From the sequence record PV340851.1: a DNA stretch of 64,000 nt. One strand, written 5' to 3'. The notes under the pieces are model-generated. The model saw only the letters and a list, made by a program, of their open reading frames with translations. It did no database searches and had not been told where the DNA came from. The translations under genes were made by a program, and so were the position numbers. The number at the start of each line of letters is the position of its first letter. Position 1 is the stretch's first letter. Shown here one piece after another: positions 1-64,000 of this stretch.

Positions 1-26
1 TTCCAAAAAAACAGAAAACTAAGAAA

Positions 27-96
27 TCTGAAAAACTCAAAAAGTCAAAAAACTTAAATTTTAAAGATTTTGAGTTTTTCAGAAATTTAAGTTTTA
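27..96. repeat. Two interleaved perfect inverted repeats in an AT-rich tract
   Basis: TCTGAAAAACTCAAAAA (27-43) is the reverse complement of 68-84. AAAACTTAAATT (49-60) is the reverse complement of 85-96. Confidence 0.85.
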
Positions 97-117
97 AACT
101 TTAACCATTTTTTACAA

Positions 118-363
118 ATGTTTGATTTTACAGATCAATTTGAGTCTTCTAATATTAGAAGAATTGTAGTTGGTAGAGAAGATGAGAATGTAGTTGAAAT
201 TATGTTTAAATCTTCAAAAATGAAGTATAATTATCAAATAAAAGAAGAAAATTGGGTTAATTCTTTGCAAACAGTGATTGATAGTAAAGAATCAGTCGGA
301 AAGTTTGTTAATTCTTCTATTAGAGAAGATAAACTAGAATTAATCAGTAAATTCTTGGTATAA
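118..363 (+). CDS. Hypothetical protein (81 aa), AT-rich
   Basis: ATG-started ORF with a plausible globular composition; no family recognised. Confidence 0.6.
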   Translation: MFDFTDQFESSNIRRIVVGREDENVVEIMFKSSKMKYNYQIKEENWVNSLQTVIDSKESVGKFVNSSIREDKLELISKFLV

Positions 364-366
364 TCA

Positions 367-373
367 CTAAATA
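367..373 (+). promoter_or_regulatory. T4-like late promoter (CTAAATA)
   Basis: Matches the gp55-type late motif; intergenic, 40 nt before the ORF at 413. Confidence 0.55.
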
Positions 374-412
374 ATGAATGTAATTCACAATTTAGTCTAA
401 TTAATCGTAATA

Positions 413-559
413 ATGTCTAGATCTCCATCATCAAAATCAACGAAGTACAATGTTGATGACTACGAAGACTTCGGTTATGAAGTAAAGAACGCCAAACGTT
501 ACAGCAACAAACAGAAGCAGCAACGTAAGTTCAAAGATTACTATCACGAAGAGGATTGA
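413..559 (+). CDS. Small hypothetical protein (48 aa, MSRSPSSKSTKYNVDDYEDFGY...)
   Basis: Translated by hand (below the ORF-track cutoff): ATG at 413 to TGA at 557-559. It lies between a late promoter and a terminator. Confidence 0.65.
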   Translation: MSRSPSSKSTKYNVDDYEDFGYEVKNAKRYSNKQKQQRKFKDYYHEED

Positions 560-609
560 CAACTAAATATGTGACACTAGTTGAACTGTCACACAATATT
601 ACCAAAGAG

Positions 610-647
610 AGGGTGATCGTGTATTGTATACATGGTTGCCCTTTTTT
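610..647 (+). terminator. Rho-independent terminator
   Basis: 15-bp stem (610-624 with 628-642, including four G-U pairs) and a 3-nt loop, followed by a T-run (642-647). Confidence 0.65.
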
Positions 648-808
648 ATTGCACACGACTGAACCTTACTTACCCAGTGGAGTTGAGTATACTTCTGGGG
701 TTAACTTTTGGCGTTTCGTTATTAAGAATGTTTTGGCTGCCTCAACCAGTTGGCAAAGTGGCACAGTGACCCCAGCGAATCGCCAAACCCCATGCTTATA
801 ATAGGTGC

Positions 809-994
809 ATGAAAACAAAACGACTTCTCTCCTCTCCCCAGACCCTGCAGGACCTGCAGGATTTCATGTTTGACTCCATGCTACCCGCTGAGATGTGCGT
901 CGATTGGTTTTGCGATCGTTTCAACGTGTCTGCCACGGATGACGTGATAGACTACGTGATCGATGCCCATTTCGGCATGTTCGCAGACCAGTGA
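809..994 (+). CDS. Early hypothetical protein (61 aa)
   Basis: ATG 6 nt after TATAAT (797), so probably near-leaderless; acidic helical sequence. Confidence 0.65.
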   Translation: MKTKRLLSSPQTLQDLQDFMFDSMLPAEMCVDWFCDRFNVSATDDVIDYVIDAHFGMFADQ

Positions 995-1071
995 GACAAG
1001 TGGCACAGCATCTGTTGATCTGTGCCCCATCTCATGTATTGTATACACATCAACCAAATTCATTCAATTTC

Positions 1072-1398
1072 ATGCGTAAGATCGAACGACTGATGAACTC
1101 TGCCATCAAAGAGTCACGGGACTGGAAGAATGCCAACACTCGCGTTGAGAACATCGACGACGTGTCTGTTGTATACCTGCACGGCAACAAAATTGCTGAG
1201 ATTGGTGACAACTTTGTTCGTGTATTTGATGGCGGTTGGCAGTCTAACACCACTAAGAGTCGTCTCAATGCCATTATCAATGAGTTCTGCGATCCTTACA
1301 CTGATGGTGTCTATCAGCACAAGTTTGAGTGGTTCATCACTGATAACAAGTTCATCAAAAAGTTTGTCAATGGTTACGAATTCGTGGGTGCTGTTTGA
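1072..1398 (+). CDS. Early hypothetical protein (108 aa, GWQSNTTKSRLNA motif)
   Basis: Start reassigned to the in-frame ATG at 1072, downstream of the promoter at 985-1042. The motif resembles small phage proteins. Confidence 0.75.
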   Translation: MRKIERLMNSAIKESRDWKNANTRVENIDDVSVVYLHGNKIAEIGDNFVRVFDGGWQSNTTKSRLNAIINEFCDPYTDGVYQHKFEWFITDNKFIKKFVNGYEFVGAV

Positions 1399-1667
1399 TG
1401 TCTGACCCCTGCACAATCGCTCTTCAAACTGACAAACAACTCATGGCAATTCACAACAAAGATCTAGAAGGACTCATCGAAAACTATGCATGGCATATTA
1501 TTGATGGGTTAGATCATAAGTCTGCTGATCAAATGTTGTTTGATTTGTTGACTCGTGAATATGAAAAGATGACGTGGGATGAGGTTACTGATGAGGTTGT
1601 AGATCTCTACGGGGAGGATACATTAATTGACCTGTTGCCAGACGCCACAGAAGACCAGTCTGCCTAG
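1398..1667 (+). CDS. Early hypothetical protein (about 89 aa, acidic)
   Basis: TGATG stop/start overlap with the previous gene. Confidence 0.65.
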   Translation: MSDPCTIALQTDKQLMAIHNKDLEGLIENYAWHIIDGLDHKSADQMLFDLLTREYEKMTWDEVTDEVVDLYGEDTLIDLLPDATEDQSA

Positions 1668-1717
1668 TGGCACACTCTGCCCCTCACTCTGCCCCATCCT
1701 GTGCCTATAATAAGGAC

Positions 1718-1948
1718 ATGAACAATCAACCACGCTTCGCCATCCAACCCGCTGCCTGGGGTAAGTTCGATGAGCATGGGGCAGACTACTGCATCAGCAT
1801 CGCCCACGCTTATAAGATCGCCCAGGGCACCACAGAGGACATGATGATTTTTCGACTCACCACAGGCAACCCCATCGCATGGGTGAGGGTCTATGCTGAC
1901 GAGAGCATCGACGCTGTGACGGATGAGCATCTGGCACTGCTGGACTGA
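1718..1948 (+). CDS. Early hypothetical protein (76 aa)
   Basis: ATG at 1718 preceded by AAGGA and by TATAAT (1706); start trimmed from the track's GTG at 1667. Confidence 0.7.
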   Translation: MNNQPRFAIQPAAWGKFDEHGADYCISIAHAYKIAQGTTEDMMIFRLTTGNPIAWVRVYADESIDAVTDEHLALLD

Positions 1949-1980
1949 CTTCTCACTGCATCATCCTCTATAATAAGCAC

Positions 1981-2178
1981 ATGACAAACAAAGCAATGAA
2001 ACCATCCGATTTCCCCATGGCACAGTCCCTCACCTTTGCCAACCTCACAGGCAGAGCAGGGCAACCCATGGACTTCGATGGTGACTTCGATGATCACTTC
2101 ACCGCCGAAGACTACGACCGCCGAAGGGCACAGCGTGACGGTTGGGGAACTGACTCCTGGGACCGTTACTGCCGCTGA
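1981..2178 (+). CDS. Early hypothetical protein (65 aa)
   Basis: ATG just after TATAAT (1969). Confidence 0.6.
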   Translation: MTNKAMKPSDFPMAQSLTFANLTGRAGQPMDFDGDFDDHFTAEDYDRRRAQRDGWGTDSWDRYCR

Positions 2179-2219
2179 TCATCCTCTATACTAACGAAGT
2201 ACACACAACACACAACACC

Positions 2220-2441
2220 ATGAACGGTTGGGCAAACTACGAGACCTGGAATGCTTCCCTCTGGATCAACAATGAAGAGCACCTCTATCGTATCGCTAGG
2301 CGTGCTTATTCTTGGCAGAATTGTGTAGACCTGCTGCGTCTCAATGGCATCATCAAAACAGGTGATGACGTGCGCTTCGATGACATCAACATCGACACAG
2401 ATGAGATGAACGAAATGATCGAAGAACTCATCGAAGGTTGA
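2220..2441 (+). CDS. Early hypothetical protein (73 aa, NGWANYETW motif)
   Basis: The N-terminal NGWxNYETW motif is recurrent in small phage proteins; the gene follows the promoter at 2135-2192. Confidence 0.75.
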   Translation: MNGWANYETWNASLWINNEEHLYRIARRAYSWQNCVDLLRLNGIIKTGDDVRFDDINIDTDEMNEMIEELIEG

Positions 2442-2443
2442 TC

Positions 2444-2644
2444 ATGAACATCAGGAAGTATCGCAAAGAGGTGGATGATATCATGTCATCCTTTGGTTTC
2501 ATTTTCTTAGACGATTCTAAGCATTTGAAATACAAACACCCAACGCTAGGCATTGTGCAAACCTGCAGCAAATCACCGAGTGATAACTATGCACTGGCAC
2601 AGATTAAGCGACAATGCAGACGATCAGTGGCAGCAGCAAGTTAA
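2444..2644 (+). CDS. HicA-like (dsRBD-fold) small protein, orphan
   Basis: Pattern helix-GF-strand-SKH-LKYKHP-strand-PSD-helix parallels HicA (GW..GSH..FKHP). No HicB-like neighbour is present. Confidence 0.55.
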   Translation: MNIRKYRKEVDDIMSSFGFIFLDDSKHLKYKHPTLGIVQTCSKSPSDNYALAQIKRQCRRSVAAAS

Positions 2645-2648
2645 CAGC

Positions 2649-2675
2649 AGGGGGCAGTAATATGCCCCCTTTTGT
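2649..2675 (+). terminator. Rho-independent terminator closing the early cassette
   Basis: AGGGGGCA-gtaata-TGCCCCCT followed by TTTGT. Confidence 0.85.
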
Positions 2676-2741
2676 GTATACCCCCGATCGCCGAGCGGGT
2701 CCCATCTAGCGTTACTAACCTACAAAGTGTTACCCAACCGA

Positions 2742-2749
2742 GATAAATA
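2742..2749 (+). promoter_or_regulatory. T4-like late promoter (GATAAATA)
   Basis: Intergenic late motif ahead of the small genes preceding gp25. Confidence 0.6.
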
Positions 2750-2812
2750 TTATGTACTGGGGAATTAGAAAACCCTGAGAGGCGCTATATAAAAAAATCC
2801 CCCAGGTAAAAA

Positions 2813-2917
2813 ATGACCAAAAAGGTTGCGAGGACTACAAAGAAAGGTCCAGATATGACTCTAATGGGGTTATATGTATTTTTCCACACATTTTGGAGTA
2901 ATTTACTAGATGACTGA
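2813..2917 (+). CDS. Possible micro-ORF (34 aa, MTKKVARTTKKGPDMTLMGLYVFFHTFWSNLLDD)
   Basis: Translated by hand; basic N-terminus then a hydrophobic stretch; overlaps the next start. Confidence 0.35.
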   Translation: MTKKVARTTKKGPDMTLMGLYVFFHTFWSNLLDD

Positions 2918-3173
2918 CGAACAGCGTATTAAGTTCAAGACAAAGGACGGTACTATCAAAGAGCAGAGGTTTGATGACTTCAATGAATTTGCCGATGCCA
3001 TTGAGGATGCTGCGATGGATTATTATAAGGGAGCAGATGCTGCACCAGAGATGGAGATCAGTGCTGCGTTCGGCGCATATGGATTAGAGTACAAGGAGAA
3101 CTTTAAAGATGGACAAAGAACTGGAAGTGAGATTGAGTTCCTTGGAGAAGAGACTGGAGAAGTTAGAGAATAA
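2910..3173 (+). CDS. Hypothetical protein (87 aa, acidic)
   Basis: ATG ORF with upstream GGAG. Confidence 0.7.
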   Translation: MTDEQRIKFKTKDGTIKEQRFDDFNEFADAIEDAAMDYYKGADAAPEMEISAAFGAYGLEYKENFKDGQRTGSEIEFLGEETGEVRE

Positions 3174-3312
3174 ACCACCAGGGGCACTTATGTACCGTCG
3201 TCCTGGCGGCGAGGAGCATGAGAACTTGGTAGATTTTCTCAATGATTCGTATATCGAACTACAGAAGGTAAAGGTATGTCTGGCAGACTTGTTGCAACAG
3301 AATCAGCAATAG
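3109..3312 (+). CDS. Hypothetical protein (67 aa, coiled-coil N-terminus, MYRRPG motif)
   Basis: ATG preceded by AGGAG; heptad pattern; overlaps both neighbours. Confidence 0.55.
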   Translation: MDKELEVRLSSLEKRLEKLENKPPGALMYRRPGGEEHENLVDFLNDSYIELQKVKVCLADLLQQNQQ

Positions 3313-3608
3313 ATTCAGGTGGTACTGGAGCATGTAATACGCCACCGTTAGTTCTTGGGAGACCAGGGGGAGATCCTGTTAGGGTCTTTTGTGGTAAGCA
3401 GATGGTTGTAAAGGAAGGAGATACATTCAACCCTGCACCAGGCACAACGCCTAAGGGGGATCCCTGTACGTCTCCAAGGACGTTGATTGCCAAGAGGAAG
3501 GTATTCGTATCCAAGAGGTCTATAGGCGTCTTACAGGACGTTCTGAACAGTTCTACGAATATTATAATAAATAAGGATTCTGGACAGCATAGAGTATTTG
3601 CTGTATAA
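3276..3608 (+). CDS. PAAR-like baseplate spike-tip protein (gp5.4-like)
   Basis: Degenerate PAAR-type repeats (RVFCGKQMVVKEGD, KVFVSKRSIGVLQD, terminal RVFA), Cys residues, 110 aa, located just upstream of gp25. Confidence 0.55.
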   Translation: MSGRLVATESAIDSGGTGACNTPPLVLGRPGGDPVRVFCGKQMVVKEGDTFNPAPGTTPKGDPCTSPRTLIAKRKVFVSKRSIGVLQDVLNSSTNIIINKDSGQHRVFAV

Positions 3609-3609
3609 T
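3567..3609 (+). promoter_or_regulatory. Tandem late promoter (ATAAATA 3567-3573) and sigma70-like promoter (TGGACA-17-TATAAT, 3581-3609)
   Basis: Motifs read directly; the -35/-10 spacing is exactly 17 nt. Confidence 0.65.
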
Positions 3610-3635
3610 GAGAAGGTACTACAAAGGACAACACA

Positions 3636-3770
3636 ATGGCAATGTTGAAAAATGGCAGTTATATCGAGGGCAAACCCAAGATGACCCGACAGGGTTCAGG
3701 GGCGAACACGAAGTATGCTGCCACGTCACGAAACAAGGCACGTAAGAAGTATCGTGGACAAGGTAAGTAA
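3636..3770 (+). CDS. Small basic protein (44 aa, ...SRNKARKKYRGQGK)
   Basis: Translated by hand; AAGGA RBS upstream and dedicated promoters. Confidence 0.75.
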   Translation: MAMLKNGSYIEGKPKMTRQGSGANTKYAATSRNKARKKYRGQGK

Positions 3771-4194
3771 GATTAAGGAATGGATTCAGAAGATATCTGA
3801 GTCTAACGAAGCACTTGGCGGTTATAGCATCTGTCCTTATGCAGGTGCTGCCAAGTATTCGGTCACAGAGTGTGACTTAAAAGATATTGTATGGAAGGTC
3901 GATACTAGCTCTGATGATGTACAAATCTTTATAGTAGAGGATGATTGTACGTTAGATGAGATTGTAGACTGGCGAAATGCGTTAAATAGAAGATATAAGG
4001 ACTACTTGTTCTTAGATGATCACATCGATGAAGCAACGTTTATCCAAGGTATACAGAGTAACTTTGGGAAAGGTAATATAATGATTGCCCAGAGACGTGA
4101 TGAGTTGTATAGAGCAAGAAATACTTTGCATAAGACAGAGTATTATAGTTACTGGTCGGAAGAACTTTACGGGAGAATTCTCAATGGCAAATAG
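3754..4194 (+). CDS. Hypothetical protein (ICPYA motif, possibly DUF1415-like)
   Basis: Start probably at the GTG at 3754 rather than 3715, which would overlap the 44-aa gene deeply. The W...ICPYA pattern recalls DUF1415. Confidence 0.6.
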   Translation: MDKVSKIKEWIQKISESNEALGGYSICPYAGAAKYSVTECDLKDIVWKVDTSSDDVQIFIVEDDCTLDEIVDWRNALNRRYKDYLFLDDHIDEATFIQGIQSNFGKGNIMIAQRRDELYRARNTLHKTEYYSYWSEELYGRILNGK

Positions 4195-4333
4195 TCCAAC
4201 GGATCTAGGTGAGTCTTTCAAAAAAAGCGGGATGACTCTGATTACACAACCAGCGAGCGACCGCTGGTTGAACATGGCAAGAAAAAAACAAGACTCAAAG
4301 CGTATTCCTTTTACAGAACGTCTAGAGGATTGA
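4184..4333 (+). CDS. Small hypothetical protein (49 aa, MANSPTDLGESFKKSGMTLITQP...)
   Basis: In-frame ATG at 4184 with upstream GGAG; overlaps the previous stop. Confidence 0.6.
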   Translation: MANSPTDLGESFKKSGMTLITQPASDRWLNMARKKQDSKRIPFTERLED

Positions 4334-4340
4334 CTAAATA
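4334..4340 (+). promoter_or_regulatory. Late promoter (CTAAATA) for the baseplate operon
   Basis: 25 nt upstream of the gp25 start. Confidence 0.75.
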
Positions 4341-4364
4341 AGGTAGACAAACTCTAACAATAGT

Positions 4365-4757
4365 GTGGCAAAGTTTCAAACCTTTAAGGATTTGAATATT
4401 ACGTTCAAACCTCATCCTGTTACTGGCGATTTAATCGTCAAGAAGGATGATGCTGCCGTAAAACAAGCAATTGTTAATTTATTAATGACCAGTAGAGGAG
4501 AGCGTCCATTTCAACCCAATCTAGGGTCTGATTTGAGGCGCATTCTTTTTAATCCATTAGATGCCTCTACTGCGGCACAGATTGGTGAAAATATTAGGGA
4601 AACGTTAGACACCTACGAACCAAGGATTAGTATCCTACAATTAGATGTAGATGCTAATTTTGATGATAATGGTTTTGATGTTGAATTAGAGTTTGAAATT
4701 ATCGGTAGAGAAGATACACCTACTGCTATAGAATTCTTTCTAGAGAGAACTCGATAA
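4365..4757 (+). CDS. gp25: Baseplate wedge subunit gp25
   Basis: FKDL..F..HPVTGDL, AVKQAIVNLLMT..GERPFQP.LGS and YEPRI motifs of the gp25/GPW family. Confidence 0.95.
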   Translation: MAKFQTFKDLNITFKPHPVTGDLIVKKDDAAVKQAIVNLLMTSRGERPFQPNLGSDLRRILFNPLDASTAAQIGENIRETLDTYEPRISILQLDVDANFDDNGFDVELEFEIIGREDTPTAIEFFLERTR

Positions 4758-6566
4758 ATGCCATACGTACAACTTTCCAACTTAGATTTTAATGATATCA
4801 AGGCAGCTCTTAGGGAATACCTTAGGGGTCAGTCGGACTTTACTGATTTTGACTTTGAAGGTTCGGTATGGTCGAACTTGTTAGATGTTTTAGCATATAA
4901 CACCTATTATACAGCATTCAACACTAATATGGTGGTGAATGAGATGTTCCTTGACAGCGCGACGTTAAGGGACAATGTAGTAGCACTTGCAAAGCAATTA
5001 GGTTATAGACCTAAGAGTGCTATTGCACCAAAAGCAATTGTTAACTTTGATGTTAACATTCCACTGTCTCCACCTCCTGAGGTAGTCCTCAAGCGTGGTA
5101 CAGGTTTTACTGCAACTTATGATACTGTACAGTATAACTTTGTTGTTTTGGATGATGTCAAGACACAAGTTATCAATAACGTTGCAGGATTTAATGGTAT
5201 TTCAATTTACGAAGGTAACTTTGTAGTCGATGAGTATATTGTAAATTCCAGTATTCCACAGAAATTTGTTATTAACAACCCCAATGCTGATGTGTCTACT
5301 CTACGAGTAAGGGTCTATCCATCAGAAAATGCTACTGCAGGTGAAATGTTTGCCAGGGCAGAGACCATTCTAGATGTCACTGGTGAAAGTGATGTTTATT
5401 ATATTGAAGAAGTAGAAGATGAGAAGTATGAGATCTTCTTTGGTGATGGTATCCTAGGTAAGCAACTAGAGAATGGCAATAAGGTAGAGATTACTTACTT
5501 GTCTACAAATGGTCCTGCTTCTAACGGTGCAAAGACCTTCACCTTTAATGGCGTCCTAGAAGACGCTGCAGGTGGTTCTGCCTTCTCCTTTACGGTAGAC
5601 TACAATTCTGCCTCTGACCTCGTAGAGGTTGCCACAGGAGGAGCAGAGATCGAATCTGTTGCCAAGATCAAGTATAATGCTCCAAAACTGTACGGCACAC
5701 AGAATCGTGCTGTAACTGCTGCTGATTATGCAGCGATTGTACGTGAGATCTATCCTGCAGTTGCTGACATCATTACTTTTGGTGGTGAAGAAGATGATCC
5801 CCCTGAGTATGGTAAGGTCAAGATTGCAATCAGACCATTGAATTCTACTAGACTAAGTTCTGTTACAAAAAAGCAAATTGTCGATGAACTAAAACCTTAT
5901 ATGATAGCATCTGTTACGCCTGATGTAATTGATGCTTCTACTTTATTCGTGGAGATGACCTCTAATATCTTCTACGATAAGACTAAGACTAATTTGACGC
6001 AAGATCAGATTAAGTCTAAGGTACTGGCAAATCTAGAAGCATACATTGCATCTTCCGACACAGAGAAGTTCAATGGTAAGTTCCGATATTCCAAATTTAT
6101 TGGTGTTATTGATGATAGTGATCGTTCTATCAACAGCAACCTTACTACTGTAAAAATGAGGAAAGATTTCTATCCTCAGATCAATAGTAAGTTCTTCTAT
6201 GAAATTTGCTATCAGAATGCATTTGATGCTACTTGTGATGATGATGTCATTGTTCAGTCCACAGGATTTAAAATTAGCGAGTATCCTCTCTACACGGTCT
6301 ATCTCGAAGATAGGTTCGGCAAAATCGTCCTATATAGAATAGATACCACAAACGGTGAAAAGATCGTTCTTAACGACTCTGTTGGAACGGTTGATTACGA
6401 AAAAGGTGAGGTCAAGTTGTATGATTTGACTATTATCAAGGGCAGTTTCTTTGACAACCGTATTGAGATTAGGACTGTACCACTGAGTAATGATATTAGT
6501 GCTTCGAGAGAAGTATATCTCGATGTTGATATTCCAAAGAGTTCGTTCACGATTTACACAGAGTAA
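4758..6566 (+). CDS. gp6: Baseplate wedge subunit gp6
   Basis: LDFNDIK, FTDFDFEGS..S.LLDVLAYNTYY, FLDSATLRDNVV.LAK.LGYRP and QNRAVT..DY motifs. Confidence 0.95.
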   Translation: MPYVQLSNLDFNDIKAALREYLRGQSDFTDFDFEGSVWSNLLDVLAYNTYYTAFNTNMVVNEMFLDSATLRDNVVALAKQLGYRPKSAIAPKAIVNFDVNIPLSPPPEVVLKRGTGFTATYDTVQYNFVVLDDVKTQVINNVAGFNGISIYEGNFVVDEYIVNSSIPQKFVINNPNADVSTLRVRVYPSENATAGEMFARAETILDVTGESDVYYIEEVEDEKYEIFFGDGILGKQLENGNKVEITYLSTNGPASNGAKTFTFNGVLEDAAGGSAFSFTVDYNSASDLVEVATGGAEIESVAKIKYNAPKLYGTQNRAVTAADYAAIVREIYPAVADIITFGGEEDDPPEYGKVKIAIRPLNSTRLSSVTKKQIVDELKPYMIASVTPDVIDASTLFVEMTSNIFYDKTKTNLTQDQIKSKVLANLEAYIASSDTEKFNGKFRYSKFIGVIDDSDRSINSNLTTVKMRKDFYPQINSKFFYEICYQNAFDATCDDDVIVQSTGFKISEYPLYTVYLEDRFGKIVLYRIDTTNGEKIVLNDSVGTVDYEKGEVKLYDLTIIKGSFFDNRIEIRTVPLSNDISASREVYLDVDIPKSSFTIYTE

Positions 6567-6571
6567 CTTAA

Positions 6572-9500
6572 ATGGCAGATACTAGAAGAATATCTACTCT
6601 TATTGAGAATCAACTGCCTGAGTTTATTTCTTCCGACTATGAAAATTTTACAAAGGTCGTCGAAAAATATTACGAGCAATTAGAATCTCCAGGTCAACCC
6701 CTTGATGTAATCCAAAACATCACGAAGTATCGTGATATCGATTACTATGAGAAAAATCTTCTAAGCGAGTCATCTACACTAGTATCCAGCATTACCGCCG
6801 CGGCCACTAGTGTTACTCTTGCTGATGCATCGTCTTTTCCATCTGAGAATGGATATATCAAAATTGATGACGAAATTATCTTCTACCAGAATAGAGAAGG
6901 TAATGTATTGCAAAATTGCTCCAGAGGTGTCTCTGGCAATACTAAACTAGGTGATCTCTACGAATCTAGTAACTTTGTCACAACCGCCGCGGCCGAGCAC
7001 GTTGGTGGAGCAAACGTACAGAATATTAGTAATCTTTTTCTGTATGCCATTGTAAAAAACTTTGAGTCTGACTATCTTGCATCATTCCCAGAGAAATATC
7101 TTAAGAGTGATGTAGACAAGCGCACTCTAATTAAAAATATTAGTGACTTCTATCAGGCAAAGGGCACTGATAGGTCAATTAAGTTTGTTTTCAACACTCT
7201 GATATCGAAATCAGATAAAGACAAACCTGAAATTATCAGTCCTAAGGACTTCACCCTCAAGACATCTACATCGGATTGGATCACATCCTATTCGCTGAAA
7301 GTCCTTGTGCTGCAAGGGGATCCGAGGACTCTAGTCGGCAAAGAGATCATTCAGCAACTAGATCCGTTCAATGAGAACGTTGGATTCGCATCTGCGGTAG
7401 TTGACAATGTATTTGGTGCGGGTGGTGATCTATATCAGATTGCACTTGACACATCTACAATCAACAACCTGTTCGATATTGCGTCTGTTACGGAACTAAC
7501 GGAGAACTTTACTCCAGGAATGGGTCCTGGTGACCGTGTTAATGTAGATTCTACTCTGGGATGGAACGAACAAGGTAGATTCCTGATCGGCAATGAGGAA
7601 TTTAGATATCTTGATAAGAATATCACGCAGTTTGTTATCGAACAGCGTAGTAATAATGTTGTCTACAGTGCAGGCACTCCAGTATACAGTTATAGTACCG
7701 TAACTTCTGGTGATGTCAAGCTTCTAGTTACTGGTGTACTGTATAATCTAAATCCCAAGTATGCTGCTCCTTACTCCGAAGAGGGAGATCTTATTGAGAG
7801 TATTGAGAAAGGATTTGATACTAGAGATCCTAAGATCATTGCAACTGGATCTAAGAATACCAGATGGATCTTTAGTTCCACTAATGCTTCTTCCAATAAT
7901 GCAGGAATTGATCTACAGATCAATAAACTCAAAGCAGGTGTCCAGGGTATCTTTGAAGATGAGAACTATTACTACATTTGTTCTAATGGTTTCCCCACTA
8001 GACCAATTCTCAAGACAGATACTACAGGATTGCTGAGAGAACAAAAATTACTGAAACTGATTCGTAAAGTTGCACAGACTACAACAGAACTGTATTACAC
8101 CACTCAACGTGATGTTGGTATTTTTGTTGATGGCACTATTGCATATAGTCATAAAGACTTTGAACAAGTTAAGTTTGGTCCTGTCAACAAATTCCATATT
8201 ACCTCTAGAGGTGATGGTTATCAGGACCCACCTGTTGTTTTGATTAACAATGTTCCTGGTAAGGCGCGTGCTACGCTGTCTGGTGAAATTCTGCAAGAGA
8301 TCGATACTATCGACACAACAAACTATACTACTCCTCCCGAAGTTACAATTACTTCTGGTCGTGGTGGTAAAGCGTCTGCTGTCGTCACACAGGGCAAAAT
8401 CACAAGTTTGAGAATTGATAACCCTGGTGAGCACTATACTACACCTCCTACTGTTCGTATTATCGACAGAATGGGTAAAGGTAGATTTGCTGAATTTAAG
8501 ACCATCATTGAAGATGGAAAAATTGTTAATTTTGAATTGGTAGATGGTGGTAAGTTCTACACACGTAGAAATGTAATTATCGATATTTTGTCTGTTGGAT
8601 CTGGCGCTGCTGCAACGTCTGATATTGTTACTTGGACAAAAGACAGATACAAGAAATTGACCGATAAGTTGGATTCTAATAATGGTTACTACTTCGTAAA
8701 CTATAATCCTGACCGAGGTAATGGTTATGGTGTTTGTGCAACACCAACTCAACTGTGTCAAGACTTAAATGACGATGGATCTAATCACTCCCCTATTCTT
8801 GGATTTGCATATGATGGCAATCCAATCTATGGTCAATATGGTTATAGAGATCCTCTAGACAATACTAGTGCAATTTCTAAATTGAAATCTGCATATGTTC
8901 TGAAATCAAATCGCCTTGGTGGTCCTAGCAAAGTCGAATATCCACTTGGTACATTCATCGAAGATTATGAGTGGATACCAAGTGTAGAGACTGGTAAATT
9001 GGAGTTGGATGAAAATAATGGTCGTTATTGTGTAACGCCAGAATATCCTAATGGAACATATGCCTACTTTACTACAGTTGATGACGAAGGTGTTCCAGCA
9101 TTCCCATACCTCCTAGGCGAGAAATATTACTCATTGCCTGTTGATTCTAACTATAATGCTGATCTAACCCAACAGAATGTTCCATTCAATGCCAAGAGGT
9201 ACAATACCCAGGATGGCATTTCTAATGGTTCTGGTACACTACTGAAAATCAAATCTACATCTTCTGGTAGTGTTAATGGTGTTACAGTAAGCGATTCACC
9301 TGACAATTTTAAGGTAGGCAATAAGTTTGTTGTTGATAACAGGAGAACCGAAGGTTTTGGTGCTTCTGCATTCGTTAGTGAAGTTACTGGCAGAACTATT
9401 GTGTCTCTGGACAGTAAATCATTAGATCCTACTAATCCACATACAGTAGCATACCTCAGATTGATTTCTCCTGCTTATCTGTTTGAGAATGACACTATTA

Positions 9501-12500
9501 CTCAGGAAGATTCTAATTTTACAGGTAGAGTGATCGGTGACATTACTAATGGCAATGATTTTGTCTTGGATAGAATTACTGGTACATATGTACCAGGAAA
9601 GAAACTGAACTCAGATTCTACTATTCTAAGTCTCCTTCTAGATAAAAATTCTTTCTATACTTCTCAGTCTGTCTTGTCACTTACCGATGGTGATGATAGT
9701 ATCCTTGGTACAGGCAGAATTCTTGAATTGGTAAGTAATCAGAACACTGTCAAGATTGAACTGCTGACAGGTACGTTTACTGTGCCTGAAGATTCGGAAG
9801 TAGACTATTATCTACAAAGCAATACTTTAGGAGACACTGTTGGTTCTCAAGTAATTACTCAGACTGAATTGAGTAAGAATTTAGAAGCATTCTCATATGA
9901 TGATAACATTGCACTAATTGAAACTGATGTAGAGCATAACGTCGGTATTGGAAGTCAAGTAGATATTAAACTTGATCCCGATGTAGCACAAACAACAACA
10001 GAATACTATGTCAGAAAACGTTTTTATCAGGAACTGATTCTGGATGCACCTAATTTTAATTCTACATTGAAAGACAGTGGTGTTGGTAGAGGTATCTTGC
10101 TTAATGGTGGTCTAGGATATACTGCTAACACTTATACTGATGTTGAACTAATCTTCTTTGATCAAAGTAAGATCAGAAATGGCATTGGTGCTCCTGGCGA
10201 CGAAAATAATGCCAGAGCAACTATTGTTGTTAGTGACTTTGGTGGAACTGGTTATGGTAGCGTTTCGGTATATACATTTACCAACAAAGGAAAGAATTAC
10301 ATCAAAGGTGATGTTCTTACCGTTGCTGATACCGACCTTCTTAGAAATCCTGCAGAACTTTCTTCACAGAGACTTGCTATTGATGTAGATCATGTAGGTC
10401 TATCAAAGCAGGACACTGTTCTTACTATTAATCAAGTTAATAAACTATCTACTGATGACTTGCTGCAGATTGATAGCGAAATTGTTAAAGTTACTGAGAT
10501 TAATGATATTGCAAGAACAATTACTGTACAGAGAGGTGCAGAGGGCAGTAGAGTCGTAGATCACTATGATGGTGCTCGTCTCAGTCTCTATTCTGGCAAA
10601 TATAGATTCGACGCTAACTCCAGACCACTAGGTGCTGGTGTAGACAATCCAGTTGTAATTAGTTACGACGATGTTACTCAGAAAATTGTTTTGGCATTTG
10701 ATTATGCTTCTACAAGTCCTAAAGTAGCAACGTTTAGTAGTATCTTCCAGGATGATAGCACACCTTCCAAGACTATTGATATTTCTAGTGTAGATCCAGG
10801 TGAGTATCGCCTTGAGTTCTCTAAAGATGTCAACTTTGCTACGTTTGAGGCAAACACCGATATCAGAATTCAGAAATACTATCGCTACAAGTTTGACACT
10901 AGTCACTCTTCGATGCTAGGTGTATTCCTTGACTTCTCTGCTAGTAGACAGGGTAACTTGTTCACCGAAGAGAAAGAAGTCAGTGGCATTCAACCTGGCA
11001 ACGCAGGGTCTTTTGTTTCTTTGACTTTAGGTTTTGGTCCTGCTATTGTTGGTGCTCCACAAAAAAGATTCCCTGTCAACTTTGACACATACTACTACTT
11101 TATCAAGGCAGGTAGTGATGTCAATACTGATAATGCTGCTCTTAAAGTTATTGATGATCCTCTAGCAGGTCTTAAGAGTGCATTATTCACTACACCTAAG
11201 AAATTTGCATATAGTATTCCTGAAATACCTGATTATGATGGTAAAGGAACGATTTCTTATAATACTACTTCTGTATTTGCAGAAGGTAAAATTGTTTCGG
11301 CATCTATTGATAATCTAGGTGAAGAATATAAGCGTACACCTATTATTAGTGGATGCTTGATTTCTTCTGATAATGAGGCAAGTATTACTTCTACAATTGA
11401 TACTATTACAGGATCAATTGCCACACTTACATTAAATTATGGTGGTATTGGTTATGTAAATCCCAAAGCGATTGTCACTAATGGCGATGGTCAAGGTGCT
11501 GAGTTTAAGGTATACCATGAGTATGGTAGAGTAACAAGAATCGATCTAGTTTCTGGTGGAACAGGATTTACCTATCCTCCTACTGTGTCTGTTTACGAAG
11601 AAAATGTACAGGCATACTTTACATCATCAACTATTGGTGTTCCTAAGGATATCAACATTATTTCCAATGGTGGAAACTTCCATAACGATAAAACCATCGA
11701 GACCACATATCGTTCTGCATATGCTGTCATTGTCGATGGTGATATTCCTAAGTTCTTTGCTGGTGAGCGTGTAGTCCAGAAACTTCCCAATGGATCTGTA
11801 TTCTTCAGTGCAGAAATTGCCAAGAAGGGATGGAGAAAAGGATCTAACATCGTTCGTCTACAGAAAGTTTCGGGTGTTATCGATCCAAACGTTTCTTTAG
11901 TTTCTGTTCTTGATCCATCTAGAAACGTTAATATCGATCAAGTTCTTTATACAGAATATGAAGCAGATGTCAGAACATACTATGACAACATGGGTCGTTT
12001 TGCATCTGATAGAGGTAAGATCAGCAGCAGATCTCAAAGACTGACTGACTCTTTCTTCTACCAAGACTATTCTTATATGATTCAGTCTAGGACTCCCATC
12101 AATGTGTGGAGAGACCTGATCAAGCAGACTACACACCCTGCAGGTTTCCAACTGTTTGGTGAAGTTCTTATTGACACTAAGCAGTCAATTGAGATGCCGT
12201 TGGTACAAGAACCAACTACTAGTATCACAATTATTGAACTGCCTAAGGTTACTATTTCTTCTGAGTACAAATCTACAGTTGTTGTTAATAGTCTAATCAC
12301 ACTTCACGATTTGAATGTTCGTCGTGGTGTTGGTTCTATTTCTATTGATGAGTATGACACCGAAGGTATCCTTTCTAAGGAACTAATTCTGCAGCAGGAA
12401 TTTGATGGTCGCTATGCTACTAAGGAAGATTATATAGGTCCTATTGCAGCAACTACCGAAGCAGGAATTGCTGGAGGAAGTTTTGTATATGTTGCTTTGG

Positions 12501-15500
12501 GCAGTGCGCTTTCAGTTGCACCTGGGCAGTATGCTCACTGGATCACATTTAAAATGCTTAGCAACAGTGACAGTCAACCTGCCACTGGACCTTTCATTGG
12601 TGCAGGCATCTCACCTGACCAATATTGGGATAGTAATGCTAATTTTAATATCTTACCTGATGATGAGTATAAAACCAATGGATCTGGCAAATTCGATCTA
12701 AGCAAGATCGATCAAATGACCATTGGTTATATTCCTAATTTTGGACAAATCGATCAATCTGCTCCTGCTGCTGATGTAAACGCATTTACATTTGGTGCAT
12801 TAATTAGATCTACAGAATCTGACATTTCTGAAATTGCATCTGATTTTAAAGTTGGAGATCAAATCACTTTCTATGAGAATGCATCATCATTCATTACAGT
12901 TGAAGTTGTATTGGTAGATGCTCCTGCATATGATCCTTTGCTTGGAATCAAAGGAAATGGCAATGTAATTGGCAGAAGAACATTTACTCTATTAGATAGA
13001 GCAAACAACTTGCCATATAATCCATATAATGAGCAGGAAGTATTCCTGACACTGAATGGTGTTGCACAAGAACCTAAGAAATCGTTCATAATTTCTGGTA
13101 GTCAGATTACATTCTCTCATGCACCACTAGGACGACAGTATCCTATTACTGGTCAAGATCTTGATGACACATATACCACTGATCCCACTAAATTCCTCTG
13201 CCGCGCATTCAAGTTTAAGAATGATACGTTTAATAGCAGATATCTAAGAAAACTACAGGACATCTCTCCCCAGTTTGATGGTATCACTACAGAATTTGAT
13301 CTCTATTGGGATGATGGTAGCATTGTCAAAGCAGCTGGAGGAGAGAAGTTCCTTATCTTTATGAATGGTGTATTACAAAGAGCAAGAAAGTTTGCTGATA
13401 CTCCTCTTGGCAATGCATACTATATTAAGAAAAGAACTGAAGATAGTCAACCAGATTCTATTGTATTTGCTGAGGCACCAAGAAACTTTGCAGATGATCT
13501 GAATGATGTTCCACTACAACTAGATCAAAGAGAGATGTTCTTTGGTTATAGTGTAGGTTCTTATGACAGATTTGTTATTGATGATCGTCTTATTCCATAT
13601 AGAGGCACTGGTCCATATCTAATCTTCGACGAAGTTGAAAACACTGTCAAGAATATTACTGATGCTAGATTTGCATACGTCTTTGTAGATGGCGTCATGC
13701 AAAGTCCTGATGCATATATCTTGAATGGTCCTAACATTACGTTCCGTGATAATCTAATCAAGTTTGTACCAGAGACTGGCGAATCTATTGCTAGTAAAGT
13801 TGATATTATCTCTCTGTATGGTAGAGACGTTCCCAAGACTCTATCGTTCTATGATTTTGACAGAACTGGATATACCAACGAACTAACTATCAAACTTGAG
13901 CGTAAAATCACTAGTCCTAACGGTACTGATGAGTATCTTGCCTTCCAGAATGATTATAATAGATTTGATCCTAGTTCACCTAAGAACTTGTTTACTATCA
14001 CCCCTGATGGTAGAAGAAGACTGATTGGTAAGTTTGACTCGATTAGATTTGATGAACTAGCAGATGGTACTTCTAATGGTCTATCCAAACCTGATGTTGT
14101 TGCAAACAAAATAACAATCAAAGCATTGAATGCAGCAAATATTGATTTTGCAGAACTATCCTACGACCCTGTTACAGACGATCTAACTAATGATCGTGTC
14201 AGTTCTTTGTATCTAACGAACAAATCTGACTTTAGTGATTCTATTAGTCTTAATAGACTAAACCAAGAATATTCTATTGACATTACATATAAGACTGATG
14301 ATGAGGGTCTTAGAGAACTAACCAGAGATCTTCCTGGTTGGTTGCGTGGATCTGACGTTGGCGATAGAGCATATGATATCAAGTATGAATTGATTTCTGA
14401 TATTGCACCAGGAGACCAGATTTTGGTTGATGGTGAGAGTGAACCTAGATTGATTCAGTCTATTCCTAATGCAGCAACATCCAGAAACTTTAGAAATGGT
14501 GAGACTGCTAAGTATGAGCACTTTGCAAAAGTTGAAGCAACTAACTACAATGGTCTTATTAGAGGTGAAGGTCTGAGTGTTACCTGTACTATCAGTGATG
14601 GTAAAGTTAACAGCGTTGGATTCAGTGACCTAGAATGGAACAAGAGAGATCTGAAACTATTCTTTGATACTGGCATTCTGCTACAACCTACTGCATATCA
14701 ATACTTCATTCCTCCCCAGATCAAGTTTGTTGCTGAGGACGGAAACGGTGGTGGTGCAAAGGCAGAAGTTATTTGTGTCAATGGTCAGGTTCTAGATGTT
14801 GTTCTGACTGATTCTGGTGATGGATATACATCTCCTCCTAAGGCAATTGTAACCAGAGGTTATGATGTTATCAGGAAACCAACCAGAGTAATCAGCAGTA
14901 CCTATGGTATTACTGTTGGTACACAGGTTGCTAGTGGTGGTTCTCTATCTGTTGTACAAACAGAAATTGCTCTGTTTAGTGAAGGTGCTTCTTCTGGTAT
15001 CTTCTCTATCATTTCTTTTGGTGGTCTGGCAGGTGCTAAGACTTCACTAGATTCCCAAAAGACTACAGAGATTCACCACGCAGGTATTGAGGCAGGTTCT
15101 GAACTACGTCCTAATACAGGTCAGATTGCGGTCAAGCGTCCAGTTGCTAGTGACGTTTCTCAGGCAACTGTACCTGGAACAACACAACTACTCATTACAT
15201 GTAGTATTGTTCCTCCTTCTATCACTGCGATCTCTACTATTGAGACTCAAGAACTCAATATTGATCTGGAGATTGAGATCAACAGACCTGGCGTATACCT
15301 CTTCGATTCCGAAGCATACAGTGCAACTGGTGCATTCTTGGATTCTGCTCTGTCTCCAACTGCAACTACAGTATACGTTGCCAACACTTCTCTGTTCCCA
15401 TCAGAAGGCAAACTACAGATTGGTAAAGAAATCGTATCTTACAAGTCTACCTTGTTCGATAGATTCATGGAAGTCGAGCGTGGTGTTGATGGTTCTGTCG

Positions 15501-16579
15501 CTCAGGCACATCCTGGTGGTCAGTATCTCAGAACTCTACCCGAATTCACCACTGTCATACCTGCTGGGGTCGAGACTATCGTTCACAGTGAGGTCTCTGT
15601 TGCATCTGGTGAAATCAAAGTCATCGAGCAGAAAGGAACTAAGGTCATTGAAAGTGCAGTCTCCTTTGAGGATAGACTCACTGAAATCACTATCAGACAT
15701 GAAGAAATCAATGTTATTCATAGTCTGTCCGTTCTTCCTGTTCTCTCCGCTTCTTACTGGAGCAGTGAATCCAACACTGTCAGAATGGAGAACGCTGAAC
15801 TGGATGTTCATACTACTACAGTTCAATCTATCCAAACTGTCGAACAGGCATCTGATCGTATCTTCGAGTTTACCAGAAGACATGAAGAAATTGATGTTGT
15901 TCTAGACTATGAGATTCAAGAAGAGATCATAATCATTCCTCCCACCACACAACTTAATGGTGGTAGTGAAGCACAGGCATTCTCCGAGGTCAGCTTTGCT
16001 CAAGGTGGTCTTGCTGAGAACGTTACCGATAGTATCGTTACAACTTCGACTGAAACTACAGTTATTACTTCTGAGACTAACGTCGAACTGATTACTACTC
16101 TACAGGTAGGAACACAGATCACTAAGTTTGATGGATTTGCCACTATTACTGCTATTCCTTCTGTAGTAGCAGAACCTACATCTGAAATCTATGTGAATGT
16201 TGCTCCTAGCATGAAGAGCATGAATTCCTTGGTAACCAGTAGTGTTGCTACAGTAATTCTTGCTACAGATGCATCTGCAGCAGTTGACTTTGCAAGAGGT
16301 GCAGATGGTGGTATCCTAGGCGGTTCTTCGGAATCTGGACCTAGGAATACTAACCCAATTCTACCTGTAGAGATGATTTCTACGGTAGTTACAGTTATCG
16401 AAACCAATGTAGACCACACTGCAGGTGGAATTGAGTCTACATATAGTGTACGTTCTCACCTCACTGAGCATGAAGGACGTGACAAACCTGCAGATATCAT
16501 GCTCCAGAGACAGACTGGTGTCATTGACTTCTTCACCGAACTTGTCGTACTAGAAACATCTATTGTAACTAGAAACTAA
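6572..16579 (+). CDS. gp7: Giant baseplate wedge initiator gp7-like protein (3335 aa)
   Basis: Lies between gp6 and gp8. N-terminal IENQLPEFI..DY..F, YQAKGT..SIKFVF and late FFYQDYSYMI.S...W...K...HPAGF motifs; a YHYH-like HSPILGFAYDGNPIYG..LDE.NGR..VTPEYP.G.YAYF segment. Confidence 0.85.
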   Translation: MADTRRISTLIENQLPEFISSDYENFTKVVEKYYEQLESPGQPLDVIQNITKYRDIDYYEKNLLSESSTLVSSITAAATSVTLADASSFPSENGYIKIDDEIIFYQNREGNVLQNCSRGVSGNTKLGDLYESSNFVTTAAAEHVGGANVQNISNLFLYAIVKNFESDYLASFPEKYLKSDVDKRTLIKNISDFYQAKGTDRSIKFVFNTLISKSDKDKPEIISPKDFTLKTSTSDWITSYSLKVLVLQGDPRTLVGKEIIQQLDPFNENVGFASAVVDNVFGAGGDLYQIALDTSTINNLFDIASVTELTENFTPGMGPGDRVNVDSTLGWNEQGRFLIGNEEFRYLDKNITQFVIEQRSNNVVYSAGTPVYSYSTVTSGDVKLLVTGVLYNLNPKYAAPYSEEGDLIESIEKGFDTRDPKIIATGSKNTRWIFSSTNASSNNAGIDLQINKLKAGVQGIFEDENYYYICSNGFPTRPILKTDTTGLLREQKLLKLIRKVAQTTTELYYTTQRDVGIFVDGTIAYSHKDFEQVKFGPVNKFHITSRGDGYQDPPVVLINNVPGKARATLSGEILQEIDTIDTTNYTTPPEVTITSGRGGKASAVVTQGKITSLRIDNPGEHYTTPPTVRIIDRMGKGRFAEFKTIIEDGKIVNFELVDGGKFYTRRNVIIDILSVGSGAAATSDIVTWTKDRYKKLTDKLDSNNGYYFVNYNPDRGNGYGVCATPTQLCQDLNDDGSNHSPILGFAYDGNPIYGQYGYRDPLDNTSAISKLKSAYVLKSNRLGGPSKVEYPLGTFIEDYEWIPSVETGKLELDENNGRYCVTPEYPNGTYAYFTTVDDEGVPAFPYLLGEKYYSLPVDSNYNADLTQQNVPFNAKRYNTQDGISNGSGTLLKIKSTSSGSVNGVTVSDSPDNFKVGNKFVVDNRRTEGFGASAFVSEVTGRTIVSLDSKSLDPTNPHTVAYLRLISPAYLFENDTITQEDSNFTGRVIGDITNGNDFVLDRITGTYVPGKKLNSDSTILSLLLDKNSFYTSQSVLSLTDGDDSILGTGRILELVSNQNTVKIELLTGTFTVPEDSEVDYYLQSNTLGDTVGSQVITQTELSKNLEAFSYDDNIALIETDVEHNVGIGSQVDIKLDPDVAQTTTEYYVRKRFYQELILDAPNFNSTLKDSGVGRGILLNGGLGYTANTYTDVELIFFDQSKIRNGIGAPGDENNARATIVVSDFGGTGYGSVSVYTFTNKGKNYIKGDVLTVADTDLLRNPAELSSQRLAIDVDHVGLSKQDTVLTINQVNKLSTDDLLQIDSEIVKVTEINDIARTITVQRGAEGSRVVDHYDGARLSLYSGKYRFDANSRPLGAGVDNPVVISYDDVTQKIVLAFDYASTSPKVATFSSIFQDDSTPSKTIDISSVDPGEYRLEFSKDVNFATFEANTDIRIQKYYRYKFDTSHSSMLGVFLDFSASRQGNLFTEEKEVSGIQPGNAGSFVSLTLGFGPAIVGAPQKRFPVNFDTYYYFIKAGSDVNTDNAALKVIDDPLAGLKSALFTTPKKFAYSIPEIPDYDGKGTISYNTTSVFAEGKIVSASIDNLGEEYKRTPIISGCLISSDNEASITSTIDTITGSIATLTLNYGGIGYVNPKAIVTNGDGQGAEFKVYHEYGRVTRIDLVSGGTGFTYPPTVSVYEENVQAYFTSSTIGVPKDINIISNGGNFHNDKTIETTYRSAYAVIVDGDIPKFFAGERVVQKLPNGSVFFSAEIAKKGWRKGSNIVRLQKVSGVIDPNVSLVSVLDPSRNVNIDQVLYTEYEADVRTYYDNMGRFASDRGKISSRSQRLTDSFFYQDYSYMIQSRTPINVWRDLIKQTTHPAGFQLFGEVLIDTKQSIEMPLVQEPTTSITIIELPKVTISSEYKSTVVVNSLITLHDLNVRRGVGSISIDEYDTEGILSKELILQQEFDGRYATKEDYIGPIAATTEAGIAGGSFVYVALGSALSVAPGQYAHWITFKMLSNSDSQPATGPFIGAGISPDQYWDSNANFNILPDDEYKTNGSGKFDLSKIDQMTIGYIPNFGQIDQSAPAADVNAFTFGALIRSTESDISEIASDFKVGDQITFYENASSFITVEVVLVDAPAYDPLLGIKGNGNVIGRRTFTLLDRANNLPYNPYNEQEVFLTLNGVAQEPKKSFIISGSQITFSHAPLGRQYPITGQDLDDTYTTDPTKFLCRAFKFKNDTFNSRYLRKLQDISPQFDGITTEFDLYWDDGSIVKAAGGEKFLIFMNGVLQRARKFADTPLGNAYYIKKRTEDSQPDSIVFAEAPRNFADDLNDVPLQLDQREMFFGYSVGSYDRFVIDDRLIPYRGTGPYLIFDEVENTVKNITDARFAYVFVDGVMQSPDAYILNGPNITFRDNLIKFVPETGESIASKVDIISLYGRDVPKTLSFYDFDRTGYTNELTIKLERKITSPNGTDEYLAFQNDYNRFDPSSPKNLFTITPDGRRRLIGKFDSIRFDELADGTSNGLSKPDVVANKITIKALNAANIDFAELSYDPVTDDLTNDRVSSLYLTNKSDFSDSISLNRLNQEYSIDITYKTDDEGLRELTRDLPGWLRGSDVGDRAYDIKYELISDIAPGDQILVDGESEPRLIQSIPNAATSRNFRNGETAKYEHFAKVEATNYNGLIRGEGLSVTCTISDGKVNSVGFSDLEWNKRDLKLFFDTGILLQPTAYQYFIPPQIKFVAEDGNGGGAKAEVICVNGQVLDVVLTDSGDGYTSPPKAIVTRGYDVIRKPTRVISSTYGITVGTQVASGGSLSVVQTEIALFSEGASSGIFSIISFGGLAGAKTSLDSQKTTEIHHAGIEAGSELRPNTGQIAVKRPVASDVSQATVPGTTQLLITCSIVPPSITAISTIETQELNIDLEIEINRPGVYLFDSEAYSATGAFLDSALSPTATTVYVANTSLFPSEGKLQIGKEIVSYKSTLFDRFMEVERGVDGSVAQAHPGGQYLRTLPEFTTVIPAGVETIVHSEVSVASGEIKVIEQKGTKVIESAVSFEDRLTEITIRHEEINVIHSLSVLPVLSASYWSSESNTVRMENAELDVHTTTVQSIQTVEQASDRIFEFTRRHEEIDVVLDYEIQEEIIIIPPTTQLNGGSEAQAFSEVSFAQGGLAENVTDSIVTTSTETTVITSETNVELITTLQVGTQITKFDGFATITAIPSVVAEPTSEIYVNVAPSMKSMNSLVTSSVATVILATDASAAVDFARGADGGILGGSSESGPRNTNPILPVEMISTVVTVIETNVDHTAGGIESTYSVRSHLTEHEGRDKPADIMLQRQTGVIDFFTELVVLETSIVTRN

Positions 16580-17112
16580 TGCCTGAACTACAATTAGCAG
16601 ATCAGTACAATGTCGTCCACAAACGTGACGGCACTACAGTTGAAGTAGGCAATTTTCGCCAGAGGATCCCTGCTGGTTTTGAATCATTTACTAGTGGTGT
16701 ATGTAACTTCACTCTTGGAGACTTTGAAAAGATCAAGTTTGAGGGTGAGCATGTAATTCATGATATCACTAGAGCATATCCGCAACTTGCTATCAAAGAT
16801 TTTGAGTTGAGACCATTCTCAGGTTTCACACTCGCTGGTGTGCATTTTAATATTGGTCCCTCAGGAATGATGATGGCAGTCACATCTGCTGCAGGAAACC
16901 AAGTATTATCTACTGATGTAGAAAATCCAGGTCCCATAAACGTAGTCACCACTAACAATTTCTATGATAGTGGTCATTTGTTTACTGGTGCTAGACAGTT
17001 GATTGAGTATACTGAAAAGGTTGACTCAACAACTTTCTTAGGATATGTAAAGACAGGCACAAACTCGCTAAATAATAATGTTGAGTTGATTCAATTCTCT
17101 GGTCCAGAATAG
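16579..17112 (+). CDS. Hypothetical protein (177 aa), possibly a detached gp7 C-terminal part
   Basis: TAATG overlap with the gp7 stop; lies within the baseplate operon. Confidence 0.7.
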   Translation: MPELQLADQYNVVHKRDGTTVEVGNFRQRIPAGFESFTSGVCNFTLGDFEKIKFEGEHVIHDITRAYPQLAIKDFELRPFSGFTLAGVHFNIGPSGMMMAVTSAAGNQVLSTDVENPGPINVVTTNNFYDSGHLFTGARQLIEYTEKVDSTTFLGYVKTGTNSLNNNVELIQFSGPE

Positions 17113-17131
17113 TGAACCAAAGATACATAAG

Positions 17132-17156
17132 TATAAATAAATCAGATTAATAAATA
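17132..17156 (+). promoter_or_regulatory. Late promoter(s) for gp8 (TATAAATA 17132-17139; AATAAATA to 17156)
   Basis: Perfect T4 late consensus in the intergenic gap. Confidence 0.85.
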
Positions 17157-17178
17157 ACGTACCACAGAGAAAACAACA

Positions 17179-19053
17179 ATGGCTGCAATTATCTCAGATA
17201 AGTTTAGAATTTTTAACGCTAAACAGTTTCTTGAGTCTCTATCCGAGGGTCCTAATGATACCTCTAGTGAGAGAACAAGAATGTATTTCTTCGTAGGGCG
17301 TCCCCAGCGTTGGGATGCCTTTCTGGAGATCTATTCGCAGAATGCTACTGCATTCTCCGCTGGACAGAGTGTTTATGTGTCGTCTGACACTAATGGGTCC
17401 TACACATGGGCTAACTCACCTTTCCGCGCTACAATCGAAAAGGTTTACGATAACTCCCTCGTCCTAAGCACAGTTACACCTTCTGTTAACTCTGCTCCTC
17501 TAACGAATGCATTGATCGAAGGTTGGAATGGTGCTTCCGACACTGGTGCTGAAGCGCGTGCTGGTGTATACCGCTATGCAACTGAAGATGCACCTCCTAC
17601 TCCTCTGGACAACCAGACCGAAAAGTTTGGTGTCTATGATGAAATCATCGCTGCTAAGCGCATCACCGATCAGTTTGCTCGTGCTGTCATCACCCGTTAT
17701 GACTGGAACCTGCTTGCTGCAGAACCACGCTTTGACATGTTCAAGCCTGACTACTCTGCAACCTCTACAGGTCAAGTAGGTAAGCAATCCACCACTGGTG
17801 CTACCACCCTCGGTGCTTCTAAGTTCTATGTTGTTAACAGCAACTATGAAGTCTTCAAGTGCCTCTATAATGGTCAGTTCCCAGGTCAGGCAGATCCTAA
17901 CCCTGTCTACGAACCCAAGACTACTCCTTCTGCAGGTCAAGGCACCTATGATGCAGGAACTGGTCTGTTCACTGAGCAAGCAACTGCAGTTGTAGCAGCT
18001 GCTGCATCTTCTGGTTATGTCTGGAAGTACATGTACACCATCCCTACCGATGATGTTCTTCGCTTCCTGTCTACCAACTTCATGCCTATCAACCTAGTAG
18101 GCGAAGCAACCCGTTCTGCTACCGAAGGTCTTGCAGTTGCTGGTGCTATTGACATTGCTCTAGTCGAAGATACTGGTGCTGGTCTGCCTGATGGTACTCA
18201 CTATGCACCTGTCTCTGGTGATGGTCAAAGCGTAACTGAAGCAGTCGTCAAGATTGTTGTCAACGGCGGTGCTATTGAGTCTTCCGAAGTTGTCACCCGT
18301 GGCGCTGGTTACACCTACGGTGCTGTTCTTCTCGAAGATGGCGCAACAACTGGTGGCGTTAAGTCTGGTCTCTATGCTGAGCAGGCACTGAGCACTGCAC
18401 GTACTGGTGTTACTGGCACTGGCGCTCTTGAGGTTGTTCTTGCTCCTCAAGGTGGTCATGGTTCTGACTTTGAACTCGAACTGAACGCTAAGCGCGTCAT
18501 GACGAACATCCGTCTGACCTACGCTGAAGGTTCTGGCGACTTCCCTGTTGACAACGACTTCCGTCGTATCGGTATCATCAAGGATCCATACAACTGGAGC
18601 ACCACTGACTTCGCAACTCTAGATACCCTGAACGGTCTCTATGCAGTCAAGATCAGCGGCGCAACCGCAGACTTCGTTCCTGACGAAACAATCACCCAGG
18701 CACTTGCAAGTGGTGGTACTGCAAAGGGCACCGTCGTTTCCTGGACTCTAGATTCTGGTTCTACCACTGCTGGTGTTCTGAAGTATCTCCAGTCCCCCGA
18801 GCAACACACCGATTCTGGTATTGTTCGTGGATTCGACAACTCTGCTGCTATCATTGGTTCTTCCTCTTTGGCACAGGGTACTGCTGACACTGGTACTACT
18901 GGTACTACAATCCTCGGCGTTTCGTTCACCAACGGTTTCGGTGCTCCTGAGATCGAACCTAACTCTGGTGACTTGATCTACGTTGAGAACCGTCGTCTCA
19001 TCACCCGTGCTGCTGACCAAATCGAAGACATTAAGTTGGTTATTGAGTTCTGA
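17179..19053 (+). CDS. gp8: Baseplate wedge subunit gp8
   Basis: MAAIISDKFRIFNAKQF, YFFVGRP, FYVVNSNYEVFKCLYNG, GYVWKYMYTIP, FRRIGIIKDP and GDLIYVENR motifs. Confidence 0.93.
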   Translation: MAAIISDKFRIFNAKQFLESLSEGPNDTSSERTRMYFFVGRPQRWDAFLEIYSQNATAFSAGQSVYVSSDTNGSYTWANSPFRATIEKVYDNSLVLSTVTPSVNSAPLTNALIEGWNGASDTGAEARAGVYRYATEDAPPTPLDNQTEKFGVYDEIIAAKRITDQFARAVITRYDWNLLAAEPRFDMFKPDYSATSTGQVGKQSTTGATTLGASKFYVVNSNYEVFKCLYNGQFPGQADPNPVYEPKTTPSAGQGTYDAGTGLFTEQATAVVAAAASSGYVWKYMYTIPTDDVLRFLSTNFMPINLVGEATRSATEGLAVAGAIDIALVEDTGAGLPDGTHYAPVSGDGQSVTEAVVKIVVNGGAIESSEVVTRGAGYTYGAVLLEDGATTGGVKSGLYAEQALSTARTGVTGTGALEVVLAPQGGHGSDFELELNAKRVMTNIRLTYAEGSGDFPVDNDFRRIGIIKDPYNWSTTDFATLDTLNGLYAVKISGATADFVPDETITQALASGGTAKGTVVSWTLDSGSTTAGVLKYLQSPEQHTDSGIVRGFDNSAAIIGSSSLAQGTADTGTTGTTILGVSFTNGFGAPEIEPNSGDLIYVENRRLITRAADQIEDIKLVIEF

Positions 19054-19096
19054 TCACCTATATACTATAGGAAAGTCAGACCGTTAGTAATACACA

Positions 19097-22000
19097 ATGC
19101 CCCAGAATACTAACTTAAACGCATCACCTTACTTTGAAGATTTCGATCCGAAGAAAAATTTCTACAAGGTTCTGTTTAGACCTGGGTACGCAGTACAGAC
19201 CAGAGAGTTAATTCAACTCCAGTCTGTACTGCAGACTCAACTAGAAAACTTTGGTAGGAACATCTTCAAGCAAGGTGATCTTGTCGTGCCTGGTGAAGTC
19301 GGTCTTAATGTCCGACTTAACTATGTTAAACTGTCTTCTGTTTCCGAAGTTGCTGTTGCTGATGATGCAGGTAACGTAACTTATAAGAAATATGATATCA
19401 AGACCCTCGTCGGTCTTAAGGTACAGGGCGTATCCTCTGGGGTGGTTGCGACTGTAGTCGAAGTTGATTATGGTTCAGATACACAATCCGATACCCTCTA
19501 TGTAAACTACCTTGATAGTGGTTCTTCAGGTGATGAAGAAACCTTCCGTCAGGGTGAGAACCTAGAGGTTATTGGTGGTGTTAATAGTCCACTATTAGTT
19601 GTTGGCACAGATGGGGTATCTCTGCCAACATCTATTGGTGTAACAAATCCAGATACAGGTGAATCTACTGTTATTGATAGTCCTGCACTGGGTTATGCTT
19701 CTGCTGTCAAGGTAGAAGAAGGTATTTACTTTGCCAATGGTTACTTTGTACGTAATGCAGAGCAACTTTTGGTTATTGACAAATTCTATGACAAACCATC
19801 GGCAAAAGTTGGTTTTACAATTGAAGAAACTCTAGTAACACCTGAGCAAGATTCCTCTCTGTATGATAATTCCAGAGGATCATCTAACTTCTCTGCTCCT
19901 GGTGCTCACAGACTTAAGATTACACTGACTCTGGTCAAGTACGATTACTTCCAGCTAACTGATAAGAATTTTATTCAGTTGCTACTTGTAAAAGAAGGTG
20001 TAATTCAAAAACAACTACAAGCAACTGATTATTCGCTCGTAGAAGCTGCTCTAGCAAGAAAAACATTTGATCAATCTGGAGACTATGTTGTCGATGAGTT
20101 CCCTATTCAAGTTAGGGAATATTATCAGCAGAATGACAACCTAGGATTCTATACTGCAGGCAATGATGGTCTAGTTAATGGTCTGACAGCAATCGATGCT
20201 GAGAAAAAATTAATTGCGACTGTTGGTTCTGGTAAAGCATATGTAAAAGGTTACGAAGTAAAGAATAAAGAAACTAAGTACCTTGAAATTGATAAAGCAA
20301 GAGACGAACTGAAGAGAGATAATGAGACTATTAAAACTAATGGTCTAAGTTCGTTTTATGTTACTAATGTATATGGCACTATTCCACTCAACGCAGAAGG
20401 TGCAGAACTAACCGCATATCCAACACTATATTTCCATAGTGTATTCAATGATGGTTCCATTGGTCTGAATAAGACTGAAGCAGCAGGAGATCCTAAGCGT
20501 ACAGTCTCTAGAAGAGGTCAAGGTTTTACTGTTGCTGACGGTATCAAAACTGTCTACTGTACTATTTCAGATAGTACAAAGGACATGGATGATTTTGATG
20601 ATGATGCTATCGGTGATATCCTAGACAAATTGTGGTTTATTAAAACTAGAAGTGATAGTGGATCTGTTAACACATATGGTTATGCAGAAGTAGTATCTTT
20701 CTCCAAGGTAAAGCGACCAGAACTTGGTAACAGCACATACCTAGAAATTACTGTTAAAGGTGTTCGTTCTGACCTAGATCTATACCTTACTAATAATGAT
20801 GCAACAGATAGTATTGCACAAATTAGATACCTGTATCCTAGTGAAGCAAATGTTCAGGTTAAAGCAAATGAACTGCTTCGTATTCTAGACTATAATGAAA
20901 CTGTAACTCCTGTTATTGGTGTTGCGAAACCCAAGAACATTGCTATTCAGCAAGTAAGTGATGGATTCAATGTAGATACAGATAAGGTTCTGTCTAAAGG
21001 TAAACTAGCAGGTGGTGTAGAAAAATACAACACCGTCTTTGACCTGTCATATTTTGCTCCTCAGTTCTTTACAAGACTAACTCTTACTGATTTTGTATCA
21101 AGTACATTTACTACTGGTAAGTATGTCACTGGCACCCTTAGTGGTGCAAAAGCAGTTATTGAAGGTGGAACAGATAATGTTTATTCTTCTACAAATAAAC
21201 TATTTGTTTTAATGATTAGTGGTAAGTTCATCCCTGGTGAAACTATCATTAACGAAGATGGCGATACCATAAAAATCGCTAGAAACAACACTGTCTCTCA
21301 CTTTATTGTTACTGATCGTGGCAGCGGTTATTCTGCAGGATCTTTGTTCAAATTAGATGGTGTCGTTTACGATCAGAATAAGATCGCATGGGTTCGTGGT
21401 GGCGGTGGCACAGTCCAGAGCATTAGAATTGTAGATAGAGATGCTGTATCTGTTGAATATGCAAAACCACCTACGATTGAAGTACAAACTAATGATGTTA
21501 TCAATGCTGAAGATGTAGTAAAAGTAACACCAGTTCTGTTTAGAGATACAGTATATACATTTGATCCTTCTAATGTAAAGTCTGTAAGCACAGCGTTTGG
21601 TTCTGGTAATAAAAATGCATTTACTGCTGACGTTGAATTAGAAAAGACTGCTTTTGTTAATACCAAATCAATTACCGACTTTACATTTACAGGTAAAGAA
21701 GGTTACAAATATATTGAGTGTAATGGTTTTAGTGGCGATGCTACTGTTTCTCTAGTGATCGGCGATATTGTTCAGTTTGCTGATGACACTGGTGCAGTGT
21801 ATCGTTATTGTGTGCAGTATGCGACCAGACCTGATGGTGTCAACAGATCCAGAATCTATCTGGATAGAGCACTACAAGCAAATGCAACTGGTGCTAGTGT
21901 AGTTGTACAGAAACCTGTTATTACCAATGCTAACGGCACTCTGGTGTTTGCTACAGGTGATAAGAAGATTTCTTCGCTGATTGACTCTAGCGAAGATTCT

Positions 22001-25000
22001 AAGATTGTTTATAATTTCAGAAGAGACTTTATTACAACAGCATCTTCTGGTTCTGGCAATCTGACGTTTGCTGCACAACTACCATTTGGTACACAAAGAT
22101 TTGTTCCTTTCTCCGAAGAGAACTTCCTAATTACTGTTCTTGATCCAGGGATTACTATTCATGGTCTAGACACCAACGGCGATTTTGTTCCCAATGGTGG
22201 TTCCCTAGTTATGGGAGATGTTGTATACATTAATCCAGAATTTATTTCTATTACAGAATCTGATTCTGAGTTAACTGCAGGTAGTGTTACTGTTAATTTC
22301 CCAGAGAATCATTTCGGTGACATCGATGAGATTAGAACAAAAGCAGAAGCATATAACATTGCTAATCCAGGTTCTGCAGTTACACTTCCAGACAATAACT
22401 TCCCAACTCTTAAACTAACTGCTACTCTGCAAGTATCTAAAGCACGTCCTAGACTAAAGACTGTAGTTAGAAACAAGCGCATCATTGTACAAGCAGGTGG
22501 AACTACTGCTGTTCCATTTAGAGGTCAGGATTACGATGGCGAAAATATCCAAATCACCTCGTATTCTGACGCATTCAAATTAAGGTATGTATATGAAGGT
22601 TCAGTTTCTTCACCTCCAACAGTCGATTCCGTTGGCGGTCTCGTATCGGGTACAGATGTTACCTCCCGATATATTTTCGACGATGGTCAGCGCGACACGT
22701 ATTATGATATCTCGCGCATAGTTCTGAAACCAGGGCAGACTGCACCTACAGGTCAGATGGTCATTGCATTCGATTACTTCGAGCATTCACAAGGAGACTT
22801 CTGTACTATTGACTCCTATCTGCATGAAGCAGGTGTACCTAGTACCGAAGTTCCATTTTTCAACTCTACTGTCAATGGTCTCATCTCTCTAAGAGATGCT
22901 ATTGACTTTAGACCTAAGGCAGATGATTCTAATATCATCTCTGGTTACTTGGATAAAACTATCCTATCCAGTGATGGTTATATCTCCTTCTCAGGCACCT
23001 CTGGAATCCCCGCTAGCACCCCTGCGGATGATGCTAACCTAACATATACGGTCAAGTACAATAAGACCCAGTATCTGGACCGTATCGACGGAGTGTTCCT
23101 TGATACTAAAGGCAACTTTATTGTCAAGAAAGGCAATGCTTCTCTCAATCCATCCAGACCAGAATCTATCAGTGATGCTATTTCACTGTACTATCTGTAT
23201 GTTCCTGCATACACTGACTCTAACAGAGATGTAAGAATCATCCCTGTGGAAAACAAGCGTTACACGATGAAAGACATCGGTAAACTTGATAGCAGAATTG
23301 AAAGACTAGAATACTACACTTCGCTGAGTGTTCTGGAACAGCAAGCACTTAACATGCAGATCAGCGATGAAGTTGGTCTTGATCGCTTTAAGTGCGGTTT
23401 CTTTGTAGATAATTTTGAGACTCATAAGGGTGATGTAAATTCCATCGACCACAAGGTTGCTGTTGATACTCAGCAATCTGTTCTAAGACCTCAGGTCAAT
23501 GAAGAAAGTCTAGGTGTAAAAGAAATCAATACCAGAAATGACCAGCGCGAAGTTGATGGATATGTAATCAATAATGGTGTAATCTCTCTTCCATATACTG
23601 AGACTAAACTGGTTGGCAATAGTTTTGCTACTAAGACTATCAACCCCAATCCATTTGTTGTTATTCAGTATGTTGGTGATCTTGATATTTCTCCAAGAGT
23701 TGACTCTTGGTATGATAGAAGTATTGTTCCTCTAATTACTGACAATAACACTAATCTGTTTATTCCTTTCCTTGCCAAGGAAGATGTTGTTGATGCATTC
23801 TCTTGCATCTATAACTCTTTCATCATCACATGGACTGGTGCCGAAAGATCGTTCTTTAACATCAACCCACTTGCTACTACAAATAGTGAAATTTCTCAAT
23901 CTAGAGTTGATAGTGCAACTGTTGCAAGTTCTTCTAACATTAGTCCTCAAAACAATGAGACACCTAAAGGTGTTGCTACTACCAACAGAAGAGGTAAGGA
24001 AATTGTTACCTCCCTCAAGTATTTCGCACGTAGCGTTCCTGTTAAGTTTACACTCCGTAGACTGAAACCAAAGACTGAAGTATTCGTATACCTGGAAGGT
24101 AAGAATATTGGCAGATGGGTAGCACCTGACTCTAGATTCAGTGGCATTCCTGGTAACTCTGTTTCTGCATTTGGTACACCTATTACAACTGATGAGAGAG
24201 GCAATGCTTCTGGTATTTTACTCATTCCTGCTGGTGCTCCCCCAACATTTGCTACTACATGGACAGGTGATGTAGACACCGTATCGTATGACGAAGCGGG
24301 TGAAGATATTAGAATTACAACAGGTGACAAGACTCTAAGATTTACTTCTAGCAAAACCAATGGTTCTAAAGAACTAGTAGAAACGTTTGCAGAGACTAAG
24401 TTTTATGCATCTGGTCTTCTTCCTAATAACCCTGGTTCTATCATCTCTACGCAACCTGCATACTTCAAAGCAAATGAAGGTCTGCAACTTGTCCAAAACA
24501 ACACTGAGCAAGAGCAGAAACCAAATCCCTTGGCACAGACATTTAAGATCGAGGGTTACGAAGGTGGCGTATTCACCACTGGTCTAGATCTATTCTTCAG
24601 TCAAAAGAGTGATACTGTTCCACTTCGTGTTTATCTAACTGACGTAGAGTCCGAGAAACCTGGAAAGAACATTATTCCTGGTACGGAAGTTGTCATGGAA
24701 CCATATACCTTCCTGAAGGTATATTTCACCAACACTGTCACTATCTTTAGAGGTGAGACGGTTAGTGGTGTCAATTCCAATGCTTCTGGTCCTATTCTCA
24801 AGGTCATGGACAAGAATGACAATGAACTTGCAATTTCTGAAGATGGCGAAATCACGTTGACTAATGAGCAAGTATATACCATTGTCCTTTCTAATCACAA
24901 TGGTCTAGACTTTACACCAGATGAGCGTTTGACTATTCCATCTATTATTGTATTCAATAATGCTAATAATACCGAAATCGTTGCACGCATCGCAAAAGAT

Positions 25001-27373
25001 TCTGGCGTTGTATCTGCAGTCAATATTACTAATGTTGGCGACAACTATGATGAAGCATCTCTCACCATTGAAAGTCCAAGTCTACCTGGAGGAAATAATG
25101 CAACTGCATCTGCATTCGTTTCTGAGGGTAAGATCTATAATTCTCTACTGACATTGGGTGGTAGAGGTTACACCGAACCTCCTTCTGTTGTCATTAGAGG
25201 TACAGGCATTGGAAATGGTGGCGCAGTAATTGATACCGAAATTGAAATTACTGAACCTGCTGTTAGAATGGGTATTGCAGTTGATGCAGTTGGTTCTGTT
25301 CCTTCGGTTGTTGCCACTAAGTTTAAGTTTGCTTATCCTGTATATCTTCTAAACAATACTGAGTATGCAGTCACTATTGAGACCGATTCTCAAGACTACT
25401 TCTTGTGGGCATCTAAACTAGGTGAGGCAGAGGTTGCTACTAGCACCACTGTTACTACTAACCCATCTCTTGGTTCTGTTTATAAGTCTCAGAACACCAA
25501 CTCTTGGGTGGAAGATCTCTTTGAGGATATCAAGTTCACTCTGTATCGTGCAGAGTTTGATATGTCCAAGACTGCTCATGTTCAACTAAAGAACACATCT
25601 CTTGGTTACGATGCCATGAAGATCGATCCTTTGGAATCATATGCTTTTGCTAATGCTAATGCATCTTCTTCTCTCTTCAAGAACAATAACAATATTATCA
25701 AGGTAACACATAAGAATCATGGTTTTGAAGATGGCAAATCTTATGTCTTCTTTAGAAACTTGAAGTCTACTGCAGGTTTTACACAAGGAACACTGAACGG
25801 CAATCTGTTTAAAGTAGACAATGCTGGTATTGATACGTTCACCATTAGTGGTATCGGTAGAGCAGCAGATAGTGTCTTTGGTGGTGGCAGCACAGGTTTG
25901 ATCGCTGCCAATAAGAAGTATGAGAGACTACTAGCACAAATTTCTTATATTCAAACACCAGGAACTAATATTGACACTGAAGTCAAGACTACTAACATTA
26001 TTCCTATTGACTCTAATACCATCAACTACACTTCTTATTCCACATCAAGTTTCGAGAAGACTTTCCTGAACGAAGAGCAATACTTTATTAACCAAAAGGT
26101 TATCGCTTCTGGTGTCAACCAATTGATGAATAACCTTGATAATTCTCTAGTTTATAAATTGAGTCTTTCCACAACCAAGTCTTATCTCTCTCCTGTTATT
26201 GATCTAAGTACATCTTCTATTAAGATCTCTACTAACAGAATTGAAAACGGTGTTGGAGATGAAGGTAGATTCGGTAAGAGATATCAAGAAATTACTTTCT
26301 ACCCTGTTGTTAAGTTTTCACTGGCCAATAACACAGATCCAGACAGTGGCAACACTATTCCTATCACAGTGGGTCAAGTTGTAGAAGGTATTGGTAATGC
26401 TGCAAATTCAATTGATCCATCTGCTTCTAAAGGTGAAGTAGTACGTTATGAAGCTAGTGGCAATACTATTTACGTCAAGGTCAAAAATAGCAGCATCTTC
26501 CGTGGTAATGAAAGACTGTTCTTTGCTTCTCAAATGGCAGAAGGCGGAGATCTTGGAAGCTATGTAACTGATGGACAAGGTAATCAAGTTTGGACTCCAT
26601 TTAATGTTGAGGTTACATCTTCTGGTGCTATTCTAGAAAATCCAGCATTTACTTTTGGTGAATTGATTACTGCAACCAATCCATCTAACGTCACAGAAAC
26701 ATATGACAACTTGATTTCTGGTACAGTTGTATTGTGGGATGCTCCTACTCAAACTCTAAAACTAGAGAATGATAGACAACCTATTAACAACAACTATGTT
26801 AAAGAAAGTGGTGCTAGTGTTTATGCAAGAGCACAACAGATTGCAGATCAACCAGAAGATATCTTTAGAGTAGGCGACATCGTAAACGCACCTTCTATTG
26901 ATGTTGGTTTCGAGAGCTTCTATGAAATTAAATCCATGGCAATGACCGTTGGTGTTGATTTTGTGCCAGAAGACAGCACTCTAGATAGTTCTGCAGTAGC
27001 AAAGTATGTTACTAAAGAAATTACTCTAGACAAGTCTGCTACCGCAATTGATGTAATTATTACAGCAAATGTAACTAATACAAAGAACCTCAAGATGCTT
27101 TATAAGACTAAGACTACTTCTGTACAATCTAAGTTTGATGACCTTGAGTGGTTGTTATTCAATGATACTGGGTATCCAAATGAAATGAAGAATGCGACTC
27201 CCCAGAATGCTATCTCTGCACAAAAAGAAGAACAGTCTGCATACCAAGAGTTTAGATATAGCGTTGATACTCTAGATGAATTTACATCTTTTGGTATCAA
27301 AATTGCTATGCAAACAGACGACCCTGCGTTTGTTCCTAAGATCCAAGACATTAGAGTGGTGTCCTCCAGATGA
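19097..27373 (+). CDS. Large virion structural protein, DUF4815/VrlC-like (2758 aa)
   Basis: NLN.SPYF.DFD..KNFYKVLFRPG..VQ.REL.QLQS, APGAHRLKI, LARKTFDQSGDY, RYTMKDIGKLD.RIERLEYYTSLS.LE and PLAQTF motifs. Confidence 0.88.
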   Translation: MPQNTNLNASPYFEDFDPKKNFYKVLFRPGYAVQTRELIQLQSVLQTQLENFGRNIFKQGDLVVPGEVGLNVRLNYVKLSSVSEVAVADDAGNVTYKKYDIKTLVGLKVQGVSSGVVATVVEVDYGSDTQSDTLYVNYLDSGSSGDEETFRQGENLEVIGGVNSPLLVVGTDGVSLPTSIGVTNPDTGESTVIDSPALGYASAVKVEEGIYFANGYFVRNAEQLLVIDKFYDKPSAKVGFTIEETLVTPEQDSSLYDNSRGSSNFSAPGAHRLKITLTLVKYDYFQLTDKNFIQLLLVKEGVIQKQLQATDYSLVEAALARKTFDQSGDYVVDEFPIQVREYYQQNDNLGFYTAGNDGLVNGLTAIDAEKKLIATVGSGKAYVKGYEVKNKETKYLEIDKARDELKRDNETIKTNGLSSFYVTNVYGTIPLNAEGAELTAYPTLYFHSVFNDGSIGLNKTEAAGDPKRTVSRRGQGFTVADGIKTVYCTISDSTKDMDDFDDDAIGDILDKLWFIKTRSDSGSVNTYGYAEVVSFSKVKRPELGNSTYLEITVKGVRSDLDLYLTNNDATDSIAQIRYLYPSEANVQVKANELLRILDYNETVTPVIGVAKPKNIAIQQVSDGFNVDTDKVLSKGKLAGGVEKYNTVFDLSYFAPQFFTRLTLTDFVSSTFTTGKYVTGTLSGAKAVIEGGTDNVYSSTNKLFVLMISGKFIPGETIINEDGDTIKIARNNTVSHFIVTDRGSGYSAGSLFKLDGVVYDQNKIAWVRGGGGTVQSIRIVDRDAVSVEYAKPPTIEVQTNDVINAEDVVKVTPVLFRDTVYTFDPSNVKSVSTAFGSGNKNAFTADVELEKTAFVNTKSITDFTFTGKEGYKYIECNGFSGDATVSLVIGDIVQFADDTGAVYRYCVQYATRPDGVNRSRIYLDRALQANATGASVVVQKPVITNANGTLVFATGDKKISSLIDSSEDSKIVYNFRRDFITTASSGSGNLTFAAQLPFGTQRFVPFSEENFLITVLDPGITIHGLDTNGDFVPNGGSLVMGDVVYINPEFISITESDSELTAGSVTVNFPENHFGDIDEIRTKAEAYNIANPGSAVTLPDNNFPTLKLTATLQVSKARPRLKTVVRNKRIIVQAGGTTAVPFRGQDYDGENIQITSYSDAFKLRYVYEGSVSSPPTVDSVGGLVSGTDVTSRYIFDDGQRDTYYDISRIVLKPGQTAPTGQMVIAFDYFEHSQGDFCTIDSYLHEAGVPSTEVPFFNSTVNGLISLRDAIDFRPKADDSNIISGYLDKTILSSDGYISFSGTSGIPASTPADDANLTYTVKYNKTQYLDRIDGVFLDTKGNFIVKKGNASLNPSRPESISDAISLYYLYVPAYTDSNRDVRIIPVENKRYTMKDIGKLDSRIERLEYYTSLSVLEQQALNMQISDEVGLDRFKCGFFVDNFETHKGDVNSIDHKVAVDTQQSVLRPQVNEESLGVKEINTRNDQREVDGYVINNGVISLPYTETKLVGNSFATKTINPNPFVVIQYVGDLDISPRVDSWYDRSIVPLITDNNTNLFIPFLAKEDVVDAFSCIYNSFIITWTGAERSFFNINPLATTNSEISQSRVDSATVASSSNISPQNNETPKGVATTNRRGKEIVTSLKYFARSVPVKFTLRRLKPKTEVFVYLEGKNIGRWVAPDSRFSGIPGNSVSAFGTPITTDERGNASGILLIPAGAPPTFATTWTGDVDTVSYDEAGEDIRITTGDKTLRFTSSKTNGSKELVETFAETKFYASGLLPNNPGSIISTQPAYFKANEGLQLVQNNTEQEQKPNPLAQTFKIEGYEGGVFTTGLDLFFSQKSDTVPLRVYLTDVESEKPGKNIIPGTEVVMEPYTFLKVYFTNTVTIFRGETVSGVNSNASGPILKVMDKNDNELAISEDGEITLTNEQVYTIVLSNHNGLDFTPDERLTIPSIIVFNNANNTEIVARIAKDSGVVSAVNITNVGDNYDEASLTIESPSLPGGNNATASAFVSEGKIYNSLLTLGGRGYTEPPSVVIRGTGIGNGGAVIDTEIEITEPAVRMGIAVDAVGSVPSVVATKFKFAYPVYLLNNTEYAVTIETDSQDYFLWASKLGEAEVATSTTVTTNPSLGSVYKSQNTNSWVEDLFEDIKFTLYRAEFDMSKTAHVQLKNTSLGYDAMKIDPLESYAFANANASSSLFKNNNNIIKVTHKNHGFEDGKSYVFFRNLKSTAGFTQGTLNGNLFKVDNAGIDTFTISGIGRAADSVFGGGSTGLIAANKKYERLLAQISYIQTPGTNIDTEVKTTNIIPIDSNTINYTSYSTSSFEKTFLNEEQYFINQKVIASGVNQLMNNLDNSLVYKLSLSTTKSYLSPVIDLSTSSIKISTNRIENGVGDEGRFGKRYQEITFYPVVKFSLANNTDPDSGNTIPITVGQVVEGIGNAANSIDPSASKGEVVRYEASGNTIYVKVKNSSIFRGNERLFFASQMAEGGDLGSYVTDGQGNQVWTPFNVEVTSSGAILENPAFTFGELITATNPSNVTETYDNLISGTVVLWDAPTQTLKLENDRQPINNNYVKESGASVYARAQQIADQPEDIFRVGDIVNAPSIDVGFESFYEIKSMAMTVGVDFVPEDSTLDSSAVAKYVTKEITLDKSATAIDVIITANVTNTKNLKMLYKTKTTSVQSKFDDLEWLLFNDTGYPNEMKNATPQNAISAQKEEQSAYQEFRYSVDTLDEFTSFGIKIAMQTDDPAFVPKIQDIRVVSSR

Positions 27374-27552
27374 TCAAAGTTCAAGGACACGACAATTTAT
27401 ATCGAGATCCTAATACTGGAGCGATTATTAATAAACAAACTCCACCTTCCAAAGTATTATCATCTGCTGTTAAGGACATAAATAATCTGAAGGAAGAACT
27501 ATATGAAATTAAACAACTCTTAAAAGAGATAGTACGAAATGGCAATTCTTAG
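27370..27552 (+). CDS. Small virion-associated protein (60 aa)
   Basis: KV.GH..LYRD..TGAIIN plus a C-terminal coiled coil; ATGA overlap; typical follower of the DUF4815 gene. Confidence 0.8.
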   Translation: MIKVQGHDNLYRDPNTGAIINKQTPPSKVLSSAVKDINNLKEELYEIKQLLKEIVRNGNS

Positions 27553-30500
27553 AAACGTAGCTAAATCCGATACCTTTGAACGTCAAAGGCAAACTATCAA
27601 CCAGATTGCTCAAGATATTTACAATCTTGGTGGTGGTGGATCTGATTTGTCTACTGGTCTTCTAAGACTTGGAGATGGAACAAGAACAACACCTTCTCTA
27701 TCGTTTGCAAATGATACTTCGGTTGGTATCTACAGACCTGATACTAAACAACTAGCATTTGTAAATGATGGTAAGAAACTCCATCAACTTCAGAATGAAG
27801 CATCATTCTATTATAGAAATCTAATTCTCCAGAAAAATATTCTGGAAACAGACGGTCTTAGTATTACAGACGAAGGTCAAAATTATGACCCTGGACAATA
27901 TCAAGACATCGCTGCTGTAGGTGGTACAGGTCAGGCAGGTACACTAGATCTAACAGTTTCTGCTTTTTCTGGAACAACGACTCCTGGTAGTGGATATGTC
28001 TATCCATCTACTGGTGCAATTGGAGGCGGTGGATCTCAACAATTCTCAAATGTAAAATTAACTGGTGGTAATGGTTCTGACATTGAAGTAAGCATTACTT
28101 TTGATAATGGTGGATTTAGTGAGACAGACATTACTGAATATGGATCTGGATATCAAATTAACGATGTCCTATCACTACCTGTACAGTCTACTGGCAACCA
28201 AGGTACTGCTACTTTAGACGAAAGTACAATTGTAATGTCATCCAATGCTGGTATTTTTACTGGATGGACCTTTACCCAGACAGGTGGAACAGCAGTATTC
28301 GAGACTCCTACTGATATCGATGGCAATCCTATTGCCATTGAAGTCCAATCGGTTGATTCTTTGGGTGGTACAGATATTTCCTTAAACACGGTAGCAACTA
28401 CTGCTGGTACAGTTACATTCACCATCACCCCACCATGGGGAACTAATGGTAATGGATATCAGTATACTATTGATACTCTCGGCATCGTTACATCTGTTGC
28501 AGTAAATCAAGCTGGTGAGGGTTATTCTGTTGGTGACACCCTAAGTGTCTTTAATCTCGATCTAACAGCAGCAATTGTCTATACATTTACTACCGAAGGT
28601 CTTGTTCAACCAAGTTTCACTACAACTGTACCTAGTGGTACATTTGTTGTTGGTCAGCAATATGTCTTCCAGCAAGAAGATGCATTGAATCCTGGTACAT
28701 TTAACTCCATTACAATGCTTTGTGAAGAAGTATATGACAATGGTAGTGAAATTTTAGTTGTTACATTTAGTGAAGTAACCGAGAATGAAACTATTGGTCA
28801 GGGAGATACTATTAGCGGTCTAGAGATTGATGAAATTGAAAATCCAAACAGATATCTAGTAGATTTTGATGACCCTGAGGGTGGTAATGCACCAACTAGA
28901 TATCCTGACATGACGTTGTTTGTTAACAACAAATATAGCATGGACTATTCCAATGCTAACAATCACCCAGTTAGATTCTCTATTCACCCTGGTGGTACAC
29001 ATAACAAATATGAAGAAGCTGGTGTAACTGTAACCGAAGGTAGCAATCAATTTACAGTTGCTGATGCATCTGGTATTTTAATTGGTATGGAAGTTACCAC
29101 TGGAGAGGGTGGGGATATTAATGATACTGGTAGTATCGGTTCAGTTGCATTTGTTACTGCAGTTAATGGTAATACTATTACCATGGATGTAACTGCAGCA
29201 GTTACTGGTACTCTTCCTCTATTGATTCAAGGTGTAGAGTACACTGGTCAGGAAGTAGTTAAGAACGATGATAACACTGTCATTGCTCCTAATGCATCAA
29301 CACCAACTACGCTCTATTATTATTGCGAGAATCATCCTAATATGGGTGGTCTGGTAAACAATGCTGCTGAAATTACTATTGATCCAAACAACACCAAAGT
29401 TTTTGGTAGTGGTTTTGAAATTACTGTAACTTCTATTGTTTCTACCGATAATGTAACTCTAGACGTAAGCAGCGGCGGTGGCACATTCCTGCAAGTTACT
29501 AGTGATAATGTTACATCAGATACAGCAACTATTGAAACTATCAATACGACTGATATTATTGTTGATACAGAAAATGGTAAAGTTAGTACCGAGTATGTCC
29601 TAGCACCATCTTCATTGAAGATTGAGACTACTGGTCTACTGAGTCCATTGTCTCTCAAAACCGCTAAGGTAAGTTTCGTTACTCCAGGTCAGACTGAAGA
29701 TACTAATATCGAAATCTTTACTGATACAGGAGATGTTATTACATCAGGTCAGTTCAAGACAACTGGTGTATTCAACTCTAGTGATCTACTCAAGATTGAA
29801 GATAATAAAGTTGAAGCACAAGGCACCAGCGATCTTCTTTTAAATCCTGCGCCAAATAGAGTTACTATTATTGGTGGTACACAAGCACTACAAATTCCTG
29901 CTGGCAATACTGCTGCTAGACCAGCAGCTGGACTTACAAATGATGGTGCTATTAGATATAACACTCAGACTACTCAGTATGAGGGTTATAGTTCTGCAAC
30001 CAACTCTTGGTCTTCTCTAGGTGGTATTAGAGACCTAGATGGTAATACATATGTCACCGCAGAAGAATCTGTTGGTGCTAATGATGATACCTTCTACTTT
30101 TATAATGGTAACATCAATACCATCAGAATTACACCAAACAAGTTGAGATTTGAGGAACTAAAAGCAATTGCTTCCCTCAATACATCTGCTCCAGTTTATA
30201 CTGAATGGTTCTCTAATACACCAGTAACTCTTGGTCAGTATCTCAAGTATAGAAATAATATTTACGAAGTAACTGGTGCTGGTGTTACGGCTACTGATGG
30301 CAGTGCTCCTACTCATACGTCAGGTGCTCAACCAAACAATACATGCGAACTGACTTTCTATAGCACTGCTGTAGGAAATCTGTTGTTCCAAGAAATTGAT
30401 GAAGTACAGGTTGACCCATTTGGTGATACGTATTTAACTATATCTGGTGATCTCAGACTTAGAAACAATGTTGTTGGTACAGATATCAATGACTTGATTC

Positions 30501-31426
30501 TGAGACCTAATGCTGGTAAGAAAGTCAAGGTCGATGGAACTAGTACGCTTGTACTCCCTGTAGGTAATGAAAATGAGAGAGGTGCTGCTGAAACAGGTTC
30601 TATTAGATTCAATACCGACTCGCTGCAGTATGAAGGTTATGATGGTACTAACTGGGGTTCTCTAGGTGGCGTCAAGGACGTTGATCAAAACACCTACATC
30701 ATTCCTGAGACTTCTCCAGGTGCTAACGAGAACATTCTTTACTTCTATAACAACGGCGTCAACACGATGCAGTTGAGCACATCGTCTCTTGACCTGACTA
30801 ATATTGATACATTTACTTCTATCAATAATACTTCTCTCACACTAGAGTTTAAGACATTCACACTTGACACTGGTGCTACGGTTATTGACAATACTGCTGT
30901 AGATACCACCTTCTTGTATAACACCAAACAGTTCTTTAAGTTTGGCATGTCGGCAGGTCTAACTGTCGATCCTCTGCTTATTCTAGAAGACACAGGTGAT
31001 ATCTTCTACAACACAGGATTTGGAACTGGCAGTGAAACAAAACTAAAACTTCTGAATGATGAACTTACCGATTTTGAAATTAGAGATTATAAGGTACAGA
31101 CATCATCTCTAGAACTTATTAGAGGAACTACTGACGTTGGTTCTGCACTTCTTTACAATACTACAACCCAAAAAGGTTGTAAAGTAATGGTAATTCTGGA
31201 TAACACTGTTTCTAATAAGTCCTCCTTCATGGAGTTCAATGTAGTTGATGATGGTACGGAAGTCTACTATAACGAATATGCTGGTGTAAATACCAGCGAG
31301 GATGCTGCTACAGTAGTGTTCGACATTGATGTAGATAACAACGCTAGAATTACATTTACACTGACAAGTGATCATGCTGTTAATGACAATATTAAAATCA
31401 CCGTCGTTGCTCAAATTCTAAAGTAA
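27539..31426 (+). CDS. Fibre-like virion structural protein (1295 aa) with a cupredoxin-like domain and tandem G.IR.NT...EGY...W.SLGG repeats
   Basis: VAKSDTFERQRQTINQIA N-terminus; HP.RFS...YYYCENHPNMGG; two copies of RP...G.IR[YF]NT...YEGY...W.SLGG..D.D.NTY. Confidence 0.8.
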   Translation: MAILRNVAKSDTFERQRQTINQIAQDIYNLGGGGSDLSTGLLRLGDGTRTTPSLSFANDTSVGIYRPDTKQLAFVNDGKKLHQLQNEASFYYRNLILQKNILETDGLSITDEGQNYDPGQYQDIAAVGGTGQAGTLDLTVSAFSGTTTPGSGYVYPSTGAIGGGGSQQFSNVKLTGGNGSDIEVSITFDNGGFSETDITEYGSGYQINDVLSLPVQSTGNQGTATLDESTIVMSSNAGIFTGWTFTQTGGTAVFETPTDIDGNPIAIEVQSVDSLGGTDISLNTVATTAGTVTFTITPPWGTNGNGYQYTIDTLGIVTSVAVNQAGEGYSVGDTLSVFNLDLTAAIVYTFTTEGLVQPSFTTTVPSGTFVVGQQYVFQQEDALNPGTFNSITMLCEEVYDNGSEILVVTFSEVTENETIGQGDTISGLEIDEIENPNRYLVDFDDPEGGNAPTRYPDMTLFVNNKYSMDYSNANNHPVRFSIHPGGTHNKYEEAGVTVTEGSNQFTVADASGILIGMEVTTGEGGDINDTGSIGSVAFVTAVNGNTITMDVTAAVTGTLPLLIQGVEYTGQEVVKNDDNTVIAPNASTPTTLYYYCENHPNMGGLVNNAAEITIDPNNTKVFGSGFEITVTSIVSTDNVTLDVSSGGGTFLQVTSDNVTSDTATIETINTTDIIVDTENGKVSTEYVLAPSSLKIETTGLLSPLSLKTAKVSFVTPGQTEDTNIEIFTDTGDVITSGQFKTTGVFNSSDLLKIEDNKVEAQGTSDLLLNPAPNRVTIIGGTQALQIPAGNTAARPAAGLTNDGAIRYNTQTTQYEGYSSATNSWSSLGGIRDLDGNTYVTAEESVGANDDTFYFYNGNINTIRITPNKLRFEELKAIASLNTSAPVYTEWFSNTPVTLGQYLKYRNNIYEVTGAGVTATDGSAPTHTSGAQPNNTCELTFYSTAVGNLLFQEIDEVQVDPFGDTYLTISGDLRLRNNVVGTDINDLILRPNAGKKVKVDGTSTLVLPVGNENERGAAETGSIRFNTDSLQYEGYDGTNWGSLGGVKDVDQNTYIIPETSPGANENILYFYNNGVNTMQLSTSSLDLTNIDTFTSINNTSLTLEFKTFTLDTGATVIDNTAVDTTFLYNTKQFFKFGMSAGLTVDPLLILEDTGDIFYNTGFGTGSETKLKLLNDELTDFEIRDYKVQTSSLELIRGTTDVGSALLYNTTTQKGCKVMVILDNTVSNKSSFMEFNVVDDGTEVYYNEYAGVNTSEDAATVVFDIDVDNNARITFTLTSDHAVNDNIKITVVAQILK
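29880..30790 (+). repeat. Two diverged copies of an about 90-aa fibre module within the 1295-aa gene
   Basis: LQIPAGNTAARP..GAIRYNTQTTQYEGY..WSSLGGIRDLDGNTY and LVLPVGNENERG..GSIRFNTDSLQYEGY..WGSLGGVKDVDQNTY. Confidence 0.8.
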
Positions 31427-31427
31427 A

Positions 31428-31934
31428 ATGCCAGTAATCAGAAAATTCGATAGCAACCAGGGATTCTCTGTCGATCAAAGAGTCGTCGTAGATGAACTCA
31501 GGAATGCTAAAGACATTAATAGTCTAGAAATTAAGAACAGAAACTTCCAAGAAAGTTTTACTTCTTACAATATTCTTAGAGGTTCCAACACCGCTATTCT
31601 CAGTACCGATGATGTTGGTACTCAAATCACTCTGCCTGACAATACTGTATCTTTTATTACAGGTAAAATTGTAGCAGCAAATGAAATCGGGAATGCGTTT
31701 TACAATGCGAAAATTGAGACTTGTGTTAATACCAACAATGTTGGTCTAAGCACTGTTCAGGGAAGCATGGTAACCGTTATTAAAGACACTATTCCTCTGG
31801 GTCAAACTTGGGCAATCGAACCATTTATTGGTGGTGGTGCTAATAAGTTCAGTTTTACTACGACAAGAGCAGGTACAACTCTAGCAATCAGATGGTTGGT
31901 ATACACCGAAGTGATTAATATCGAATGGCTCTAA
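31428..31934 (+). CDS. Hypothetical virion protein (168 aa)
   Basis: FDSNQGFSV N-terminus; beta-rich; lies inside the structural operon. Confidence 0.8.
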   Translation: MPVIRKFDSNQGFSVDQRVVVDELRNAKDINSLEIKNRNFQESFTSYNILRGSNTAILSTDDVGTQITLPDNTVSFITGKIVAANEIGNAFYNAKIETCVNTNNVGLSTVQGSMVTVIKDTIPLGQTWAIEPFIGGGANKFSFTTTRAGTTLAIRWLVYTEVINIEWL

Positions 31935-31936
31935 TG

Positions 31937-31943
31937 CTAAATA
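31937..31943 (+). promoter_or_regulatory. Late promoter (CTAAATA)
   Basis: Intergenic, 36 nt upstream of the 3901-aa gene. Confidence 0.75.
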
Positions 31944-31978
31944 ACAACAGGGAAATAGTAGGCGGAGCTCAGTAAGAC

Positions 31979-34900
31979 ATGAGTTTTAACATTAATTCTG
32001 ATAAAGAATTTATCTCAGGGTCAAAACCTCAATTTATTGGTACAACTCAGTTCTCTATTCGCGCTGGTGGCGGTGTGGATGAGAAAGAAGTAGTTAGAGC
32101 ACTTCTCGATTCGGAGGAGAAACTACCTCGTGTTGGTATTAATAGAACGGGACAAAGGGTCAACAACATCAATGTGTTGACTAGTGGTTCTGGATACACC
32201 ACGGAGCCTACAGTTACCGTCAGTCCTCCCCCTGATAGTCCTACTGCCGTACAGGCACTAGCATCTGCTTTTATTTTCAATGGTCGCGTTGTTAGCATTG
32301 CTATCAATAATCCTGGTGCTGGTTATTCTACTGCACCTACTGTTACAATTACTGGTGGTAATGGTGGTGGTTGTTCTGCAGTCGCAGAACTTGATACCGT
32401 TGATTACGAACTTGACATTAACGGTGCAATTAGAACTTCTACGTCTATTATTTCCGACACGGCGAGAATTCTAAACCTGGATATCGACAACTTCGTTACT
32501 CCAGACTTAAACCTGAGAGGTCCAAACCTTAAGACTTATGTTAATAACTCAGGTACTATCTGGGTTGCTAATACTATTGTCCAAGAGAACTCCTATAGAT
32601 ACTTCGGTGCCAATGTCTACCAGGCATTGAACGCTGGTCAGACTGGTCCTGCTGCTCCTGAGCACCTGGATGGTATTGTCCTTAACGGCGAAGTCAACTT
32701 CAAGCACATTGGTTTCCGAGTCAATGATGAAAATGCATTTAAGTATGGTGAAACTGGCGAAGCAGGTATCTACCCACGTTCTATCACACCTCTACTAGGT
32801 GATAGATCTGACAAGATTGCAACTACAGAATACGTCCTCAACCTAGCAACGAATGACGTTGGTGGTCGTATCTACGTTTCCTCGCAGATTGGTAATGACC
32901 TAAACGATGGTCGATCTGCAGTCAACCCAGTTAGATCTGTCAAGAAAGCAGCACAATTGGCATGGGCAACGCCTGGTGTCAAAGAAACTATTATCATCTC
33001 TGGTGGTGACTACGTAGAAGATAACCCAATCTCTTTGCCACCTGATGCATCGGTTGTTGGTGATAACCTACGTCTAGTAATCATCAGACCTAACAACCCT
33101 GGCAAGCACATCTTTAAGTTCGGTGATAAGAACTACGTTACTGGTGTTACTTACCGAGATAAAATTGATGCTAACGGTGACGCTATTGCGACGTGGGACT
33201 TCGCAATGGTATTCGACGATAAGCAGCGTATCATCGTCGATTCTGAAGTCAATGGCGACTTCGGTGTCAACTTCCCAATTGGTCACCAAGTATTTGGTCC
33301 TGACAAATTTAGAATTAATGGATTCCAGAACAACACTGGTCTGTCAGCACTTGTCTCTGGACTAGAAGCAGTTGGTGTTAACACTGGTGCTAGAGGTATT
33401 ATTTCCAACGTTATCTTTACTGAGACATCAGGAAACAATGCATATCAAAATGGTTCTCTAGACATTGTTATTACCAGTGGTTCTTTCCTGGAAGGTGAAG
33501 GATTCAGATATATTATTTCTGGTAATGTAGGATCATCTGTTGGTAGTTCTACGGGAACTGTTGGAATTAATCAGATTGCCATTACTTCAGATCCAACACC
33601 ACTAGGTCTGATTGTTAGTTCTTATATCTACCTGGATGGTGTATCCAACTCCCAGGTATCAACTGGATTCTATGAAATCATTCAGATTGATGATGACAAT
33701 GCTCCTACCCAATGGGAACTTACCCTTGCTCCAATTCTAAATGCTACTGGATGGAGAGAGACTGAATCTGGAACTATCAATATCAGTAGTGCATCTATTA
33801 CTGAAGGTCAGTTTGACTCCACAAAGATCAACTCGATCCGAGCAGAAGGTGAAGTTGTATTTGAAGATGCAGACTTCGATACTTCTCTGCCTATTATTAG
33901 AATGGATTTCTCCAAGCAAGGAGATCCTTCTATTGCACAAGATGGTTTCCAGTCTGATATCTTTGGTAACGCAGAAGATCCAGGTGGTGTCATTCTGTAT
34001 ACCAGTGCTCTTGCTGGTAGACAAAACTTCCACGACTTCAAAGAAGGTCAAGAAATTCTAATTGAGGGTCTACCAACTGTATCTCCTGATCTGTCGTTCA
34101 TGAACGGCAGACAAAGGATTTATAAGGTTCTAGAAGATGCTGATGGTCGTGCAAGACGTTTCGTCATTCCCAAAAAAGTTCCTGCTAGTTTAGGACTTAA
34201 TGCTAACGATAACTTTGATCCTGGTCAGTTTGCAACTGTCAAATCTGCATCCAGATCGGTTACGTTCTCTCTGCTGAACTCTCCCAACAAATTCCCATTA
34301 TCTCAGCCTGTTGATAGAAGATTCCAGGACGCATGTACATTCATCCGTAACAACAGAGACTTCATCGCAGATGAAGTTGTAGGAAGAATCAACCGAGAGT
34401 TTGCTCAAGACTATCATTCTGTATATGAAATTGGTGGTCAGTCTTCTGCTTCCTATACGGCAACAGATGCTACCTATGATCCTAGCACTGGTGAGTTTGA
34501 AATCACCATTCCTACTCATGGTTTATCGGTTGGCGAAGGTATCAGAATTGCTGATGATTCTTTCGTGTTCACTTGTGCCATGGATGGTAACAAGACTGAA
34601 CACGCACTACCAGAAGCAGGTCAGTATGCTAGTGGCAAGTCTCTGCCTATCATATCAACCACTACAAATACTGTTACGGTCAACGTAGGTGCATCTGGTC
34701 CTAATGAGTTCTTCACACCTTCTAATGCTACCTACGATCCTACACTAGGTACACTACAATTAATTATTGGTGCTCATACACTATCACCTGGGGAAGGTGT
34801 TGTCATCGACGACAACTCTCTGTCCTTTAAGTGTGCAATGGATGGATATGATTCTACTAAAACATATCCACGCCCTAACATTGATCCATTTGCTGGTAGA

Positions 34901-37900
34901 TCTATTCCTATTCAGTCTGTTACAGCAGACTCTATTACTCTACAAGTTGGTATCTCCAGAGAGAATTTCTCCCTGACACCTACTACTGGCACGACATATG
35001 ATGCTGCAACTGGCGATCTGGTAATGAACGTTGGTCAGCATGGTCTTGGTGTTGGTCGTAATGTTGTTCTTAATGATAACTCTTTCACCTTTACGTGTGA
35101 TATAGATGGCAACGTTTCCCAGCACACCTATCCACGTCCTGGTACTGATCCATATGCTGGTAAGTCCATTGAGATTACAAATGTTGGATTTACTGAGCAT
35201 ACTCCTACCAACGTATCTTATAATGCTGCCACTGGCGTAGTTGAATTCACGATCAATAGTCATGGATTCAACAACGGCGACTATATTATGGTCGCTGATG
35301 GATCTCTGGTATTTACCTGCGATCTCGATGGTAACGTTGCACAGAAAGCATATCCCCGCGCTGGATATGATCTACCATCTAATCGTTGGATGGAAGTTTC
35401 TATTGTTAGTGGTGATGTATTCAGCATTAACGTTGGTCCTTCCTCTTACACAGGTACTCACACCTGGATCTCTGCCGCTTCTAATGCAATTAAGAGGCAA
35501 GATGGATATCTCACAATCAACGTTGGAAACGCTGGTTCTGCTGCTGGTTCTAACCACACATTTGTGGCTGCTACCAGTGGTGCTGTTAAGCATGAACCAA
35601 GATCGAATCACCTATTCCAAGGAGCAACTACAAACGCGGTTCGCCACCTTCCTCAGTCTGCTCATACTTATGTAAGATCCACATCTGGTGGTATTACTAC
35701 TGGTGGTTCTTCATTCAAGATCTATCTGGGTCAAACAGAGCATGAGCATACCTACGTAAGCGGTGGTACTGTCACCTTCGGTGGTTCTGACTACACGATG
35801 ACTAATTTTGAGTATGACGCTCTGGTAAGTGGTGTCGCCACTGTCACTACAACGAATTCTATCCCAGGTCTTGCTGAAGATGATATCGTAAAACTTGCTG
35901 ATATTCTAATCAGTTGTGAAGCTGGTCAAAAGGTTTATCCCTCTTATAGTTCACCTACTTCTGGTGGTAATGCTCTAGTAAGTAATGGCGATGAGCAATG
36001 TAAGCAAGACCTTGTTCACTTCATGAATGCTGTCATTCGTGACTTGGAATATGGCACTAACCATAATGTCATCGATGCTGCCAATAAGTATATTGTCAAT
36101 GAAAAGATTACATACATTGAAGATGAAATTGTACAGAACATGCGTGCTATTGAATATGCACGTCAACTTCTAATCTTTGCTGTTTGTAACTGGAGAACTG
36201 AAGACAGAACACCTGGAGATCCTATCTATGTTCCTCAGTATTCTTCTCTACCAAGATACTTTGACGACACTGTTATCACAGCAACAGCAGGTACTCCTGC
36301 TTGTGCTAACGTCGTATCTGCAATTGATGTTCTATCCTTCCTATGGGTAGATGTTATTACTAACAATGCATCTGGCACTCTACTGGATGCAGCATATCTG
36401 ATTATGCGTAACGCTGATCTAATTGCTGATCAGGCATTGATCGATACCAAACAACAGTATCCTACACTCAACCTTTCCGATATTATGGAAAGGAAGTGTA
36501 AGCGTGACATTAAGATTGTTCTAGAAGGTCTAGCAAAAGACCTTTGCTTGGGTGGTAACTCTGGTATCGTTGCTGTCGCTGAGTCTTACTTCTCTGGCAC
36601 TGCACTGACTGCAATTTCTGAAGCACAGAGACAAGAAACAATCTACGCTTACCAGAGAGTTCAGCAGCATGCTATTGCTGCTATGAGAAACTGGACTGGT
36701 GGTAATGTCATCGACCTTACTCCTTCTAGTGCTCAGTACAACTCCACGACAGGTCAACTTACTGTTACCTTCCCCGATCCACTTCTTCCTATTACTACAA
36801 ACGATAGAATTGCATTCAAGGAAGAGGCACTTACTTTCAACTGCTCATTCGGTAGCGGTGGCGATCATGCTAACCCACGCCCTGGTGATGCAAACTATGG
36901 CAAGTCGCAAGCAATCACTGGTGTAACATCTTCTGGTGGGGCAACTACCGTTACTACTAACGTAGGTGATGCTGGCGCTGCTGCTGGTCTTGTCCATACT
37001 CTCACTGCTGCTCTAACAGATGGTACGATCATTATCTATGATCCTATCGAAACTACCTCTGCTATTCCACAGTATGAAGATTGGAACATCCTTATTGATG
37101 TTAACGGTACTGCATCTTCTATTCAGGTTACTCCAACAGGTGCTACTTACAACCCTGCTAATGGTGTATTTGTTGTCACTGCAAACGGACACGGTGCATC
37201 TGTAGGTGATCAAGTTGCTTTTGATGCTGAGTCTTTCGTGTTCACTTGTGCCATGGATGGTAACAAGACTGAGCATGCTCTACCAGGACCAGGACAACCT
37301 GCATACAACAACCTCATCACTATTGATGCTGCTGACGCAAATACATTCACATTGAATGTCGGTGCATCTGGTCCCGATGTACAGTTCACACCAACTGGCA
37401 TTACCTATGATCCAGCAACTGGTGATATGGTCATGGAGATTGGACCACACTCCTTGTCTGTAGGCGAAGGTATTGTCATTGATGACAACTCATTGACGTT
37501 CACCTGTGCAATGGATGATAATCAATCCCAGAAGACGTACCCACGTCCTGGTATTGATCCATTTGCTGGGCGCTCTATGCTTATCACCAGCACCTCTGCA
37601 ACGACGATTACTGTCGATGCAGGCAAGTCTGGTCCTAACAAGTATTTTACACCTACTAACGCCACATATAACCCATCTACGGGCGACATGGTTCTGACTG
37701 TTGGTCAGCATGGTCTAGGTGTTGGACGCAACGTAACACTTGCAAACAACTCCTTCACCTTTACATGTGCTGCTGATGGCAACGCGACTCAGCACACCTA
37801 TCCTCGTTCTGGTCAGGATCCATTTGCAGATAACAAGTCTATCGCAATTACTGCGGTTGGTACTACATCCCATACTCCAACCAATGCTGCATATGATGCA

Positions 37901-40900
37901 TCAACTGGTATCGTTACTTTCACCTTGGCGAGTCATGGATTTGCTAACGGCGACTATATCAAGGTCGATGATGGTTCTCTAACCTACACATGTGCTCTGG
38001 ATGGCAATACTGTTCAGAAGTCTTACCCCCGTGCTGGATATGATTATCCATCTGGTCGCTGGTTGCAGATTTCTGGTGTAACAACCAACCAGTTTAAGAT
38101 CAACGTTGGTCCTTCTTCCTATACAGGCACTCATCTATTCGTCTCTGCTGCTGCAGACGCGATCAAACGTCAAGATGGTACATTCACCCTCAACGTTGGT
38201 ACATCGTCCGATACAAGCGCACATACCTTTGTTAGCGCAACTACGGATGCTGTGAGACATGAACCACAATCTGCTCATACATTCATCTCTGCAACGACAG
38301 ATGCAGTTAAGCATCTTCCACAGTCTGCTCATACATTCGTAAGAGCATCTCAAAATGCAATTGAAGTATATCCCCCAGGATCTGCTCCTCTGTGTGCTAG
38401 CGTCGCTTCTACGATTGCTACATCGATGAATCTGTTTGAATCTATCCTTGATGGTACTATTCAAGCAGGTGCAACTACCGTAACATATGGTACTTTGTAT
38501 GATACGTCGAATGTTATCACATATCCTGATTCTTACATCACTGATCAAAATGATGTAAGGATGGCAATCCGTGCTGATTACGATGACTATCCAATTATTG
38601 AGGCATCTCCATATACACAGAACGCATCTGTTATCTCCTTCCTAGGTGGTGGCGGTGCTGAAGTTGATGGTGACAAAGTTAAGCAACCTAACTGTCCTTT
38701 CCCTGGTCTTGAGATCGACGGAACGGCATCCTTCCCCAACCAGGGTAAGTCGATGGTTGCTGCAGCATTCACGATCGTCTCCTTCGGTGGTACAGGTTAC
38801 AAGATCGTCAACGATGGTTACACCCAGTTGGTTTCGGTCTTCGTTATCTTCTGTGCTGACGGTGTACTTTCTGAGTCTGGTGGTTATGCATCTATCACCA
38901 ACTCTGCTACCAACTTCGGTATCTATGCTCTGAGAGCAACTGGTTTCCGCAGAGATCCATACGTCTTTGACGCAGGTTACTTTGCTGGTTCTACATACGT
39001 TCGTGCAACAATCACTAACGTATCTCAGACACCTACAGGTAGAACAATCTTTACGATTGAGAACCTAGGTCGTGAACCACTGGAGCACTACATCCTCAAG
39101 ATTGATGGTCATACTAACTCCGATCCTGATACAGAATACTTCATTGATGAAGTTACTCAGGTCGGTGCTGGTCCACCATTTACCGCTACATGTATCTTTG
39201 ATGATGGTTCTGGTGGATCTGTCAGTGTCATTGATGACAGCAATGGACAAGCAGTTACACCTGCAAACCTAGATGGTGCATATGTTGGTCTACATAGACC
39301 TTCTATTGTTAACTCCTCCTCCCACACCTGGGAATTCGCAGGTTCGGGTACTAACTACCTAGCACTACCCGAGAACGGTGGTACTAAGGTTGAAGCAAAC
39401 GAACAGTTCAACGAAAACTACGGTCGTGTATACGTCTCTGGTACTGACGAACTGGGTGACTTCAAGGTTGGTACGTTCGCTAAGATCGAAAACAGAACTG
39501 GTGCTATTACCTTCACGGGTACGGTTACCATCTCGGAAGTTGAATTCTTGAAACTGAAAGGTGGCGACGTTGTTGTCACAGGTTTCGATGACTCTAACAC
39601 ACTGGGTGGTGCTAACTCTAGTAACAGTAAGATCCCAACTCAGAAGGCAGTTAGAGACTTCATCACCAACAACCTTGGTGCATACATCCAGAAGGAATAC
39701 TCAACCAACTCTGTTCCTAGAGCACTGGTCGAACTGACTGATTCTGGTAAGATCTCTCTCGATCAGATCCCTGCTCTGCGTCCTTTCCAGGTCTTTACAA
39801 TTCCCGATCAAGCAGCAAGACTTTCTATCGAAGGCGCACTCGCTGGTGACATCGCGATCCAACAGGACAATAACACTTCCTTCATTCTGAATAACGATAA
39901 CGGTAGTCAGTTCTTGGCATTCACCGTTGATCCAAGTCTGTCGTTCACCCTGAACGATATCTTCGAGGGTAGCGTATCTGGTGGTCAGATTCAGGCAACT
40001 GAGTACAGACAAGGTGTTCTCTATCAGATCAATATCACCGAAGCAGGTAGTGGTTATACACAACCTCCTGTTGTCACCATCTCTGGTGGTTCTCCACAGG
40101 CAGGTGCTGTTGCTGCAGTTGCAACTTGTACTATTGCTAATGGTCAAGTTGTTACGATTACCATCGAGGAACAAAACAGTTATGTTGGTGGTAAAGGTTA
40201 CACCGTTCAACCTGTTATCAACATTGCAGCGCCTCCAGGTGGTGGTACTCAAGCAGAAGCACTGGGTCTCATCGAAAGCAGACTTTATGGTAACATCGTC
40301 AACAACATCAAGATTGTTGATACTGATACATTCCAATCCAGTGATGTTCCTGCTGAGACAATCAATATTACTAGAGCGATTAACACCTCTTCCTCTAACG
40401 CTAATAATTGGGTATCCCTATCCACTACAACTGTTGATGCTAGAGACATTACTGGTGGTCCTATCGCGACTGACCTGCTGTCTACTAACTCCACAGCAGC
40501 AAACTCTAACACCTTCCTGAGAGGTGACCAATCTTATGCACTGGCAGTTCAGTCCCTGAAGGGTCCTGAAGAAAGATACTTTGCAAAACTGAGTGTTCCT
40601 GCTCAGTCTGGTGGTATCACAATGATCTTCGCTAGCAACCAGAACGCACTGAAAGGTCATATTATCAGAAACACTGTCACGGGTGTTCAGGAAGATACAA
40701 TTATTACCTCTGTTATCACAGAGAACAACTTGACTACGATTTCTTTCTCTCAAGAGAAAGCACTCACAGCAACCATTCCTACTGGAACTATTATCGAGTT
40801 CCAGAGACCACCTTCACCAATTAAATTTGACTCTACGTTTACCCAAGGTAACTTCGTTGAGGAAGTCATTATTGCTAACGGTGGTAGTGGATTTACCAAC

Positions 40901-43684
40901 GGTACATACTACAACCAAACTGTAACTGGTGGTAGTGGTACAGGATTCAAGGTAACATACATTGTTGCAAACAACAGCATCACTGAGGTCATTATTACCA
41001 CTGGTGGTGCTGGTTACACAACTGATTTCCAGGTCAACACTGCTCCGACTGAACTTGGTAGTGGTACTGGACTAGACCTCAGATGTAAGATCTCTACCAT
41101 CAACAGACAGTATGCAAACGTTACTGTTGATATCGACAGAGTTGTCTCTGCATCTCTCGACCCTGAGTATGGTACTACTGGTGTTGCTAGATTTGATAAG
41201 AATCAGTTCTTCATCGGTGATGCAGGTGACGGTTCTATCAGACTGAAGACCGCATCTAACAGCATCGACTCTGGTCTTGATGCTGACCTTCTGGATGGCA
41301 AGCAAGGTTCCTTCTACCAGAACGCTGGTAGTTTGTCTGCTGGTACACTGGACTCCGACAGATTGTCTGGTACATACAACATTGACATCTCTGGTCAGTC
41401 CCAGAAATGTATCAGATTGCTCACTGGTACTAACAACCCATCCTCTAACCCATCACCAAACACCTTCTCCGAAGGTATTATTTGTAACACCAAGAACAAC
41501 AATGCTGACCAGCTCCTAGACGGCGGCACCAAGCACATGGTGATGACGCTAAGACCTGGACCTGATGCTACCTTCGGTGGTATCAGACAGTTGGCATTTA
41601 CCGACAACGACAACATGTGGTTGCGTGGTTCTGGTACTGGTGTTACTACATTCGGTACATGGGCACAGATCTGGACATCCGAGAACGATGGTATTGACAC
41701 TGGACTAGATGCTGACAAACTGGATAACAGAGAAGGCACTTGGTATCAGAATGCTCTAAACATCAACTTCGGTACTATCTCTGCTAACAGACTGCCATCC
41801 TTCATGAAGGCATCTGGTTTCAGAAACACACTGAAGGTTAAGACATTCAACGGTGATCCTAAGTACAGAATCTATGTTTCTGGTAAGGTTCTAACTGCGT
41901 TCCCTGCTCCTAACCCATTCACTCCTGGTAACACTGTCAACCTGTACAACGCACAGTCTCAGGCAACAGGTACGATTGAGATCGATAATATCATTACAAA
42001 TGATGATCTAAATGATGACAGAAATGACTACTCGATTCTCATTGGTAGACTGACTAATGGTAACTTCCAGAACGCTGTTACGATTGGTACTGCTGCTCTA
42101 CCTGTTATCTTCCATGACTTTACTATTGAGGATGACAACGTTATCGATATCGTCACGATGGAAAGTGATGGTGGCACCGCTAACATTAAACTTGGTAGAA
42201 AGGACGGTGTAGCATCCAACCCTGGTATCTACTTCAGTTCTTCTCAGTTGGTTGCTAACTACAACTCTTCGATTGTTGCAACTGGTGGTAACGCAACTGA
42301 TGGTTCTGGTACACTGAACGCACAAGTTGCTGATGCTAATGGATTTAGCGTCAATGGCAACATCGTCTGGAACGAAGGTAACGTTCAGTTCAACTCTACT
42401 AACGTCCTGGGTACTGCAGTCATTCGTGACGCTACTGGATCTTTTGAAGCACATCGCATTACATTGGTTGCAGATGTTAACGGCATCGAAGGTGAACTGA
42501 TTGGTAAGGCATCTAAGAACGTACTGAAAGAAGGCGATACCATGACTGGTACGCTGAACATCAGTGGTGCTCAATCTAACTTCTCTGTACAAGGAACCTC
42601 TGGTTTCACAGGTAACGTCGTAATGTCGAATGACCTGACAGTTGCAACTGACGTTCTATTCGTTGATGCTTCTGACGAAGAGGTTGGCATCGGCACCACA
42701 AATCCACTGGACAAACTGTCCGTGATCGGAGGTGCATTTGTTATTAACTCTGGCAATTCTGGTAACAGCATCTCGACACCAAATGCACTAGGCATCACAT
42801 ATGATTCCAGTGCTGCTCGCGGTCACATTATCGTTGATCATCAATCTGCTTCTACATCTCTTGACTTCGAGACCTCTAATAGTGGTACTCTAAGTTCCAA
42901 GATGAGATTGGATAATGTTGGTCATGTCTTCCCATTATCTTCTACACAGGATCTTGGTAAGGATAGCACCAACGAAAGATGGAGAAATCTATACGCGAAG
43001 AACGTATATGCCGACGAGAAACTAACTATTGAAGATGCAGCATCTAATGCTGGTGCTCCTGCATACTTCCTAGGTGCATCTGGTTTCCGTAACTTCCGTC
43101 TTGGTAACCAACTGCTTGCAGATGACACATTTGAAATTACAGCAAGCACTGCAAATGGTGGTCAGGTCTGGGGTTCTACTCCTGCTCTGTTTATCCAAGG
43201 TGCTACAAACAGAATTGCAATAAATACTACTAACTTCAGTGGTACTGATACATCTGGCGCATCTCCAGTTGTTAGAGATTATCAACTGAACATCGAAGGT
43301 GACCTTAACTTCAACGGTCAACTCTTCCAGAACAACGAAGAATTCGTTACTTCTAGATGGACACTGAACAAGACTACCAACAATATCTGGAGAATTTCTA
43401 GAGTTGGTATTAACCAGGCAAACCCAGATTATCAACTGGATGTCAACGGCAGTCTCAATGTTCGTGGTTCTACATTCGTTTCTGGATCTAACACTGACGT
43501 AATAAGTGTTAACGGTGATGTCCAATATGTTGATTCCTACGGCGTCTTCAAGACAAATCGCAACACAGTTAACGAAAACGTTACTATTCCTGCTGCTACA
43601 AACGCAGTAAGCGCAGGTCCTTTGACTATAAATAATGGTGTAACAATTACCATTGCAAACGGTAGCTCCTGGAGTGTCGTATAA
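31979..43684 (+). CDS. Giant tail fibre/tailspike-like protein (3901 aa)
   Basis: Split beta-helix (YVSSQIGNDLNDGRSAVNP...; SPYTQNAS...), about 10 YD..TG..HG..FTC..DG..YPR repeats, DADLLDG/DADKLDN motifs, and a C-terminal NENVTIP...SAGPLTINNGVTITI..GSSWSVV typical of marine phage fibres. Confidence 0.85.
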   Translation: MSFNINSDKEFISGSKPQFIGTTQFSIRAGGGVDEKEVVRALLDSEEKLPRVGINRTGQRVNNINVLTSGSGYTTEPTVTVSPPPDSPTAVQALASAFIFNGRVVSIAINNPGAGYSTAPTVTITGGNGGGCSAVAELDTVDYELDINGAIRTSTSIISDTARILNLDIDNFVTPDLNLRGPNLKTYVNNSGTIWVANTIVQENSYRYFGANVYQALNAGQTGPAAPEHLDGIVLNGEVNFKHIGFRVNDENAFKYGETGEAGIYPRSITPLLGDRSDKIATTEYVLNLATNDVGGRIYVSSQIGNDLNDGRSAVNPVRSVKKAAQLAWATPGVKETIIISGGDYVEDNPISLPPDASVVGDNLRLVIIRPNNPGKHIFKFGDKNYVTGVTYRDKIDANGDAIATWDFAMVFDDKQRIIVDSEVNGDFGVNFPIGHQVFGPDKFRINGFQNNTGLSALVSGLEAVGVNTGARGIISNVIFTETSGNNAYQNGSLDIVITSGSFLEGEGFRYIISGNVGSSVGSSTGTVGINQIAITSDPTPLGLIVSSYIYLDGVSNSQVSTGFYEIIQIDDDNAPTQWELTLAPILNATGWRETESGTINISSASITEGQFDSTKINSIRAEGEVVFEDADFDTSLPIIRMDFSKQGDPSIAQDGFQSDIFGNAEDPGGVILYTSALAGRQNFHDFKEGQEILIEGLPTVSPDLSFMNGRQRIYKVLEDADGRARRFVIPKKVPASLGLNANDNFDPGQFATVKSASRSVTFSLLNSPNKFPLSQPVDRRFQDACTFIRNNRDFIADEVVGRINREFAQDYHSVYEIGGQSSASYTATDATYDPSTGEFEITIPTHGLSVGEGIRIADDSFVFTCAMDGNKTEHALPEAGQYASGKSLPIISTTTNTVTVNVGASGPNEFFTPSNATYDPTLGTLQLIIGAHTLSPGEGVVIDDNSLSFKCAMDGYDSTKTYPRPNIDPFAGRSIPIQSVTADSITLQVGISRENFSLTPTTGTTYDAATGDLVMNVGQHGLGVGRNVVLNDNSFTFTCDIDGNVSQHTYPRPGTDPYAGKSIEITNVGFTEHTPTNVSYNAATGVVEFTINSHGFNNGDYIMVADGSLVFTCDLDGNVAQKAYPRAGYDLPSNRWMEVSIVSGDVFSINVGPSSYTGTHTWISAASNAIKRQDGYLTINVGNAGSAAGSNHTFVAATSGAVKHEPRSNHLFQGATTNAVRHLPQSAHTYVRSTSGGITTGGSSFKIYLGQTEHEHTYVSGGTVTFGGSDYTMTNFEYDALVSGVATVTTTNSIPGLAEDDIVKLADILISCEAGQKVYPSYSSPTSGGNALVSNGDEQCKQDLVHFMNAVIRDLEYGTNHNVIDAANKYIVNEKITYIEDEIVQNMRAIEYARQLLIFAVCNWRTEDRTPGDPIYVPQYSSLPRYFDDTVITATAGTPACANVVSAIDVLSFLWVDVITNNASGTLLDAAYLIMRNADLIADQALIDTKQQYPTLNLSDIMERKCKRDIKIVLEGLAKDLCLGGNSGIVAVAESYFSGTALTAISEAQRQETIYAYQRVQQHAIAAMRNWTGGNVIDLTPSSAQYNSTTGQLTVTFPDPLLPITTNDRIAFKEEALTFNCSFGSGGDHANPRPGDANYGKSQAITGVTSSGGATTVTTNVGDAGAAAGLVHTLTAALTDGTIIIYDPIETTSAIPQYEDWNILIDVNGTASSIQVTPTGATYNPANGVFVVTANGHGASVGDQVAFDAESFVFTCAMDGNKTEHALPGPGQPAYNNLITIDAADANTFTLNVGASGPDVQFTPTGITYDPATGDMVMEIGPHSLSVGEGIVIDDNSLTFTCAMDDNQSQKTYPRPGIDPFAGRSMLITSTSATTITVDAGKSGPNKYFTPTNATYNPSTGDMVLTVGQHGLGVGRNVTLANNSFTFTCAADGNATQHTYPRSGQDPFADNKSIAITAVGTTSHTPTNAAYDASTGIVTFTLASHGFANGDYIKVDDGSLTYTCALDGNTVQKSYPRAGYDYPSGRWLQISGVTTNQFKINVGPSSYTGTHLFVSAAADAIKRQDGTFTLNVGTSSDTSAHTFVSATTDAVRHEPQSAHTFISATTDAVKHLPQSAHTFVRASQNAIEVYPPGSAPLCASVASTIATSMNLFESILDGTIQAGATTVTYGTLYDTSNVITYPDSYITDQNDVRMAIRADYDDYPIIEASPYTQNASVISFLGGGGAEVDGDKVKQPNCPFPGLEIDGTASFPNQGKSMVAAAFTIVSFGGTGYKIVNDGYTQLVSVFVIFCADGVLSESGGYASITNSATNFGIYALRATGFRRDPYVFDAGYFAGSTYVRATITNVSQTPTGRTIFTIENLGREPLEHYILKIDGHTNSDPDTEYFIDEVTQVGAGPPFTATCIFDDGSGGSVSVIDDSNGQAVTPANLDGAYVGLHRPSIVNSSSHTWEFAGSGTNYLALPENGGTKVEANEQFNENYGRVYVSGTDELGDFKVGTFAKIENRTGAITFTGTVTISEVEFLKLKGGDVVVTGFDDSNTLGGANSSNSKIPTQKAVRDFITNNLGAYIQKEYSTNSVPRALVELTDSGKISLDQIPALRPFQVFTIPDQAARLSIEGALAGDIAIQQDNNTSFILNNDNGSQFLAFTVDPSLSFTLNDIFEGSVSGGQIQATEYRQGVLYQINITEAGSGYTQPPVVTISGGSPQAGAVAAVATCTIANGQVVTITIEEQNSYVGGKGYTVQPVINIAAPPGGGTQAEALGLIESRLYGNIVNNIKIVDTDTFQSSDVPAETINITRAINTSSSNANNWVSLSTTTVDARDITGGPIATDLLSTNSTAANSNTFLRGDQSYALAVQSLKGPEERYFAKLSVPAQSGGITMIFASNQNALKGHIIRNTVTGVQEDTIITSVITENNLTTISFSQEKALTATIPTGTIIEFQRPPSPIKFDSTFTQGNFVEEVIIANGGSGFTNGTYYNQTVTGGSGTGFKVTYIVANNSITEVIITTGGAGYTTDFQVNTAPTELGSGTGLDLRCKISTINRQYANVTVDIDRVVSASLDPEYGTTGVARFDKNQFFIGDAGDGSIRLKTASNSIDSGLDADLLDGKQGSFYQNAGSLSAGTLDSDRLSGTYNIDISGQSQKCIRLLTGTNNPSSNPSPNTFSEGIICNTKNNNADQLLDGGTKHMVMTLRPGPDATFGGIRQLAFTDNDNMWLRGSGTGVTTFGTWAQIWTSENDGIDTGLDADKLDNREGTWYQNALNINFGTISANRLPSFMKASGFRNTLKVKTFNGDPKYRIYVSGKVLTAFPAPNPFTPGNTVNLYNAQSQATGTIEIDNIITNDDLNDDRNDYSILIGRLTNGNFQNAVTIGTAALPVIFHDFTIEDDNVIDIVTMESDGGTANIKLGRKDGVASNPGIYFSSSQLVANYNSSIVATGGNATDGSGTLNAQVADANGFSVNGNIVWNEGNVQFNSTNVLGTAVIRDATGSFEAHRITLVADVNGIEGELIGKASKNVLKEGDTMTGTLNISGAQSNFSVQGTSGFTGNVVMSNDLTVATDVLFVDASDEEVGIGTTNPLDKLSVIGGAFVINSGNSGNSISTPNALGITYDSSAARGHIIVDHQSASTSLDFETSNSGTLSSKMRLDNVGHVFPLSSTQDLGKDSTNERWRNLYAKNVYADEKLTIEDAASNAGAPAYFLGASGFRNFRLGNQLLADDTFEITASTANGGQVWGSTPALFIQGATNRIAINTTNFSGTDTSGASPVVRDYQLNIEGDLNFNGQLFQNNEEFVTSRWTLNKTTNNIWRISRVGINQANPDYQLDVNGSLNVRGSTFVSGSNTDVISVNGDVQYVDSYGVFKTNRNTVNENVTIPAATNAVSAGPLTINNGVTITIANGSSWSVV
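34445..38368 (+). repeat. Duplicated block of nested about 85-aa repeats (copy A about 34445-35767, copy B about 37121-38368)
   Basis: Four repeats followed by four HT[FY]V.A...A[VI] closing strands occur twice; a perfect 41-nt repeat lies at 34559-34599 and 37232-37272. Confidence 0.85.
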
Positions 43685-44434
43685 ATGAGTAGCATATTTG
43701 TCAATACCCTCAAGTCTACGACAGGGAATACTATCCTGATCCCCGCAGGTCATTCCTTGTCACTGGATGGTACTGTCGTAACTAATAATTCTCTAGTTCC
43801 TAACCCAAATGGACAAGACGGGAAGATTCTTAGGTCCGATGGTTCATCACTAGGATGGGGAACCTCTGGTGCTAAGAATATTATTCAGTATACATCATCT
43901 GGAACTTACTTCCCATCTACAGGAACAAGACTTATTCATGTTAGAGTTGTTGGTTGTGGTGGTGGAGGTTCTGGTTATGCAGAATCTGGTGGTTCTGGTG
44001 GATATGCTGAAGGTTTCTTTAGTATGGTCGGAGTATCATCTGTTGCTATTACAGTAGGGAATGGTGGCACTGCCACATATTATTCTGGTGGTGCTGGAAC
44101 TGGTGGTTCGGTTTCCTTTGGTTCGTATATAACATGTAACGGAGGAACTGGTGCAAATAGTGCTCACCAACACTGTGGTGGTCTTGGTGGATCTTCTTCT
44201 GGTGGTACTATTAACCTCTATGGAGGAGGCGGAACTGGTCATGGTTACAATGGTAGAGGAGGTCAAAACTTCTTTGGAGGTTGTGGTACATCAGGTCACC
44301 CACAAGGCGGCGCATATGCAAACAACCATAGATCACACTCTGTTCCAGGAACAGGTGGTGTAAATGGATGGGCAAGAAGAGACCCAGGAAACGTTGGTAT
44401 TGAAGGTCAAGTAGTTATTTGGGAATATAGCTGA
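43685..44434 (+). CDS. Glycine-rich fibre-tip/adhesin-like protein, paralogue 1 (249 aa)
   Basis: MS.I.VN...S..G..I.IP.G N-terminus, VVG.GGGG, TYYSGGAG, HQHCGGL, GHPQ; directly after the fibre gene. Confidence 0.8.
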   Translation: MSSIFVNTLKSTTGNTILIPAGHSLSLDGTVVTNNSLVPNPNGQDGKILRSDGSSLGWGTSGAKNIIQYTSSGTYFPSTGTRLIHVRVVGCGGGGSGYAESGGSGGYAEGFFSMVGVSSVAITVGNGGTATYYSGGAGTGGSVSFGSYITCNGGTGANSAHQHCGGLGGSSSGGTINLYGGGGTGHGYNGRGGQNFFGGCGTSGHPQGGAYANNHRSHSVPGTGGVNGWARRDPGNVGIEGQVVIWEYS

Positions 44435-45207
44435 TGTCAATTTTAAGAGTAAACGAAATCAGATCACAATCTGGTAGTACAATCAGTGTCCCTAGTGGTT
44501 ATGAACTATCTTTGGATGGACTGATCGTTAATTCAAATTCTATTCCACCAGACCCATCTGGTCAGTCAGGTAAATTCTTACAAGCAACTAGCCAGCTTGG
44601 CGGTGGCGGATCTACTAGCTGGGTCAATGTGGGTCCAGATTCTATTAGAGTTTTTACATCAAATACCACATGGACAAAACCAGCTGGTATCACCAAAGTT
44701 CTTGTTAAGGTAGTTGGTGGTGGTGGTGCTGGTTCTGGTGTTGGTGAAAACGGTGGTGCTGGAGGTTATGCAGAAAAACTTATTGATGTCACCAGTGTAA
44801 CCTCAGTAAACGTTAATGTTGGTCAAGGATCTACATCTTCCACATATTATTCTGGTGCTGCTGGCGGTGGTTCAGCATCCTCATTCGGAAATTACATTAC
44901 TTGCACTGGGGGCAACGGCGGAAATCAAAGTCACCAGCATTGTGGTGGACTTCCTGGTAGTGGTTCTGGTGGCGACTTTAATATGTACGGCGGTGGAGGT
45001 TCTGGTCACATGTATTGGTCTGGTCCTCCAGGTGGCGGTTCTTATTGGGGCGGAGCAGGTGCTACAGGTCACCCACAAGGTGGTGACTATGCTCACCAAC
45101 ATAGTTCACATGCTCCTCCAGGAGCAGGCGGTCCCGCTGGATACCATACTTCCAGACTTGGGGCAAATGGTAGAGATGGTATGGTTGTAATTTACGAATT
45201 TAGATAA
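44434..45207 (+). CDS. Glycine-rich fibre-tip/adhesin-like protein, paralogue 2 (257 aa)
   Basis: Same motif set as paralogue 1; TGATG overlap. Confidence 0.8.
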   Translation: MSILRVNEIRSQSGSTISVPSGYELSLDGLIVNSNSIPPDPSGQSGKFLQATSQLGGGGSTSWVNVGPDSIRVFTSNTTWTKPAGITKVLVKVVGGGGAGSGVGENGGAGGYAEKLIDVTSVTSVNVNVGQGSTSSTYYSGAAGGGSASSFGNYITCTGGNGGNQSHQHCGGLPGSGSGGDFNMYGGGGSGHMYWSGPPGGGSYWGGAGATGHPQGGDYAHQHSSHAPPGAGGPAGYHTSRLGANGRDGMVVIYEFR

Positions 45208-45975
45208 ATGTCAACACTCAATGTAAACAGAATCGAGTCTTCTGATGGTACTAGTATTCTAATTCCAGCTGGATATTCTATCAGTGTTGATGGCACTGTG
45301 ATGAATAAAGATACTCTACCCCCAAGTCCATCTGGACATGAGGGTGAGTTTTTGTACAGTGATGGAACATCTTTGTCTTGGTCTGTTGCTGGTCCTAAGA
45401 GTATGCAGCAGTTTTCAGGAAGTGGCACCTGGATTAAACCAGCTGGCATCACTAAAGTTCTTGTAATGGTACAAGGAGGTGGTGGTGCTGGTTCTGGTCA
45501 TGCTGAATCTGGTGGTGCTGGAGGATATTCAGAAAAACTCATTGATGTCACCAGTGTATCTTCTGTTCAAGTAACTGTCGGTAATGGTTCTACATCTTGG
45601 ACATATTATTCTGGTGGTGCAGGTGACGGAGGAACTACATCGTTTGGTAGTTTCTGTTCTGCAAGTGGTGGTAAAGGTGCAAACACTACACACCAGCATT
45701 GTGGTGGACTTCCAGGTGTAGGATCTGGCGGAGATATAAATATCTATGGTGGTGGCGGCACAGGTCATATGTCATGGGCATGTGCGAAAGGTGGTAGTTC
45801 TTTCTTTGGTGGTGCTGGTGTATCTGGTCACCCACAAAACCAATCTAACCACATTCAGAACAATGACGACAAAGCAGGTTATGGTGCTGGCGGAACGGGT
45901 GGATATACTACATATCAAAACTCTAACGCTGGTAGAGGTAAAGGTGGCGTCGTAATTGTCTACGAATATACTTGA
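45208..45975 (+). CDS. Glycine-rich fibre-tip/adhesin-like protein, paralogue 3 (255 aa)
   Basis: Same motif set; shares a 23-nt identical tract with paralogue 2 (44932-44954 and 45691-45713). Confidence 0.8.
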   Translation: MSTLNVNRIESSDGTSILIPAGYSISVDGTVMNKDTLPPSPSGHEGEFLYSDGTSLSWSVAGPKSMQQFSGSGTWIKPAGITKVLVMVQGGGGAGSGHAESGGAGGYSEKLIDVTSVSSVQVTVGNGSTSWTYYSGGAGDGGTTSFGSFCSASGGKGANTTHQHCGGLPGVGSGGDINIYGGGGTGHMSWACAKGGSSFFGGAGVSGHPQNQSNHIQNNDDKAGYGAGGTGGYTTYQNSNAGRGKGGVVIVYEYT

Positions 45976-45981
45976 TAAATA
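45974..45981 (+). promoter_or_regulatory. Late promoter (GATAAATA) heading the halogenase/oxygenase unit
   Basis: Overlaps the paralogue-3 stop, 25 nt before ORF 46006. Confidence 0.75.
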
Positions 45982-46005
45982 ATAACACAGGAATTCACGA
46001 ACACA

Positions 46006-46476
46006 ATGAAAAGCGTACTAATTGACATTAGAGGTCATATCACTGACATTGTAGAACCAGGCGAAGAATTCGCTGTCTATAATGGTCCAGATGCACAATG
46101 CAAATGGGTGACTTGTCACGTTGATGAAGTTCAATCCAATTGGATACTGAGTCAAAAGACTTGGGTGGCACCTGATAAGCGTTACGAAAACGGTCAGGAC
46201 ATCAAACGTCAGATTGCATATGGTGAGATCGGAGAGCAATTGGATATGCTCTACAAAGATCAACTTAATGGCACCACAAATTGGCGCGATCATATTACTA
46301 ATGTGAAGACAACTATCGAGTCTTCTTCTACATGGGAAGCAAATCCTGCAAACAAAGAAGGTAAAACAAAGATCGTTCTACATACTGATACCAACCCTTC
46401 ATGGTTGCATCTTCCCGAGGGAGAAAATATTATCGAAAATATTCCAACTGGTATCGTATACGCGACTGAAGAATAA
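46006..46476 (+). CDS. Tail-fibre-associated protein (156 aa), possible assembly chaperone
   Basis: AYG.IGEQLDMLYKD...GT..W..HI..VK motif is common in proteins encoded next to marine phage fibres. Confidence 0.65.
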   Translation: MKSVLIDIRGHITDIVEPGEEFAVYNGPDAQCKWVTCHVDEVQSNWILSQKTWVAPDKRYENGQDIKRQIAYGEIGEQLDMLYKDQLNGTTNWRDHITNVKTTIESSSTWEANPANKEGKTKIVLHTDTNPSWLHLPEGENIIENIPTGIVYATEE

Positions 46477-46481
46477 TTGTT

Positions 46482-48086
46482 ATGAAAGTAAATTCGGTAT
46501 GCATCGTCGGGGGTGGATCCTCGGGGTGGATGACTGCTGCCTTATTGGCATACAATCTACCTGATCTGAAAATTACAGTAGTTGAACCCAAAGATATTCC
46601 AACAGTTGGTGTTGGAGAATCTACTCTTGGTCATATCAATAGATACTTAGATTGTATTGGTCTTACAGGCAGAGATGCTGAGTGGATGCCAGAGTGTGAT
46701 GCAACTTATAAAGTTTCTATTCAATTTACAGATTTTAAACACAAGGGACATCGTTTCCAGTATCCATTTGGTCAGATAGATTTTACTGACAATGCAGGTA
46801 ATGATGATTGGGATTATCTATCAAATATTTACAATGATGTAAGGTTTGATGAATTCAATAATCCAATCACATTTCTAGCAGATAATAATAGAATGACTGA
46901 TAACAATCAGGTCATTAGAAATTTTAATTTTGTAAAAGATACAGCATATCATTTTGATGCTACCAAGTTTGGCAATTATCTAAAGGAAACTATTTGTATT
47001 CCTAAAGGTGTAAAGGTTGTTAGAGATAGCGTTGTCAATGTCTTTCGCAAGACAGACGGCACCGAGAGAGTTGATTTCTTACAACTAGAGAATTCTCCAA
47101 TGCTAAAGATCGAAGCAGATCTTTTTGTTGATTGCACAGGATTTAAGTCTCTTCTCCTAGAGGAAGAGATGGGTTCTAAGTTTATTAGTTTTAATGATGT
47201 ACTACTAAATGATACTGCTCTAGCTGCACGCATTCCATTTGTAGACAAAGAGAAAGAAGTACATAACACAACAGATTGTCATGCACTATTGAATGGTTGG
47301 GTTTGGAACATTCCTCTGTGGTCCAGAATTGGAACAGGATACTGTTATTCTAGCAAGTTTACTACAGACGAAAGAGCAGAGGGAGAGTTCCGAAGACATC
47401 TAGCAAAGTCAGATCCTAAACGTGCAGAAGAAGCAGAGTTCTTTAAGATTAATATTAGACATGGCAAACGTGAGAAAGCATGGGTCAAGAATGTTGTTGG
47501 TATTGGATTGTCGTATGGATTCCTAGAACCATTGGAGTCTACTGGTCTCCTAACTACACATGAAAATGCGCTGAGACTATTAGGAACTTTAGAGAAAAGA
47601 AATGGTCTTGTAAAGAAACCTGATATTGATGGATACAATCTGGCAGTAGATCAAGATCTAGAAAGCATGAAAGGATTTGTTGCTATGCACTACTTCCTTT
47701 CCGAAAGAAAGGACTCACCTTATTGGAGATATCTAACAGAAGAAATTGACTTTCCTGAAGTCATGGACTATATTGTCAGAAGTCCTAGACTCTATCAAGA
47801 ATACGTTTTCTCTACTTCTGCTTCTAATAGTTGGGGTAGTTTAGATGGTCTTCTCTATATCGCTGCAGGCATGGGTTGTCGTCCTCTAGGGAAGACAGAA
47901 TGCAACTATAGAATCAGAAGTGGTACAGTCCAAAAAGGAGCTCTTAGAGAATCTTATCTGAAGCATATACGCTATAAAGATCAAGTTCTTAAGAAGTTAC
48001 AAAGCATGCCTACAACCTATGAATATTTGAGAGATCATGTTTATTTTCCAAAGAAAAAAACAAATTCGCTTTCACTCAATGAGTAG
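46482..48086 (+). CDS. Flavin-dependent (tryptophan-halogenase family, PrnA-like) halogenase
   Basis: GGGSSGW (GxGxxG), VGVGEST, CDATYK (catalytic Lys equivalent), WVWNIP (WxWxIP) and FLEPLESTG motifs. Confidence 0.93.
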   Translation: MKVNSVCIVGGGSSGWMTAALLAYNLPDLKITVVEPKDIPTVGVGESTLGHINRYLDCIGLTGRDAEWMPECDATYKVSIQFTDFKHKGHRFQYPFGQIDFTDNAGNDDWDYLSNIYNDVRFDEFNNPITFLADNNRMTDNNQVIRNFNFVKDTAYHFDATKFGNYLKETICIPKGVKVVRDSVVNVFRKTDGTERVDFLQLENSPMLKIEADLFVDCTGFKSLLLEEEMGSKFISFNDVLLNDTALAARIPFVDKEKEVHNTTDCHALLNGWVWNIPLWSRIGTGYCYSSKFTTDERAEGEFRRHLAKSDPKRAEEAEFFKINIRHGKREKAWVKNVVGIGLSYGFLEPLESTGLLTTHENALRLLGTLEKRNGLVKKPDIDGYNLAVDQDLESMKGFVAMHYFLSERKDSPYWRYLTEEIDFPEVMDYIVRSPRLYQEYVFSTSASNSWGSLDGLLYIAAGMGCRPLGKTECNYRIRSGTVQKGALRESYLKHIRYKDQVLKKLQSMPTTYEYLRDHVYFPKKKTNSLSLNE

Positions 48087-48807
48087 TGGGACGAATACAT
48101 TATACCCCATTATACATTCATCCAAGTTAAACAGAGACTGGATTACAGAGGAGAAGCAGGATTATAAAAGTAGATGTCCTTTTAATTTTAAAGGTCCTAC
48201 TGCACATAGCATTAATAAATGTCCTGCTATTCATAGCATTATGAATCAGGGATATATTATTAGAGCACCTGGAGATATTGCTGTTACACGAAGAGGTAAT
48301 AAGTTAGATGTCTATGGACCAGACATTGTACAGCATATTCCTACAGTTGTCACACATGGACAAGAAGTATCAAAATGGTTACTAGACAGTGCCAAAGACA
48401 ATACATGCGAAGAGATAATCAAAATCAATACACCCTGGCGTTGTACTACAAATGATCCTGATCTTATCTTCTTAGTTGTAAAAGTTCCTTTTGTGAATGA
48501 GACTAGATTCTCTGCTGTGATGGGAGTAATGGATCCCAGAATTGCATTTGAAATTAATGTCCAGTTGTTCTGGCATGAAGAAGATGGTAAAGATGAATTG
48601 ATTAAGGCAGGCACTCCTTTGTGTATGTACATTCCAATGAATCGTAAGTATCTAGGAACTTCATTTGTCTGTGAAGATCCTACCGAAAAAGATTGGGAAG
48701 TAGAAAAAGAAATGGCATATTCATATTCATCTGTTAATGAATCATCTACAACTTTAACGGAGAGAGTATCAAAAGTTGCTAAAATTTTGAGAAAATATTA
48801 TGGTTGA
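48037..48807 (+). CDS. Hypothetical protein (256 aa), DUF6065-like
   Basis: KCP..H..M..GYII.AP.DI, IKINTPW and IKAGTPL pattern; overlaps the halogenase end by 50 nt. Confidence 0.65.
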   Translation: MFIFQRKKQIRFHSMSSGTNTLYPIIHSSKLNRDWITEEKQDYKSRCPFNFKGPTAHSINKCPAIHSIMNQGYIIRAPGDIAVTRRGNKLDVYGPDIVQHIPTVVTHGQEVSKWLLDSAKDNTCEEIIKINTPWRCTTNDPDLIFLVVKVPFVNETRFSAVMGVMDPRIAFEINVQLFWHEEDGKDELIKAGTPLCMYIPMNRKYLGTSFVCEDPTEKDWEVEKEMAYSYSSVNESSTTLTERVSKVAKILRKYYG

Positions 48808-49387
48808 TTTGTTTGCTATATCACTATACAAGGGACACATTGATCTACCAGATAATACTTTGTATGATGATCTCAAAAAGCATTTAGAAGATACTACCAA
48901 AAACTATTGGACAGGCGAATCAGGTTGGAGCACTGGTGAAAAAGATTTAGAACTTTGGAATCATGTAAATCTAAACTGTATCTTTGAGGAGATGATGCCT
49001 CAAGTATATACTTACTGGGAAAGTTTAGACTATATTCCTGCTCATATTCATCTAAGATCTTGCTGGGCAAACTTACACAACTCAAATGATTCTTCAGAAG
49101 AACATTCCCATTGTGATGGTTACCAAGGATCAAACATACTTTCTGGTGTGTACTATCTTAGAAAACCTCCTGGTGCGAATATAAGTTTCATTAACCCAAT
49201 GGAATATATGTTACGAATGACACCATATAATACCATGGCGGGCATTAAATCTATGTCCACCGAAGTTGAGTGTATCGAAGGAGACTTTTTGTTGTGGCCG
49301 TCTTGGTTGAAACATAGAGTAGATCCTACTTCTTATGAAGGTGAGCGTATTGCTATTTCTTTTAACATGAGCGGAGTGCCAAAATGA
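48800..49387 (+). CDS. Putative 2OG-Fe(II) oxygenase, TIGR02466-like
   Basis: WAN..N..D....HSH...LSGVYYL..P, EGD.LLWPSWLKH.V and RIAISFN motifs. Confidence 0.88.
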   Translation: MVDLFAISLYKGHIDLPDNTLYDDLKKHLEDTTKNYWTGESGWSTGEKDLELWNHVNLNCIFEEMMPQVYTYWESLDYIPAHIHLRSCWANLHNSNDSSEEHSHCDGYQGSNILSGVYYLRKPPGANISFINPMEYMLRMTPYNTMAGIKSMSTEVECIEGDFLLWPSWLKHRVDPTSYEGERIAISFNMSGVPK

Positions 49388-50136
49388 TTTTCTTAAAACT
49401 AGATCCTAGTTCGGTAGACTTTCCAAAACTAATCAAAACAAATAAACTTGAATACGAAGAGGTTAAGGTAACAGATGGTATTTCATATTTCAACGTCTAC
49501 AACATCTTTGAGGGTGATGGGTTCGATCGATTCCAAAACTTTGTTCAATCTAATCCTATCTGGAGGATGAACAATGAACCAGACCTAACAGACATGAATC
49601 CGTTTTCCACAATTCATTTACCTACGTGGGCAACAGAAGAATTGTTTGCTATGGTTTCGGAACTATATCTCAGAACAGCAACACATCTCCCCCGACATAC
49701 AATCAATAACAATGATTGGGGGAACATCTATTTTAAGGAAGAGTGCAGACCTATCAAGAAATGGAGACTGCCTCACATTGATTATGTAAGAGGTCTTGCT
49801 GCCAACATGTGGTTTACTGATCACGCACCAGGAGACTCTGGAACAGTCCTGTGGAAGTATGTTGGTGGTGAGATACAGAATGGTGTGTTTGAATATCAGG
49901 GCAATCCAGAGCATCCTCTGTATGATGAATGGCATGCTATGGGTCCTACAGATAGAGAGACTCACTTTACTAATTTCACAGAAGAAGAGGGCAGATACTG
50001 GGGGTTTGAATCCATTGGTTTTGTGCCATCTAAATATAAGTGTATGACATGCTATCCTGCAGACGTACCCCATACACCATACATTGACGACGAGATTACT
50101 CTACGTTGGTCTCATACATTCTGTGCTTTTGAATGA
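49384..50136 (+). CDS. Putative Fe(II)/2OG oxygenase, DUF6445-like
   Basis: LPHID (HxD), strand ANMWFT, GT.LW.Y, distal Y...VPH.P. Confidence 0.65.
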   Translation: MIFLKLDPSSVDFPKLIKTNKLEYEEVKVTDGISYFNVYNIFEGDGFDRFQNFVQSNPIWRMNNEPDLTDMNPFSTIHLPTWATEELFAMVSELYLRTATHLPRHTINNNDWGNIYFKEECRPIKKWRLPHIDYVRGLAANMWFTDHAPGDSGTVLWKYVGGEIQNGVFEYQGNPEHPLYDEWHAMGPTDRETHFTNFTEEEGRYWGFESIGFVPSKYKCMTCYPADVPHTPYIDDEITLRWSHTFCAFE

Positions 50137-50720
50137 ACTTAGAACATATTTTTCCAACACCCATATGGTCTTTTGAATATACTGATACTTGTGAGGAGTT
50201 GATCAAGTATATTCAGTATTGCAGAAAGAAATCTGAGGGTAGAATAGTATCTAATAAAGGTGGATGGCAGTCTGAAGATTGTCAAGCATCTGAACTGCCA
50301 AGTTGTTTTGATAATCTACAGAAAAACATACTTAGTGCGGCAAGAGGATGTGTAGATGAATTTGGATCTACTTTGGATCCATGGATAGATAATGTTTGGT
50401 TTAACATTAACTCCAGAGGAAATTCTAATAGACCTCATTTACATGCTGGTGCATTTTTGTCTGGTGTATTTTGGTTACAAGCAGAACCTGGATCTGGTAA
50501 TCTAGTTTTCAGTAGAAATCCACATGAAGATTATGCTATTCATGCACATCTAGGAAACCCAGAGATGACTAGACTAGCAGCTTCTGGGTGGGAGTATTCA
50601 CCTAAACCAGGCATGTGTATTCTTTTTCCAGGGTGGACAATGCATCGAGTAGACGATAACGAAACTGATAGCGAACGAATTTCTTTAGCATTTAATATTA
50701 AAGTCAATGAAAATTTTTGA
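50133..50720 (+). CDS. Putative 2OG-Fe(II) oxygenase, TIGR02466-like
   Basis: SNKGGWQS, WFNIN..G.SN.PHLH....LSGVFWL, FPGW.MH.V and RISLAFN motifs. Confidence 0.9.
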   Translation: MNLEHIFPTPIWSFEYTDTCEELIKYIQYCRKKSEGRIVSNKGGWQSEDCQASELPSCFDNLQKNILSAARGCVDEFGSTLDPWIDNVWFNINSRGNSNRPHLHAGAFLSGVFWLQAEPGSGNLVFSRNPHEDYAIHAHLGNPEMTRLAASGWEYSPKPGMCILFPGWTMHRVDDNETDSERISLAFNIKVNENF

Positions 50721-51294
50721 AAATTTTCTGCCACAAAAGGCAGCAGATGATATTGAAAATACGATGAAAGGGACTGGATTCCCTTGGTATTATATTCCCG
50801 ATGTAACTAGAGAAAAATTTGATTCTTCTGCGTATGCACAACCTGGGTTTCATCATACACCGTTTATGAATTACCAACCCAAGTCTCCTTTCTTTGATTA
50901 CTTTAAACTACTAGCATGTGCTGTTGAAGATGCTATTGAATGGGATGATCCTCTACATCTGTTTAGAATTAGAGCAGGTCTTAATGTAGCAAATGCTCCA
51001 TCTAATAAGCGTTTCAGTCAAGACTATAATTTTCCACATGTAGATCAAAATGCTGACATTGTTAAATGTCAAACGTTTACATGTTTATACTATGTAAATG
51101 ATTCTGATGGCGATACTCATATCTTTAATGAAGATAAAGAGAGTGAAAAATATACTATTAAACATCAGGTGTCACCAATTAAGAATAGAATGATGTACTT
51201 TGATGGTAAGCAATACCATGCAAGTTCATCTCCTATTGCTAGTGACGTTCGTATTGCACTGACATTTAATTTCCATGCAGAAAGAATTTTTTGA
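50707..51294 (+). CDS. 2OG-Fe(II) oxygenase (prolyl-hydroxylase-like)
   Basis: PHVD, TCLYYVNDSDGDT, P.KNR..YFDG..YHASS.P and RIALTFN motifs. Confidence 0.88.
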   Translation: MKIFENFLPQKAADDIENTMKGTGFPWYYIPDVTREKFDSSAYAQPGFHHTPFMNYQPKSPFFDYFKLLACAVEDAIEWDDPLHLFRIRAGLNVANAPSNKRFSQDYNFPHVDQNADIVKCQTFTCLYYVNDSDGDTHIFNEDKESEKYTIKHQVSPIKNRMMYFDGKQYHASSSPIASDVRIALTFNFHAERIF

Positions 51295-51970
51295 ATTGAA
51301 GAGGGAGTTAAAATTAAACGACGACCATAGAGTCTGTCGTAATTTCTTACCTGATCCCAAGACTTATCTGAATTGGGGTGATGTAGACTATGCTCTAAAC
51401 ACAGGCAAGTATTATACTGACATTATTCTAGATGGAAGTCATTTAGATGTAGATGTGTTCAATTACTTCTGGCATGATCATCGCAATCAAGATAAAAAAA
51501 GATTGTTTGATATGATCAATGAAGGTCATACATTTGCTATGACATGTTTCTCCCAGTATAACAAAAAAATTTCTAATCTTGTATCAGACATAGAACAAAT
51601 ATTTGCAGTCATGTGTGACGTTCATGTGTATGGAGGAACAGGTGACAAAGGTTCTTTCTATCCACACGTAGACATCCCATCAAATTTTATCTTCCAGATT
51701 GAGGGCACTACTAAATGGAGACTGTATAAGAATAGTGCATGTGATATGTTCATGCAAGAAGAAATCAATAGCACATTTAATCCTAGTGAACTAGAAGTAC
51801 AGCATGAGGTTACATTAGAACCAGGAGACATGTTGTATATTCCTGCTAGAAGATTTCATGCAGCATTTCCAGAAGGTAGAAGATTGTCTCTTAGTGTACC
51901 ATGCAGATCATTGAAATATAATACTGAAGGATCTAGAAAGTTAGATAGAGCATATTATCATGTTGATTAA
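51275..51970 (+). CDS. JmjC/cupin-4-like oxygenase
   Basis: F.PHVD...NFIFQIEG.TKW, LEPGDMLYIPAR.FH.A and RLSLS motifs. Confidence 0.88.
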   Translation: MQKEFFELKRELKLNDDHRVCRNFLPDPKTYLNWGDVDYALNTGKYYTDIILDGSHLDVDVFNYFWHDHRNQDKKRLFDMINEGHTFAMTCFSQYNKKISNLVSDIEQIFAVMCDVHVYGGTGDKGSFYPHVDIPSNFIFQIEGTTKWRLYKNSACDMFMQEEINSTFNPSELEVQHEVTLEPGDMLYIPARRFHAAFPEGRRLSLSVPCRSLKYNTEGSRKLDRAYYHVD

Positions 51971-52553
51971 ACCGTTGGTAATAAAAAACTTTGTGTCTGA
52001 AGAATTGTGCAGCGTAATGGCAACAGAGTTCACAATTATGAGAGACACTATGAAAATCTTGGATGGACCAGGATTCGATGAGATAGAGAATAGTTTTGCA
52101 TGGTATTCTCCTATTTGTTTTGAGACTCTATCAACATATATTAAATCAAAGGTTGAGCAAGTGGTAAACAAACCATTGCATTCTTCCTATTCATATGGTC
52201 GAATATATAATAAAGGAAGCATCCTTACAAAACATACTGATAGAAAGAGTTCCGAACTTACTGTAAGTATATGCTTGAGAAAGGATATTCCATGGGCACT
52301 CAATTGGGAATGGGAAGGTCAGACTCTGGCATTTGACACAGATCCAGGAGATGCTATAATTGGATGTGGTTCCTCAACACCTCACTGGAGAGATCCATAT
52401 GAGGGCGAGGAACAGGTCCAAGCGTTTATGCAATATGTCGTTGCTGGTGGTGACTATGATCACCTAAAATATGACACTAGACCATGTATCGGTTCTCCGT
52501 ATGAACTGGTAAATGACCTTGTTAGAAACGAAGATAAATACTACATGGACTGA
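51960..52553 (+). CDS. 2OG-Fe(II) oxygenase
   Basis: SYSYGRIY.KG..L.KHTDR.SSE..VSI, PGDA....G...PHWR.P and Q.F..YV motifs. Confidence 0.88.
   Translation: MLIKPLVIKNFVSEELCSVMATEFTIMRDTMKILDGPGFDEIENSFAWYSPICFETLSTYIKSKVEQVVNKPLHSSYSYGRIYNKGSILTKHTDRKSSELTVSICLRKDIPWALNWEWEGQTLAFDTDPGDAIIGCGSSTPHWRDPYEGEEQVQAFMQYVVAGGDYDHLKYDTRPCIGSPYELVNDLVRNEDKYYMD
52533..52540 (+). promoter_or_regulatory. Possible late promoter (GATAAATA)
   Basis: 21 nt upstream of the ATG at 52561. Confidence 0.5.
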
Positions 52554-52560
52554 GGTTATC

Positions 52561-52857
52561 ATGACAGAACCATTGAAACAAACCTATCCCGATCCCGTAC
52601 AGGTAAAAGAAAAAGAAGAACTTCTATCTTTCGAGTACGTTTGGGAAAACTTTGTCTCTCAACTCAATGCTAAACGCGCAGAGTTGCAAGAGAAAGAAGA
52701 AGAAATCAACGATCAAATCAATACTATGACACGAATTGATTTGAAAGATTACAACGATCTTAAAATTGCTGTGACCAAACTAGAAGCTGCTCTAGAGGCA
52801 CTGGATCTTATTAGAACTAGAGTCTGTGGAGAAAAATCACTCATCACCTTTGATTAA
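52561..52857 (+). CDS. Coiled-coil hypothetical protein (98 aa)
   Basis: Start at the ATG at 52561 after a GAGG RBS; heptad pattern. Confidence 0.75.
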   Translation: MTEPLKQTYPDPVQVKEKEELLSFEYVWENFVSQLNAKRAELQEKEEEINDQINTMTRIDLKDYNDLKIAVTKLEAALEALDLIRTRVCGEKSLITFD

Positions 52858-52859
52858 TT

Positions 52860-53045
52860 ATGGATACTCAAGAACTCAAAAAGAATTTCGACGAACAGAT
52901 TGCTAATACTGATAAGCAAATTAGAGAACTAGAAGAAAATCTAGTAAAGGCAAAAGAGTACAAACTCAAACTAGAAGGCGGTCTTGAGACCCTAGCACTT
53001 CTTGAACCACCTGCGGAAGAACCTGCCGAGGCACCCGCAGAATGA
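52860..53045 (+). CDS. Coiled-coil hypothetical protein (61 aa)
   Basis: Heptads, KLKLEGGLETL motif and an acidic Pro-rich tail. Confidence 0.8.
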   Translation: MDTQELKKNFDEQIANTDKQIRELEENLVKAKEYKLKLEGGLETLALLEPPAEEPAEAPAE

Positions 53046-53048
53046 CAC

Positions 53049-53085
53049 AAATCCCTGCTTCCTAAATAGAAGTAGGGATTTTTTG
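53049..53085 (+). terminator. Terminator hairpin whose loop is the gp13 late promoter (CTAAATA 53062-53068)
   Basis: AAATCCCTGCTTC-CTAAATA-GAAGTAGGGATTT followed by a T-run. Confidence 0.85.
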
Positions 53086-53096
53086 TATCTAGGTGC

Positions 53097-53927
53097 ATGG
53101 CCATACCAACCAGTAAAGCAGAATTAATTGCATACTGCGAACGCCAGTTAGGTGCGCCTGTGCTGCAGATCAATATGGATGACACCCAAAAGGATGACAT
53201 CATTGATCAGGCGCTTCAGTATTATCATGAGTATCATTTTGATGGTATTGAGAGGATGTATCTCAAGCATAAGTTTACATCGGACGATGTAACTAGATTT
53301 ACTGAGTCCGATCAAGCGTCACAATCTGCAGGCGGGACTGACTGGGAGAATACAAACAATTACATTGAAGTTCCTGAACTTGTAATTGGTATTCAAAAAG
53401 TGTTCGGAGTATCCTCAAGTTTCTTGAGGAACAGTCTCTTTGGCATGAGTAATCAGTATTACTTGATGGACCTGTTTTCATTCTCATCAGGTTCAGCATT
53501 TAGTTTTGGTAACTTTGACTTGACCAACTACTTTATGATCAAGCAGCATTTTGAAACAATTGATCAAGTTATCAACACAGGTTCTTTAATTGAATTTAGA
53601 TTCAATAAGAGACAAGATAGATTGTATGTAGATATCGATGATAATAGAATCGTAGAAGATCAATACCTTCTTATCGATTGTTATCGTTATCTAGATCCAA
53701 CTGTTTATACTCAGGTTTTTAACGATAGTTTTGTCAAGAGATATGCTACTGCTTTGATGAAAAGGCAGTGGGGACAGAACCTAATCAAATATAACAACGT
53801 CCAACTTCCTGGTGGCATTACCCTCAATGGTCGCCAAATTTGGGAAGATGGAGATCGTGAAGTGAGAGAACTAGAGTCTAGAATGATGACAGATTATTCA
53901 CTACCACCAATGGATATGATCGGATAA
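53097..53927 (+). CDS. gp13: Neck protein gp13
   Basis: SKAELI.YC.RQLGAPV.QIN, YHEYHFDG, RYATAL.K.QWGQNLIKY..VQLPGG.TLNG motifs. Confidence 0.95.
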   Translation: MAIPTSKAELIAYCERQLGAPVLQINMDDTQKDDIIDQALQYYHEYHFDGIERMYLKHKFTSDDVTRFTESDQASQSAGGTDWENTNNYIEVPELVIGIQKVFGVSSSFLRNSLFGMSNQYYLMDLFSFSSGSAFSFGNFDLTNYFMIKQHFETIDQVINTGSLIEFRFNKRQDRLYVDIDDNRIVEDQYLLIDCYRYLDPTVYTQVFNDSFVKRYATALMKRQWGQNLIKYNNVQLPGGITLNGRQIWEDGDREVRELESRMMTDYSLPPMDMIG

Positions 53928-53928
53928 G

Positions 53929-55050
53929 ATGCCTACCAGTCCTTATTTTCCAACTTATTACAGCGGTACTACTGGGGAGCAAGGTCTTCTCCAGGATCTT
54001 GTAGACGAGCAGGTCAAACTGTTCGGTACGGATGTCTATTACCTACCCAGAACCATCATTACTGATGGTGTATTGGATGATGTCATTTATAGTAAATTCG
54101 AGGATCAGTTTCAAATCGAAATGATTCTCCAGAACGTACAGGGATTTGGATCTCCATCCGAATTCATTAGTAAGTTCGGTCTCAGAATTTCAGATGAAGT
54201 AAGATTCTCTGTATCACAGAGGCGTTGGGATGAAGAAGTGGCAGAGCACAATCCAACATTGACTGTTGATGGCAGACCCAATGAGGGAGACTTATTGTAC
54301 TTCCCATTGACACAGGACATCTACGAAATCAAATTTGTTGAGAGAGAAGATCCTTTCTACCAGTTAGGCAAGATCTACTACTACACAATGACTGCCGAAA
54401 TCTACGAGATGGGCAGTGACAACTTCGAGACTGGTGTTGCAGAGATTGATGAGATCGAACAGATCTTTGATGTTGCTATGAAACTATTCATGGATCCTGG
54501 TGGTACAGGAGACTTCCAGGTAGGTGAAGAAGTTGTTGGAGATGAGTTCCTTGCTAAGGCAACGGCAACTCTCACAGGTGATGCAGTTTCATCTATTACT
54601 ATCACAGATGGTGGATCCCATTACAAGCAGGGAACCCCACCTTCAGTAACTATTACAGGAGACGGAAGTGGTGCTACAGCGACTGCTACAGTTAGCTCTA
54701 CTGGTATTGTCAACGGTATTACTATTACGAGTGGCGGAAGCGGTTATAGTTCTGCACCTACTGTCACAATTGATTACTCACCCAAAGACAACAGAGCAGA
54801 AGTCAAGTCTTGGGATAGCTCAACCAGAGCTCTCCAGATCATCAACAGAACAGGAACGTTTACTACAGATGAAGTAGTAACTGGTTTAACCTCAGGTGCC
54901 AAGTGGTCTCCAGAAACGTTTGACACTCTAAATAATACGAACAGTACCTACGATCAAAATAGAGAGATCGAAGATGCTGCTGATGATATTATTGATTGGA
55001 CTGAAGGTAATCCTTTCGGTGAGGCAGGCAATTTTACAGGTAGTATCTAA
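53929..55050 (+). CDS. gp14: Neck protein gp14 (with internal insertion)
   Basis: EQ..LQDLVDEQ.K.FG.DVYY.PR, LSKFG..I.DE, RPNEGDL.YFP, FYQLGK motifs. Confidence 0.95.
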   Translation: MPTSPYFPTYYSGTTGEQGLLQDLVDEQVKLFGTDVYYLPRTIITDGVLDDVIYSKFEDQFQIEMILQNVQGFGSPSEFISKFGLRISDEVRFSVSQRRWDEEVAEHNPTLTVDGRPNEGDLLYFPLTQDIYEIKFVEREDPFYQLGKIYYYTMTAEIYEMGSDNFETGVAEIDEIEQIFDVAMKLFMDPGGTGDFQVGEEVVGDEFLAKATATLTGDAVSSITITDGGSHYKQGTPPSVTITGDGSGATATATVSSTGIVNGITITSGGSGYSSAPTVTIDYSPKDNRAEVKSWDSSTRALQIINRTGTFTTDEVVTGLTSGAKWSPETFDTLNNTNSTYDQNREIEDAADDIIDWTEGNPFGEAGNFTGSI

Positions 55051-55853
55051 TGTTAGGATCACACTTCTACAACGAAATTATTCGTAGAAATATTGTTGGG
55101 TTTGGAACCCTATTTAATAGTATCACCTTGAAGAAGGTAGATCCTAGTGATGGTTCTGTGCTAGAGGAAGAAAAAGTTCCACTAGCATATGGTCCCAAGA
55201 ATAAATTCCTGACCCGTCTGGAACAGAATCCAGATGTGTCACGTAAGGTTGCTATTACTGTGCCACGTCTCTACTTTGAGATGACAGGCATTGGGTATGA
55301 TCCTTCACGCAAGACATCTCCTATTCAAAAGTATAGAACTATTATACAGGACGATGGCACAGAAGTAAAGGAGCAATATGTTCCTGTACCATATAATATT
55401 GAGTTTGAACTTGGCATCATTGCCAAGAGTCAGGATGAAGGTCTGCAACTTCTAGAACAGATCCTACCTTACTTTCAACCAGCATTCAGTATTACTCTCA
55501 ACATGATTCCCGACATGGATGAGAAAAAGGATGTTGCTATTCAATTGAATAGTATCAACTATGATGATGCTTGGGATGATAATTTCCTTGAGCGTAGATA
55601 CATTACTTGGTCTCTAAATTTTACTGCCAAGTCTTACATCTATGGTCCTTTCGATCAGGCAAGTGTTATCAAGAAAGCAATTGTATACGAAGGTATTGGA
55701 GATTCTTCTGTACAAACCAGAAATACCAAACTTACCTATACACCAAGAGCTTTGGAAGACAAGAATAGCGATGGAAACATTGACGCACTCGATGATGCTC
55801 TCCTAAATGCAGGGGACGACTTTGGATTTAACGAAGGCATTGAAATCTTATGA
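55050..55853 (+). CDS. gp15: Tail terminator/sheath stabiliser gp15
   Basis: FYNE.IR..IVGFGTLFN, VPL.YGPK.KFL, PVPY...F.L, LEQILPYFQP motifs. Confidence 0.95.
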   Translation: MLGSHFYNEIIRRNIVGFGTLFNSITLKKVDPSDGSVLEEEKVPLAYGPKNKFLTRLEQNPDVSRKVAITVPRLYFEMTGIGYDPSRKTSPIQKYRTIIQDDGTEVKEQYVPVPYNIEFELGIIAKSQDEGLQLLEQILPYFQPAFSITLNMIPDMDEKKDVAIQLNSINYDDAWDDNFLERRYITWSLNFTAKSYIYGPFDQASVIKKAIVYEGIGDSSVQTRNTKLTYTPRALEDKNSDGNIDALDDALLNAGDDFGFNEGIEIL

Positions 55854-56266
55854 GCAAATTTGAAGATAACATGGAAGATATGTTCGACATTGAAGTTGAA
55901 ACAACTGAGATTGAACCATCTAAACCAGCACCACCTGAAGTCAAAGACGACCAGACAAAAGATTACGAATATACCAGAGGGTCTCTATACTCACTCATAG
56001 ACAAGGGCAGAGAGGCGCTAGACGGGGCGTTAGAGGTTGCTCAGGAGTCAGGGCACCCTAGAGCGTATGAAGTCGCTGTGAACGCCATGAAGCAGGTAGC
56101 AGACGCCACTGACAAACTCATCGATCTTCAGCAGAAAATGAAGAACCTTGAGTCACCCACGAAGAAAGAGACTAACAATACTACGAACAATCTATTTGTT
56201 GGTAGCACGGCAGACCTACAGAAAATGCTTAAACAAATAAATAAGAACGAAGAGAAAGGAGAGTGA
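55850..56266 (+). CDS. gp16: Terminase small subunit gp16
   Basis: DYEYTR..LY.LI.KG, HPRAYEVA, NN.FVGST..L motifs. Confidence 0.93.
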   Translation: MSKFEDNMEDMFDIEVETTEIEPSKPAPPEVKDDQTKDYEYTRGSLYSLIDKGREALDGALEVAQESGHPRAYEVAVNAMKQVADATDKLIDLQQKMKNLESPTKKETNNTTNNLFVGSTADLQKMLKQINKNEEKGE

Positions 56267-56508
56267 TGTTACTTAAAGTAAAAGGGACAGCAACAGATAT
56301 TGCCAGTAATCCCGTAGATCTAGACAGAGCAACAGTTTGTTCTGTAGTTAATATTCATACTGCTGCTGTGTTGATTGCTTTGGGTAACGGAGCTACTCTA
56401 TACATTGCTGCTGGTGAAAGAGTATTGATTGAGAAATTACCAGATGAAACAATCGATGCTCCTGGTCACTCAGCAACTGAAATCTGGGCAACATCAGTAG
56501 GATACTAA
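56266..56508 (+). CDS. Hypothetical protein (80 aa)
   Basis: TGATG overlap with the gp16 stop; beta-rich. Confidence 0.75.
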   Translation: MLLKVKGTATDIASNPVDLDRATVCSVVNIHTAAVLIALGNGATLYIAAGERVLIEKLPDETIDAPGHSATEIWATSVGY

Positions 56509-56509
56509 A

Positions 56510-57307
56510 ATGGCACAGTGGAACAAGGATGCTCAAGCATACAGAGCACAGGACACAACAAACTTTGAGGTAGTGATGATTGCCGATGAAGACGGCAACC
56601 CCATCAACTCATTTGGTGCTGCTTCTAATATCCCTATTGCTGGCGGACAGATTGCTGGATACAATTACGTCCATAAATTTGGTGCTAACACAGCATTAAA
56701 CAACCAATCTTATGAATCTATCTGGGATGGTAGTAATCTTTATCCTTGGGCGACTATGGATACTGCTGCTACTACACTAACTACAAATGCTGAAACTGGT
56801 AATAACGGAGCAGAGATTACTATTCAGGGATTGAATGAGAACTGGGAACTAACGACAGAAGTTCTCACCCTTGATGGCACAGCACAAACTACACAGAATT
56901 CATGGAAGCGTGTGTTCCGTGGTTTTGTTTCTGGATCACAAGCAATCACTGCTGACTTTACACTATCCAAAGGTGTTACAGTAGTTTTACAGATTGGCGT
57001 TGATTCTCAACAGACACTCATGTCTCTCTATACTGTTCCTGCTGGTAAGAGTGCTTATCTATTCAACTTGGATTGCACTACTCTAAAGAATGAAGAACTT
57101 ACAGTTAGAGTAAAAGCAAGATTGTTTGGTAAAGTATTTAGAACCAGACATATTTTCCAAGTTGCTGGTGTTCATTACAACCATACATTTACAGCACCAC
57201 TATACTTTCCAGAGAAAACTGATATTGAACTACAAGCAAAAGGTGGTTCTGCTGGTCTTGATGCTTATGCTCATTTTGATCTTATCCTAGTAGACAACGA
57301 GGTATAA
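56510..57307 (+). CDS. Hypothetical beta-rich protein (265 aa), probably virion-associated
   Basis: VHKFG.N....YESIWDG..LYPW motif recurrent in marine phage proteins. Confidence 0.8.
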   Translation: MAQWNKDAQAYRAQDTTNFEVVMIADEDGNPINSFGAASNIPIAGGQIAGYNYVHKFGANTALNNQSYESIWDGSNLYPWATMDTAATTLTTNAETGNNGAEITIQGLNENWELTTEVLTLDGTAQTTQNSWKRVFRGFVSGSQAITADFTLSKGVTVVLQIGVDSQQTLMSLYTVPAGKSAYLFNLDCTTLKNEELTVRVKARLFGKVFRTRHIFQVAGVHYNHTFTAPLYFPEKTDIELQAKGGSAGLDAYAHFDLILVDNEV

Positions 57308-57309
57308 AT

Positions 57310-57459
57310 ATGAAGTCGTTTAAACATCTAAGGGATGATGAGTGGTACAAGAAAATATCACAAGGAAAAAAGAACTATCCTCTCCCACTTTATGCTCCTT
57401 GGACTGCAGTAGTCGAAGGAAAGAAAGCATTTGATGACAAGTACAAGAAACGTAGCTAA
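57310..57459 (+). CDS. Small basic hypothetical protein (49 aa, YPLPLYAPW motif)
   Basis: Translated by hand; its ATG overlaps a TATAAATA at 57303-57310. Confidence 0.55.
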   Translation: MKSFKHLRDDEWYKKISQGKKNYPLPLYAPWTAVVEGKKAFDDKYKKRS

Positions 57460-57516
57460 TTGATACACTATTCCTACCTACATACACTATAATAACTACT
57501 GTAACTGGGTTACTGT

Positions 57517-57738
57517 ATGATAGGATTATACCTAACAGTTCTCATTGTTGTTTGCCTTATCGCCTATGGTGGTATGGAGGAGACAATGAGACTTTTTTAT
57601 TATGTAGATCTGAGATTAAGATTTATATGGATTCAGTTTAGAATGTTATTGATGCGCGAAAGATTAAAAAGAGATCTTAAAAAGCATCGACTCGAATACA
57701 AAAAACTATTCAAGGAAATAAAAGATGACCAACGATAG
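57517..57738 (+). CDS. Small membrane protein (73 aa)
   Basis: N-terminal hydrophobic helix followed by a basic tail. Confidence 0.7.
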   Translation: MIGLYLTVLIVVCLIAYGGMEETMRLFYYVDLRLRFIWIQFRMLLMRERLKRDLKKHRLEYKKLFKEIKDDQR

Positions 57739-58006
57739 AGAATTTTCTGATCTCAAAATTGAGAGAAAGGAATGTCCTAAATGTGGTGCTACTTGGATCA
57801 ACGGTGAACATCGATGGTCTGGTACTGGAGTGAGAGGCAGTGAGAAAGATCTTGCTAGTCTAATTTGTAACAAACTTGGAGATGCACAATGCATCAATCC
57901 CCAGAAAGGCGCTGAAGGTGGCGACACTTGGGAAAAACGTCTACAGGATCTCGAAACCTTTGCAGAAAAATATGGCAATGGCGAAGAGCAATGGTGGGAC
58001 AAATAA
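57725..58006 (+). CDS. Hypothetical protein (93 aa) with a CxxC...CxN Cys cluster
   Basis: CPKCGA.W.NG.H.W.GTG, LICN and CINP motifs. Confidence 0.75.
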   Translation: MTNDREFSDLKIERKECPKCGATWINGEHRWSGTGVRGSEKDLASLICNKLGDAQCINPQKGAEGGDTWEKRLQDLETFAEKYGNGEEQWWDK

Positions 58007-58025
58007 ATACTAGTGGTGAACTAGT
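58002..58025 (+). promoter_or_regulatory. Late promoter (AATAAATA) with an overlapping hairpin, upstream of gp17
   Basis: AATAAATA at 58002-58009; ACTAGT-ggtga-ACTAGT at 58009-58025. Confidence 0.7.
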
Positions 58026-58030
58026 TTCTT

Positions 58031-59683
58031 ATGGCATCCGATCAGATCTACCTTGGTAATCCGCTTCTAAAAAAAGCGAACGTCCCTATTAACTTTACCA
58101 AGGAACAAGTACAAGAATTTATTAAATGTAAAGAAGATCCAGTCTACTTTACAAAGACATATGTTCAGATTGTTTCTCTGGACGAAGGTCTGGTGCCATT
58201 CAAGATGTGGGACTTTCAAGAAGAACTAATCAAGAAGTTCCACCACAATAGATTTAACATTGCGAAACTACCACGACAGACTGGTAAGTCTACTACGGTG
58301 GTTTCGTATCTTTTGCACTACCTAATTTTTAATGACAACGTTAACGTAGGTATCCTAGCAAACAAAGCATCAACTGCTAGAGACCTTCTAGCACGTTTGG
58401 CTACAGCATATGAAAACTTGCCCAAGTGGATCCAGCAGGGCGTGGTAGTATGGAACAAAGGAAACATTGAGTTAGAAAATGGCAGTAAGATATTGGCAGC
58501 TTCTACGTCTGCAAGTGCTGTGCGAGGTATGTCGTTCAACATCATCTTTCTCGACGAGTTCGCGTTCGTGCCAAATCACATCGCTGAGTCGTTCTTTGCA
58601 TCTGTTTATCCTACTATTACTTCTGGTAAAAGCACCAAAGTAATTATCATCTCTACCCCACAGGGCATGAACCACTTCTATAAGATGTGGACTGATGCTG
58701 TTAATGGAAGGAATGGATATACTTTTCACGAAGTACACTGGTCACAAGTCCCAGGAAGAGACGCTAAGTGGAAAGAAGAAACTATCAAGAATACAAGTGA
58801 ACGACAGTTCACTCAGGAATTTGAATGTGAATTCCTAGGGTCTGTTGACACACTTATTGCAGCATCTAAGCTACGTGCTCTAACCTTTGAGACACCTCAA
58901 ATTCAGAATAAAGGACTGGACATTTATGAAAAACCAAAGGACAAATCTGAATACCTTATTACTGTTGATGTTAGCAGGGGCGTTGGCGGAGACTATTCTG
59001 CTTTTATTGTTTTCGACATTACTACAGTTCCCTACCGCATAGTTGCGAAGTACAGAAACAATGAAATTAAAGCAATGTTGTTCCCGAACGTGATCAACGA
59101 TGTTGCTAGATCATATAACAATTCTTGGGTTTTGTGTGAAGTAAATGACATTGGAGATCAGGTTGCCTCTATTCTAAATTATGATCTTGAATATCCTAAC
59201 GTACTCATGTGTGCAATGCGAGGACGTGCGGGACAAATTGTTGGACAGGGATTTTCTGGTAACAAGACGCAACTAGGCGTCAAGATGAGTGTGACAGTTA
59301 AGAAGATTGGTTGCGCTAACCTCAAAAACATTGTTGAGGATGACAAACTTATCTTTAATGACTACGAAATTATATCAGAACTAACTACGTTTATTCAGAA
59401 AAAGCAATCATTTGAAGCTGACGAAGGTTTCCATGATGACCTAGTAATGTGTATGGTCATCTTTGCATGGTTGGTTCAGCAAGAATACTTTAAGGAGTTG
59501 ACAGACAATGACATCCGAAAACGAATCTACGAAGATCAAAGAAACCAGATTGAGCAGGACATGGCTCCATTTGGATTTATTACTACAGGTCTTGAGGGTG
59601 ACGAAGGTTTTGTAGCAGAAGGATCTCTCTGGGAATATGGAGATACCCAAGAGGATGTTTCTTATATGTGGGAGTTCAGATAA
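58031..59683 (+). CDS. gp17: Terminase large subunit gp17
   Basis: YLGNP.LKKANV, Walker A PRQTGKST, Walker B IIFLDEFAFV, ISTP.G.NHFY, nuclease VDVSRG.GGDYSA and HDDLVM motifs. Confidence 0.98.
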   Translation: MASDQIYLGNPLLKKANVPINFTKEQVQEFIKCKEDPVYFTKTYVQIVSLDEGLVPFKMWDFQEELIKKFHHNRFNIAKLPRQTGKSTTVVSYLLHYLIFNDNVNVGILANKASTARDLLARLATAYENLPKWIQQGVVVWNKGNIELENGSKILAASTSASAVRGMSFNIIFLDEFAFVPNHIAESFFASVYPTITSGKSTKVIIISTPQGMNHFYKMWTDAVNGRNGYTFHEVHWSQVPGRDAKWKEETIKNTSERQFTQEFECEFLGSVDTLIAASKLRALTFETPQIQNKGLDIYEKPKDKSEYLITVDVSRGVGGDYSAFIVFDITTVPYRIVAKYRNNEIKAMLFPNVINDVARSYNNSWVLCEVNDIGDQVASILNYDLEYPNVLMCAMRGRAGQIVGQGFSGNKTQLGVKMSVTVKKIGCANLKNIVEDDKLIFNDYEIISELTTFIQKKQSFEADEGFHDDLVMCMVIFAWLVQQEYFKELTDNDIRKRIYEDQRNQIEQDMAPFGFITTGLEGDEGFVAEGSLWEYGDTQEDVSYMWEFR

Positions 59684-59910
59684 TGGATCTAGATGATCAG
59701 TTTAAATTTGATCACCTTTTTCTAACAGAAAGGAAATGTAGAACGTGTCACTATACAAAAAATTTATTAGATGACTTCTATTTAATAAGAAGAACTAGAG
59801 GAGACTTGCCATCTTCTTATTCATATGAGTGCAAAGAATGTACTATAAAACGTGTGATGAAGTCACGAAAGACTGACAGACTTACAGGAAATGATTACCC
59901 TGACTGGTAG
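59683..59910 (+). CDS. Small Zn-finger protein (75 aa)
   Basis: CRTC...CKEC with DFY and YSY between; TAATG overlap with the gp17 stop. Confidence 0.75.
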   Translation: MDLDDQFKFDHLFLTERKCRTCHYTKNLLDDFYLIRRTRGDLPSSYSYECKECTIKRVMKSRKTDRLTGNDYPDW

Positions 59911-59941
59911 GTTGTTCATGCATTGTTTCCCCACTCAAAGA

Positions 59942-59978
59942 GTTCAAAATTCTAAATAGTTTTAGATTAAATTTGAAC
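59942..59978 (+). promoter_or_regulatory. Late promoter (CTAAATA 59952-59958) inside an inverted repeat, upstream of gp18
   Basis: GTTCAAA..TCTAAA-tagt-TTTAGA..TTTGAAC; AGGAG RBS downstream. Confidence 0.75.
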
Positions 59979-59995
59979 ATACCAAGGAGTAAAAC

Positions 59996-61930
59996 ATGGC
60001 AAGTCAAGTCTCGCCTGGAATTGTAATTAGAGAGCGTGACCTTACCAATGCTGTCGTGACTGGTGTTCAGCAAATTCGTGCTGCTCACGTATCTTCTTTC
60101 GCTAAAGGACCCGTTGGTGAAATTGTTAACATCAATTCCCAAAAAGAACTAGTAACCGTATTCGGTGAACCATCCGATTCTAACGCAGAAGACTGGATGG
60201 TTGCTAACGAATTCCTGAATTACGGTGGACGCCTCGCAGTCGTTCGTGCTGCATCTGGCGTCGATAACGCAACCACAGGTGCCGCTGGCATCCTAATCAG
60301 AACTGTTGATGACTGGAAAGCAGGCGCAGGCACTGGTGAAGTATTCGCTGCACGTACTGCAGGTTCCCACGGCAATGGTCTGATGGGTGTCCTGGTTGAC
60401 CGTGGTGCTGATTACATCATCACCCTCGCTGGCGCACCTAGCAACGTCACCGTTGCTGTTGGTGATACCGTAGCATTCTCTGGTGGTGTAAGTGGTAAGG
60501 TCGTTGATGCTGACGGTCTAAACCTAACCATCACTGCCGATGGCGCTTTGACTACTGGCAACACCCTCACCGATGGTGGCGATACCGTTGCACTGTCTGC
60601 AGTCAAAGACTGGTATCTAAACACAACTATCGGAAGCACTGGTATTAAACTAAGTGCAATCGCACCCCGTCCTGGCACCTCTGCTTATGCTGCAGATAAC
60701 GGCGCTGCAGATGACGAAATCCACTTTGCAGTTATTGACACCACTGGTGCTCTAACTGGTACTGCTAACACCATCGTTGAGAGACTAACATACCTCTCAA
60801 AACTATCTGATGGTAAGAGCAGCGAACTTGCTAACGTTTACTACAAGACCGTTATCAACGACGCTTCTTCTCACCTTTTCCATGGCAGCAGCATTTCTAC
60901 TGATGCTAACATGGCAGGCGCTGCATGGGATCAAACCGCTGCTGCTGCAGGTGGCGCACTAGCAAGATCTGGTGTATACAATGCACAACTGAGCCACGGT
61001 TCGGATGACTATGCATATGACACCAGCGAATTCGGCGCAGGTATGGATCTGTTCAACGACACCGAAGAGACCGATATCGATTTCGTTCTCATGGGTGGAT
61101 CCATGGCAAGTGAGACTGACACCAAGGCAAAAGCAACCAAGGTTATCGGTCTTGCTGCAGCAAGAAAGGATGCAATCGCATTCGTTTCTCCCCACAAAGG
61201 AAACCAGATTGTTGCTACTGGAAACGTTGCTCTAAGCAGCACTCAGCAGAAAGAAAACACACTGGCATTCTTCAGTGGAATGACATCTACTTCCTACGCT
61301 GTTCTTGATAGCGGTTACAAGTATATGTACGATCGCTGGAATGACAAGTATCGCTACATTCCTTGCAACGGTGACGTTGCTGGTCTGTGTGTTGCTACCT
61401 CTGCTTCCTTGGATGACTGGTACTCACCCGCAGGTCTAAACCGTGGTGGTATCCTCAACGCTGTCAAACTTGCTTACAATCCTAACAAGGCAGACAGAGA
61501 CGAACTGTACCAGAACCGCATCAACCCAATCACCTCCCTCCGTGGTCAGGGTATCACCCTGTTCGGTGACAAGACTGCTCTCGCATCTCCTTCTGCATTC
61601 GACCGTATCAACGTTCGTCGCCTCTTCCTCAACCTTGAGAAGAGAGCTCGCAGACTGGCAGAAGGCGTTCTCTTCGAGCAGAACGATGCAACCACAAGAG
61701 CTGGATTCAGTGCAGCACTCAACGGCTACCTCTCCGAGGTTCAGGCACGTAGAGGCGTCACCGATTATCTAGTTGTTTGTGATGAGACCAATAACACTGC
61801 TGAAGTTATTGATAGAAATGAGTTTGTTGCTGAGGTTTATGTAAAACCAACACGCTCTATTAACTACATCACCGTTACATTTACTGCTACTAAGTCTGGA
61901 GTATCCTTCAGTGAAGTAGTTGGTCGCTGA
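59996..61930 (+). CDS. gp18: Tail sheath protein gp18
   Basis: SPG.VIRERD, GPV.E, FLNYGG.L.VVR, DSGYKYMYDR.ND.YRYIPCNGD.AG, WYSPAG..RG, RINVRRLF motifs. Confidence 0.98.
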   Translation: MASQVSPGIVIRERDLTNAVVTGVQQIRAAHVSSFAKGPVGEIVNINSQKELVTVFGEPSDSNAEDWMVANEFLNYGGRLAVVRAASGVDNATTGAAGILIRTVDDWKAGAGTGEVFAARTAGSHGNGLMGVLVDRGADYIITLAGAPSNVTVAVGDTVAFSGGVSGKVVDADGLNLTITADGALTTGNTLTDGGDTVALSAVKDWYLNTTIGSTGIKLSAIAPRPGTSAYAADNGAADDEIHFAVIDTTGALTGTANTIVERLTYLSKLSDGKSSELANVYYKTVINDASSHLFHGSSISTDANMAGAAWDQTAAAAGGALARSGVYNAQLSHGSDDYAYDTSEFGAGMDLFNDTEETDIDFVLMGGSMASETDTKAKATKVIGLAAARKDAIAFVSPHKGNQIVATGNVALSSTQQKENTLAFFSGMTSTSYAVLDSGYKYMYDRWNDKYRYIPCNGDVAGLCVATSASLDDWYSPAGLNRGGILNAVKLAYNPNKADRDELYQNRINPITSLRGQGITLFGDKTALASPSAFDRINVRRLFLNLEKRARRLAEGVLFEQNDATTRAGFSAALNGYLSEVQARRGVTDYLVVCDETNNTAEVIDRNEFVAEVYVKPTRSINYITVTFTATKSGVSFSEVVGR

Positions 61931-61972
61931 TTCTAAGTCCATCATAAACACAACCGAGGTTAAAAGAAACAA

Positions 61973-62587
61973 ATGGCAACGAAACTAAGCAACTTTATTT
62001 CCGATATTGGGCAAGGCGTAAAGCCCAATATGTTTATTGTCGATATCGCTTTCCCAAGCGAGGTCGCTGGTGCTGCTGATGACGCTGATATGGTCAACTT
62101 GCTTTGCAAGTCGGCGGCACTTCCTGCATCCAACTTGGGTGTAATCGAAGTTCCTTTCCGTGGTAGAACAGTTAAGATCGCTGGTGACCGCACGTTCGAT
62201 ACATGGACCGCAACCTTTGTCAACGACAAAGAAATGAAGATCCGTGCATACTTCGAGCAGTGGTTGGAGCAAATTAACACCCACGAAACGAACAACGCTC
62301 CTTTGTTCACACCAAGTCTGACTGATGGTTATGTACGTAACCTGAAGGTCAAGCAACTTGAGAAGAACTCTACCGAGTCTGGTTCTGTTCTGCGTCAGTA
62401 CGAACTGTACTATGCGTTCCCAACGAACGTTTCGCAGATCGACCTTGCTTATGACAGCAACGATCAGATCGAAGAGTTCACTGTTGAGTTCCAGTATTCC
62501 TACTGGAAGGTCAACACTGGCACCACCCAGAACGGAGCATCTGATGTCAAATCTGGCATCGGCGATTCGCGCCTAGTTGATAAGTGA
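61973..62587 (+). CDS. gp19: Tail tube protein gp19
   Basis: PN.F.V, LCKSA.LPAS, EVPFRGR.VKIAGDRTF..WT.T, AYDSND.IEEF.VEF.Y motifs. Confidence 0.98.
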   Translation: MATKLSNFISDIGQGVKPNMFIVDIAFPSEVAGAADDADMVNLLCKSAALPASNLGVIEVPFRGRTVKIAGDRTFDTWTATFVNDKEMKIRAYFEQWLEQINTHETNNAPLFTPSLTDGYVRNLKVKQLEKNSTESGSVLRQYELYYAFPTNVSQIDLAYDSNDQIEEFTVEFQYSYWKVNTGTTQNGASDVKSGIGDSRLVDK

Positions 62588-62614
62588 TAAATAGATCTAG
62601 GAATAGATCTGTTT
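62586..62614 (+). promoter_or_regulatory. Late promoter (GATAAATA) with an overlapping hairpin, upstream of gp20
   Basis: GATAAATA at 62586-62593; AAATAGATCT-aggaat-AGATCTGTTT at 62589-62614. Confidence 0.7.
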
Positions 62615-62621
62615 ACGACTG

Positions 62622-64000
62622 ATGAGTCAACTATTTGGTTTTATTATTAATAAGAAGGAGGGACAGCAAGGTCAGTCCCCTGTCCCTCCTAACAATGAGT
62701 CTTCAGTGTCTACTGTTGCAGGTGGATACTTTGGCACCTATGTTGACCAATCAGGTGGTCAAAATTCAAGAAACGAATACGAACTCATTCGCAGATATCG
62801 CGACATGTCACTCCACCCCGAGGTGGATTCGGCAATCGACGAAATCGTGAATGAGTTTGTTGTTAACGACAACGATGACAAACCAGTAGAAGTTGACCTA
62901 GCAAATCTAGAGGTCGGCGCTGGTGTCAAGAATAAGATCCGCAAGGAATTTGATCATATCCTGCGAATGATGGATTTCAATGTGAATGCACATGAGATCA
63001 TTCGCAACTGGTATGTCGATGGCAGATGTCACTACCATAAAGTAATTGATCTGGAGTCTCCAAAGAAAGGTATCCTGGAACTGAGATACATTGATTCTCT
63101 AAAGATCAGAAAAGTTAGACAAAAATTAAAAGATACTAGTCCCGATAGAAAGGAAGCAGAGAAAGGATCTGCGCTTCAGTATGACTACGGCGACTTCATC
63201 GAGTTCTATATTTACAACCCCAAAGGTTTTGCTGGTAACCTACCTATGGTTACTGGTTCTATGGACTGGTCCAACTCGGAAGGTATTAAGATTGCTGCTG
63301 ATGCTATCGCACAATCTACTTCAGGTCTAATGGATCTGAACAAAAAGATGAACTTGAGTTTCCTACACAAGGCAATCAAGTCTCTCAATCAATTAAGAAT
63401 GATCGAAGACTCTCTGGTTATCTACAGATTGTCTCGCGCACCTGAGCGTCGCATCTTCTACATCGATGTTGGTAATCTGCCTAAGGTAAAAGCAGAACAA
63501 TACCTTCGTGATGTCATGGCACGTTATCGTAATAAGTTAGTTTACGATGGTCAGACTGGAGAAATTCGCGACGATAAAAAGCATATGAGTATGCTGGAAG
63601 ATTTCTGGTTGCCTCGTCGCGAGGGTGGACGTGGAACTGAGATCACAACTCTACCTGGCGGACAGAACCTTGGAGAACTAAAAGATGTTGAATACTTTAA
63701 AAAGAAACTTTACAACAGTCTCAATCTTCCTCCTTCTCGTCTTACTGACGATAATAAAGCTTTCAATCTTGGTAAATCTACTGAAATTCTACGTGATGAA
63801 CTGAAGTTCACTAAGTTCATTGGGCGTCTCCGCAAGAGATTCGCTCAACTGTTCCATGACATGTTGAAGACTCAACTGATTCTCAAGGGCATTATCACTC
63901 CCGAAGATTGGGATGATATGGAAGAGCATATTCAGTATGACTTCCTGTTCGACAATCATTTCAACGAACTGAAAGAGCAAGAGATGCAGATGCAACGCAT
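62622..64000 (+). CDS. gp20: Portal protein gp20 (5' part; runs off the window and is absent from the ORF track)
   Basis: Translated by hand: MSQLFGF..., LIRRYRDMSLHPEVDSAIDEIVNE, RNWYVDGR, LHKAIKSLNQLRMIEDSLVIYRLSRAPERRIFYIDVGNLP, EDFWLPRREGGRGTEI.TLPGG. Confidence 0.97.
   Translation, partial: MSQLFGFIINKKEGQQGQSPVPPNNESSVSTVAGGYFGTYVDQSGGQNSRNEYELIRRYRDMSLHPEVDSAIDEIVNEFVVNDNDDKPVEVDLANLEVGAGVKNKIRKEFDHILRMMDFNVNAHEIIRNWYVDGRCHYHKVIDLESPKKGILELRYIDSLKIRKVRQKLKDTSPDRKEAEKGSALQYDYGDFIEFYIYNPKGFAGNLPMVTGSMDWSNSEGIKIAADAIAQSTSGLMDLNKKMNLSFLHKAIKSLNQLRMIEDSLVIYRLSRAPERRIFYIDVGNLPKVKAEQYLRDVMARYRNKLVYDGQTGEIRDDKKHMSMLEDFWLPRREGGRGTEITTLPGGQNLGELKDVEYFKKKLYNSLNLPPSRLTDDNKAFNLGKSTEILRDELKFTKFIGRLRKRFAQLFHDMLKTQLILKGIITPEDWDDMEEHIQYDFLFDNHFNELKEQEMQMQR

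What the first reader, a model, noticed from the sequence alone, without database searches (positions are those of the whole stretch)
34317..38460. Matryoshka architecture: repeats inserted inside one another, and the whole nest duplicated
Seen: four about 85-aa openers (Y[DN]..TG...HG...FTC..DG...[HK].YPR...) occur in a row. Their missing terminal strands then follow as four short closers (THTWISAASNAIKRQ, NHTFVAATSGAVKHE, NHLFQGATTNAVRHL, AHTYVRSTSGGI). The same 4+4 pattern recurs about 890 codons later. The first nest itself splits a helical repeat (RFQDACTFIRNNRDFIADE...|...EQCKQDLVHFMNAVIRDL). Each unit keeps His and Cys residues. Inference: recursive domain insertion builds an out-and-back arm in which closers pair with openers in reverse order, possibly with His/Cys metal sites clamping each level.
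Basis: partly seen in the sequence, partly recalled or inferred. Interest (0 to 1): 0.65.

Follow-up and report, generated by a model that had tools for sequence, protein, structure and literature searches.

The report
Nested beta-barrel dolls in cyanophage fibre
A giant tail-fibre-like protein of a marine Synechococcus virus carries two arms of four small beta-barrel domains inserted one inside the next like Russian dolls. These arms sit in loops of helical domains that turn out to be relatives of the host's light-harvesting phycobiliproteins.

Summary
The window is Synechococcus phage Sf-CH3, and the stretch lies in gene SfCH3_88 (31979..43684, 3901 aa, "structural protein").

**The unit.** A ~92-residue unit, most like the E1 FCCH six-stranded barrel, stands alone or in plain tandem arrays in relatives. 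In SfCH3_88 it is split and self-inserted four deep, twice (aa 826-1241 and 1717-2131, 891 codons apart).

**Four lines of evidence give last-opened-first-closed pairing:**
- An HMM "bracket" parse of 151 relatives, which use four different insertion sites.
- The third opener lacks a strand that reappears right after the innermost unit.
- Covariation is highest on the reverse-order diagonal.
- In AlphaFold2 models (pLDDT 93.9 and 86.6), single PDB barrels align to residue ranges 246-349, 171-378, 83-398 and 1-415.

**Cassette behaviour.** Orthologues carry 0, 1, 5 or 9 units, with clean empty sites at both loops.

**Metal clamp.** His17/Cys36/His82 are nearly invariant, but a metal clamp could not be tested.

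**Precedent.** Six-level self-nesting is published for cyanobacterial RNA polymerase Si3, so this is a new variant of a known kind.

**Unexpected.** The host "helical repeat" is phycobiliprotein-like (profile E 2e-7; fold Z 13.4) and keeps the bilin-attachment Cys-x-Arg-Asp motif.

The parts
31979..43684 (+). Gene SfCH3_88, a giant virion 'structural protein' of 3901 aa. The C-terminal 1770 aa match a tail-fibre PHROG.
   Evidence: ORF list and translation. 100% identical to PV340851.1, where it is annotated as a structural protein. phrog_5342 tail fibre matches aa 2132-3901.
34319..36388 (+). Phycobiliprotein-like helical module 1 (aa 781-1470). Helix 1 is aa 782-808 and helices 2-5 are aa 1337-1462. 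All the beta material lies between helix 1 and helix 2.
   Evidence: AF2 model md71a71eb4bec has H2-28, strands 32-540 and helices 557-682. Phycoerythrin 5aqd_M aligns to model 1..681 with Z 13.4 and 149 aligned residues. It is paralogous to module 2.
34412..34438 (+). Unit 0, first piece: a strand equivalent to barrel strand 6 (around aa 812-820).
   Evidence: Empty-site orthologues join this strand directly to aa ~1244. HMM positions 58-88 then 2-51 occur in that order in five sequences. Barrel hits span model 31..538/549.
34454..34720 (+). Nest 1, opener of unit 1 (aa 826-914), cut at site 4, between the NVG strand and the HTF strand.
   Evidence: HMM 1-77. Barrel hits span model 41..462 of md71a71eb4bec.
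34721..34978 (+). Nest 1, opener of unit 2 (aa 915-1000), cut at site 4.
   Evidence: HMM 1-78. The reassembled unit aligns with contiguous units.
34979..35206 (+). Nest 1, opener of unit 3 (aa 1001-1076), cut at site 3, inside the strand 6/7 hairpin.
   Evidence: HMM 1-66. The missing strand is found at aa 1175-1206.
35207..35500 (+). Nest 1, innermost unit 4 (aa 1077-1174), contiguous and complete.
   Evidence: HMM 2-92. UBA1 FCCH 2v31 aligns to model 292..394.
35501..35596 (+). Nest 1, remainder of unit 3 (aa 1175-1206): strand 7 plus the closing strand.
   Evidence: HMM 69-92; alignment.
35597..35650 (+). Nest 1, closer of unit 2 (aa 1207-1224).
   Evidence: Closer HMM; alignment.
35651..35701 (+). 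Nest 1, closer of unit 1 (aa 1225-1241).
   Evidence: Closer HMM. Barrel hits end at model 462.
35702..35992 (+). Unit 0, second piece (aa 1242-1338): strand 7, the closing strand, then strands 1-5. It is a circularly permuted, degenerate barrel that stays with the host when nest 1 is absent.
36365..36739 (+). Phycobiliprotein-like module 2, helices 1-4 (aa 1463-1587), with Lys-Cys-Lys-Arg-Asp at aa 1506-1510.
   Evidence: Profile A6 against PDB sequences gives 85 hits, all phycobiliproteins. The best is phycoerythrin alpha, E 2.1e-7, with the Cys aligned to the bilin-attachment Cys. PF00502 hits 7 of 18 members weakly.
36725..37048 (+). Single contiguous barrel unit (aa 1583-1690), inserted after helix 4 of module 2.
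   Evidence: HMM 1-91. Present alone in 52 of 121 orthologue clusters.
37127..37393 (+). Nest 2, opener of unit 1 (aa 1717-1805).
   Evidence: HMM 1-77. Single barrels align to model 1..415 of m5b3d7e132fdc.
37394..37651 (+). Nest 2, opener of unit 2 (aa 1806-1891).
   Evidence: HMM 2-77. Barrels align to model 83..398.
37652..37879 (+). Nest 2, opener of unit 3 (aa 1892-1967), cut in the hairpin.
   Evidence: HMM 1-68. Barrels align to model 171..378.
37880..38173 (+). Nest 2, innermost contiguous unit 4 (aa 1968-2065).
   Evidence: HMM 1-92. 4p22_B (Z 8.1), 9mc4_A and 4hiz_A (both Z 7.9); 9mc4_A aligns to model 246..349, 4hiz_A to 246..351, and 4p22_B to 193..349.
38174..38263 (+). Nest 2, remainder of unit 3 (aa 2066-2095).
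   Evidence: HMM 66-92. Covariation of C3 with O3 is the highest in its row.
38264..38317 (+). Nest 2, closer of unit 2 (aa 2096-2113).
   Evidence: HMM 79-92. Covariation of C2 with O2 is the highest in its row.
38318..38371 (+). Nest 2, closer of unit 1 (aa 2114-2131).
   Evidence: Closer HMM. Covariation of C1 with O1 is the highest in its row.
38372..38458 (+). Helix 5 of module 2 (aa ~2132-2160, starting Pro-Leu-Cys). It resumes the host domain after nest 2.
   Evidence: In orthologues without nest 2, the segment before the nest joins directly to this helix. It is paralogous to the helix at aa ~1440-1462 of module 1.

Best explanation
SfCH3_88 is a giant tail-fibre-like virion protein.

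**Host domains (shown).** Its middle part is built on two phycobiliprotein-like (globin-fold) helical domains.

**The barrel family (shown).**
- Loops of these domains carry small six-stranded beta-barrels of one family. The family has about 92 residues and its nearest known fold is E1 FCCH.
- The barrel's first and last strands lie next to each other. A complete barrel can therefore sit in a loop of another barrel.
- This has happened recursively.

**Chain path (shown).**
- The chain runs out through the N-terminal parts of units 1, 2 and 3.
- It then makes the complete unit 4 at the far end.
- It returns, supplying the missing C-terminal strand(s) of units 3, 2 and 1 in that order.
- Nest 1 additionally sits in a hairpin of a circularly permuted barrel, unit 0. 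That makes six domains nested in aa 781-1470.

**Cassette behaviour (shown).** The chain enters and leaves each nest at one point. So a whole four-barrel nest behaves as a cassette. It was copied to a second, non-equivalent loop in this phage and is present or absent in orthologues.

**Inferred, not shown.**
- Every inter-barrel junction is crossed by two chain segments. The nest should therefore be a stiff side arm of four barrels that projects from the fibre.
- Its most likely job is surface decoration or reversible adhesion to the host envelope. This is by analogy with outward-facing FCCH-like barrels on phage tails and the barrel domain of phage endosialidase.
- The nearly invariant His17, Cys36 and His82 (the last one on the closing strand) probably form a metal site or another staple that locks the returning strand.
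For: **Grammar in relatives.**
- The unit HMM gives 810 real elements against 1 in shuffled copies.
- Partial elements follow stack order. P0001 parses as (4 (4 (3 () 3) 4) 4) twice, plus one contiguous unit.
- P0002 carries six opener clusters of four, each followed by four HTF closers on reading the sequence; the automatic parse closes four of them to depth 4.
- Relatives use four insertion sites (HMM positions ~21, ~52, ~67, ~77). Examples are P0007 [1-76][1-66][1-21][1-92][21-92] and P0055.
- A strict parse gives 134 stand-alone units, and 14, 5 and 9 closed nests of depth 2, 3 and 4.
- Where the order is informative, last-in-first-out fits 46 of 79 continuations. First-in-first-out fits 13 of 79.

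**Reassembly.** Units rebuilt in reverse order align column for column with contiguous units. Opener 3's missing strand reappears directly after unit 4.

**Covariation.** The APC-corrected mutual information of each closer is highest with its reverse-order opener. Values are 15.7, 6.3 and 16.3; all other combinations are zero or below. This assignment is the best of the 24 possible.

**Structure.**
- AF2 of nest 2 has pLDDT 93.9 and pTM 0.84, with every closer predicted as a strand.
- VIA-align maps single ~90-aa PDB barrels, with 62-84 aligned residues each, onto model ranges 246..349, 171..378, 83..398 and 1..415.
- The independent model of aa 781-1470 (pLDDT 86.6) gives ranges 292..394, 41..462, 31..538 and, for the helical domain, 1..681.

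**Cassette.**
- Empty-site orthologues exist for both nests, with clean junctions.
- Of the 121 proteins scanned (the 120 best orthologue clusters listed plus P0001 itself), 28 have 0 units, 52 have 1, 31 have 5 and 4 have 9. Protein length rises in step.
- Unit i of nest 1 matches unit i of nest 2 best.

**Invariant residues.** Cys36 is present in 575 of 577 elements, Pro48 in 577 of 577, His17 in 469 of 504 and His82 in 292 of 302.
Against: - No coordinates or contact map could be read. The pairing in the models is inferred only from the first and last aligned residues of VIA-align hits.
- Units 2 and 3 of nest 1 did not appear among the top 50 rows for the larger model.
- The automated bracket parse is noisy. 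33 of the 79 informative continuations did not fit last-in-first-out, largely because of fragments and truncated local alignments.
- AF2 and the covariation test share one alignment of only 44 sequences. Mosaic recombination could also make outer pieces co-vary.
- The oligomeric state is unknown. A monomer model cannot exclude closing strands being exchanged between chains.
- The adhesion role has no direct support. The distal unit 4 is the least variable unit (entropy 0.90 against 1.17 for unit 1), which is not what a receptor-binding tip under diversifying selection would show.
- The metal site is pure inference.
- Complex prediction, intended for a strand-complementation test, was unavailable.
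Confidence: 0.85

Rival explanations
1. There are two unrelated repeat types. The ~85-aa openers are complete domains in tandem. The short HTF repeats form their own sheet or fibre segment, for example a trimeric beta structure like a fibre shaft, and do not complete the openers.
For: On the sequence alone, four long repeats followed by four short ones could be read this way. Phage fibres often contain short trimeric repeats; this rests on general knowledge and was not tested here.
Against: - In stand-alone units of relatives, the HTF strand is part of every unit (134 contiguous units).
- Opener and closer numbers match within each of the six nests of P0002 on manual reading; the automatic parse is noisier, and some complete relatives such as P0011 show fewer detected closers.
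- Cuts at HMM positions 21, 52 and 67 fall inside the core. They are always followed later by the exact remainder.
- Single PDB barrels align across opener plus late closer.
- Covariation lies on the reverse-order diagonal.
Confidence: 0.03
2. The sequence grammar is the same, but in the assembled (probably trimeric) fibre the returning strands complete the barrels of a neighbouring chain. This would be three-dimensional domain swapping, so the nest would be an inter-chain zipper and not a monomeric arm.
For: - Tail fibres are usually trimers (general knowledge).
- The downstream genes are fibre-tip or assembly-like.
- Neither the monomer AF2 models nor covariation can tell intra-chain from inter-chain pairing.
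Against: - The monomer models are very confident (pLDDT 93.9, pTM 0.84). That is unusual for segments that need partner chains.
- The linkers between an inner unit's end and the outer unit's remainder are only 0-4 residues, which favours return along the same arm.
- Contiguous single units fold as ordinary monomeric barrels in the model.
Confidence: 0.08
3. The architecture is as described, but the arms are passive struts or spacers. They would set fibre geometry or dock other virion proteins and would not bind the host surface. The His/Cys/His residues would be core or hydrogen-bond residues, not a metal site.
For: - The distal unit is the most conserved.
- Nests are dispensable in many orthologues: 80 of 121 clusters have none.
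- Six of 129 contiguous units lack His17 while keeping Cys36 and His82.
Against: - A single, 99.7% invariant Cys with two ~95% invariant His in an extracellular domain that otherwise diverges to ~30% identity is hard to explain by packing alone.
- Outward-facing FCCH-like barrels on phage tails are described as surface decorations (PMC13576161).
Confidence: 0.3

Closest known systems
Recursive insertion of hybrid-motif (SBHM/HABAS) domains in the Si3 region of the cyanobacterial RNA polymerase beta-prime subunit
   Same: One small beta domain family is inserted into copies of itself. This gives A1-B1-C-B2-A2 patterns up to six levels deep and forms an elongated arm (PMC13114784, read).
   Different: - The fold, the protein and the biology are all different: a cellular enzyme there, a virion fibre here.
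- The phage barrels use at least four insertion sites.
- The whole nest behaves as a cassette that is duplicated within one protein and is present or absent between orthologues.
- The host domain here is phycobiliprotein-like.
E1 FCCH-type six-stranded beta-barrel, and FCCH-like decoration domains of phage tail proteins (also the barrel domain of phage phi92 endosialidase)
   Same: - These are the best structural matches of a single unit: 4p22_B Z 8.1 (77 aligned, rmsd 2.5), 9mc4_A Z 7.9 and 4hiz_A Z 7.9.
- The nearest named Atlas cluster carries PF16190.
- FCCH barrels face outward on siphophage tail tubes (PMC13576161).
   Different: - Sequence identity is only 12-15%.
- There is no Pfam hit to PF16190 or to any other family.
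- Z around 8 is in the range the tool calls 'middling'.
- The His/Cys/His signature and the self-nesting are not features of FCCH.
Phycobiliproteins (PF00502; phycoerythrin and phycocyanin alpha and beta subunits)
   Same: - The host helical module matches them by profile: 85 of 85 PDB hits, best E 2.1e-7.
- It also matches by fold: Z 13.4, 149 aligned residues.
- It keeps the Lys-Cys-x-Arg-Asp motif, aligned to the bilin-attachment Cys. The motif is present in 173 modules of 43 phage proteins.
   Different: - The module is part of a 3901-aa virion protein, not a ~165-aa antenna subunit.
- It lacks the N-terminal X/Y helices: the alignment starts at chain residue ~35.
- It does not reach Pfam's cut-off in this protein.
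- Module 1 alone gives no sequence hit.
- No evidence exists that a bilin is attached.
Needle domain of the phage T4 long-tail-fibre tip (gp37), with its out-and-back chain path and His-coordinated iron ions
   Same: An elongated fibre part in which the chain runs out and comes back, with conserved histidines. This comparison rests on my own knowledge of the published structure and was not tested here.
   Different: - T4 gp37 is an intertwined trimer with His-x-His motifs.
- Here the histidines occur singly in an HTF strand, together with a Cys.
- The units are discrete barrels that are confidently predicted from a single chain.

Membership tests
Nested (recursive) domain insertion architecture | A domain's sequence is interrupted, and its missing C-terminal part is found after the insert. 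| tested here: met
   HMM elements 1-77, 1-78 and 1-66 are later completed by 69-92 and by the closers. Relatives are cut at positions 21, 52, 67 and 77 and completed later.
Nested (recursive) domain insertion architecture | The inserted piece is itself a complete domain, or a complete nest. | tested here: met
   The innermost unit covers HMM 1-92 and aligns to single PDB barrels at model 246..349. The same unit stands alone 134 times in relatives.
Nested (recursive) domain insertion architecture | Closing order is the reverse of opening order, and the discontinuous pieces form one domain in space. | tested here: met
   VIA-align ranges are 171..378, 83..398 and 1..415, with 62-84 aligned residues each. 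Covariation lies on the reverse-order diagonal. Last-in-first-out fits 46 of 79 continuations; first-in-first-out fits 13 of 79. No contact map could be read.
E1 FCCH domain (Pfam PF16190) | Sequence match to the family model above its cut-off. | tested here: not met
   There is no Pfam family for the whole protein at E 0.1 or below. Three contiguous units scanned at E 10 or below gave only a sub-threshold DUF7243 match.
E1 FCCH domain (Pfam PF16190) | Six-stranded closed antiparallel barrel superposable on FCCH. | tested here: inconclusive
   Z is 7.9-8.1, rmsd 2.4-2.5, with 75-77 aligned residues. The tool warns that Z under 8 may reflect only a common arrangement. FNR-type and EF-Tu domain-2 barrels score Z 5-6.
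Phycobiliprotein family (PF00502) | Significant sequence similarity to phycobiliproteins. | tested here: met
   Profile A6 against PDB sequences: best E 2.1e-7, and all 85 hits are phycobiliproteins. Three giant relatives carry precomputed PF00502 hits.
Phycobiliprotein family (PF00502) | This protein's own modules reach Pfam's curated cut-off. | tested here: not met
   The window's module 2 alone gives 0 families. Seven of 18 relatives hit weakly, best E 0.0021. Profiles of module 1's helices 2-5 and of helix 5 gave no phycobiliprotein hit.
Phycobiliprotein family (PF00502) | Globin-like helical fold. | tested here: met
   5aqd_M Z 13.4 (149 aligned, rmsd 3.0), 8or7_A Z 12.1 and 4xxi_A Z 12.0.
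Phycobiliprotein family (PF00502) | Conserved bilin-attachment Cys with the neighbouring Arg-Asp. | tested here: met
   The Cys-x-Arg-Asp motif is aligned to the attachment Cys of phycoerythrin alpha. The motif is present in essentially all of the 173 modules examined.
Phycobiliprotein family (PF00502) | Covalently bound bilin chromophore. | not testable with these tools
   This needs spectroscopy or mass spectrometry of virions or recombinant modules.
T4 gp37-type metal-stapled fibre needle | His-x-His motifs repeated along an intertwined trimer. | tested here: not met
   The closers carry a single His in His-Thr-Phe. A second His lies 12 residues later in only some closers. The trimer question was not tested.

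The most novel reading that the evidence does not exclude
The helical domains that host the nests, and up to 13 tandem copies of them in sister giant virion proteins, are captured phycobiliprotein domains that still bind a bilin at the conserved Cys-x-Arg-Asp. On this reading the phage's own bilin reductase and CpeT-type lyase would serve, at least partly, to pigment the virion's fibres rather than the host antenna. The myocyanophage-restricted 'auxiliary' bilin genes would then have a structural client, and the virus particles would be coloured or light-responsive. The nested barrels would be side arms displayed from these pigment-type domains.
Probability: 0.15. Interest if true: 0.92.

Novelty: new variant of a known kind. 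Interest (0 to 1): 0.7.

Why it matters
**1. A second natural case of deep self-nesting.** One small domain is inserted into copies of itself, here six domains deep. Unlike the RNA polymerase case, natural 0-, 1- and 2-nest variants exist, and four insertion sites are used. This gives ready material for studying how discontinuous domains fold and how such architectures evolve. It also offers a design principle for stiff, loop-insertable protein rods.

**2. A defined, unnamed domain family.**
- It is a cyanophage-specific barrel family with an invariant His/Cys/His signature.
- No Pfam model matches it, and phrog_1276 lists it as 'unknown function'.
- It occurs in virion proteins of 326 sequenced marine cyanophages.

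**3. A host-derived scaffold.**
- The scaffold is homologous to the host's light-harvesting phycobiliproteins and keeps the chromophore-attachment motif.
- I found no paper describing this.
- If the modules bind bilin, the accepted role of phage bilin genes would need revising.
- If they do not, it is still a clear case of a host antenna protein fold recruited into a virus particle.

Tried and rejected
It was intended as a complementation test: openers 1-3 as one chain, the returning strands as the partner. Nothing was folded.
- **Foldseek against PDB** with the whole nest gave only strings of FN3-like domains with TM 0.16 or below. This was uninformative.
- **Sequence search of PDB** with nest 1 gave only chance Kelch/designed-propeller matches with no significant stretch.
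- **Pfam on the whole protein** gave nothing. Pfam on single units gave nothing either.
- **Idea that the distal unit is a hypervariable receptor-binding tip:** not supported. It is the least variable unit.
- **Idea that nests at loop 1 and loop 2 form two clean clades** (one old duplication followed by losses): the tree is mixed, so no order of events is claimed.
- **Idea that the second conserved Cys** (Pro-x-Cys at the start of helix 5) matches the beta-155 bilin site of phycobiliproteins: a profile of that segment hit no phycobiliprotein. The resemblance came from memory and is dropped.
- **Profile of module 1, helices 2-5,** hit nothing in PDB.
- **Idea that the cpeT-pcyA-giant-gene neighbourhood is conserved:** it is not. 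That position is a variable island of tRNAs and auxiliary genes in other cyanophages. The adjacency in Sf-CH3 is therefore weak evidence.
- **No whole genome is held for the window**. The phage record was searched through its locus handle instead.
- **The primary paper on the phage CpeT lyase** (PMC5336146) is not held.
- **Model coordinates are not exposed**. Distances within the His/Cys/His triad and a true contact map could not be computed.

Full report
**Where this is**

- The window is 100% identical to Synechococcus phage Sf-CH3 (PV340851.1). This is a T4-like cyanophage isolated on Synechococcus WH8102 from a sponge (PMC12284385).
- The finding lies inside one ORF, 31979..43684, 3901 aa. 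It is annotated SfCH3_88 'structural protein'.
- Its last 1770 residues match a tail-fibre PHROG.
- The three genes downstream match fibre-tip/assembly PHROGs.

**Checking the observation**

- Four openers lie at aa 826-1153 and four closers at aa 1160-1239.
- The second set spans aa 1717-2131 and starts 891 codons later.
- The two helical words are at aa 781-799 and 1339-1356.
- A ninth unit at aa 1583-1690 is contiguous: its opener is followed at once by its closer.
- When each opener is joined on paper to the closer predicted by reverse order, all eight units align column for column with the contiguous ones.
- Opener 3 stops one strand early. The missing strand, plus a closer, appears directly after the innermost unit, at aa 1175-1206 and 2066-2095.
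- This detail alone is hard to explain without insertion of unit 4 into a hairpin of unit 3.

**Relatives**

A full scan of 1.84 billion representative proteins with nest 1 gave 481 hits. I built a 92-position model of the unit from 130 contiguous copies.

- It finds 810 elements in the 151 proteins held, against 1 in shuffled copies. A 16-residue closer model finds 355 against 2.
- Some relatives have only plain tandem units. P0018 and P0022 have nine each, and P0050, P0065 and P0070 have six each. So the unit, including its HTF strand, is an autonomous domain.
- Other relatives carry partial elements that behave like brackets.
  - P0002 has six clusters of four openers, each followed by four closers on reading the sequence; the automatic parse closes four of them to depth 4.
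  - P0007 reads [1-76][1-66][1-21][1-92][21-92].
  - P0055 has one unit with two inserts, one of which is itself interrupted.
  - P0020, parsed by hand, reaches about six levels.
- Four insertion sites are used, at model positions ~21, ~52, ~67 and ~77.
- In a strict parse, closed host units used these sites 10, 6, 24 and 41 times. There were 14, 5 and 9 closed nests of depth 2, 3 and 4.
- Where the stack holds different cut types, last-in-first-out fits 46 of 79 continuations. First-in-first-out fits 13.
- The misfits are mostly metagenomic fragments and truncated local alignments, so this number is a lower bound and is noisy.

**Covariation**

- In a 44-sequence alignment of nests, corrected mutual information between each returning piece and the four outgoing pieces is highest for the reverse-order partner.
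- The values are 15.7 (C3 with O3), 6.3 (C2 with O2) and 16.3 (C1 with O1). Every other combination is zero or below.
- This assignment is the best of the 24 possible.
- Shared recombination history of the outer pieces could contribute to the signal.

**Structure**

- AlphaFold2 on nest 2 gave mean pLDDT 93.9 and pTM 0.84. The model is all-beta and every closer is a strand.
- Coordinates are not exposed. I therefore used VIA-align's reported first and last aligned residues.
- Single ~90-residue PDB barrels align, with 62-84 residues each, to four model ranges:
  - 246..349 (unit 4);
  - 171..378 (unit 3, skipping unit 4);
  - 83..398 (unit 2);
  - 1..415 (unit 1).
- The best fold matches are listed here:
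  - the FCCH barrel of ubiquitin E1 (4p22_B: Z 8.1, rmsd 2.5, 77 aligned; 9mc4_A: Z 7.9);
  - the barrel domain of phage phi92 endosialidase (4hiz_A: Z 7.9);
  - FNR-type and EF-Tu domain-2 barrels, at Z 5-6.
- The protein-language Atlas independently points to viral clusters carrying PF16190 E1_FCCH.
- There is no Pfam membership. The resemblance is at fold level only.
- FCCH-like barrels are known as outward-facing decorations on siphophage tail tubes (PMC13576161).

**The nest is a cassette**

- Flanks of 80 IMG/VR loci show natural empty sites.
  - In L014, L017, L072, L075 and L078, the sequence before nest 1 joins directly to aa ~1244.
  - In L005, L007, L008, L018 and L022, the sequence before nest 2 joins directly to the helix after it.
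- Of the 121 proteins scanned (the 120 best orthologue clusters listed plus P0001 itself), the counts are as follows.

| Barrel units | Clusters | Median length (aa) |
|---|---|---|
| 0 | 28 | 2955 |
| 1 | 52 | 3046 |
| 5 | 31 | 3484 |
| 9 | 4 | about 3840-3900 |

- Unit i of nest 1 is closest to unit i of nest 2. So the nest was copied as a whole.
- The two nests lie in non-equivalent loops of the two host modules.
- A tree of nests does not separate the two loops cleanly. I make no claim about gain versus loss.

**What nest 1 sits in**

- The ~97 residues after nest 1 stay with the host in empty-site variants.
- Together with the strand just before the nest, they match the unit model in the order 58-88 then 2-51, in five sequences. 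The scores are weak (5-15 bits each) but consistent.
- Barrel hits span model residues 31..538/549 of the second AF2 model.
- I read this as a circularly permuted, degenerate barrel ('unit 0') whose strand 6/7 hairpin holds nest 1.
- Counting the helical host, six domains are nested in aa 781-1470.

**The helical host is phycobiliprotein-like**

- The second AF2 model (aa 781-1470, pLDDT 86.6) has one helix before the beta part and four after it.
- These helices align together, as model range 1..681, to single globin-fold domains:
  - phycoerythrin 5aqd_M: Z 13.4, 149 aligned, rmsd 3.0;
  - allophycocyanin 8or7_A: Z 12.1;
  - the ApcE bilin domain 4xxi_A: Z 12.0;
  - globin-coupled sensors, at about Z 11.
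- This confirms that the beta material splits one helical domain.
- A profile of the uninterrupted part of module 2 (aa 1463-1587 plus 17 relatives) hits only phycobiliproteins in the PDB. There are 85 of 85 such hits, and the best is phycoerythrin alpha at E 2.1e-7.
- In that alignment, the module's Lys-Cys-x-Arg-Asp lies on the bilin-attachment cysteine and its Arg-Asp neighbours.
- Pfam's Phycobilisome model hits 7 of the 18 members weakly, but not this protein's own copy.
- The Cys-x-Arg-Asp motif is present in essentially all of 173 modules in 43 phage proteins.
- Some giant relatives have 12-13 modules in tandem and carry precomputed PF00502 hits.
- Another giant virion gene of Sf-CH3, SfCH3_28, lies outside the window and has five modules.
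  - It lies just downstream of a bilin reductase gene.
  - A CpeT-type lyase gene sits about 1.8 kb upstream.
  - That neighbourhood is not conserved in other cyanophages, so the adjacency is weak evidence.
- I found no paper describing phycobiliprotein-like domains in cyanophage virion proteins.
- A review notes that only myocyanophages carry the bilin genes and CpeT (PMC10452541).

**How it most likely works**

- *Shown:* the sequence grammar, the cassette behaviour, and the confident nested model.
- *Inferred:*
  - Each nest is a stiff side arm of four barrels whose every junction is crossed twice by the chain.
  - It projects from a loop of a phycobiliprotein-like domain of the fibre.
  - It probably acts in surface decoration or reversible host binding.
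  - The nearly invariant His17/Cys36/His82 probably bind a metal or otherwise staple the closure. The last of these is on the returning strand. The counts are Cys 575 of 577, His17 469 of 504 and His82 292 of 302.
- *Against a receptor-tip role:* the distal unit is the least variable.

**Novelty**

- Nested insertion is a known principle. Six-level self-nesting of hybrid-motif domains in cyanobacterial RNA polymerase Si3 has been published (PMC13114784).
- This case is new in four ways. It involves a different fold, in a virus particle, with several insertion sites and a mobile four-deep cassette.
- I therefore rate it a new variant of a known kind.
- The phycobiliprotein-like scaffold is the more surprising result. 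It deserves its own follow-up.

Noticed in passing
window 36365-36739 (aa 1463-1587) and 34319-34402 plus 35987-36388 (module 1): The 'helical repeat' is a phycobiliprotein-like globin-fold domain. It keeps the Lys-Cys-x-Arg-Asp bilin-attachment motif (Cys aa 1341 and 1507). A profile search hits only phycobiliproteins (best E 2.1e-7), and the fold match is Z 13.4.
   Followed up: yes
Outside the window: PV340851.1 19578-34862 (locus L085 7579-22863): A second giant virion gene, SfCH3_28 (4323 aa), has five of the same phycobiliprotein-like modules; one reads Gly-Lys-Cys-Glu-Arg-Asp-Ile-Gly-Tyr-Phe. It lies directly downstream of a phycocyanobilin:ferredoxin oxidoreductase gene. A CpeT-like lyase gene sits about 1.8 kb upstream. 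The neighbourhood is not conserved in other cyanophages.
   Followed up: partly
Relatives P0183 (6823 aa), P0237 (5499 aa), P0251 (5825 aa): These giant metagenomic phage proteins have 12-13 tandem phycobiliprotein-like modules and no barrel units. They carry precomputed Pfam PF00502 hits.
   Followed up: partly
window 34412-34438 and 35702-35992: A degenerate barrel whose segments run in the order strands 6-8 then strands 1-5, which is a circular permutation. It is the direct host of nest 1. It keeps Cys36, Pro48 and His82 but has lost His17.
   Followed up: partly
window 32159-32437 (aa ~61-153) and about aa 2690-2960 of the same protein: Short Gly-x-Gly-Tyr-Thr...Pro-x-Val-x-Ile...Gly-Gly repeats occur near both ends of the protein. 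The N-terminal ones match PHROGs labelled head closure Hc2 and baseplate wedge. Their fold and role were not examined.
   Followed up: no
Loci L002-L081 (IMG/VR relatives): A tree of four-deep nests does not separate those in loop 1 from those in loop 2. This hints at exchange or conversion between nests or between phages.
   Followed up: partly
I did not examine it. The barrel-unit motif is absent from that ORF.
   Followed up: no

What the first reader, a model, noticed from the sequence alone, without database searches (positions are those of the whole stretch)
43685..45975. Three tandem Gly-rich paralogues sharing an invariant HQHC and other His residues: a heterotrimeric, possibly metal-binding adhesin
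Seen: three genes of about 250 aa, abutting or overlapping, share an N-terminal attachment-like segment, TYYSG[GA]AG, HQHCGGL, YGGGG.GH and GHPQ. They vary in the loops after these motifs (GYNGRGG, MYWSGPPGG, MSWACAKGG). Paralogues 2 and 3 share a 23-nt identical tract. Established: T-even gp38 adhesins use polyglycine-II sandwiches with hypervariable loops, and T4 gp37 binds Fe through HxH pairs contributed by three chains. Inference: a 1:1:1 heterotrimer or three alternative tips, with HxH/Cys forming a metal site that might mimic a metal-ligand substrate of a host uptake receptor.
Basis: partly seen in the sequence, partly recalled or inferred. Interest (0 to 1): 0.7.

Follow-up and report, generated by a model that had tools for sequence, protein, structure and literature searches.

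The report
Triplicated glycine-rich cyanophage fibre-tip genes
Three neighbouring look-alike genes of a marine cyanobacterial virus encode glycine-rich tips for its giant tail fibre, the part that most likely recognises the host, and relatives usually carry this set of three plus a small helper gene, which hints that the three proteins build one mixed three-chain tip.

Summary
The window is Synechococcus phage Sf-CH3, a T4-like cyanomyovirus. Genes at 43685-44434, 44434-45207 and 45208-45975 are paralogues (50-56% identity). They are spaced 0, -1 and 0 nt behind a 3901-aa fibre gene and share the quoted motifs.

Each has a ~68-aa N-terminal adaptor and a C-terminal TNF-like plus polyglycine domain (Pfam Gly_rich_2). 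That domain is homologous to the solved, homotrimeric tail fibre gp24 of cyanophage Pam3. It is not detectably related to T-even gp38 or T4 gp37.

The larger unit is new to the record: a tandem array of these genes plus a conserved ~150-aa fourth gene (46006-46476). Copy number is 3 in 30 of 38 complete environmental arrays, across three divergent subfamilies. Cultured relatives carry 3, 2, or 1 intact copy plus remnants.

A Glu/Tyr/Asn/His/His(/His) signature sits at the inferred distal loop turns. It is conserved in this subfamily and absent from Pam3.

A 1:1:1 heterotrimeric receptor-binding tip is my leading reading (about 0.4). Three alternative homotrimeric tips is nearly as likely. A metal site is plausible but untested. 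The siderophore-mimic idea has no support.

The parts
31979..43684 (+). Giant 3901-aa tail-fibre protein. Its stop codon abuts the start of gene 1. Presumed shaft that carries the tip proteins.
   Evidence: ORF. Matches phrog_5342 'tail fiber protein' over residues 2132-3901. The same giant gene precedes the triplet in S-RIM44, Sf-FR1, L004 and L024.
43627..43634 (+). TATAAATA, a T4-type late-promoter-like octamer about 50 nt upstream of the gene 1 ATG. Weak evidence.
   Evidence: 4 copies in the window against 3.4 expected, so not above chance. Only the position is suggestive.
43685..44434 (+). Paralogue 1 (249 aa). N-terminal adaptor at aa 1-68 (43685-43888). TNF-like plus glycine-rich domain at aa 69-249 (43889-44431). 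HQHC at 44165-44176.
   Evidence: It is the clearest positional ortholog group.
44434..45207 (+). Paralogue 2 (257 aa). Adaptor at aa 1-73 (44434-44652). TNF-like plus glycine-rich domain at aa 74-257 (44653-45204). Signature codons: E105 at 44746-44748, H169-C170 at 44938-44943, H192 at 45007-45009, H213 at 45070-45072. Most variable loop at aa 193-199 (45010-45030).
   Evidence: Pfam Gly_rich_2 E 3.2e-10. AF2 model pLDDT 87.6. Foldseek to the Pam3 fibre. Column statistics.
45208..45975 (+). Paralogue 3 (255 aa). Adaptor at aa 1-68 (45208-45411). TNF-like plus glycine-rich domain at aa 69-255 (45412-45972). HQHC at 45691-45702.
   Evidence: Pfam E 1e-7; phrog_863 E 2.4e-61.
44932..44954 (+). 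23-nt tract identical to 45691-45713 in gene 3. It encodes HQHCGGLP.
46006..46476 (+). Fourth gene of the module (156 aa, phrog_1787, function unknown), 30 nt after gene 3. Candidate fibre-assembly helper.
   Evidence: A homologous gene follows the array in 28 of 30 loci examined and in Syn9 gp40, P-TIM40 gp045 and S-SZBM1_47. AF2 model: beta-rich residues 1-55 plus helices 64-111. No significant structural or sequence match to Pam3 gp25.

Best explanation
The three genes and the 156-aa gene after them form one module that builds the distal, receptor-binding end of the phage's giant tail fibre.

Shown:
- Each of the three proteins has a short N-terminal adaptor and a C-terminal TNF-like plus polyglycine domain.
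- That domain is of the kind that forms the host-recognising tip of the Pam3 cyanophage fibre.
- The domain is almost always the C-terminal end of a protein.
- Its inferred distal loops hold both the most variable segments and a conserved Glu/Tyr/Asn/His/His(/His) signature.

Inferred:
- The giant gene and the three tip genes are translated as a coupled unit in about equal amounts.
- One chain of each kind joins through the adaptors into a 1:1:1 pseudo-threefold heterotrimer that caps the homotrimeric giant fibre.
- The fourth protein helps folding or assembly and is not kept in the virion.
- The variable loops of the three chains together make an asymmetric binding surface for a cell-envelope receptor.
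- The conserved Glu/His residues hold a structural ion or fix the loop ends.

My probabilities for the separate steps:

| Step | Probability |
|---|---|
| Fibre-tip receptor-binding role | about 0.85 |
| 1:1:1 heterotrimer | about 0.4 |
| Metal site | about 0.35 |
For: Identity of the proteins:
- Pfam Gly_rich_2.
- A 68-sequence profile hits the Pam3 fibre (7yfw, 7ypx) at E 5e-6 over the whole domain.
- The AF2 model (pLDDT 87.6) matches the Pam3 fibre best (E 1.9e-7, TM 0.55). Next come Bxb1 tail-tip chains and the ALK/LTK TNF-like/Gly-rich domain.
- At least 275 viral models match, many of them annotated tail fibres.
- The domain ends at the C-terminus in 118 of 123 representatives.
- PMC9608196 describes Pam3 gp24 as a trimeric fibre whose Gly-rich loop tips are proposed to bind the receptor.

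Position:
- The genes abut a phrog_5342 giant fibre gene.
- The tip genes diverge 2.5-3 times faster than the 3' part of the giant gene in a relative that is 98.6% identical at nucleotide level.

Heterotrimer:
- 30 of 38 complete arrays (26 non-redundant) have exactly three copies. This holds in three subfamilies with different adaptors. Only one array exceeds three.
- The four-copy array reads 1, 1', 2, 3.
- Positional orthology holds within subfamilies.
- Spacing is 0, -1 and 0 nt.
- Three adjacent fibre genes forming a heterotrimer has precedent in virophage DSLV2 (PMC12724248) and in phage Jabs ORF60-62 (bioRxiv 10.64898/2026.07.24.740622).

Helper gene:
- It is linked to the array in 28 of 30 loci.
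- It has the same gross layout and size as the Pam3 chaperone gp25.

Conserved site:
- E105, Y139 and N164 are 100% conserved. H169, H192 and H213 are 88-92% conserved across 78 copies.
- The signature is present in 1-, 2-, 3- and 4-copy arrays but absent from distant Gly_rich_2 members and from Pam3.
- The only conserved Cys in this subfamily (C170, 12/12) has no conserved partner.
Against: - The only solved relative is a homotrimer, and its Gly-rich domains touch each other only loosely.
- Copy number is not fixed:
  - Two copies in S-WAM1, P-RSM6, S-SZBM1 and loci L030/L038.
  - One copy in L053.
  - One intact copy plus remnants in S-CREM1 and Syn9.
  - So individual copies can be lost.
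- The signature also occurs in long single-gene fibres, which must be homotrimers.
- Copies cluster by subfamily before position, so an ancient fixed A-B-C arrangement is not shown.
- Virion LC-MS of S-SZBM1 found the neighbouring structural proteins 51-54 but not the two Gly-rich proteins 48 and 49.
- No multimer model, no coordinates and no metal data were available.
- The helper gene has no detectable similarity to Pam3 gp25 (E 5.7, TM 0.22).
Confidence: 0.45

Rival explanations
1. Three alternative homotrimeric tips. Each paralogue trimerises with itself, as Pam3 gp24 does. All three compete for the same docking site on the giant fibre through their similar adaptors. A virion or a burst therefore carries a mix of tips with different receptor specificities.
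For: - The solved homologue is a homotrimer.
- Most family members are single C-terminal domains of long fibres.
- Arrays with 1, 2 and 4 copies exist. Individual copies are decayed in long-cultured Syn9 and S-CREM1, as expected if a copy is dispensable on one laboratory host.
- Variable loops differ between copies.
- In P-TIM40, L008 and L035 only the middle copy carries an extra ~260-aa C-terminal domain.
Against: - Copy number peaks sharply at three and almost never exceeds it, across three subfamilies. Free duplication of alternative tips would not predict that.
- The order is conserved and the genes are translationally coupled.
Confidence: 0.33
2. Non-virion assembly factors. The proteins are 'tail fiber assembly' chaperones, as PHROG 863 and RefSeq name them. 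They help the giant fibre to fold and are then released.
For: - phrog_863 is labelled 'tail fiber assembly', and RefSeq uses the same product names.
- The S-SZBM1 virion proteome lacks proteins 48 and 49.
Against: - The fold is that of the fibre itself in the Pam3 virion structure, not of its chaperone.
- The domain is the C-terminal end of many long fibres.
- A tip present at few copies per virion is easily missed among 30 detected proteins.
- The label probably derives from the historical naming of T4 gp38. That is my inference, not tested.
Confidence: 0.07
3. The conserved His, Glu and Cys are not a metal site. They cap the ends of the polyglycine helices by hydrogen bonds, or they form a conserved pocket for a receptor sugar.
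For: - His is most often replaced by Tyr, and sometimes by Arg or Trp, which keep hydrogen-bonding or stacking ability rather than metal ligation.
- Position 213 is Arg in 22 of 123 representatives.
- The first His of HxH and the Cys are not conserved family-wide.
Against: - A Glu plus two or three His that are near-invariant in an extracellular protein is typical of a metal site. So is a lone conserved Cys without a partner.
- Arg replacing a metal ligand next to a retained Glu is a known way to substitute for a cation. This is general knowledge and an inference here.
Confidence: 0.5

Closest known systems
Cyanophage Pam3 tail fibre gp24 with its chaperone gp25 (PDB 7YFW, 7YPX; PMC9608196, PMC9942802)
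   Same: - TNF-like plus glycine-rich C-terminal domain, by sequence profile (E 5e-6) and by fold (TM 0.55).
- About 250-280 aa long, from a cyanobacterial myovirus.
- Followed by a gene of about 150-160 aa that has a beta-rich N-terminal part and a helical C-terminal part.
   Different: - Pam3 has one fibre gene and a homotrimer. Here there are three paralogues.
- Pam3 docks through an N-terminal helical bundle. Here the first ~68 aa are predicted to be non-helical.
- Pam3 lacks the Glu/Tyr/Asn/His/His/His signature.
- The downstream gene shows no detectable similarity to gp25.
- Here the tip follows a 3901-aa fibre gene rather than docking on the baseplate.
Tripartite heterotrimeric fibres encoded by three adjacent genes: virophage DSLV2 (PMC12724248) and Mycobacterium abscessus phage Jabs ORF60-62 (bioRxiv 10.64898/2026.07.24.740622)
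   Same: - Three consecutive, co-oriented genes for similar receptor-binding proteins.
- The triplet is conserved among relatives.
- For DSLV2, an evolutionary link to Synechococcus phages and binding to Synechococcus cells are reported.
   Different: - Different folds: tail-collar PF07484 in DSLV2, a beta-sandwich in Jabs.
- Their heterotrimers were shown by co-purification or cryo-EM. Here it is inferred from gene counts only.
   Same: Polyglycine-type lattice with variable distal loops at a fibre tip. PMC9608196 reports a weak structural likeness between Pam3 gp24 and S16 gp38.
   Different: - Not returned by sequence search, nor among the top 50 Foldseek hits in PDB or BFVD.
- gp38 is a monomer capping a gp37 trimer and has no TNF-like domain.
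ALK/LTK TNF-like plus glycine-rich (TG) ectodomain
   Same: Same supradomain by fold (Foldseek E 3e-3 to 1e-2).
   Different: An animal receptor kinase ectodomain that binds a cytokine. Not trimeric, with low TM scores (~0.3).
Complement C1q globular head and heteromeric TNF-family ligands (analogy from general knowledge, not tested here)
   Same: A jelly-roll trimer built from three paralogous chains encoded by neighbouring genes, with an ion on the trimer axis. This is what the heterotrimer-with-metal reading would resemble.
   Different: No homology was tested or claimed. Animal proteins with collagen stalks.

Membership tests
Pfam PF21722 Gly_rich_2 | Whole-protein score at or above the gathering threshold (24.3 bits) | tested here: met
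   Gene 2 scores 40.8 bits and gene 3 scores 32.6 bits. Gene 1 scores 22.1 bits, just below the threshold, but is 50-51% identical to the other two.
Pam3 gp24-type fibre (TNF-like plus glycine-rich tip) | Sequence and fold similarity over the whole TNF-like/Gly-rich domain | tested here: met
   hmmsearch E 5.4e-6 over profile positions 68-259. Foldseek E 1.9e-7, TM 0.55-0.56 over 215 columns.
Pam3 gp24-type fibre (TNF-like plus glycine-rich tip) | N-terminal alpha-helical bundle that trimerises and docks on the baseplate | tested here: not met
   The AF2 model of gene 2 has only short strands and no helix in residues 1-67, with pLDDT 61-86.
Pam3 gp24-type fibre (TNF-like plus glycine-rich tip) | Homotrimer of one gene product | not testable with these tools
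   No multimer prediction or model coordinates were available. Gene counts only hint at the oligomer.
Pam3 gp24-type fibre (TNF-like plus glycine-rich tip) | Dedicated downstream chaperone of gp25 type | tested here: inconclusive
   A conserved downstream gene of similar size and layout exists. It has no PDB sequence hit, and Foldseek to 7ypx_a gives E 5.7 and TM 0.22.
T-even gp38 adhesin (S16 gp38 type) | Detectable homology or fold match to gp38 | tested here: not met
   No gp38 chain in the PDB sequence searches. None among the top 50 Foldseek hits in PDB or BFVD.
T4 gp37 needle with HxH iron sites | Repeated HxH motifs conserved in the family, and a fold match to the gp37 tip | tested here: not met
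   There is a single HxH (H167-Q-H169). The first His is Asn, Gln or another residue in the other subfamilies. No gp37 hit was returned.
Heterotrimeric fibre from three tandem paralogues (DSLV2 / Jabs type) | Three adjacent co-oriented paralogous genes, conserved as a set among relatives | tested here: met
   Three copies in 30 of 38 complete arrays and in Sf-FR1, S-RIM44 and P-TIM40. Exceptions with 1, 2 or 4 copies exist.
Heterotrimeric fibre from three tandem paralogues (DSLV2 / Jabs type) | Physical 1:1:1 complex of the three products | not testable with these tools
   Needs a multimer model, a virion structure or quantitative proteomics.
Metal-binding fibre tip | Conserved ligand residues that lie together in space and hold an ion | tested here: inconclusive
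   Conservation is shown. Placement at the distal loop turns is inferred from the Pam3 loop topology. No coordinates could be read.

The most novel reading that the evidence does not exclude
T4-like cyanophages cap a homotrimeric giant fibre with an obligate A-B-C heterotrimer of TNF-like/polyglycine domains, built by a dedicated helper protein. The conserved Glu/His (and in this lineage Cys) residues of the three different chains meet to hold one ion at the asymmetric receptor-binding apex. This would be a viral counterpart of the C1q head and a previously undescribed class of receptor-binding tip.
Probability: 0.2. Interest if true: 0.75.

Novelty: new variant of a known kind. Interest (0 to 1): 0.55.

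Why it matters
The receptor-binding proteins of the abundant T4-like marine cyanophages are still largely unassigned. Host range in these phages shapes mortality of Synechococcus and Prochlorococcus.

This module gives concrete candidates. It is a recurrent four-gene unit at the end of the fibre gene cluster, with a solved structural relative.

If the three chains form one mixed trimer, it would add a third and structurally different example to the heterotrimeric fibre tips reported in 2025-2026. It would also show how a symmetric fibre can end in an asymmetric binding surface.

The conserved Glu/His signature separates a large aquatic subfamily of a domain found in about 8000 protein clusters. 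It is a clear target for structural work.

The current database labels ('tail fiber assembly', 'hypothetical protein', 'collagen-like protein') are probably misleading.

Tried and rejected
- **PDB search with the three proteins alone** found only a chance linker match. It needed the 68-sequence profile.
- **Model coordinates** are not exposed to scripts. The distance between the conserved Glu, His and Cys could not be measured, and their distal placement rests on the loop topology described for Pam3.
- **No multimer prediction tool** was available. A read-through or joined construct was not attempted, because the tools forbid it.
I rebuilt it from search hits.
- **Helper gene as a Pam3 gp25 homologue:** not supported.
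- **Other copies of the adaptor or the domain in the window:** none.
- **Sigma-70 promoter and terminator scans:** uninformative inside this late-gene block. TATAAATA counts were at chance.
- **Virion proteomics in the literature:** only S-SZBM1 could be checked, and it was negative for its two copies. The Syn9 proteome paper is not in the library. The Bxb1 paper could not be opened.
- **An ancient single triplication** was rejected as shown. The tree groups copies by subfamily first.
- **The 23-nt tract as proof of gene conversion** was rejected as unnecessary.
Full report
**Source and observation.** The window matches Synechococcus phage Sf-CH3 (PV340851.1) at 100% identity. Sf-CH3 is a T4-like cyanomyovirus isolated from the sponge Petrosia ficiformis on Synechococcus WH8102. 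Its closest named relative is Cyanophage S-RIM44, genus Vellamovirus.

Their products are 50-56% identical, with 94 invariant columns that include TYYSG, HQHCGGL, YGGGG.GH and GHPQ.

- The giant upstream ORF (31979-43684, 3901 aa, phrog_5342 'tail fiber protein') ends with a TAA that touches the ATG of gene 1.
- Genes 1 and 2 overlap by one base.
- Genes 2 and 3 abut.
- A fourth gene starts 30 nt after gene 3.
- The 23-nt identical tract is real. It lies on invariant residues inside a 300-nt stretch of 75% identity, so it does not need gene conversion to explain it.

**What the proteins are.**

- All three match Pfam Gly_rich_2, with gene 1 just under threshold, and phrog_863.
- A profile of 68 relatives hits one solved protein family. 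This is the tail fibre gp24 of freshwater cyanophage Pam3, at E 5e-6 over the whole C-terminal 190 residues.
- An AlphaFold2 model of gene 2 (pLDDT 87.6, pTM 0.78) matches the Pam3 fibre best (E 1.9e-7, TM 0.55).
- The next best hits are two Bxb1 tail-tip chains and the TNF-like/glycine-rich ectodomains of LTK and ALK.
- In the viral model library at least 275 proteins match. Syn9 gp38 and gp39 lead the list, and it includes annotated tail fibres of unrelated phages.
- An exhaustive profile search finds 8001 cluster representatives at E<=1e-3 and 68 at E<=1e-30.
- In 118 of 123 representatives with a full domain, the domain ends within five residues of the C-terminus.

According to PMC9608196, Pam3 gp24 is a homotrimer. 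It is held together mainly by an N-terminal helical bundle, and six glycine-rich hairpin loops run to a variable distal tip proposed to bind the receptor.

The three Sf-CH3 proteins are therefore fibre-tip proteins of that kind. They differ in having a ~68-aa non-helical N-terminal segment, which no other ORF in the window shares.

**The larger unit.** The same three genes follow the giant fibre gene in S-RIM44 and Sf-FR1, and copy n there is most similar to copy n here.

I fetched 18 viral and 51 metagenomic loci and scanned them with a profile of the domain. Among arrays with enough flanking DNA:

| Copies per array | Loci |
|---|---|
| 3 | 30 (26 non-redundant at 95%) |
| 4 | 1 |
| 2 | 2 |
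| 1 | 5 (four are distant family members with other architectures) |

- The triplets fall into three divergent subfamilies with proteins of about 250, 272 and 286 aa and different N-terminal segments. A fourth lineage is L011.
- In the tree, copies group by subfamily first and by position second. The triplication therefore either arose repeatedly or is homogenised within lineages.
- Copy 1 is the clearest positional group.
- The four-copy array reads 1, 1', 2, 3.

A homologous gene of about 140-180 aa follows the array in 28 of 30 loci and in Syn9 (gp40), P-TIM40 (gp045) and S-SZBM1 (47). In the window it is 46006-46476 (phrog_1787, unknown function).

- Its model has a beta-rich first 55 residues and helices from 64 to 111. 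That is the layout and size reported for the Pam3 fibre chaperone gp25.
- Neither sequence nor fold search supports homology to gp25.
- A helper or chaperone role is therefore an inference from position only.

**Copy number in cultured phages.**

| Copies | Phages |
|---|---|
| 3 | Sf-CH3/Sf-FP1, Sf-FR1, S-RIM44, P-TIM40 |
| 2 | S-WAM1, P-RSM6, S-SZBM1 |
| 1 intact plus pieces of another | S-CREM1 |
| 1 intact plus a rearranged pair | Syn9 (one fusion-like junction and one change of frame) |

Three is therefore the mode and nearly the maximum, but it is not obligatory, and single copies can decay.

**Conserved site and variable loops.** Among 43 full-length relatives, the most variable stretches are gene-2 residues 193-199, 219-229 and 237-247.

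Across 78 copies from 26 triplets:
- E105, Y139 and N164 are invariant.
- H169, H192 and H213 are present in about 88-92%.

The same signature is present in the 1-, 2- and 4-copy arrays. It is absent from distant Gly_rich_2 proteins and from Pam3. In an unbiased sample of 123 representatives, about half carry E-Y-N-H-H. Position 213 there is His (34) or Arg (22), and some of these proteins are long single-gene fibres.

- Replacements are mostly His to Tyr and sometimes His to Arg. Arg at 169 tends to come with Tyr at 192.
- The Cys of HQHC is invariant only in the Sf-CH3 subfamily (12/12) and has no conserved partner.
- The 272-aa subfamily has other conserved Cys.
- The first His of HQH is not conserved elsewhere.

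I aligned the motifs to the Pam3 loop scheme. Each signature residue then sits directly before or after a glycine-rich strand, at the turn of loops 1-5, which is the distal end. This is an inference, because model coordinates could not be read.

A structural or functional ion site is plausible. Hydrogen-bond capping or a conserved sugar pocket is equally possible.

**Weighing heterotrimer against alternative tips.**

For a 1:1:1 heterotrimer:
- The sharp peak and cut-off at three, in lineages that apparently reached it separately.
- The fixed order.
- The coupled translation.
- Two recent cases in which three adjacent fibre genes were shown to form a heterotrimer: DSLV2 by co-purification and Jabs ORF60-62 by cryo-EM.

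Against:
- The homotrimeric solved relative.
- The existence and viability of 1- and 2-copy phages.
- Decayed copies in long-cultured isolates.
- The signature in single-gene fibres.
- The absence of any direct structural test.

One virion proteome of a two-copy relative did not detect the proteins, although it found their structural neighbours. This is weak evidence, given few copies per virion.

My weights are:

| Reading | Weight |
|---|---|
| Heterotrimer | about 0.4 |
| Three alternative homotrimeric tips | about 0.33 |
| Other readings | remainder |

**Novelty.** The domain, its role at fibre tips and the idea of heterotrimeric tips are all known. I did not find the following described in the searchable literature:
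- The tandem array of TNF-like/polyglycine tip genes with a modal size of three.
- Its linked fourth gene.
- The Glu/Tyr/Asn/His signature.

I rate it a new variant of a known kind and moderately interesting. It names candidate receptor-binding proteins for an ecologically important phage group, and it poses a clear structural question.

Noticed in passing
L074 (P-TIM40 gp043), L008:2739-4328, L035:4409-6001: In some triplets only the middle paralogue is about 530 aa. Its extra ~260-aa C-terminal part has a motif pattern reminiscent of fibrinogen-related lectin domains, but no Pfam family matched at E<=0.01.
   Followed up: partly
L073 (Syn9) and L080 (S-CREM1): Copies of the array are not intact in two cultured phages.
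- Syn9: one intact copy plus a rearranged pair (one fusion-like junction, one change of frame).
- S-CREM1: one intact copy plus a second copy in two pieces, in an unannotated gap.
This could be real decay or a sequencing error.
   Followed up: partly
L076 (Pelagibacter phage Lederberg genes 71, 70, 69, 68) and L077 (Methylophilales phage MEP301 gp19, gp18): The helical core of the fourth-gene family (profile E about 1e-14) also occurs in small proteins of two marine podovirus-sized phages.
- In Lederberg it follows three tandem paralogous genes of 166-183 aa (31-37% identity) that are not glycine-rich. This is a second 'three paralogues plus helper' module with a different tip fold.
- MEP301 has one such gene.
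   Followed up: partly
window 46482-52553; also L002, L073, L074, L075, L078-L080: The fibre-tip module is followed in every cultured relative by tryptophan halogenase gene(s) and several 2OG-Fe(II) oxygenase or cupin genes. This tight synteny raises the untested idea that these enzymes modify fibre proteins.
   Followed up: no
L075:6282-7157 (- strand), S-SZBM1_50: A 291-aa protein with 32% glycine lies just upstream of the two-copy array. It matches neither the domain profile nor any Pfam family. It may be a very divergent further copy or a different glycine-rich protein.
   Followed up: partly
window 44932-44947 and 45691-45706: The codons for HQHCG form a short imperfect palindrome (5-bp stem, 6-nt loop), which the terminator scan flags on the minus strand in both genes 2 and 3. 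It is probably a by-product of the codons.
   Followed up: no
window 6572-16579, 19097-27373, 27539-31426: Three further very large structural ORFs (3335, 2758 and 1295 aa) precede the fibre gene, interspersed with baseplate wedge homologues (phrog_438, phrog_6005). None carries the glycine-rich domain or the adaptor.
   Followed up: partly
L022 versus window 39785-45056: A metagenomic contig is 98.6% identical at nucleotide level. Differences are 0.9% in the 3' part of the giant gene, 3.1% in gene 1 and 2.3% in gene 2. About half of the changed codons are non-synonymous.
   Followed up: yes

Follow-up and report, generated by a model that had tools for sequence, protein, structure and literature searches.

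Why a marine cyanophage should carry a flavin-dependent halogenase and a run of oxygenases directly behind its fibre genes is the question raised by this locus of Synechococcus phage Sf-CH3 (PV340851.1), analysed here within a window of 64,000 nt of that record (record coordinate = window position + 62000). Positions 45974-53085 form a single tightly packed unit on the + strand, as are all genes and signals described below. A small conserved protein comes first, followed by a flavin halogenase of the VirX1 type, a protein with a dUTPase fold and a run of six Fe(II)-dependent oxygenases that fall into five sequence families, one of the six being a probable assignment. The preliminary description had proposed this anatomy (promoter, terminator, halogenase and six proteins with metal-binding motifs), and it is confirmed here. 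The overlaps of 4-50 nt also stand: consecutive genes from the halogenase through the gene at 51960 overlap by 50, 8, 4, 4, 14, 20 and 11 nt, and the upstream start codons behind these overlaps are backed by homologues. GenBank gives shorter starts to four genes.

The unit opens with a late-promoter-like motif, GATAAATA, at 45974-45981, which overlaps the stop codon of the last fibre-tip gene, lies 25 nt before the ATG at 46006 and fits the cyanomyovirus late consensus NATAAATA (PMC2984593), as had been claimed. The number of ATAAATA copies in the window is at chance level (14 seen, 13 expected). All 14 lie on the coding strand, however, and 8 of the 11 in the annotated part stand 21-51 nt before annotated starts (binomial P ~1e-8), the genes so preceded including terL, portal, scaffold and major head protein. 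The equivalent spot upstream of the orthologous gene carries ATAAATA in four of seven related phages and CTAAATA in two. At its other end the unit is closed by one strong intrinsic terminator (53049-53085), again in agreement with the earlier claim. Its hairpin (53049-53081; 13-bp stem, dG -19.1 kcal/mol, z -4.0) precedes a T-run and is kept with covarying stems in 10/10 distinct relatives, and its loop holds CTAAATA (53062-53068), a late-promoter variant that stands 29 nt upstream of the ATG of g13. No further strong + strand terminator was found between 43000 and 53049, and the enzyme unit, which is co-oriented with the fibre genes, is probably co-transcribed with them. The promoter motifs suggest that the unit is expressed late.

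The Sf-CH3 block is not new: it is a copy of the Syn9 gp38-gp54-type module, whose gene order is conserved across many cyanomyoviruses. The same order is found in Syn9, S-RIM44, Sf-FR1, S-CREM1, P-TIM40, S-WAM1 and P-RSM6, and extends from the fibre through the oxygenase run in these phages (Sf-FR1 aside) and in Syn10, with protein identities to Sf-CH3 of 30-57%. Among informative viral contigs of IMG/VR, 58/59 present Gly-rich fibre-tip paralogues, the small protein, one or more halogenases, the dUTPase-fold protein and the oxygenases in that succession. The proposed enzyme unit holds up as a single, conserved one. Syn9-type regions have one or two halogenases, while Sf-CH3 itself combines a single halogenase with three tip paralogues and six oxygenases, its run abutting g13; in Syn9, P-TIM40, S-WAM1 and S-CREM1, small ORFs and a helicase follow the run instead. 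In the 58 contigs, and likewise across nine isolate lineages, the fibre-tip paralogues remain joined to the small protein, the halogenase and the dUTPase-fold protein while the flank downstream varies, the neighbour switching from g13 to the helicase and small ORFs between relatives. S-WAM1 is without the dUTPase-fold gene, and P-RSM6 gave no match to it. With 14 records each, the fibre-tip paralogues and the dUTPase-fold protein are confined to module-carrying phages; the oxygenase families and more distant halogenases occur outside the module too. A conserved, co-transcribed late enzyme module very likely exists.

What the module acts on is a separate matter. The three paralogous Gly-rich fibre-tip-like genes (43685-44434, 44434-45207 and 45208-45975) are co-inherited with the enzymes and always lie upstream of them in module loci. 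Their products are mutually 49-55% identical, match Pfam Gly_rich_2 and PHROG 863 (“tail fiber assembly”) as well as the C-termini of fibre-protein PHROGs, and have conserved His-rich motifs in common. They are followed by the small protein of 156 aa (46006-46476), an orthologue of Syn9 gp40 (PHROG 1787) without a Pfam match. Its gene always sits between the fibre-tip genes and the halogenase, and occurs in 21 phage records, 20 of them module carriers and the exception a partial match in a Methylophilales phage. The earlier label “fibre-associated” fits the position of this gene beside the fibre-tip genes, and position is all that it reflects.

Synteny and co-occurrence with the fibre-tip paralogues, together with the His-rich motifs of the tips, favour tailoring of virion proteins, which is our leading reading, held tentatively as a best guess. 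Late transcription would start at the unit's own promoter and also enter by read-through from the upstream fibre promoters, and coupled translation would yield the enzymes in fixed proportion alongside the fibre-tip proteins. Acting most likely on macromolecular substrates, the enzymes would hydroxylate and halogenate the Gly/His-rich fibre-tip proteins inherited with them, or else other virion proteins made late, either before virion assembly or in the course of it. Unrelated phages with oxygenase runs in their tail or neck regions point the same way: pelagiphage HTVC008M has four same-family oxygenases in a run upstream of g13, and in podophage HTVC023P three plus one adjoin tail genes. S-TIM4 lacks the halogenase and likewise holds same-family oxygenases in its post-fibre slot.

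Several observations speak against virion tailoring. The expectation that oxygenase number co-varies with the number of fibre-tip paralogues across genomes was not borne out (Spearman 0.07, p 0.65), and collagen-type Gly-X-Y runs are absent from the fibre and its tips. Perfect sigma-70-type promoters lie within the oxygenase run, in Sf-CH3 as well as in several relatives, and synteny kept between related phages can stem from common descent alone. Clusters for ribosomally synthesized and post-translationally modified peptides (RiPPs) with peptide halogenases or hydroxylases place several tailoring enzymes beside the gene of their protein substrate, and Sf-CH3 likewise has several such enzymes beside the genes of the presumed substrate. 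The latter are structural proteins of 250 aa, however, and the suggestion that the unit acts like a RiPP cluster is not supported: no precursor peptide, leader/core arrangement, recognition element, peptidase or exporter was found in it. None of the module enzymes was detected in particles in the published virion proteomes consulted, which ran no modification search (PMC9146016); no modification of cyanophage virion proteins has been reported.

The halogenase (46482-48086, 534 aa) matches PF04820 at 1.7e-100 and is a full-length homologue of VirX1 of cyanophage Syn10 (PDB 6qgm, 4.7e-147, the alignment beginning at residue 2), which settles its earlier assignment as a flavin-dependent enzyme. 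It has the GxGxxG and WxWxIP motifs described for VirX1 (PMC8407142), as GGGSSG at residue 10 and WVWNIP at residue 273, along with an aligned active-site lysine region. The GenBank start at 46530 would cut off the dinucleotide-binding motif. The copy in the Syn10 genome is only ~46% identical (tblastn), and that of S-RIM44 is closer (57%). The active site of VirX1 is unusually large and open and accepts bulky substrates (PMC8407142), a point in favour of virion tailoring; on the other side, free aza-indoles and other heterocycles are halogenation substrates of VirX1 in vitro, and its activity is known only on small aromatic molecules (PMC8407142). Halogenases that resemble VirX1, or are more distant, also lie within replication or AMG regions, namely in S-B64 (replication module), S-PM2 and S-MbCM6, again at odds with a virion role, and halogenase and oxygenase genes adjoin in several unrelated contexts.

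The in vitro activity of VirX1, the adjacency of halogenase and oxygenase genes elsewhere and the S-B64 halogenase in its replication module lend weight to another explanation, in which the halogenase and a translationally coupled partner would have as substrate a heteroaromatic metabolite in free form, perhaps a nucleotide or nucleobase, the oxygenases carrying out later oxidations towards, for example, a modified nucleotide, signal or inhibitor serving infection. The partner is the protein of 256 aa encoded at 48037-48807, overlapping the halogenase gene by 50 nt and adjacent to it in 58/59 loci. Its AlphaFold model (pLDDT 89) predicts a dUTPase-like fold, the best Foldseek matches all being trimeric dUTPases (E 4e-4, TM 0.5-0.67 on the target). 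It shares their beta-barrel, with nucleotide binding only putative, and differs in ~100 extra residues that include a helical C-terminus. Profile searches gave no sequence match to dUTPase families. The description of this protein as DUF6065-like survives as a distant relationship: the direct match to Pfam DUF6065 is below cut-off (E 0.089), and a bridging homologue in L102 reaches 2e-5. A distant relative sits between DnaB/primase and SNF2 helicase genes, which, like the fold and the constant pairing with a halogenase, speaks for this explanation and against virion tailoring. Virion tailoring offers no explanation for the role of this dUTPase-like protein, whose fold weakens the earlier claim that nothing nucleotide-related lies nearby. 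Pfam and profile searches of the genes of the unit revealed no scaffold-forming enzyme, carrier protein or transporter, an absence that counts against a small-molecule pathway. Nor does a late-type promoter with fibre linkage fit well with nucleotide supply for replication, and two of the oxygenases have closest solved relatives that work on proteins. We regard a small-molecule or nucleotide pathway as unlikely.

The six oxygenases were assigned by Pfam in four cases, by predicted fold in one, and by motif and a DUF6445 link in one. Two of 195 aa each (48800-49387 and 50133-50720) are of the 2OG-FeII_Oxy_5/TIGR02466 family (PF13759; H-x-H...H), a third of 195 aa (50707-51294) has a 2OG-FeII_Oxy_3, prolyl-hydroxylase-type domain (PF13640), and a fourth, of 231 aa (51275-51970), is a JmjC_2 (cupin) oxygenase consisting of the catalytic domain only (PF08007, 1.2e-19). 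The protein of 197 aa at 51960-52553, with invariant H92-x-D94...H142, has no match in Pfam and none at sequence level to prolyl 4-hydroxylases, but its predicted structure (pLDDT 90.7) has a prolyl-4-hydroxylase-like fold. That at 49384-50136 (250 aa) gave no direct Pfam match and no PDB sequence match; its invariant residues (H131-x-D133, H230, R241-x-S243), together with distant relatives that exceed the Pfam DUF6445 cut-off, make it a probable oxygenase. The claim of six Fe(II)/2OG- or JmjC-type enzymes is accordingly good for five and probable for this one. The metal motifs (HxD or HxH with a distal His, as first described) are 100% conserved in each of the six, among 23 to 101 homologues apiece, and with five sequence families the count of “at least four subfamilies” holds. 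Databases mislabel 50707-51294 as “DNA endonuclease V” and 51960-52553 as “ferrochelatase”.

Closest solved relatives of two of these enzymes are protein hydroxylases, which favours virion tailoring and also raises the idea that proteins of the host's translation apparatus (ribosomal proteins, EF-Tu and similar ones) or of its regulation are hydroxylated late in infection, tuning protein synthesis. The JmjC protein, with H131-x-D133...H195 kept in 41/41 homologues, is nearest to NO66, MINA53, YxbC and YcfD, and shares the JmjC_2 catalytic domain and H-x-D...H motif of the ribosomal oxygenases among them (NO66, MINA53, YcfD). These are 373-467 aa long, however, and only the catalytic domain aligns; as the phage protein lacks dimerisation, winged-helix and C-terminal domains, its substrate recognition must differ. 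The 51960-52553 model best matches Pseudomonas PPHD (1.6e-8), solved in complex with EF-Tu, then human PHD2 and the viral collagen prolyl hydroxylase (vCPH) of PBCV-1 (to 4e-7, TM ~0.6), with the H-x-D...H motif in common but only 12-17% identity, and the small-molecule oxygenases HygX and MysH score nearly as well. Near this gene there is no repeat substrate, whether collagen-like or Pro-rich. Its family is represented in 152 phage records, the majority lacking fibre-tip paralogues, and is widely distributed among marine phages whose fibres differ, which suits a host target and argues against a virion one. A host target would leave unexplained the halogenase/dUTPase-fold pair and the strict co-occurrence with fibre tips, and six distinct enzymes in fixed order are many for such a purpose; we consider it quite improbable.

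Metabolic or DNA-repair roles have been proposed earlier for cyanophage oxygenases (PMC3037559, PMC9146016, PMC9602691), and oxygenase genes are also scattered near replication and repair genes. The enzymes might mainly use up 2-oxoglutarate, with effects on nitrogen-status signalling or on the supply of succinate, or else serve in DNA repair, their position being incidental. Five divergent families with active sites intact at 30-40% identity across loci, in constant order, nevertheless indicate distinct substrates rather than bulk 2OG turnover; no AlkB-type member was found by Pfam among the six, and the halogenase is unaccounted for. Such roles seem very unlikely here.

Equally remote, in our judgement, is that unrelated accessory genes without a shared pathway have gathered in a permissive slot after the fibre genes, their packing being ordinary phage gene economy. 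Short overlaps are indeed frequent in the rest of the Sf-CH3 genome, the cluster is the most AT-rich part of its half of the window (GC 0.36-0.38 vs 0.43-0.46 upstream), and lineages differ in content, with 3 to ~10 oxygenases and 1-2 halogenases. Yet one oxygenase order (48800-type, 49384-type, 50133-type, JmjC, 50707-type twice, 51960-type) recurs in at least 20 loci, and in isolates the dUTPase-fold protein and the small protein were never seen without the module, save for the partial non-cyanophage match of the latter.

Two small genes separate the oxygenases from the terminator. That at 52513-52857 (PHROG 20247; 114 aa from the long start, GenBank start 52561, with ATAAATA at 52534, 21 nt before the latter) goes with the neck genes rather than the enzymes, being present only in relatives where g13 follows. 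The other (52860-53045, 61 aa, PHROG 580) is conserved immediately 5′ of g13 even in relatives without most of the enzymes.

The window is identical (100%) to Synechococcus phage Sf-CH3 (PV340851.1; record coordinate = window coordinate + 62000), a T4-like cyanomyovirus isolated on WH8102 and originating from the sponge Petrosia ficiformis, in whose description 2OG-Fe(II) oxygenases are named merely as typical auxiliary genes (PMC12284385). From 43685 to g13 the genes lie on the + strand. The gene for a 3901-aa structural protein (31979-43684, with CTAAATA 36 nt 5' of its start) is followed by three Gly-rich fibre-tip-like paralogues (43685-45975), a small protein gene (46006-46476), a halogenase gene (46482-48086), the gene of what is called here the dUTPase-fold protein (48037-48807), six oxygenase-type genes (48800-49387, 49384-50136, 50133-50720, 50707-51294, 51275-51970 and 51960-52553), two small ORFs (52513-52857 and 52860-53045) and g13 (from 53097). 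From the halogenase gene onward consecutive genes overlap by 50, 8, 4, 4, 14, 20 and 11 nt, which bears out the chain of seven overlapping genes (4-50 nt) noticed in the preliminary description. GC content is 0.36-0.38 in the enzyme run (46001-52000) as against 0.43-0.46 in the fibre and tip genes just upstream, and an Rfam scan of the window found no RNA family. In four genes the GenBank starts of PV340851 (46530, 48079, 52017 and 52561) lie downstream of the homologue-supported starts (46482, 48037, 51960 and 52513, respectively); for the dUTPase-fold gene and the oxygenase-type gene at 51960, the long starts are backed by invariant residues 5' of the GenBank starts.

This arrangement is not peculiar to Sf-CH3. 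Eight lineages (Sf-CH3/Sf-FP1, S-RIM44, Sf-FR1, Syn9/Syn10, S-CREM1, P-TIM40, S-WAM1 and P-RSM6) share the order fibre, Gly-rich paralogues, small protein, one or two halogenases and oxygenases. The dUTPase-fold protein is encoded directly 3' of the halogenase in six of the eight (S-WAM1 is without it, and P-RSM6 gave no match), and S-SZBM1 encodes both a tip paralogue and the small protein no more than 3 kb from its halogenase. The downstream neighbour varies, some phages having g13 there and others small ORFs together with a helicase; the two small ORFs of Sf-CH3 travel with g13, not with the enzymes. Among viral contigs, the best 80 of 340 stretches with a relative of the dUTPase-fold protein were kept; 59 of these extended far enough upstream, and an adjacent halogenase, the small protein and the tip paralogues were each present in 58 of the 59. 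The most frequent oxygenase order is shared by 20 loci among the same best 80 of 340. The dUTPase-fold protein occurs in 14 of 50,697 phage records, always beside a halogenase, and the tip paralogues likewise in 14, always within 3 kb of a halogenase, the low-complexity filter of BLAST lowering sensitivity in the latter search. The small protein was found in 21 of these records, all carriers of the module bar one partial match in a Methylophilales phage. A phyletic search of 185,579 species genomes yielded only four loci, two of them phage-like.

Members of the same enzyme families also occur elsewhere. In Sf-CH11 a 40%-identical halogenase is flanked by oxygenases, with different neighbours and without tip paralogues; the halogenase of S-B64 lies in a replication module, and more distant halogenase paralogues stand among tRNA/hli, psbA or NAD-synthetase genes. 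The prolyl-hydroxylase-fold family of the gene at 51960 is present in 152 phage records, pelagiphages included. Oxygenase runs outside the module, too, repeatedly adjoin tail or neck genes, as with the four just upstream of g13 in HTVC008M, the three plus one among the tail genes of podophage HTVC023P, and those in the post-fibre slot of S-TIM4. Few unexplained accessory genes of marine cyanophages are as common as those for halogenases and 2OG oxygenases. One set of these, comprising a VirX1-type halogenase, its dUTPase-fold partner and five oxygenase families, forms a fixed module co-inherited with a specific fibre-tip family. That these should be unrelated accessory genes appears improbable. 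The Sf-CH3 copy belongs to a known, functionally unexplained module: its genes and their arrangement have been public since Syn9, and VirX1, the solved halogenase of cyanophage Syn10 (PDB 6qgm), is already characterised. New here are the extent and strictness of the linkage, two fold assignments, and the correction of truncated start codons and of database labels.

The module is framed by conserved transcription signals, and both the late-type promoter motif and the terminator first proposed for it held up. The sequence GATAAATA at 45974-45981, just 5' of the small protein gene, fits the late-promoter consensus of cyanomyoviruses, NATAAATA (PMC2984593). The number of ATAAATA copies in the window is at chance level, yet 14 of 14 are on the coding strand, and in the annotated part 8 of 11 lie 21-51 nt 5' of start codons (P about 1e-8), the genes so preceded including terL, portal, scaffold and major head protein. 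At the orthologous promoter position in seven related phages, four have ATAAATA and two CTAAATA; the latter motif also stands 5' of the giant fibre gene, g13 and the sheath gene. With a NATAAATA-type motif about 20-50 nt before its first gene, at a conserved position, 45974-53085 may be classed as a T4-type late transcription unit of cyanomyoviruses, its timing being predicted from the promoter motif. At the other end, a hairpin at 53049-53081 (dG -19.1 kcal/mol, z -4.0 against shuffles) is followed by a U-run, and 10 of 10 distinct relatives preserve both stem and loop (53049-53085), with compensatory changes. In the loop, about 25-30 nt 5' of the g13 ATG, is a late motif that would serve g13 (CTAAATA here, GATAAATA in relatives), so that terminator and promoter seem to be combined in one element. 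Between the fibre genes and 53049 there is no comparable terminator, so that the enzymes can also be read from the fibre promoters. The supplements of PMC7238727 give no expression class for module genes.

A perfect sigma-70 consensus (12/12) with extended -10 (TTGACA, 16 nt, TG-n-TATAAT) was observed at 52333-52360 on the + strand, inside 51960-52553 and about 150 nt upstream of the following ATG. The closest relatives lack this site, and other relatives (e.g. the viral contigs L047, L058 and L092) have a perfect TTGACA-N16-18-TATAAT elsewhere in the oxygenase run. The host polymerase may thus transcribe some of the run early as well.

The product of 46482-48086 is a flavin-dependent halogenase of the VirX1 type, with activity predicted from homology. 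This identification, made at first reading, is supported by the match to Pfam PF04820 (Trp_halogenase; 1.7e-100, 337 bits), by full-length homology to VirX1 (494 bits, E 4.7e-147, residues 2-522), and by GGGSSG at residue 10 and WVWNIP at residue 273, corresponding to the dinucleotide-binding GxGxxG and the WxWxIP motifs of halogenases (PMC8407142). Since the VirX1 alignment begins at residue 2 and includes GGGSSG, the true start is 46482 and not the GenBank start at 46530, which would cut off the dinucleotide-binding motif. VirX1, a trimer whose active site is large and open, prefers iodide and accepts bulky aromatic substrates in vitro, and is without known natural substrate (PMC8407142). 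In L039, L043, L045, L048 and many more viral contigs, one or two further halogenase paralogues are found on the opposite strand just past the oxygenase run, about 7-9 kb 3' of the dUTPase-fold gene; in Sf-CH3, too, a second halogenase match lies beyond this window.

All six oxygenase-type proteins have, as originally noticed, an H-x-D/E or H-x-H motif plus a distal His, and these metal motifs are kept in every homologue (23, 42, 52, 101, 41 and 53 sequences, respectively, in the best 80 of 340 viral contigs). Four proteins score above Pfam cut-offs (two 2OG-FeII_Oxy_5, one 2OG-FeII_Oxy_3 and one JmjC_2), and five families were counted where at least four subfamilies had been proposed. Membership of the Fe(II)/2-oxoglutarate oxygenase superfamily is assigned to these four by family model, to 51960 by fold and, as a probable member, to 49384 by an indirect link, with hydroxylase activity and 2OG dependence predicted. 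Invariant residues of both Oxy_5 proteins (48800 and 50133) are H-x-H...H, and H-x-H...H cupins need not use 2OG. The idea that 50133 encodes a halogenase-type 2OG enzyme, with Gly for the acidic ligand, was dropped, as H-x-H...H is invariant and the next position varies freely. The JmjC protein (51275) matches PF08007 at 70.6 bits and NO66 at 6.8e-9. At 231 aa it is shorter than the ribosomal oxygenases (ROX, 373-467 aa); the alignments cover residues 80-224, and no C-terminal dimerisation or winged-helix domains were found in it.

Single and profile sequence searches of the PDB with the products of 48037, 49384 and 51960 gave nothing usable, and profile-profile comparisons of 49384 with 51960, and of each with 50707, were not significant. 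In Pfam scans of all alignment members, relatives of 51960 had no match and those of 49384 weak DUF6445 matches only. The product of 51960 is nonetheless an oxygenase by its model, its activity being predicted. In an alignment of 29 relatives M1, H92, D94 and H142 are invariant, and the AlphaFold model (pLDDT 90.7) gave 635 Foldseek matches at E <= 1e-3, led by Pseudomonas PPHD (1.6e-8) and followed by PHD2 and the viral collagen prolyl hydroxylase of PBCV-1, although small-molecule oxygenases score close behind these prolyl-4-hydroxylases. The label "ferrochelatase" for this protein is wrong. The family of 49384 is small (44 clusters among 1.84 billion proteins), and its link to oxygenases runs through three distant relatives that exceed the Pfam DUF6445 cut-off. 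H131 and D133 are invariant among 19 relatives and H230, R241 and S243 nearly so; the five residues are kept in 42, 42, 42, 42 and 41, respectively, of 42 viral-contig homologues. An invariant Arg-x-Ser after the distal His distinguishes this protein from the other five, and as 2-oxoglutarate is usually anchored by an Arg about 10 residues past that His, it is a probable oxygenase. The PHROG/RefSeq names "minor coat protein", "DNA endonuclease V" and "ferrochelatase" (49384, 50707 and 51960, respectively) are accordingly misleading, all three being oxygenase-type proteins. No published characterisation of a cyanophage 2OG oxygenase was found in the literature, where the functions of these genes are called unstudied and where nitrogen-status or 2OG turnover, DNA repair and antibiotic protection have been considered (PMC3037559, PMC2984593, PMC9602691). 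A metabolic or repair role seems to have a slim chance: five divergent families with intact sites in fixed order argue for distinct specific substrates over bulk consumption of 2OG.

Virion proteins are favoured as such substrates by the strict co-inheritance with one fibre-tip family, by the late-type signals and by the protein-hydroxylase relatives of two of the enzymes. The tip paralogues (43685-45975) share poly-Gly blocks and, in the C-terminal half of each, conserved motifs with His and Cys that may be metal or modification sites. Neither they nor the 3901-aa fibre have collagen-type Gly-X-Y repeats, a candidate substrate of prolyl hydroxylases, and Pfam found no domain in the fibre at E <= 1e-3. 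The likeness to a RiPP cluster drawn in the preliminary description was not borne out, Pfam finding no leader/core precursor, recognition element, leader peptidase or exporter in ten proteins; nor did oxygenase number co-vary with the number of fibre-tip paralogues as anticipated (Spearman 0.07, p 0.65). Published virion proteomes of S-SZBM1 and S-CREM1 did not address modifications. The missing covariation, the dUTPase-fold partner and the small-molecule record of VirX1 speak against virion proteins, whose tailoring by the module enzymes is put forward tentatively as the leading reading, at rather less than even confidence. That host proteins are modified instead is thought quite unlikely. 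If virion proteins are hydroxylated or halogenated, this would be a new chemistry of the phage particle, bearing on host recognition in the ocean. With the module so defined, the question is narrowed to a few descriptive measurements on already-cultured phages.

The dUTPase-fold protein (48037-48807) is not an oxygenase. In a PDB fold search its AlphaFold model (pLDDT 89) matches trimeric dUTPases alone, and weakly (E 4e-4, 10-17% identity, TM 0.5-0.67 on the target and 0.30-0.39 on the query); among viral models, uncharacterised phage proteins rank first and viral dUTPases next. By sequence no dUTPase family was found in Pfam or NCBIfam, and its profile reached E 0.67 against the PDB. The model weakly suggests a dUTPase-like fold, of a nucleotide-handling superfamily, so that the earlier remark that nothing nearby is related to nucleotides has to be qualified. 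The proposed likeness to DUF6065 stands only indirectly: the direct match is insignificant (12.7 bits, E 0.089, 24 residues; gathering cut-off 26.6 bits), and a 25%-identical relative on a Gemmatimonadales contig (L102), placed between DnaB/primase and an SNF2 helicase, matches at 2e-5 (24.5 bits, same cut-off). Should the virion reading prove false, this partner of the halogenase, along with the small-molecule record of VirX1, hints at a small-molecule or nucleotide pathway, which is held to be unlikely. It is tempting to speculate that the two proteins make a bromo- or iodo-nucleobase from a pyrimidine- or purine-like nucleotide, for instance for phage DNA or as an antimetabolite, in which case theirs would be the first viral pathway of enzymatic nucleotide halogenation. 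The dUTPase-like fold, the replication-module context of both the L102 relative and the S-B64 halogenase, and the taste of VirX1 for aza-indoles fit such a role, but the late-type promoter speaks against a part in replication, and we regard it as very improbable.

Relatives of the dUTPase-fold protein were also seen in two settings without a halogenase. On a contig from a Lishizhenia MAG (L101, 1533-3669) three tandem paralogues lie beside an opposite-strand relative of 51960. On a 352-kb metagenome contig (L011, 8001-16460) a 27%-identical relative lies near an Mtd_N-like protein (receptor-binding type), an Asp/Arg hydroxylase and six overlapping genes in a row, each of about 190-275 aa; the locus looks like a counterpart of the Sf-CH3 arrangement in a virus-like genome of far greater size.
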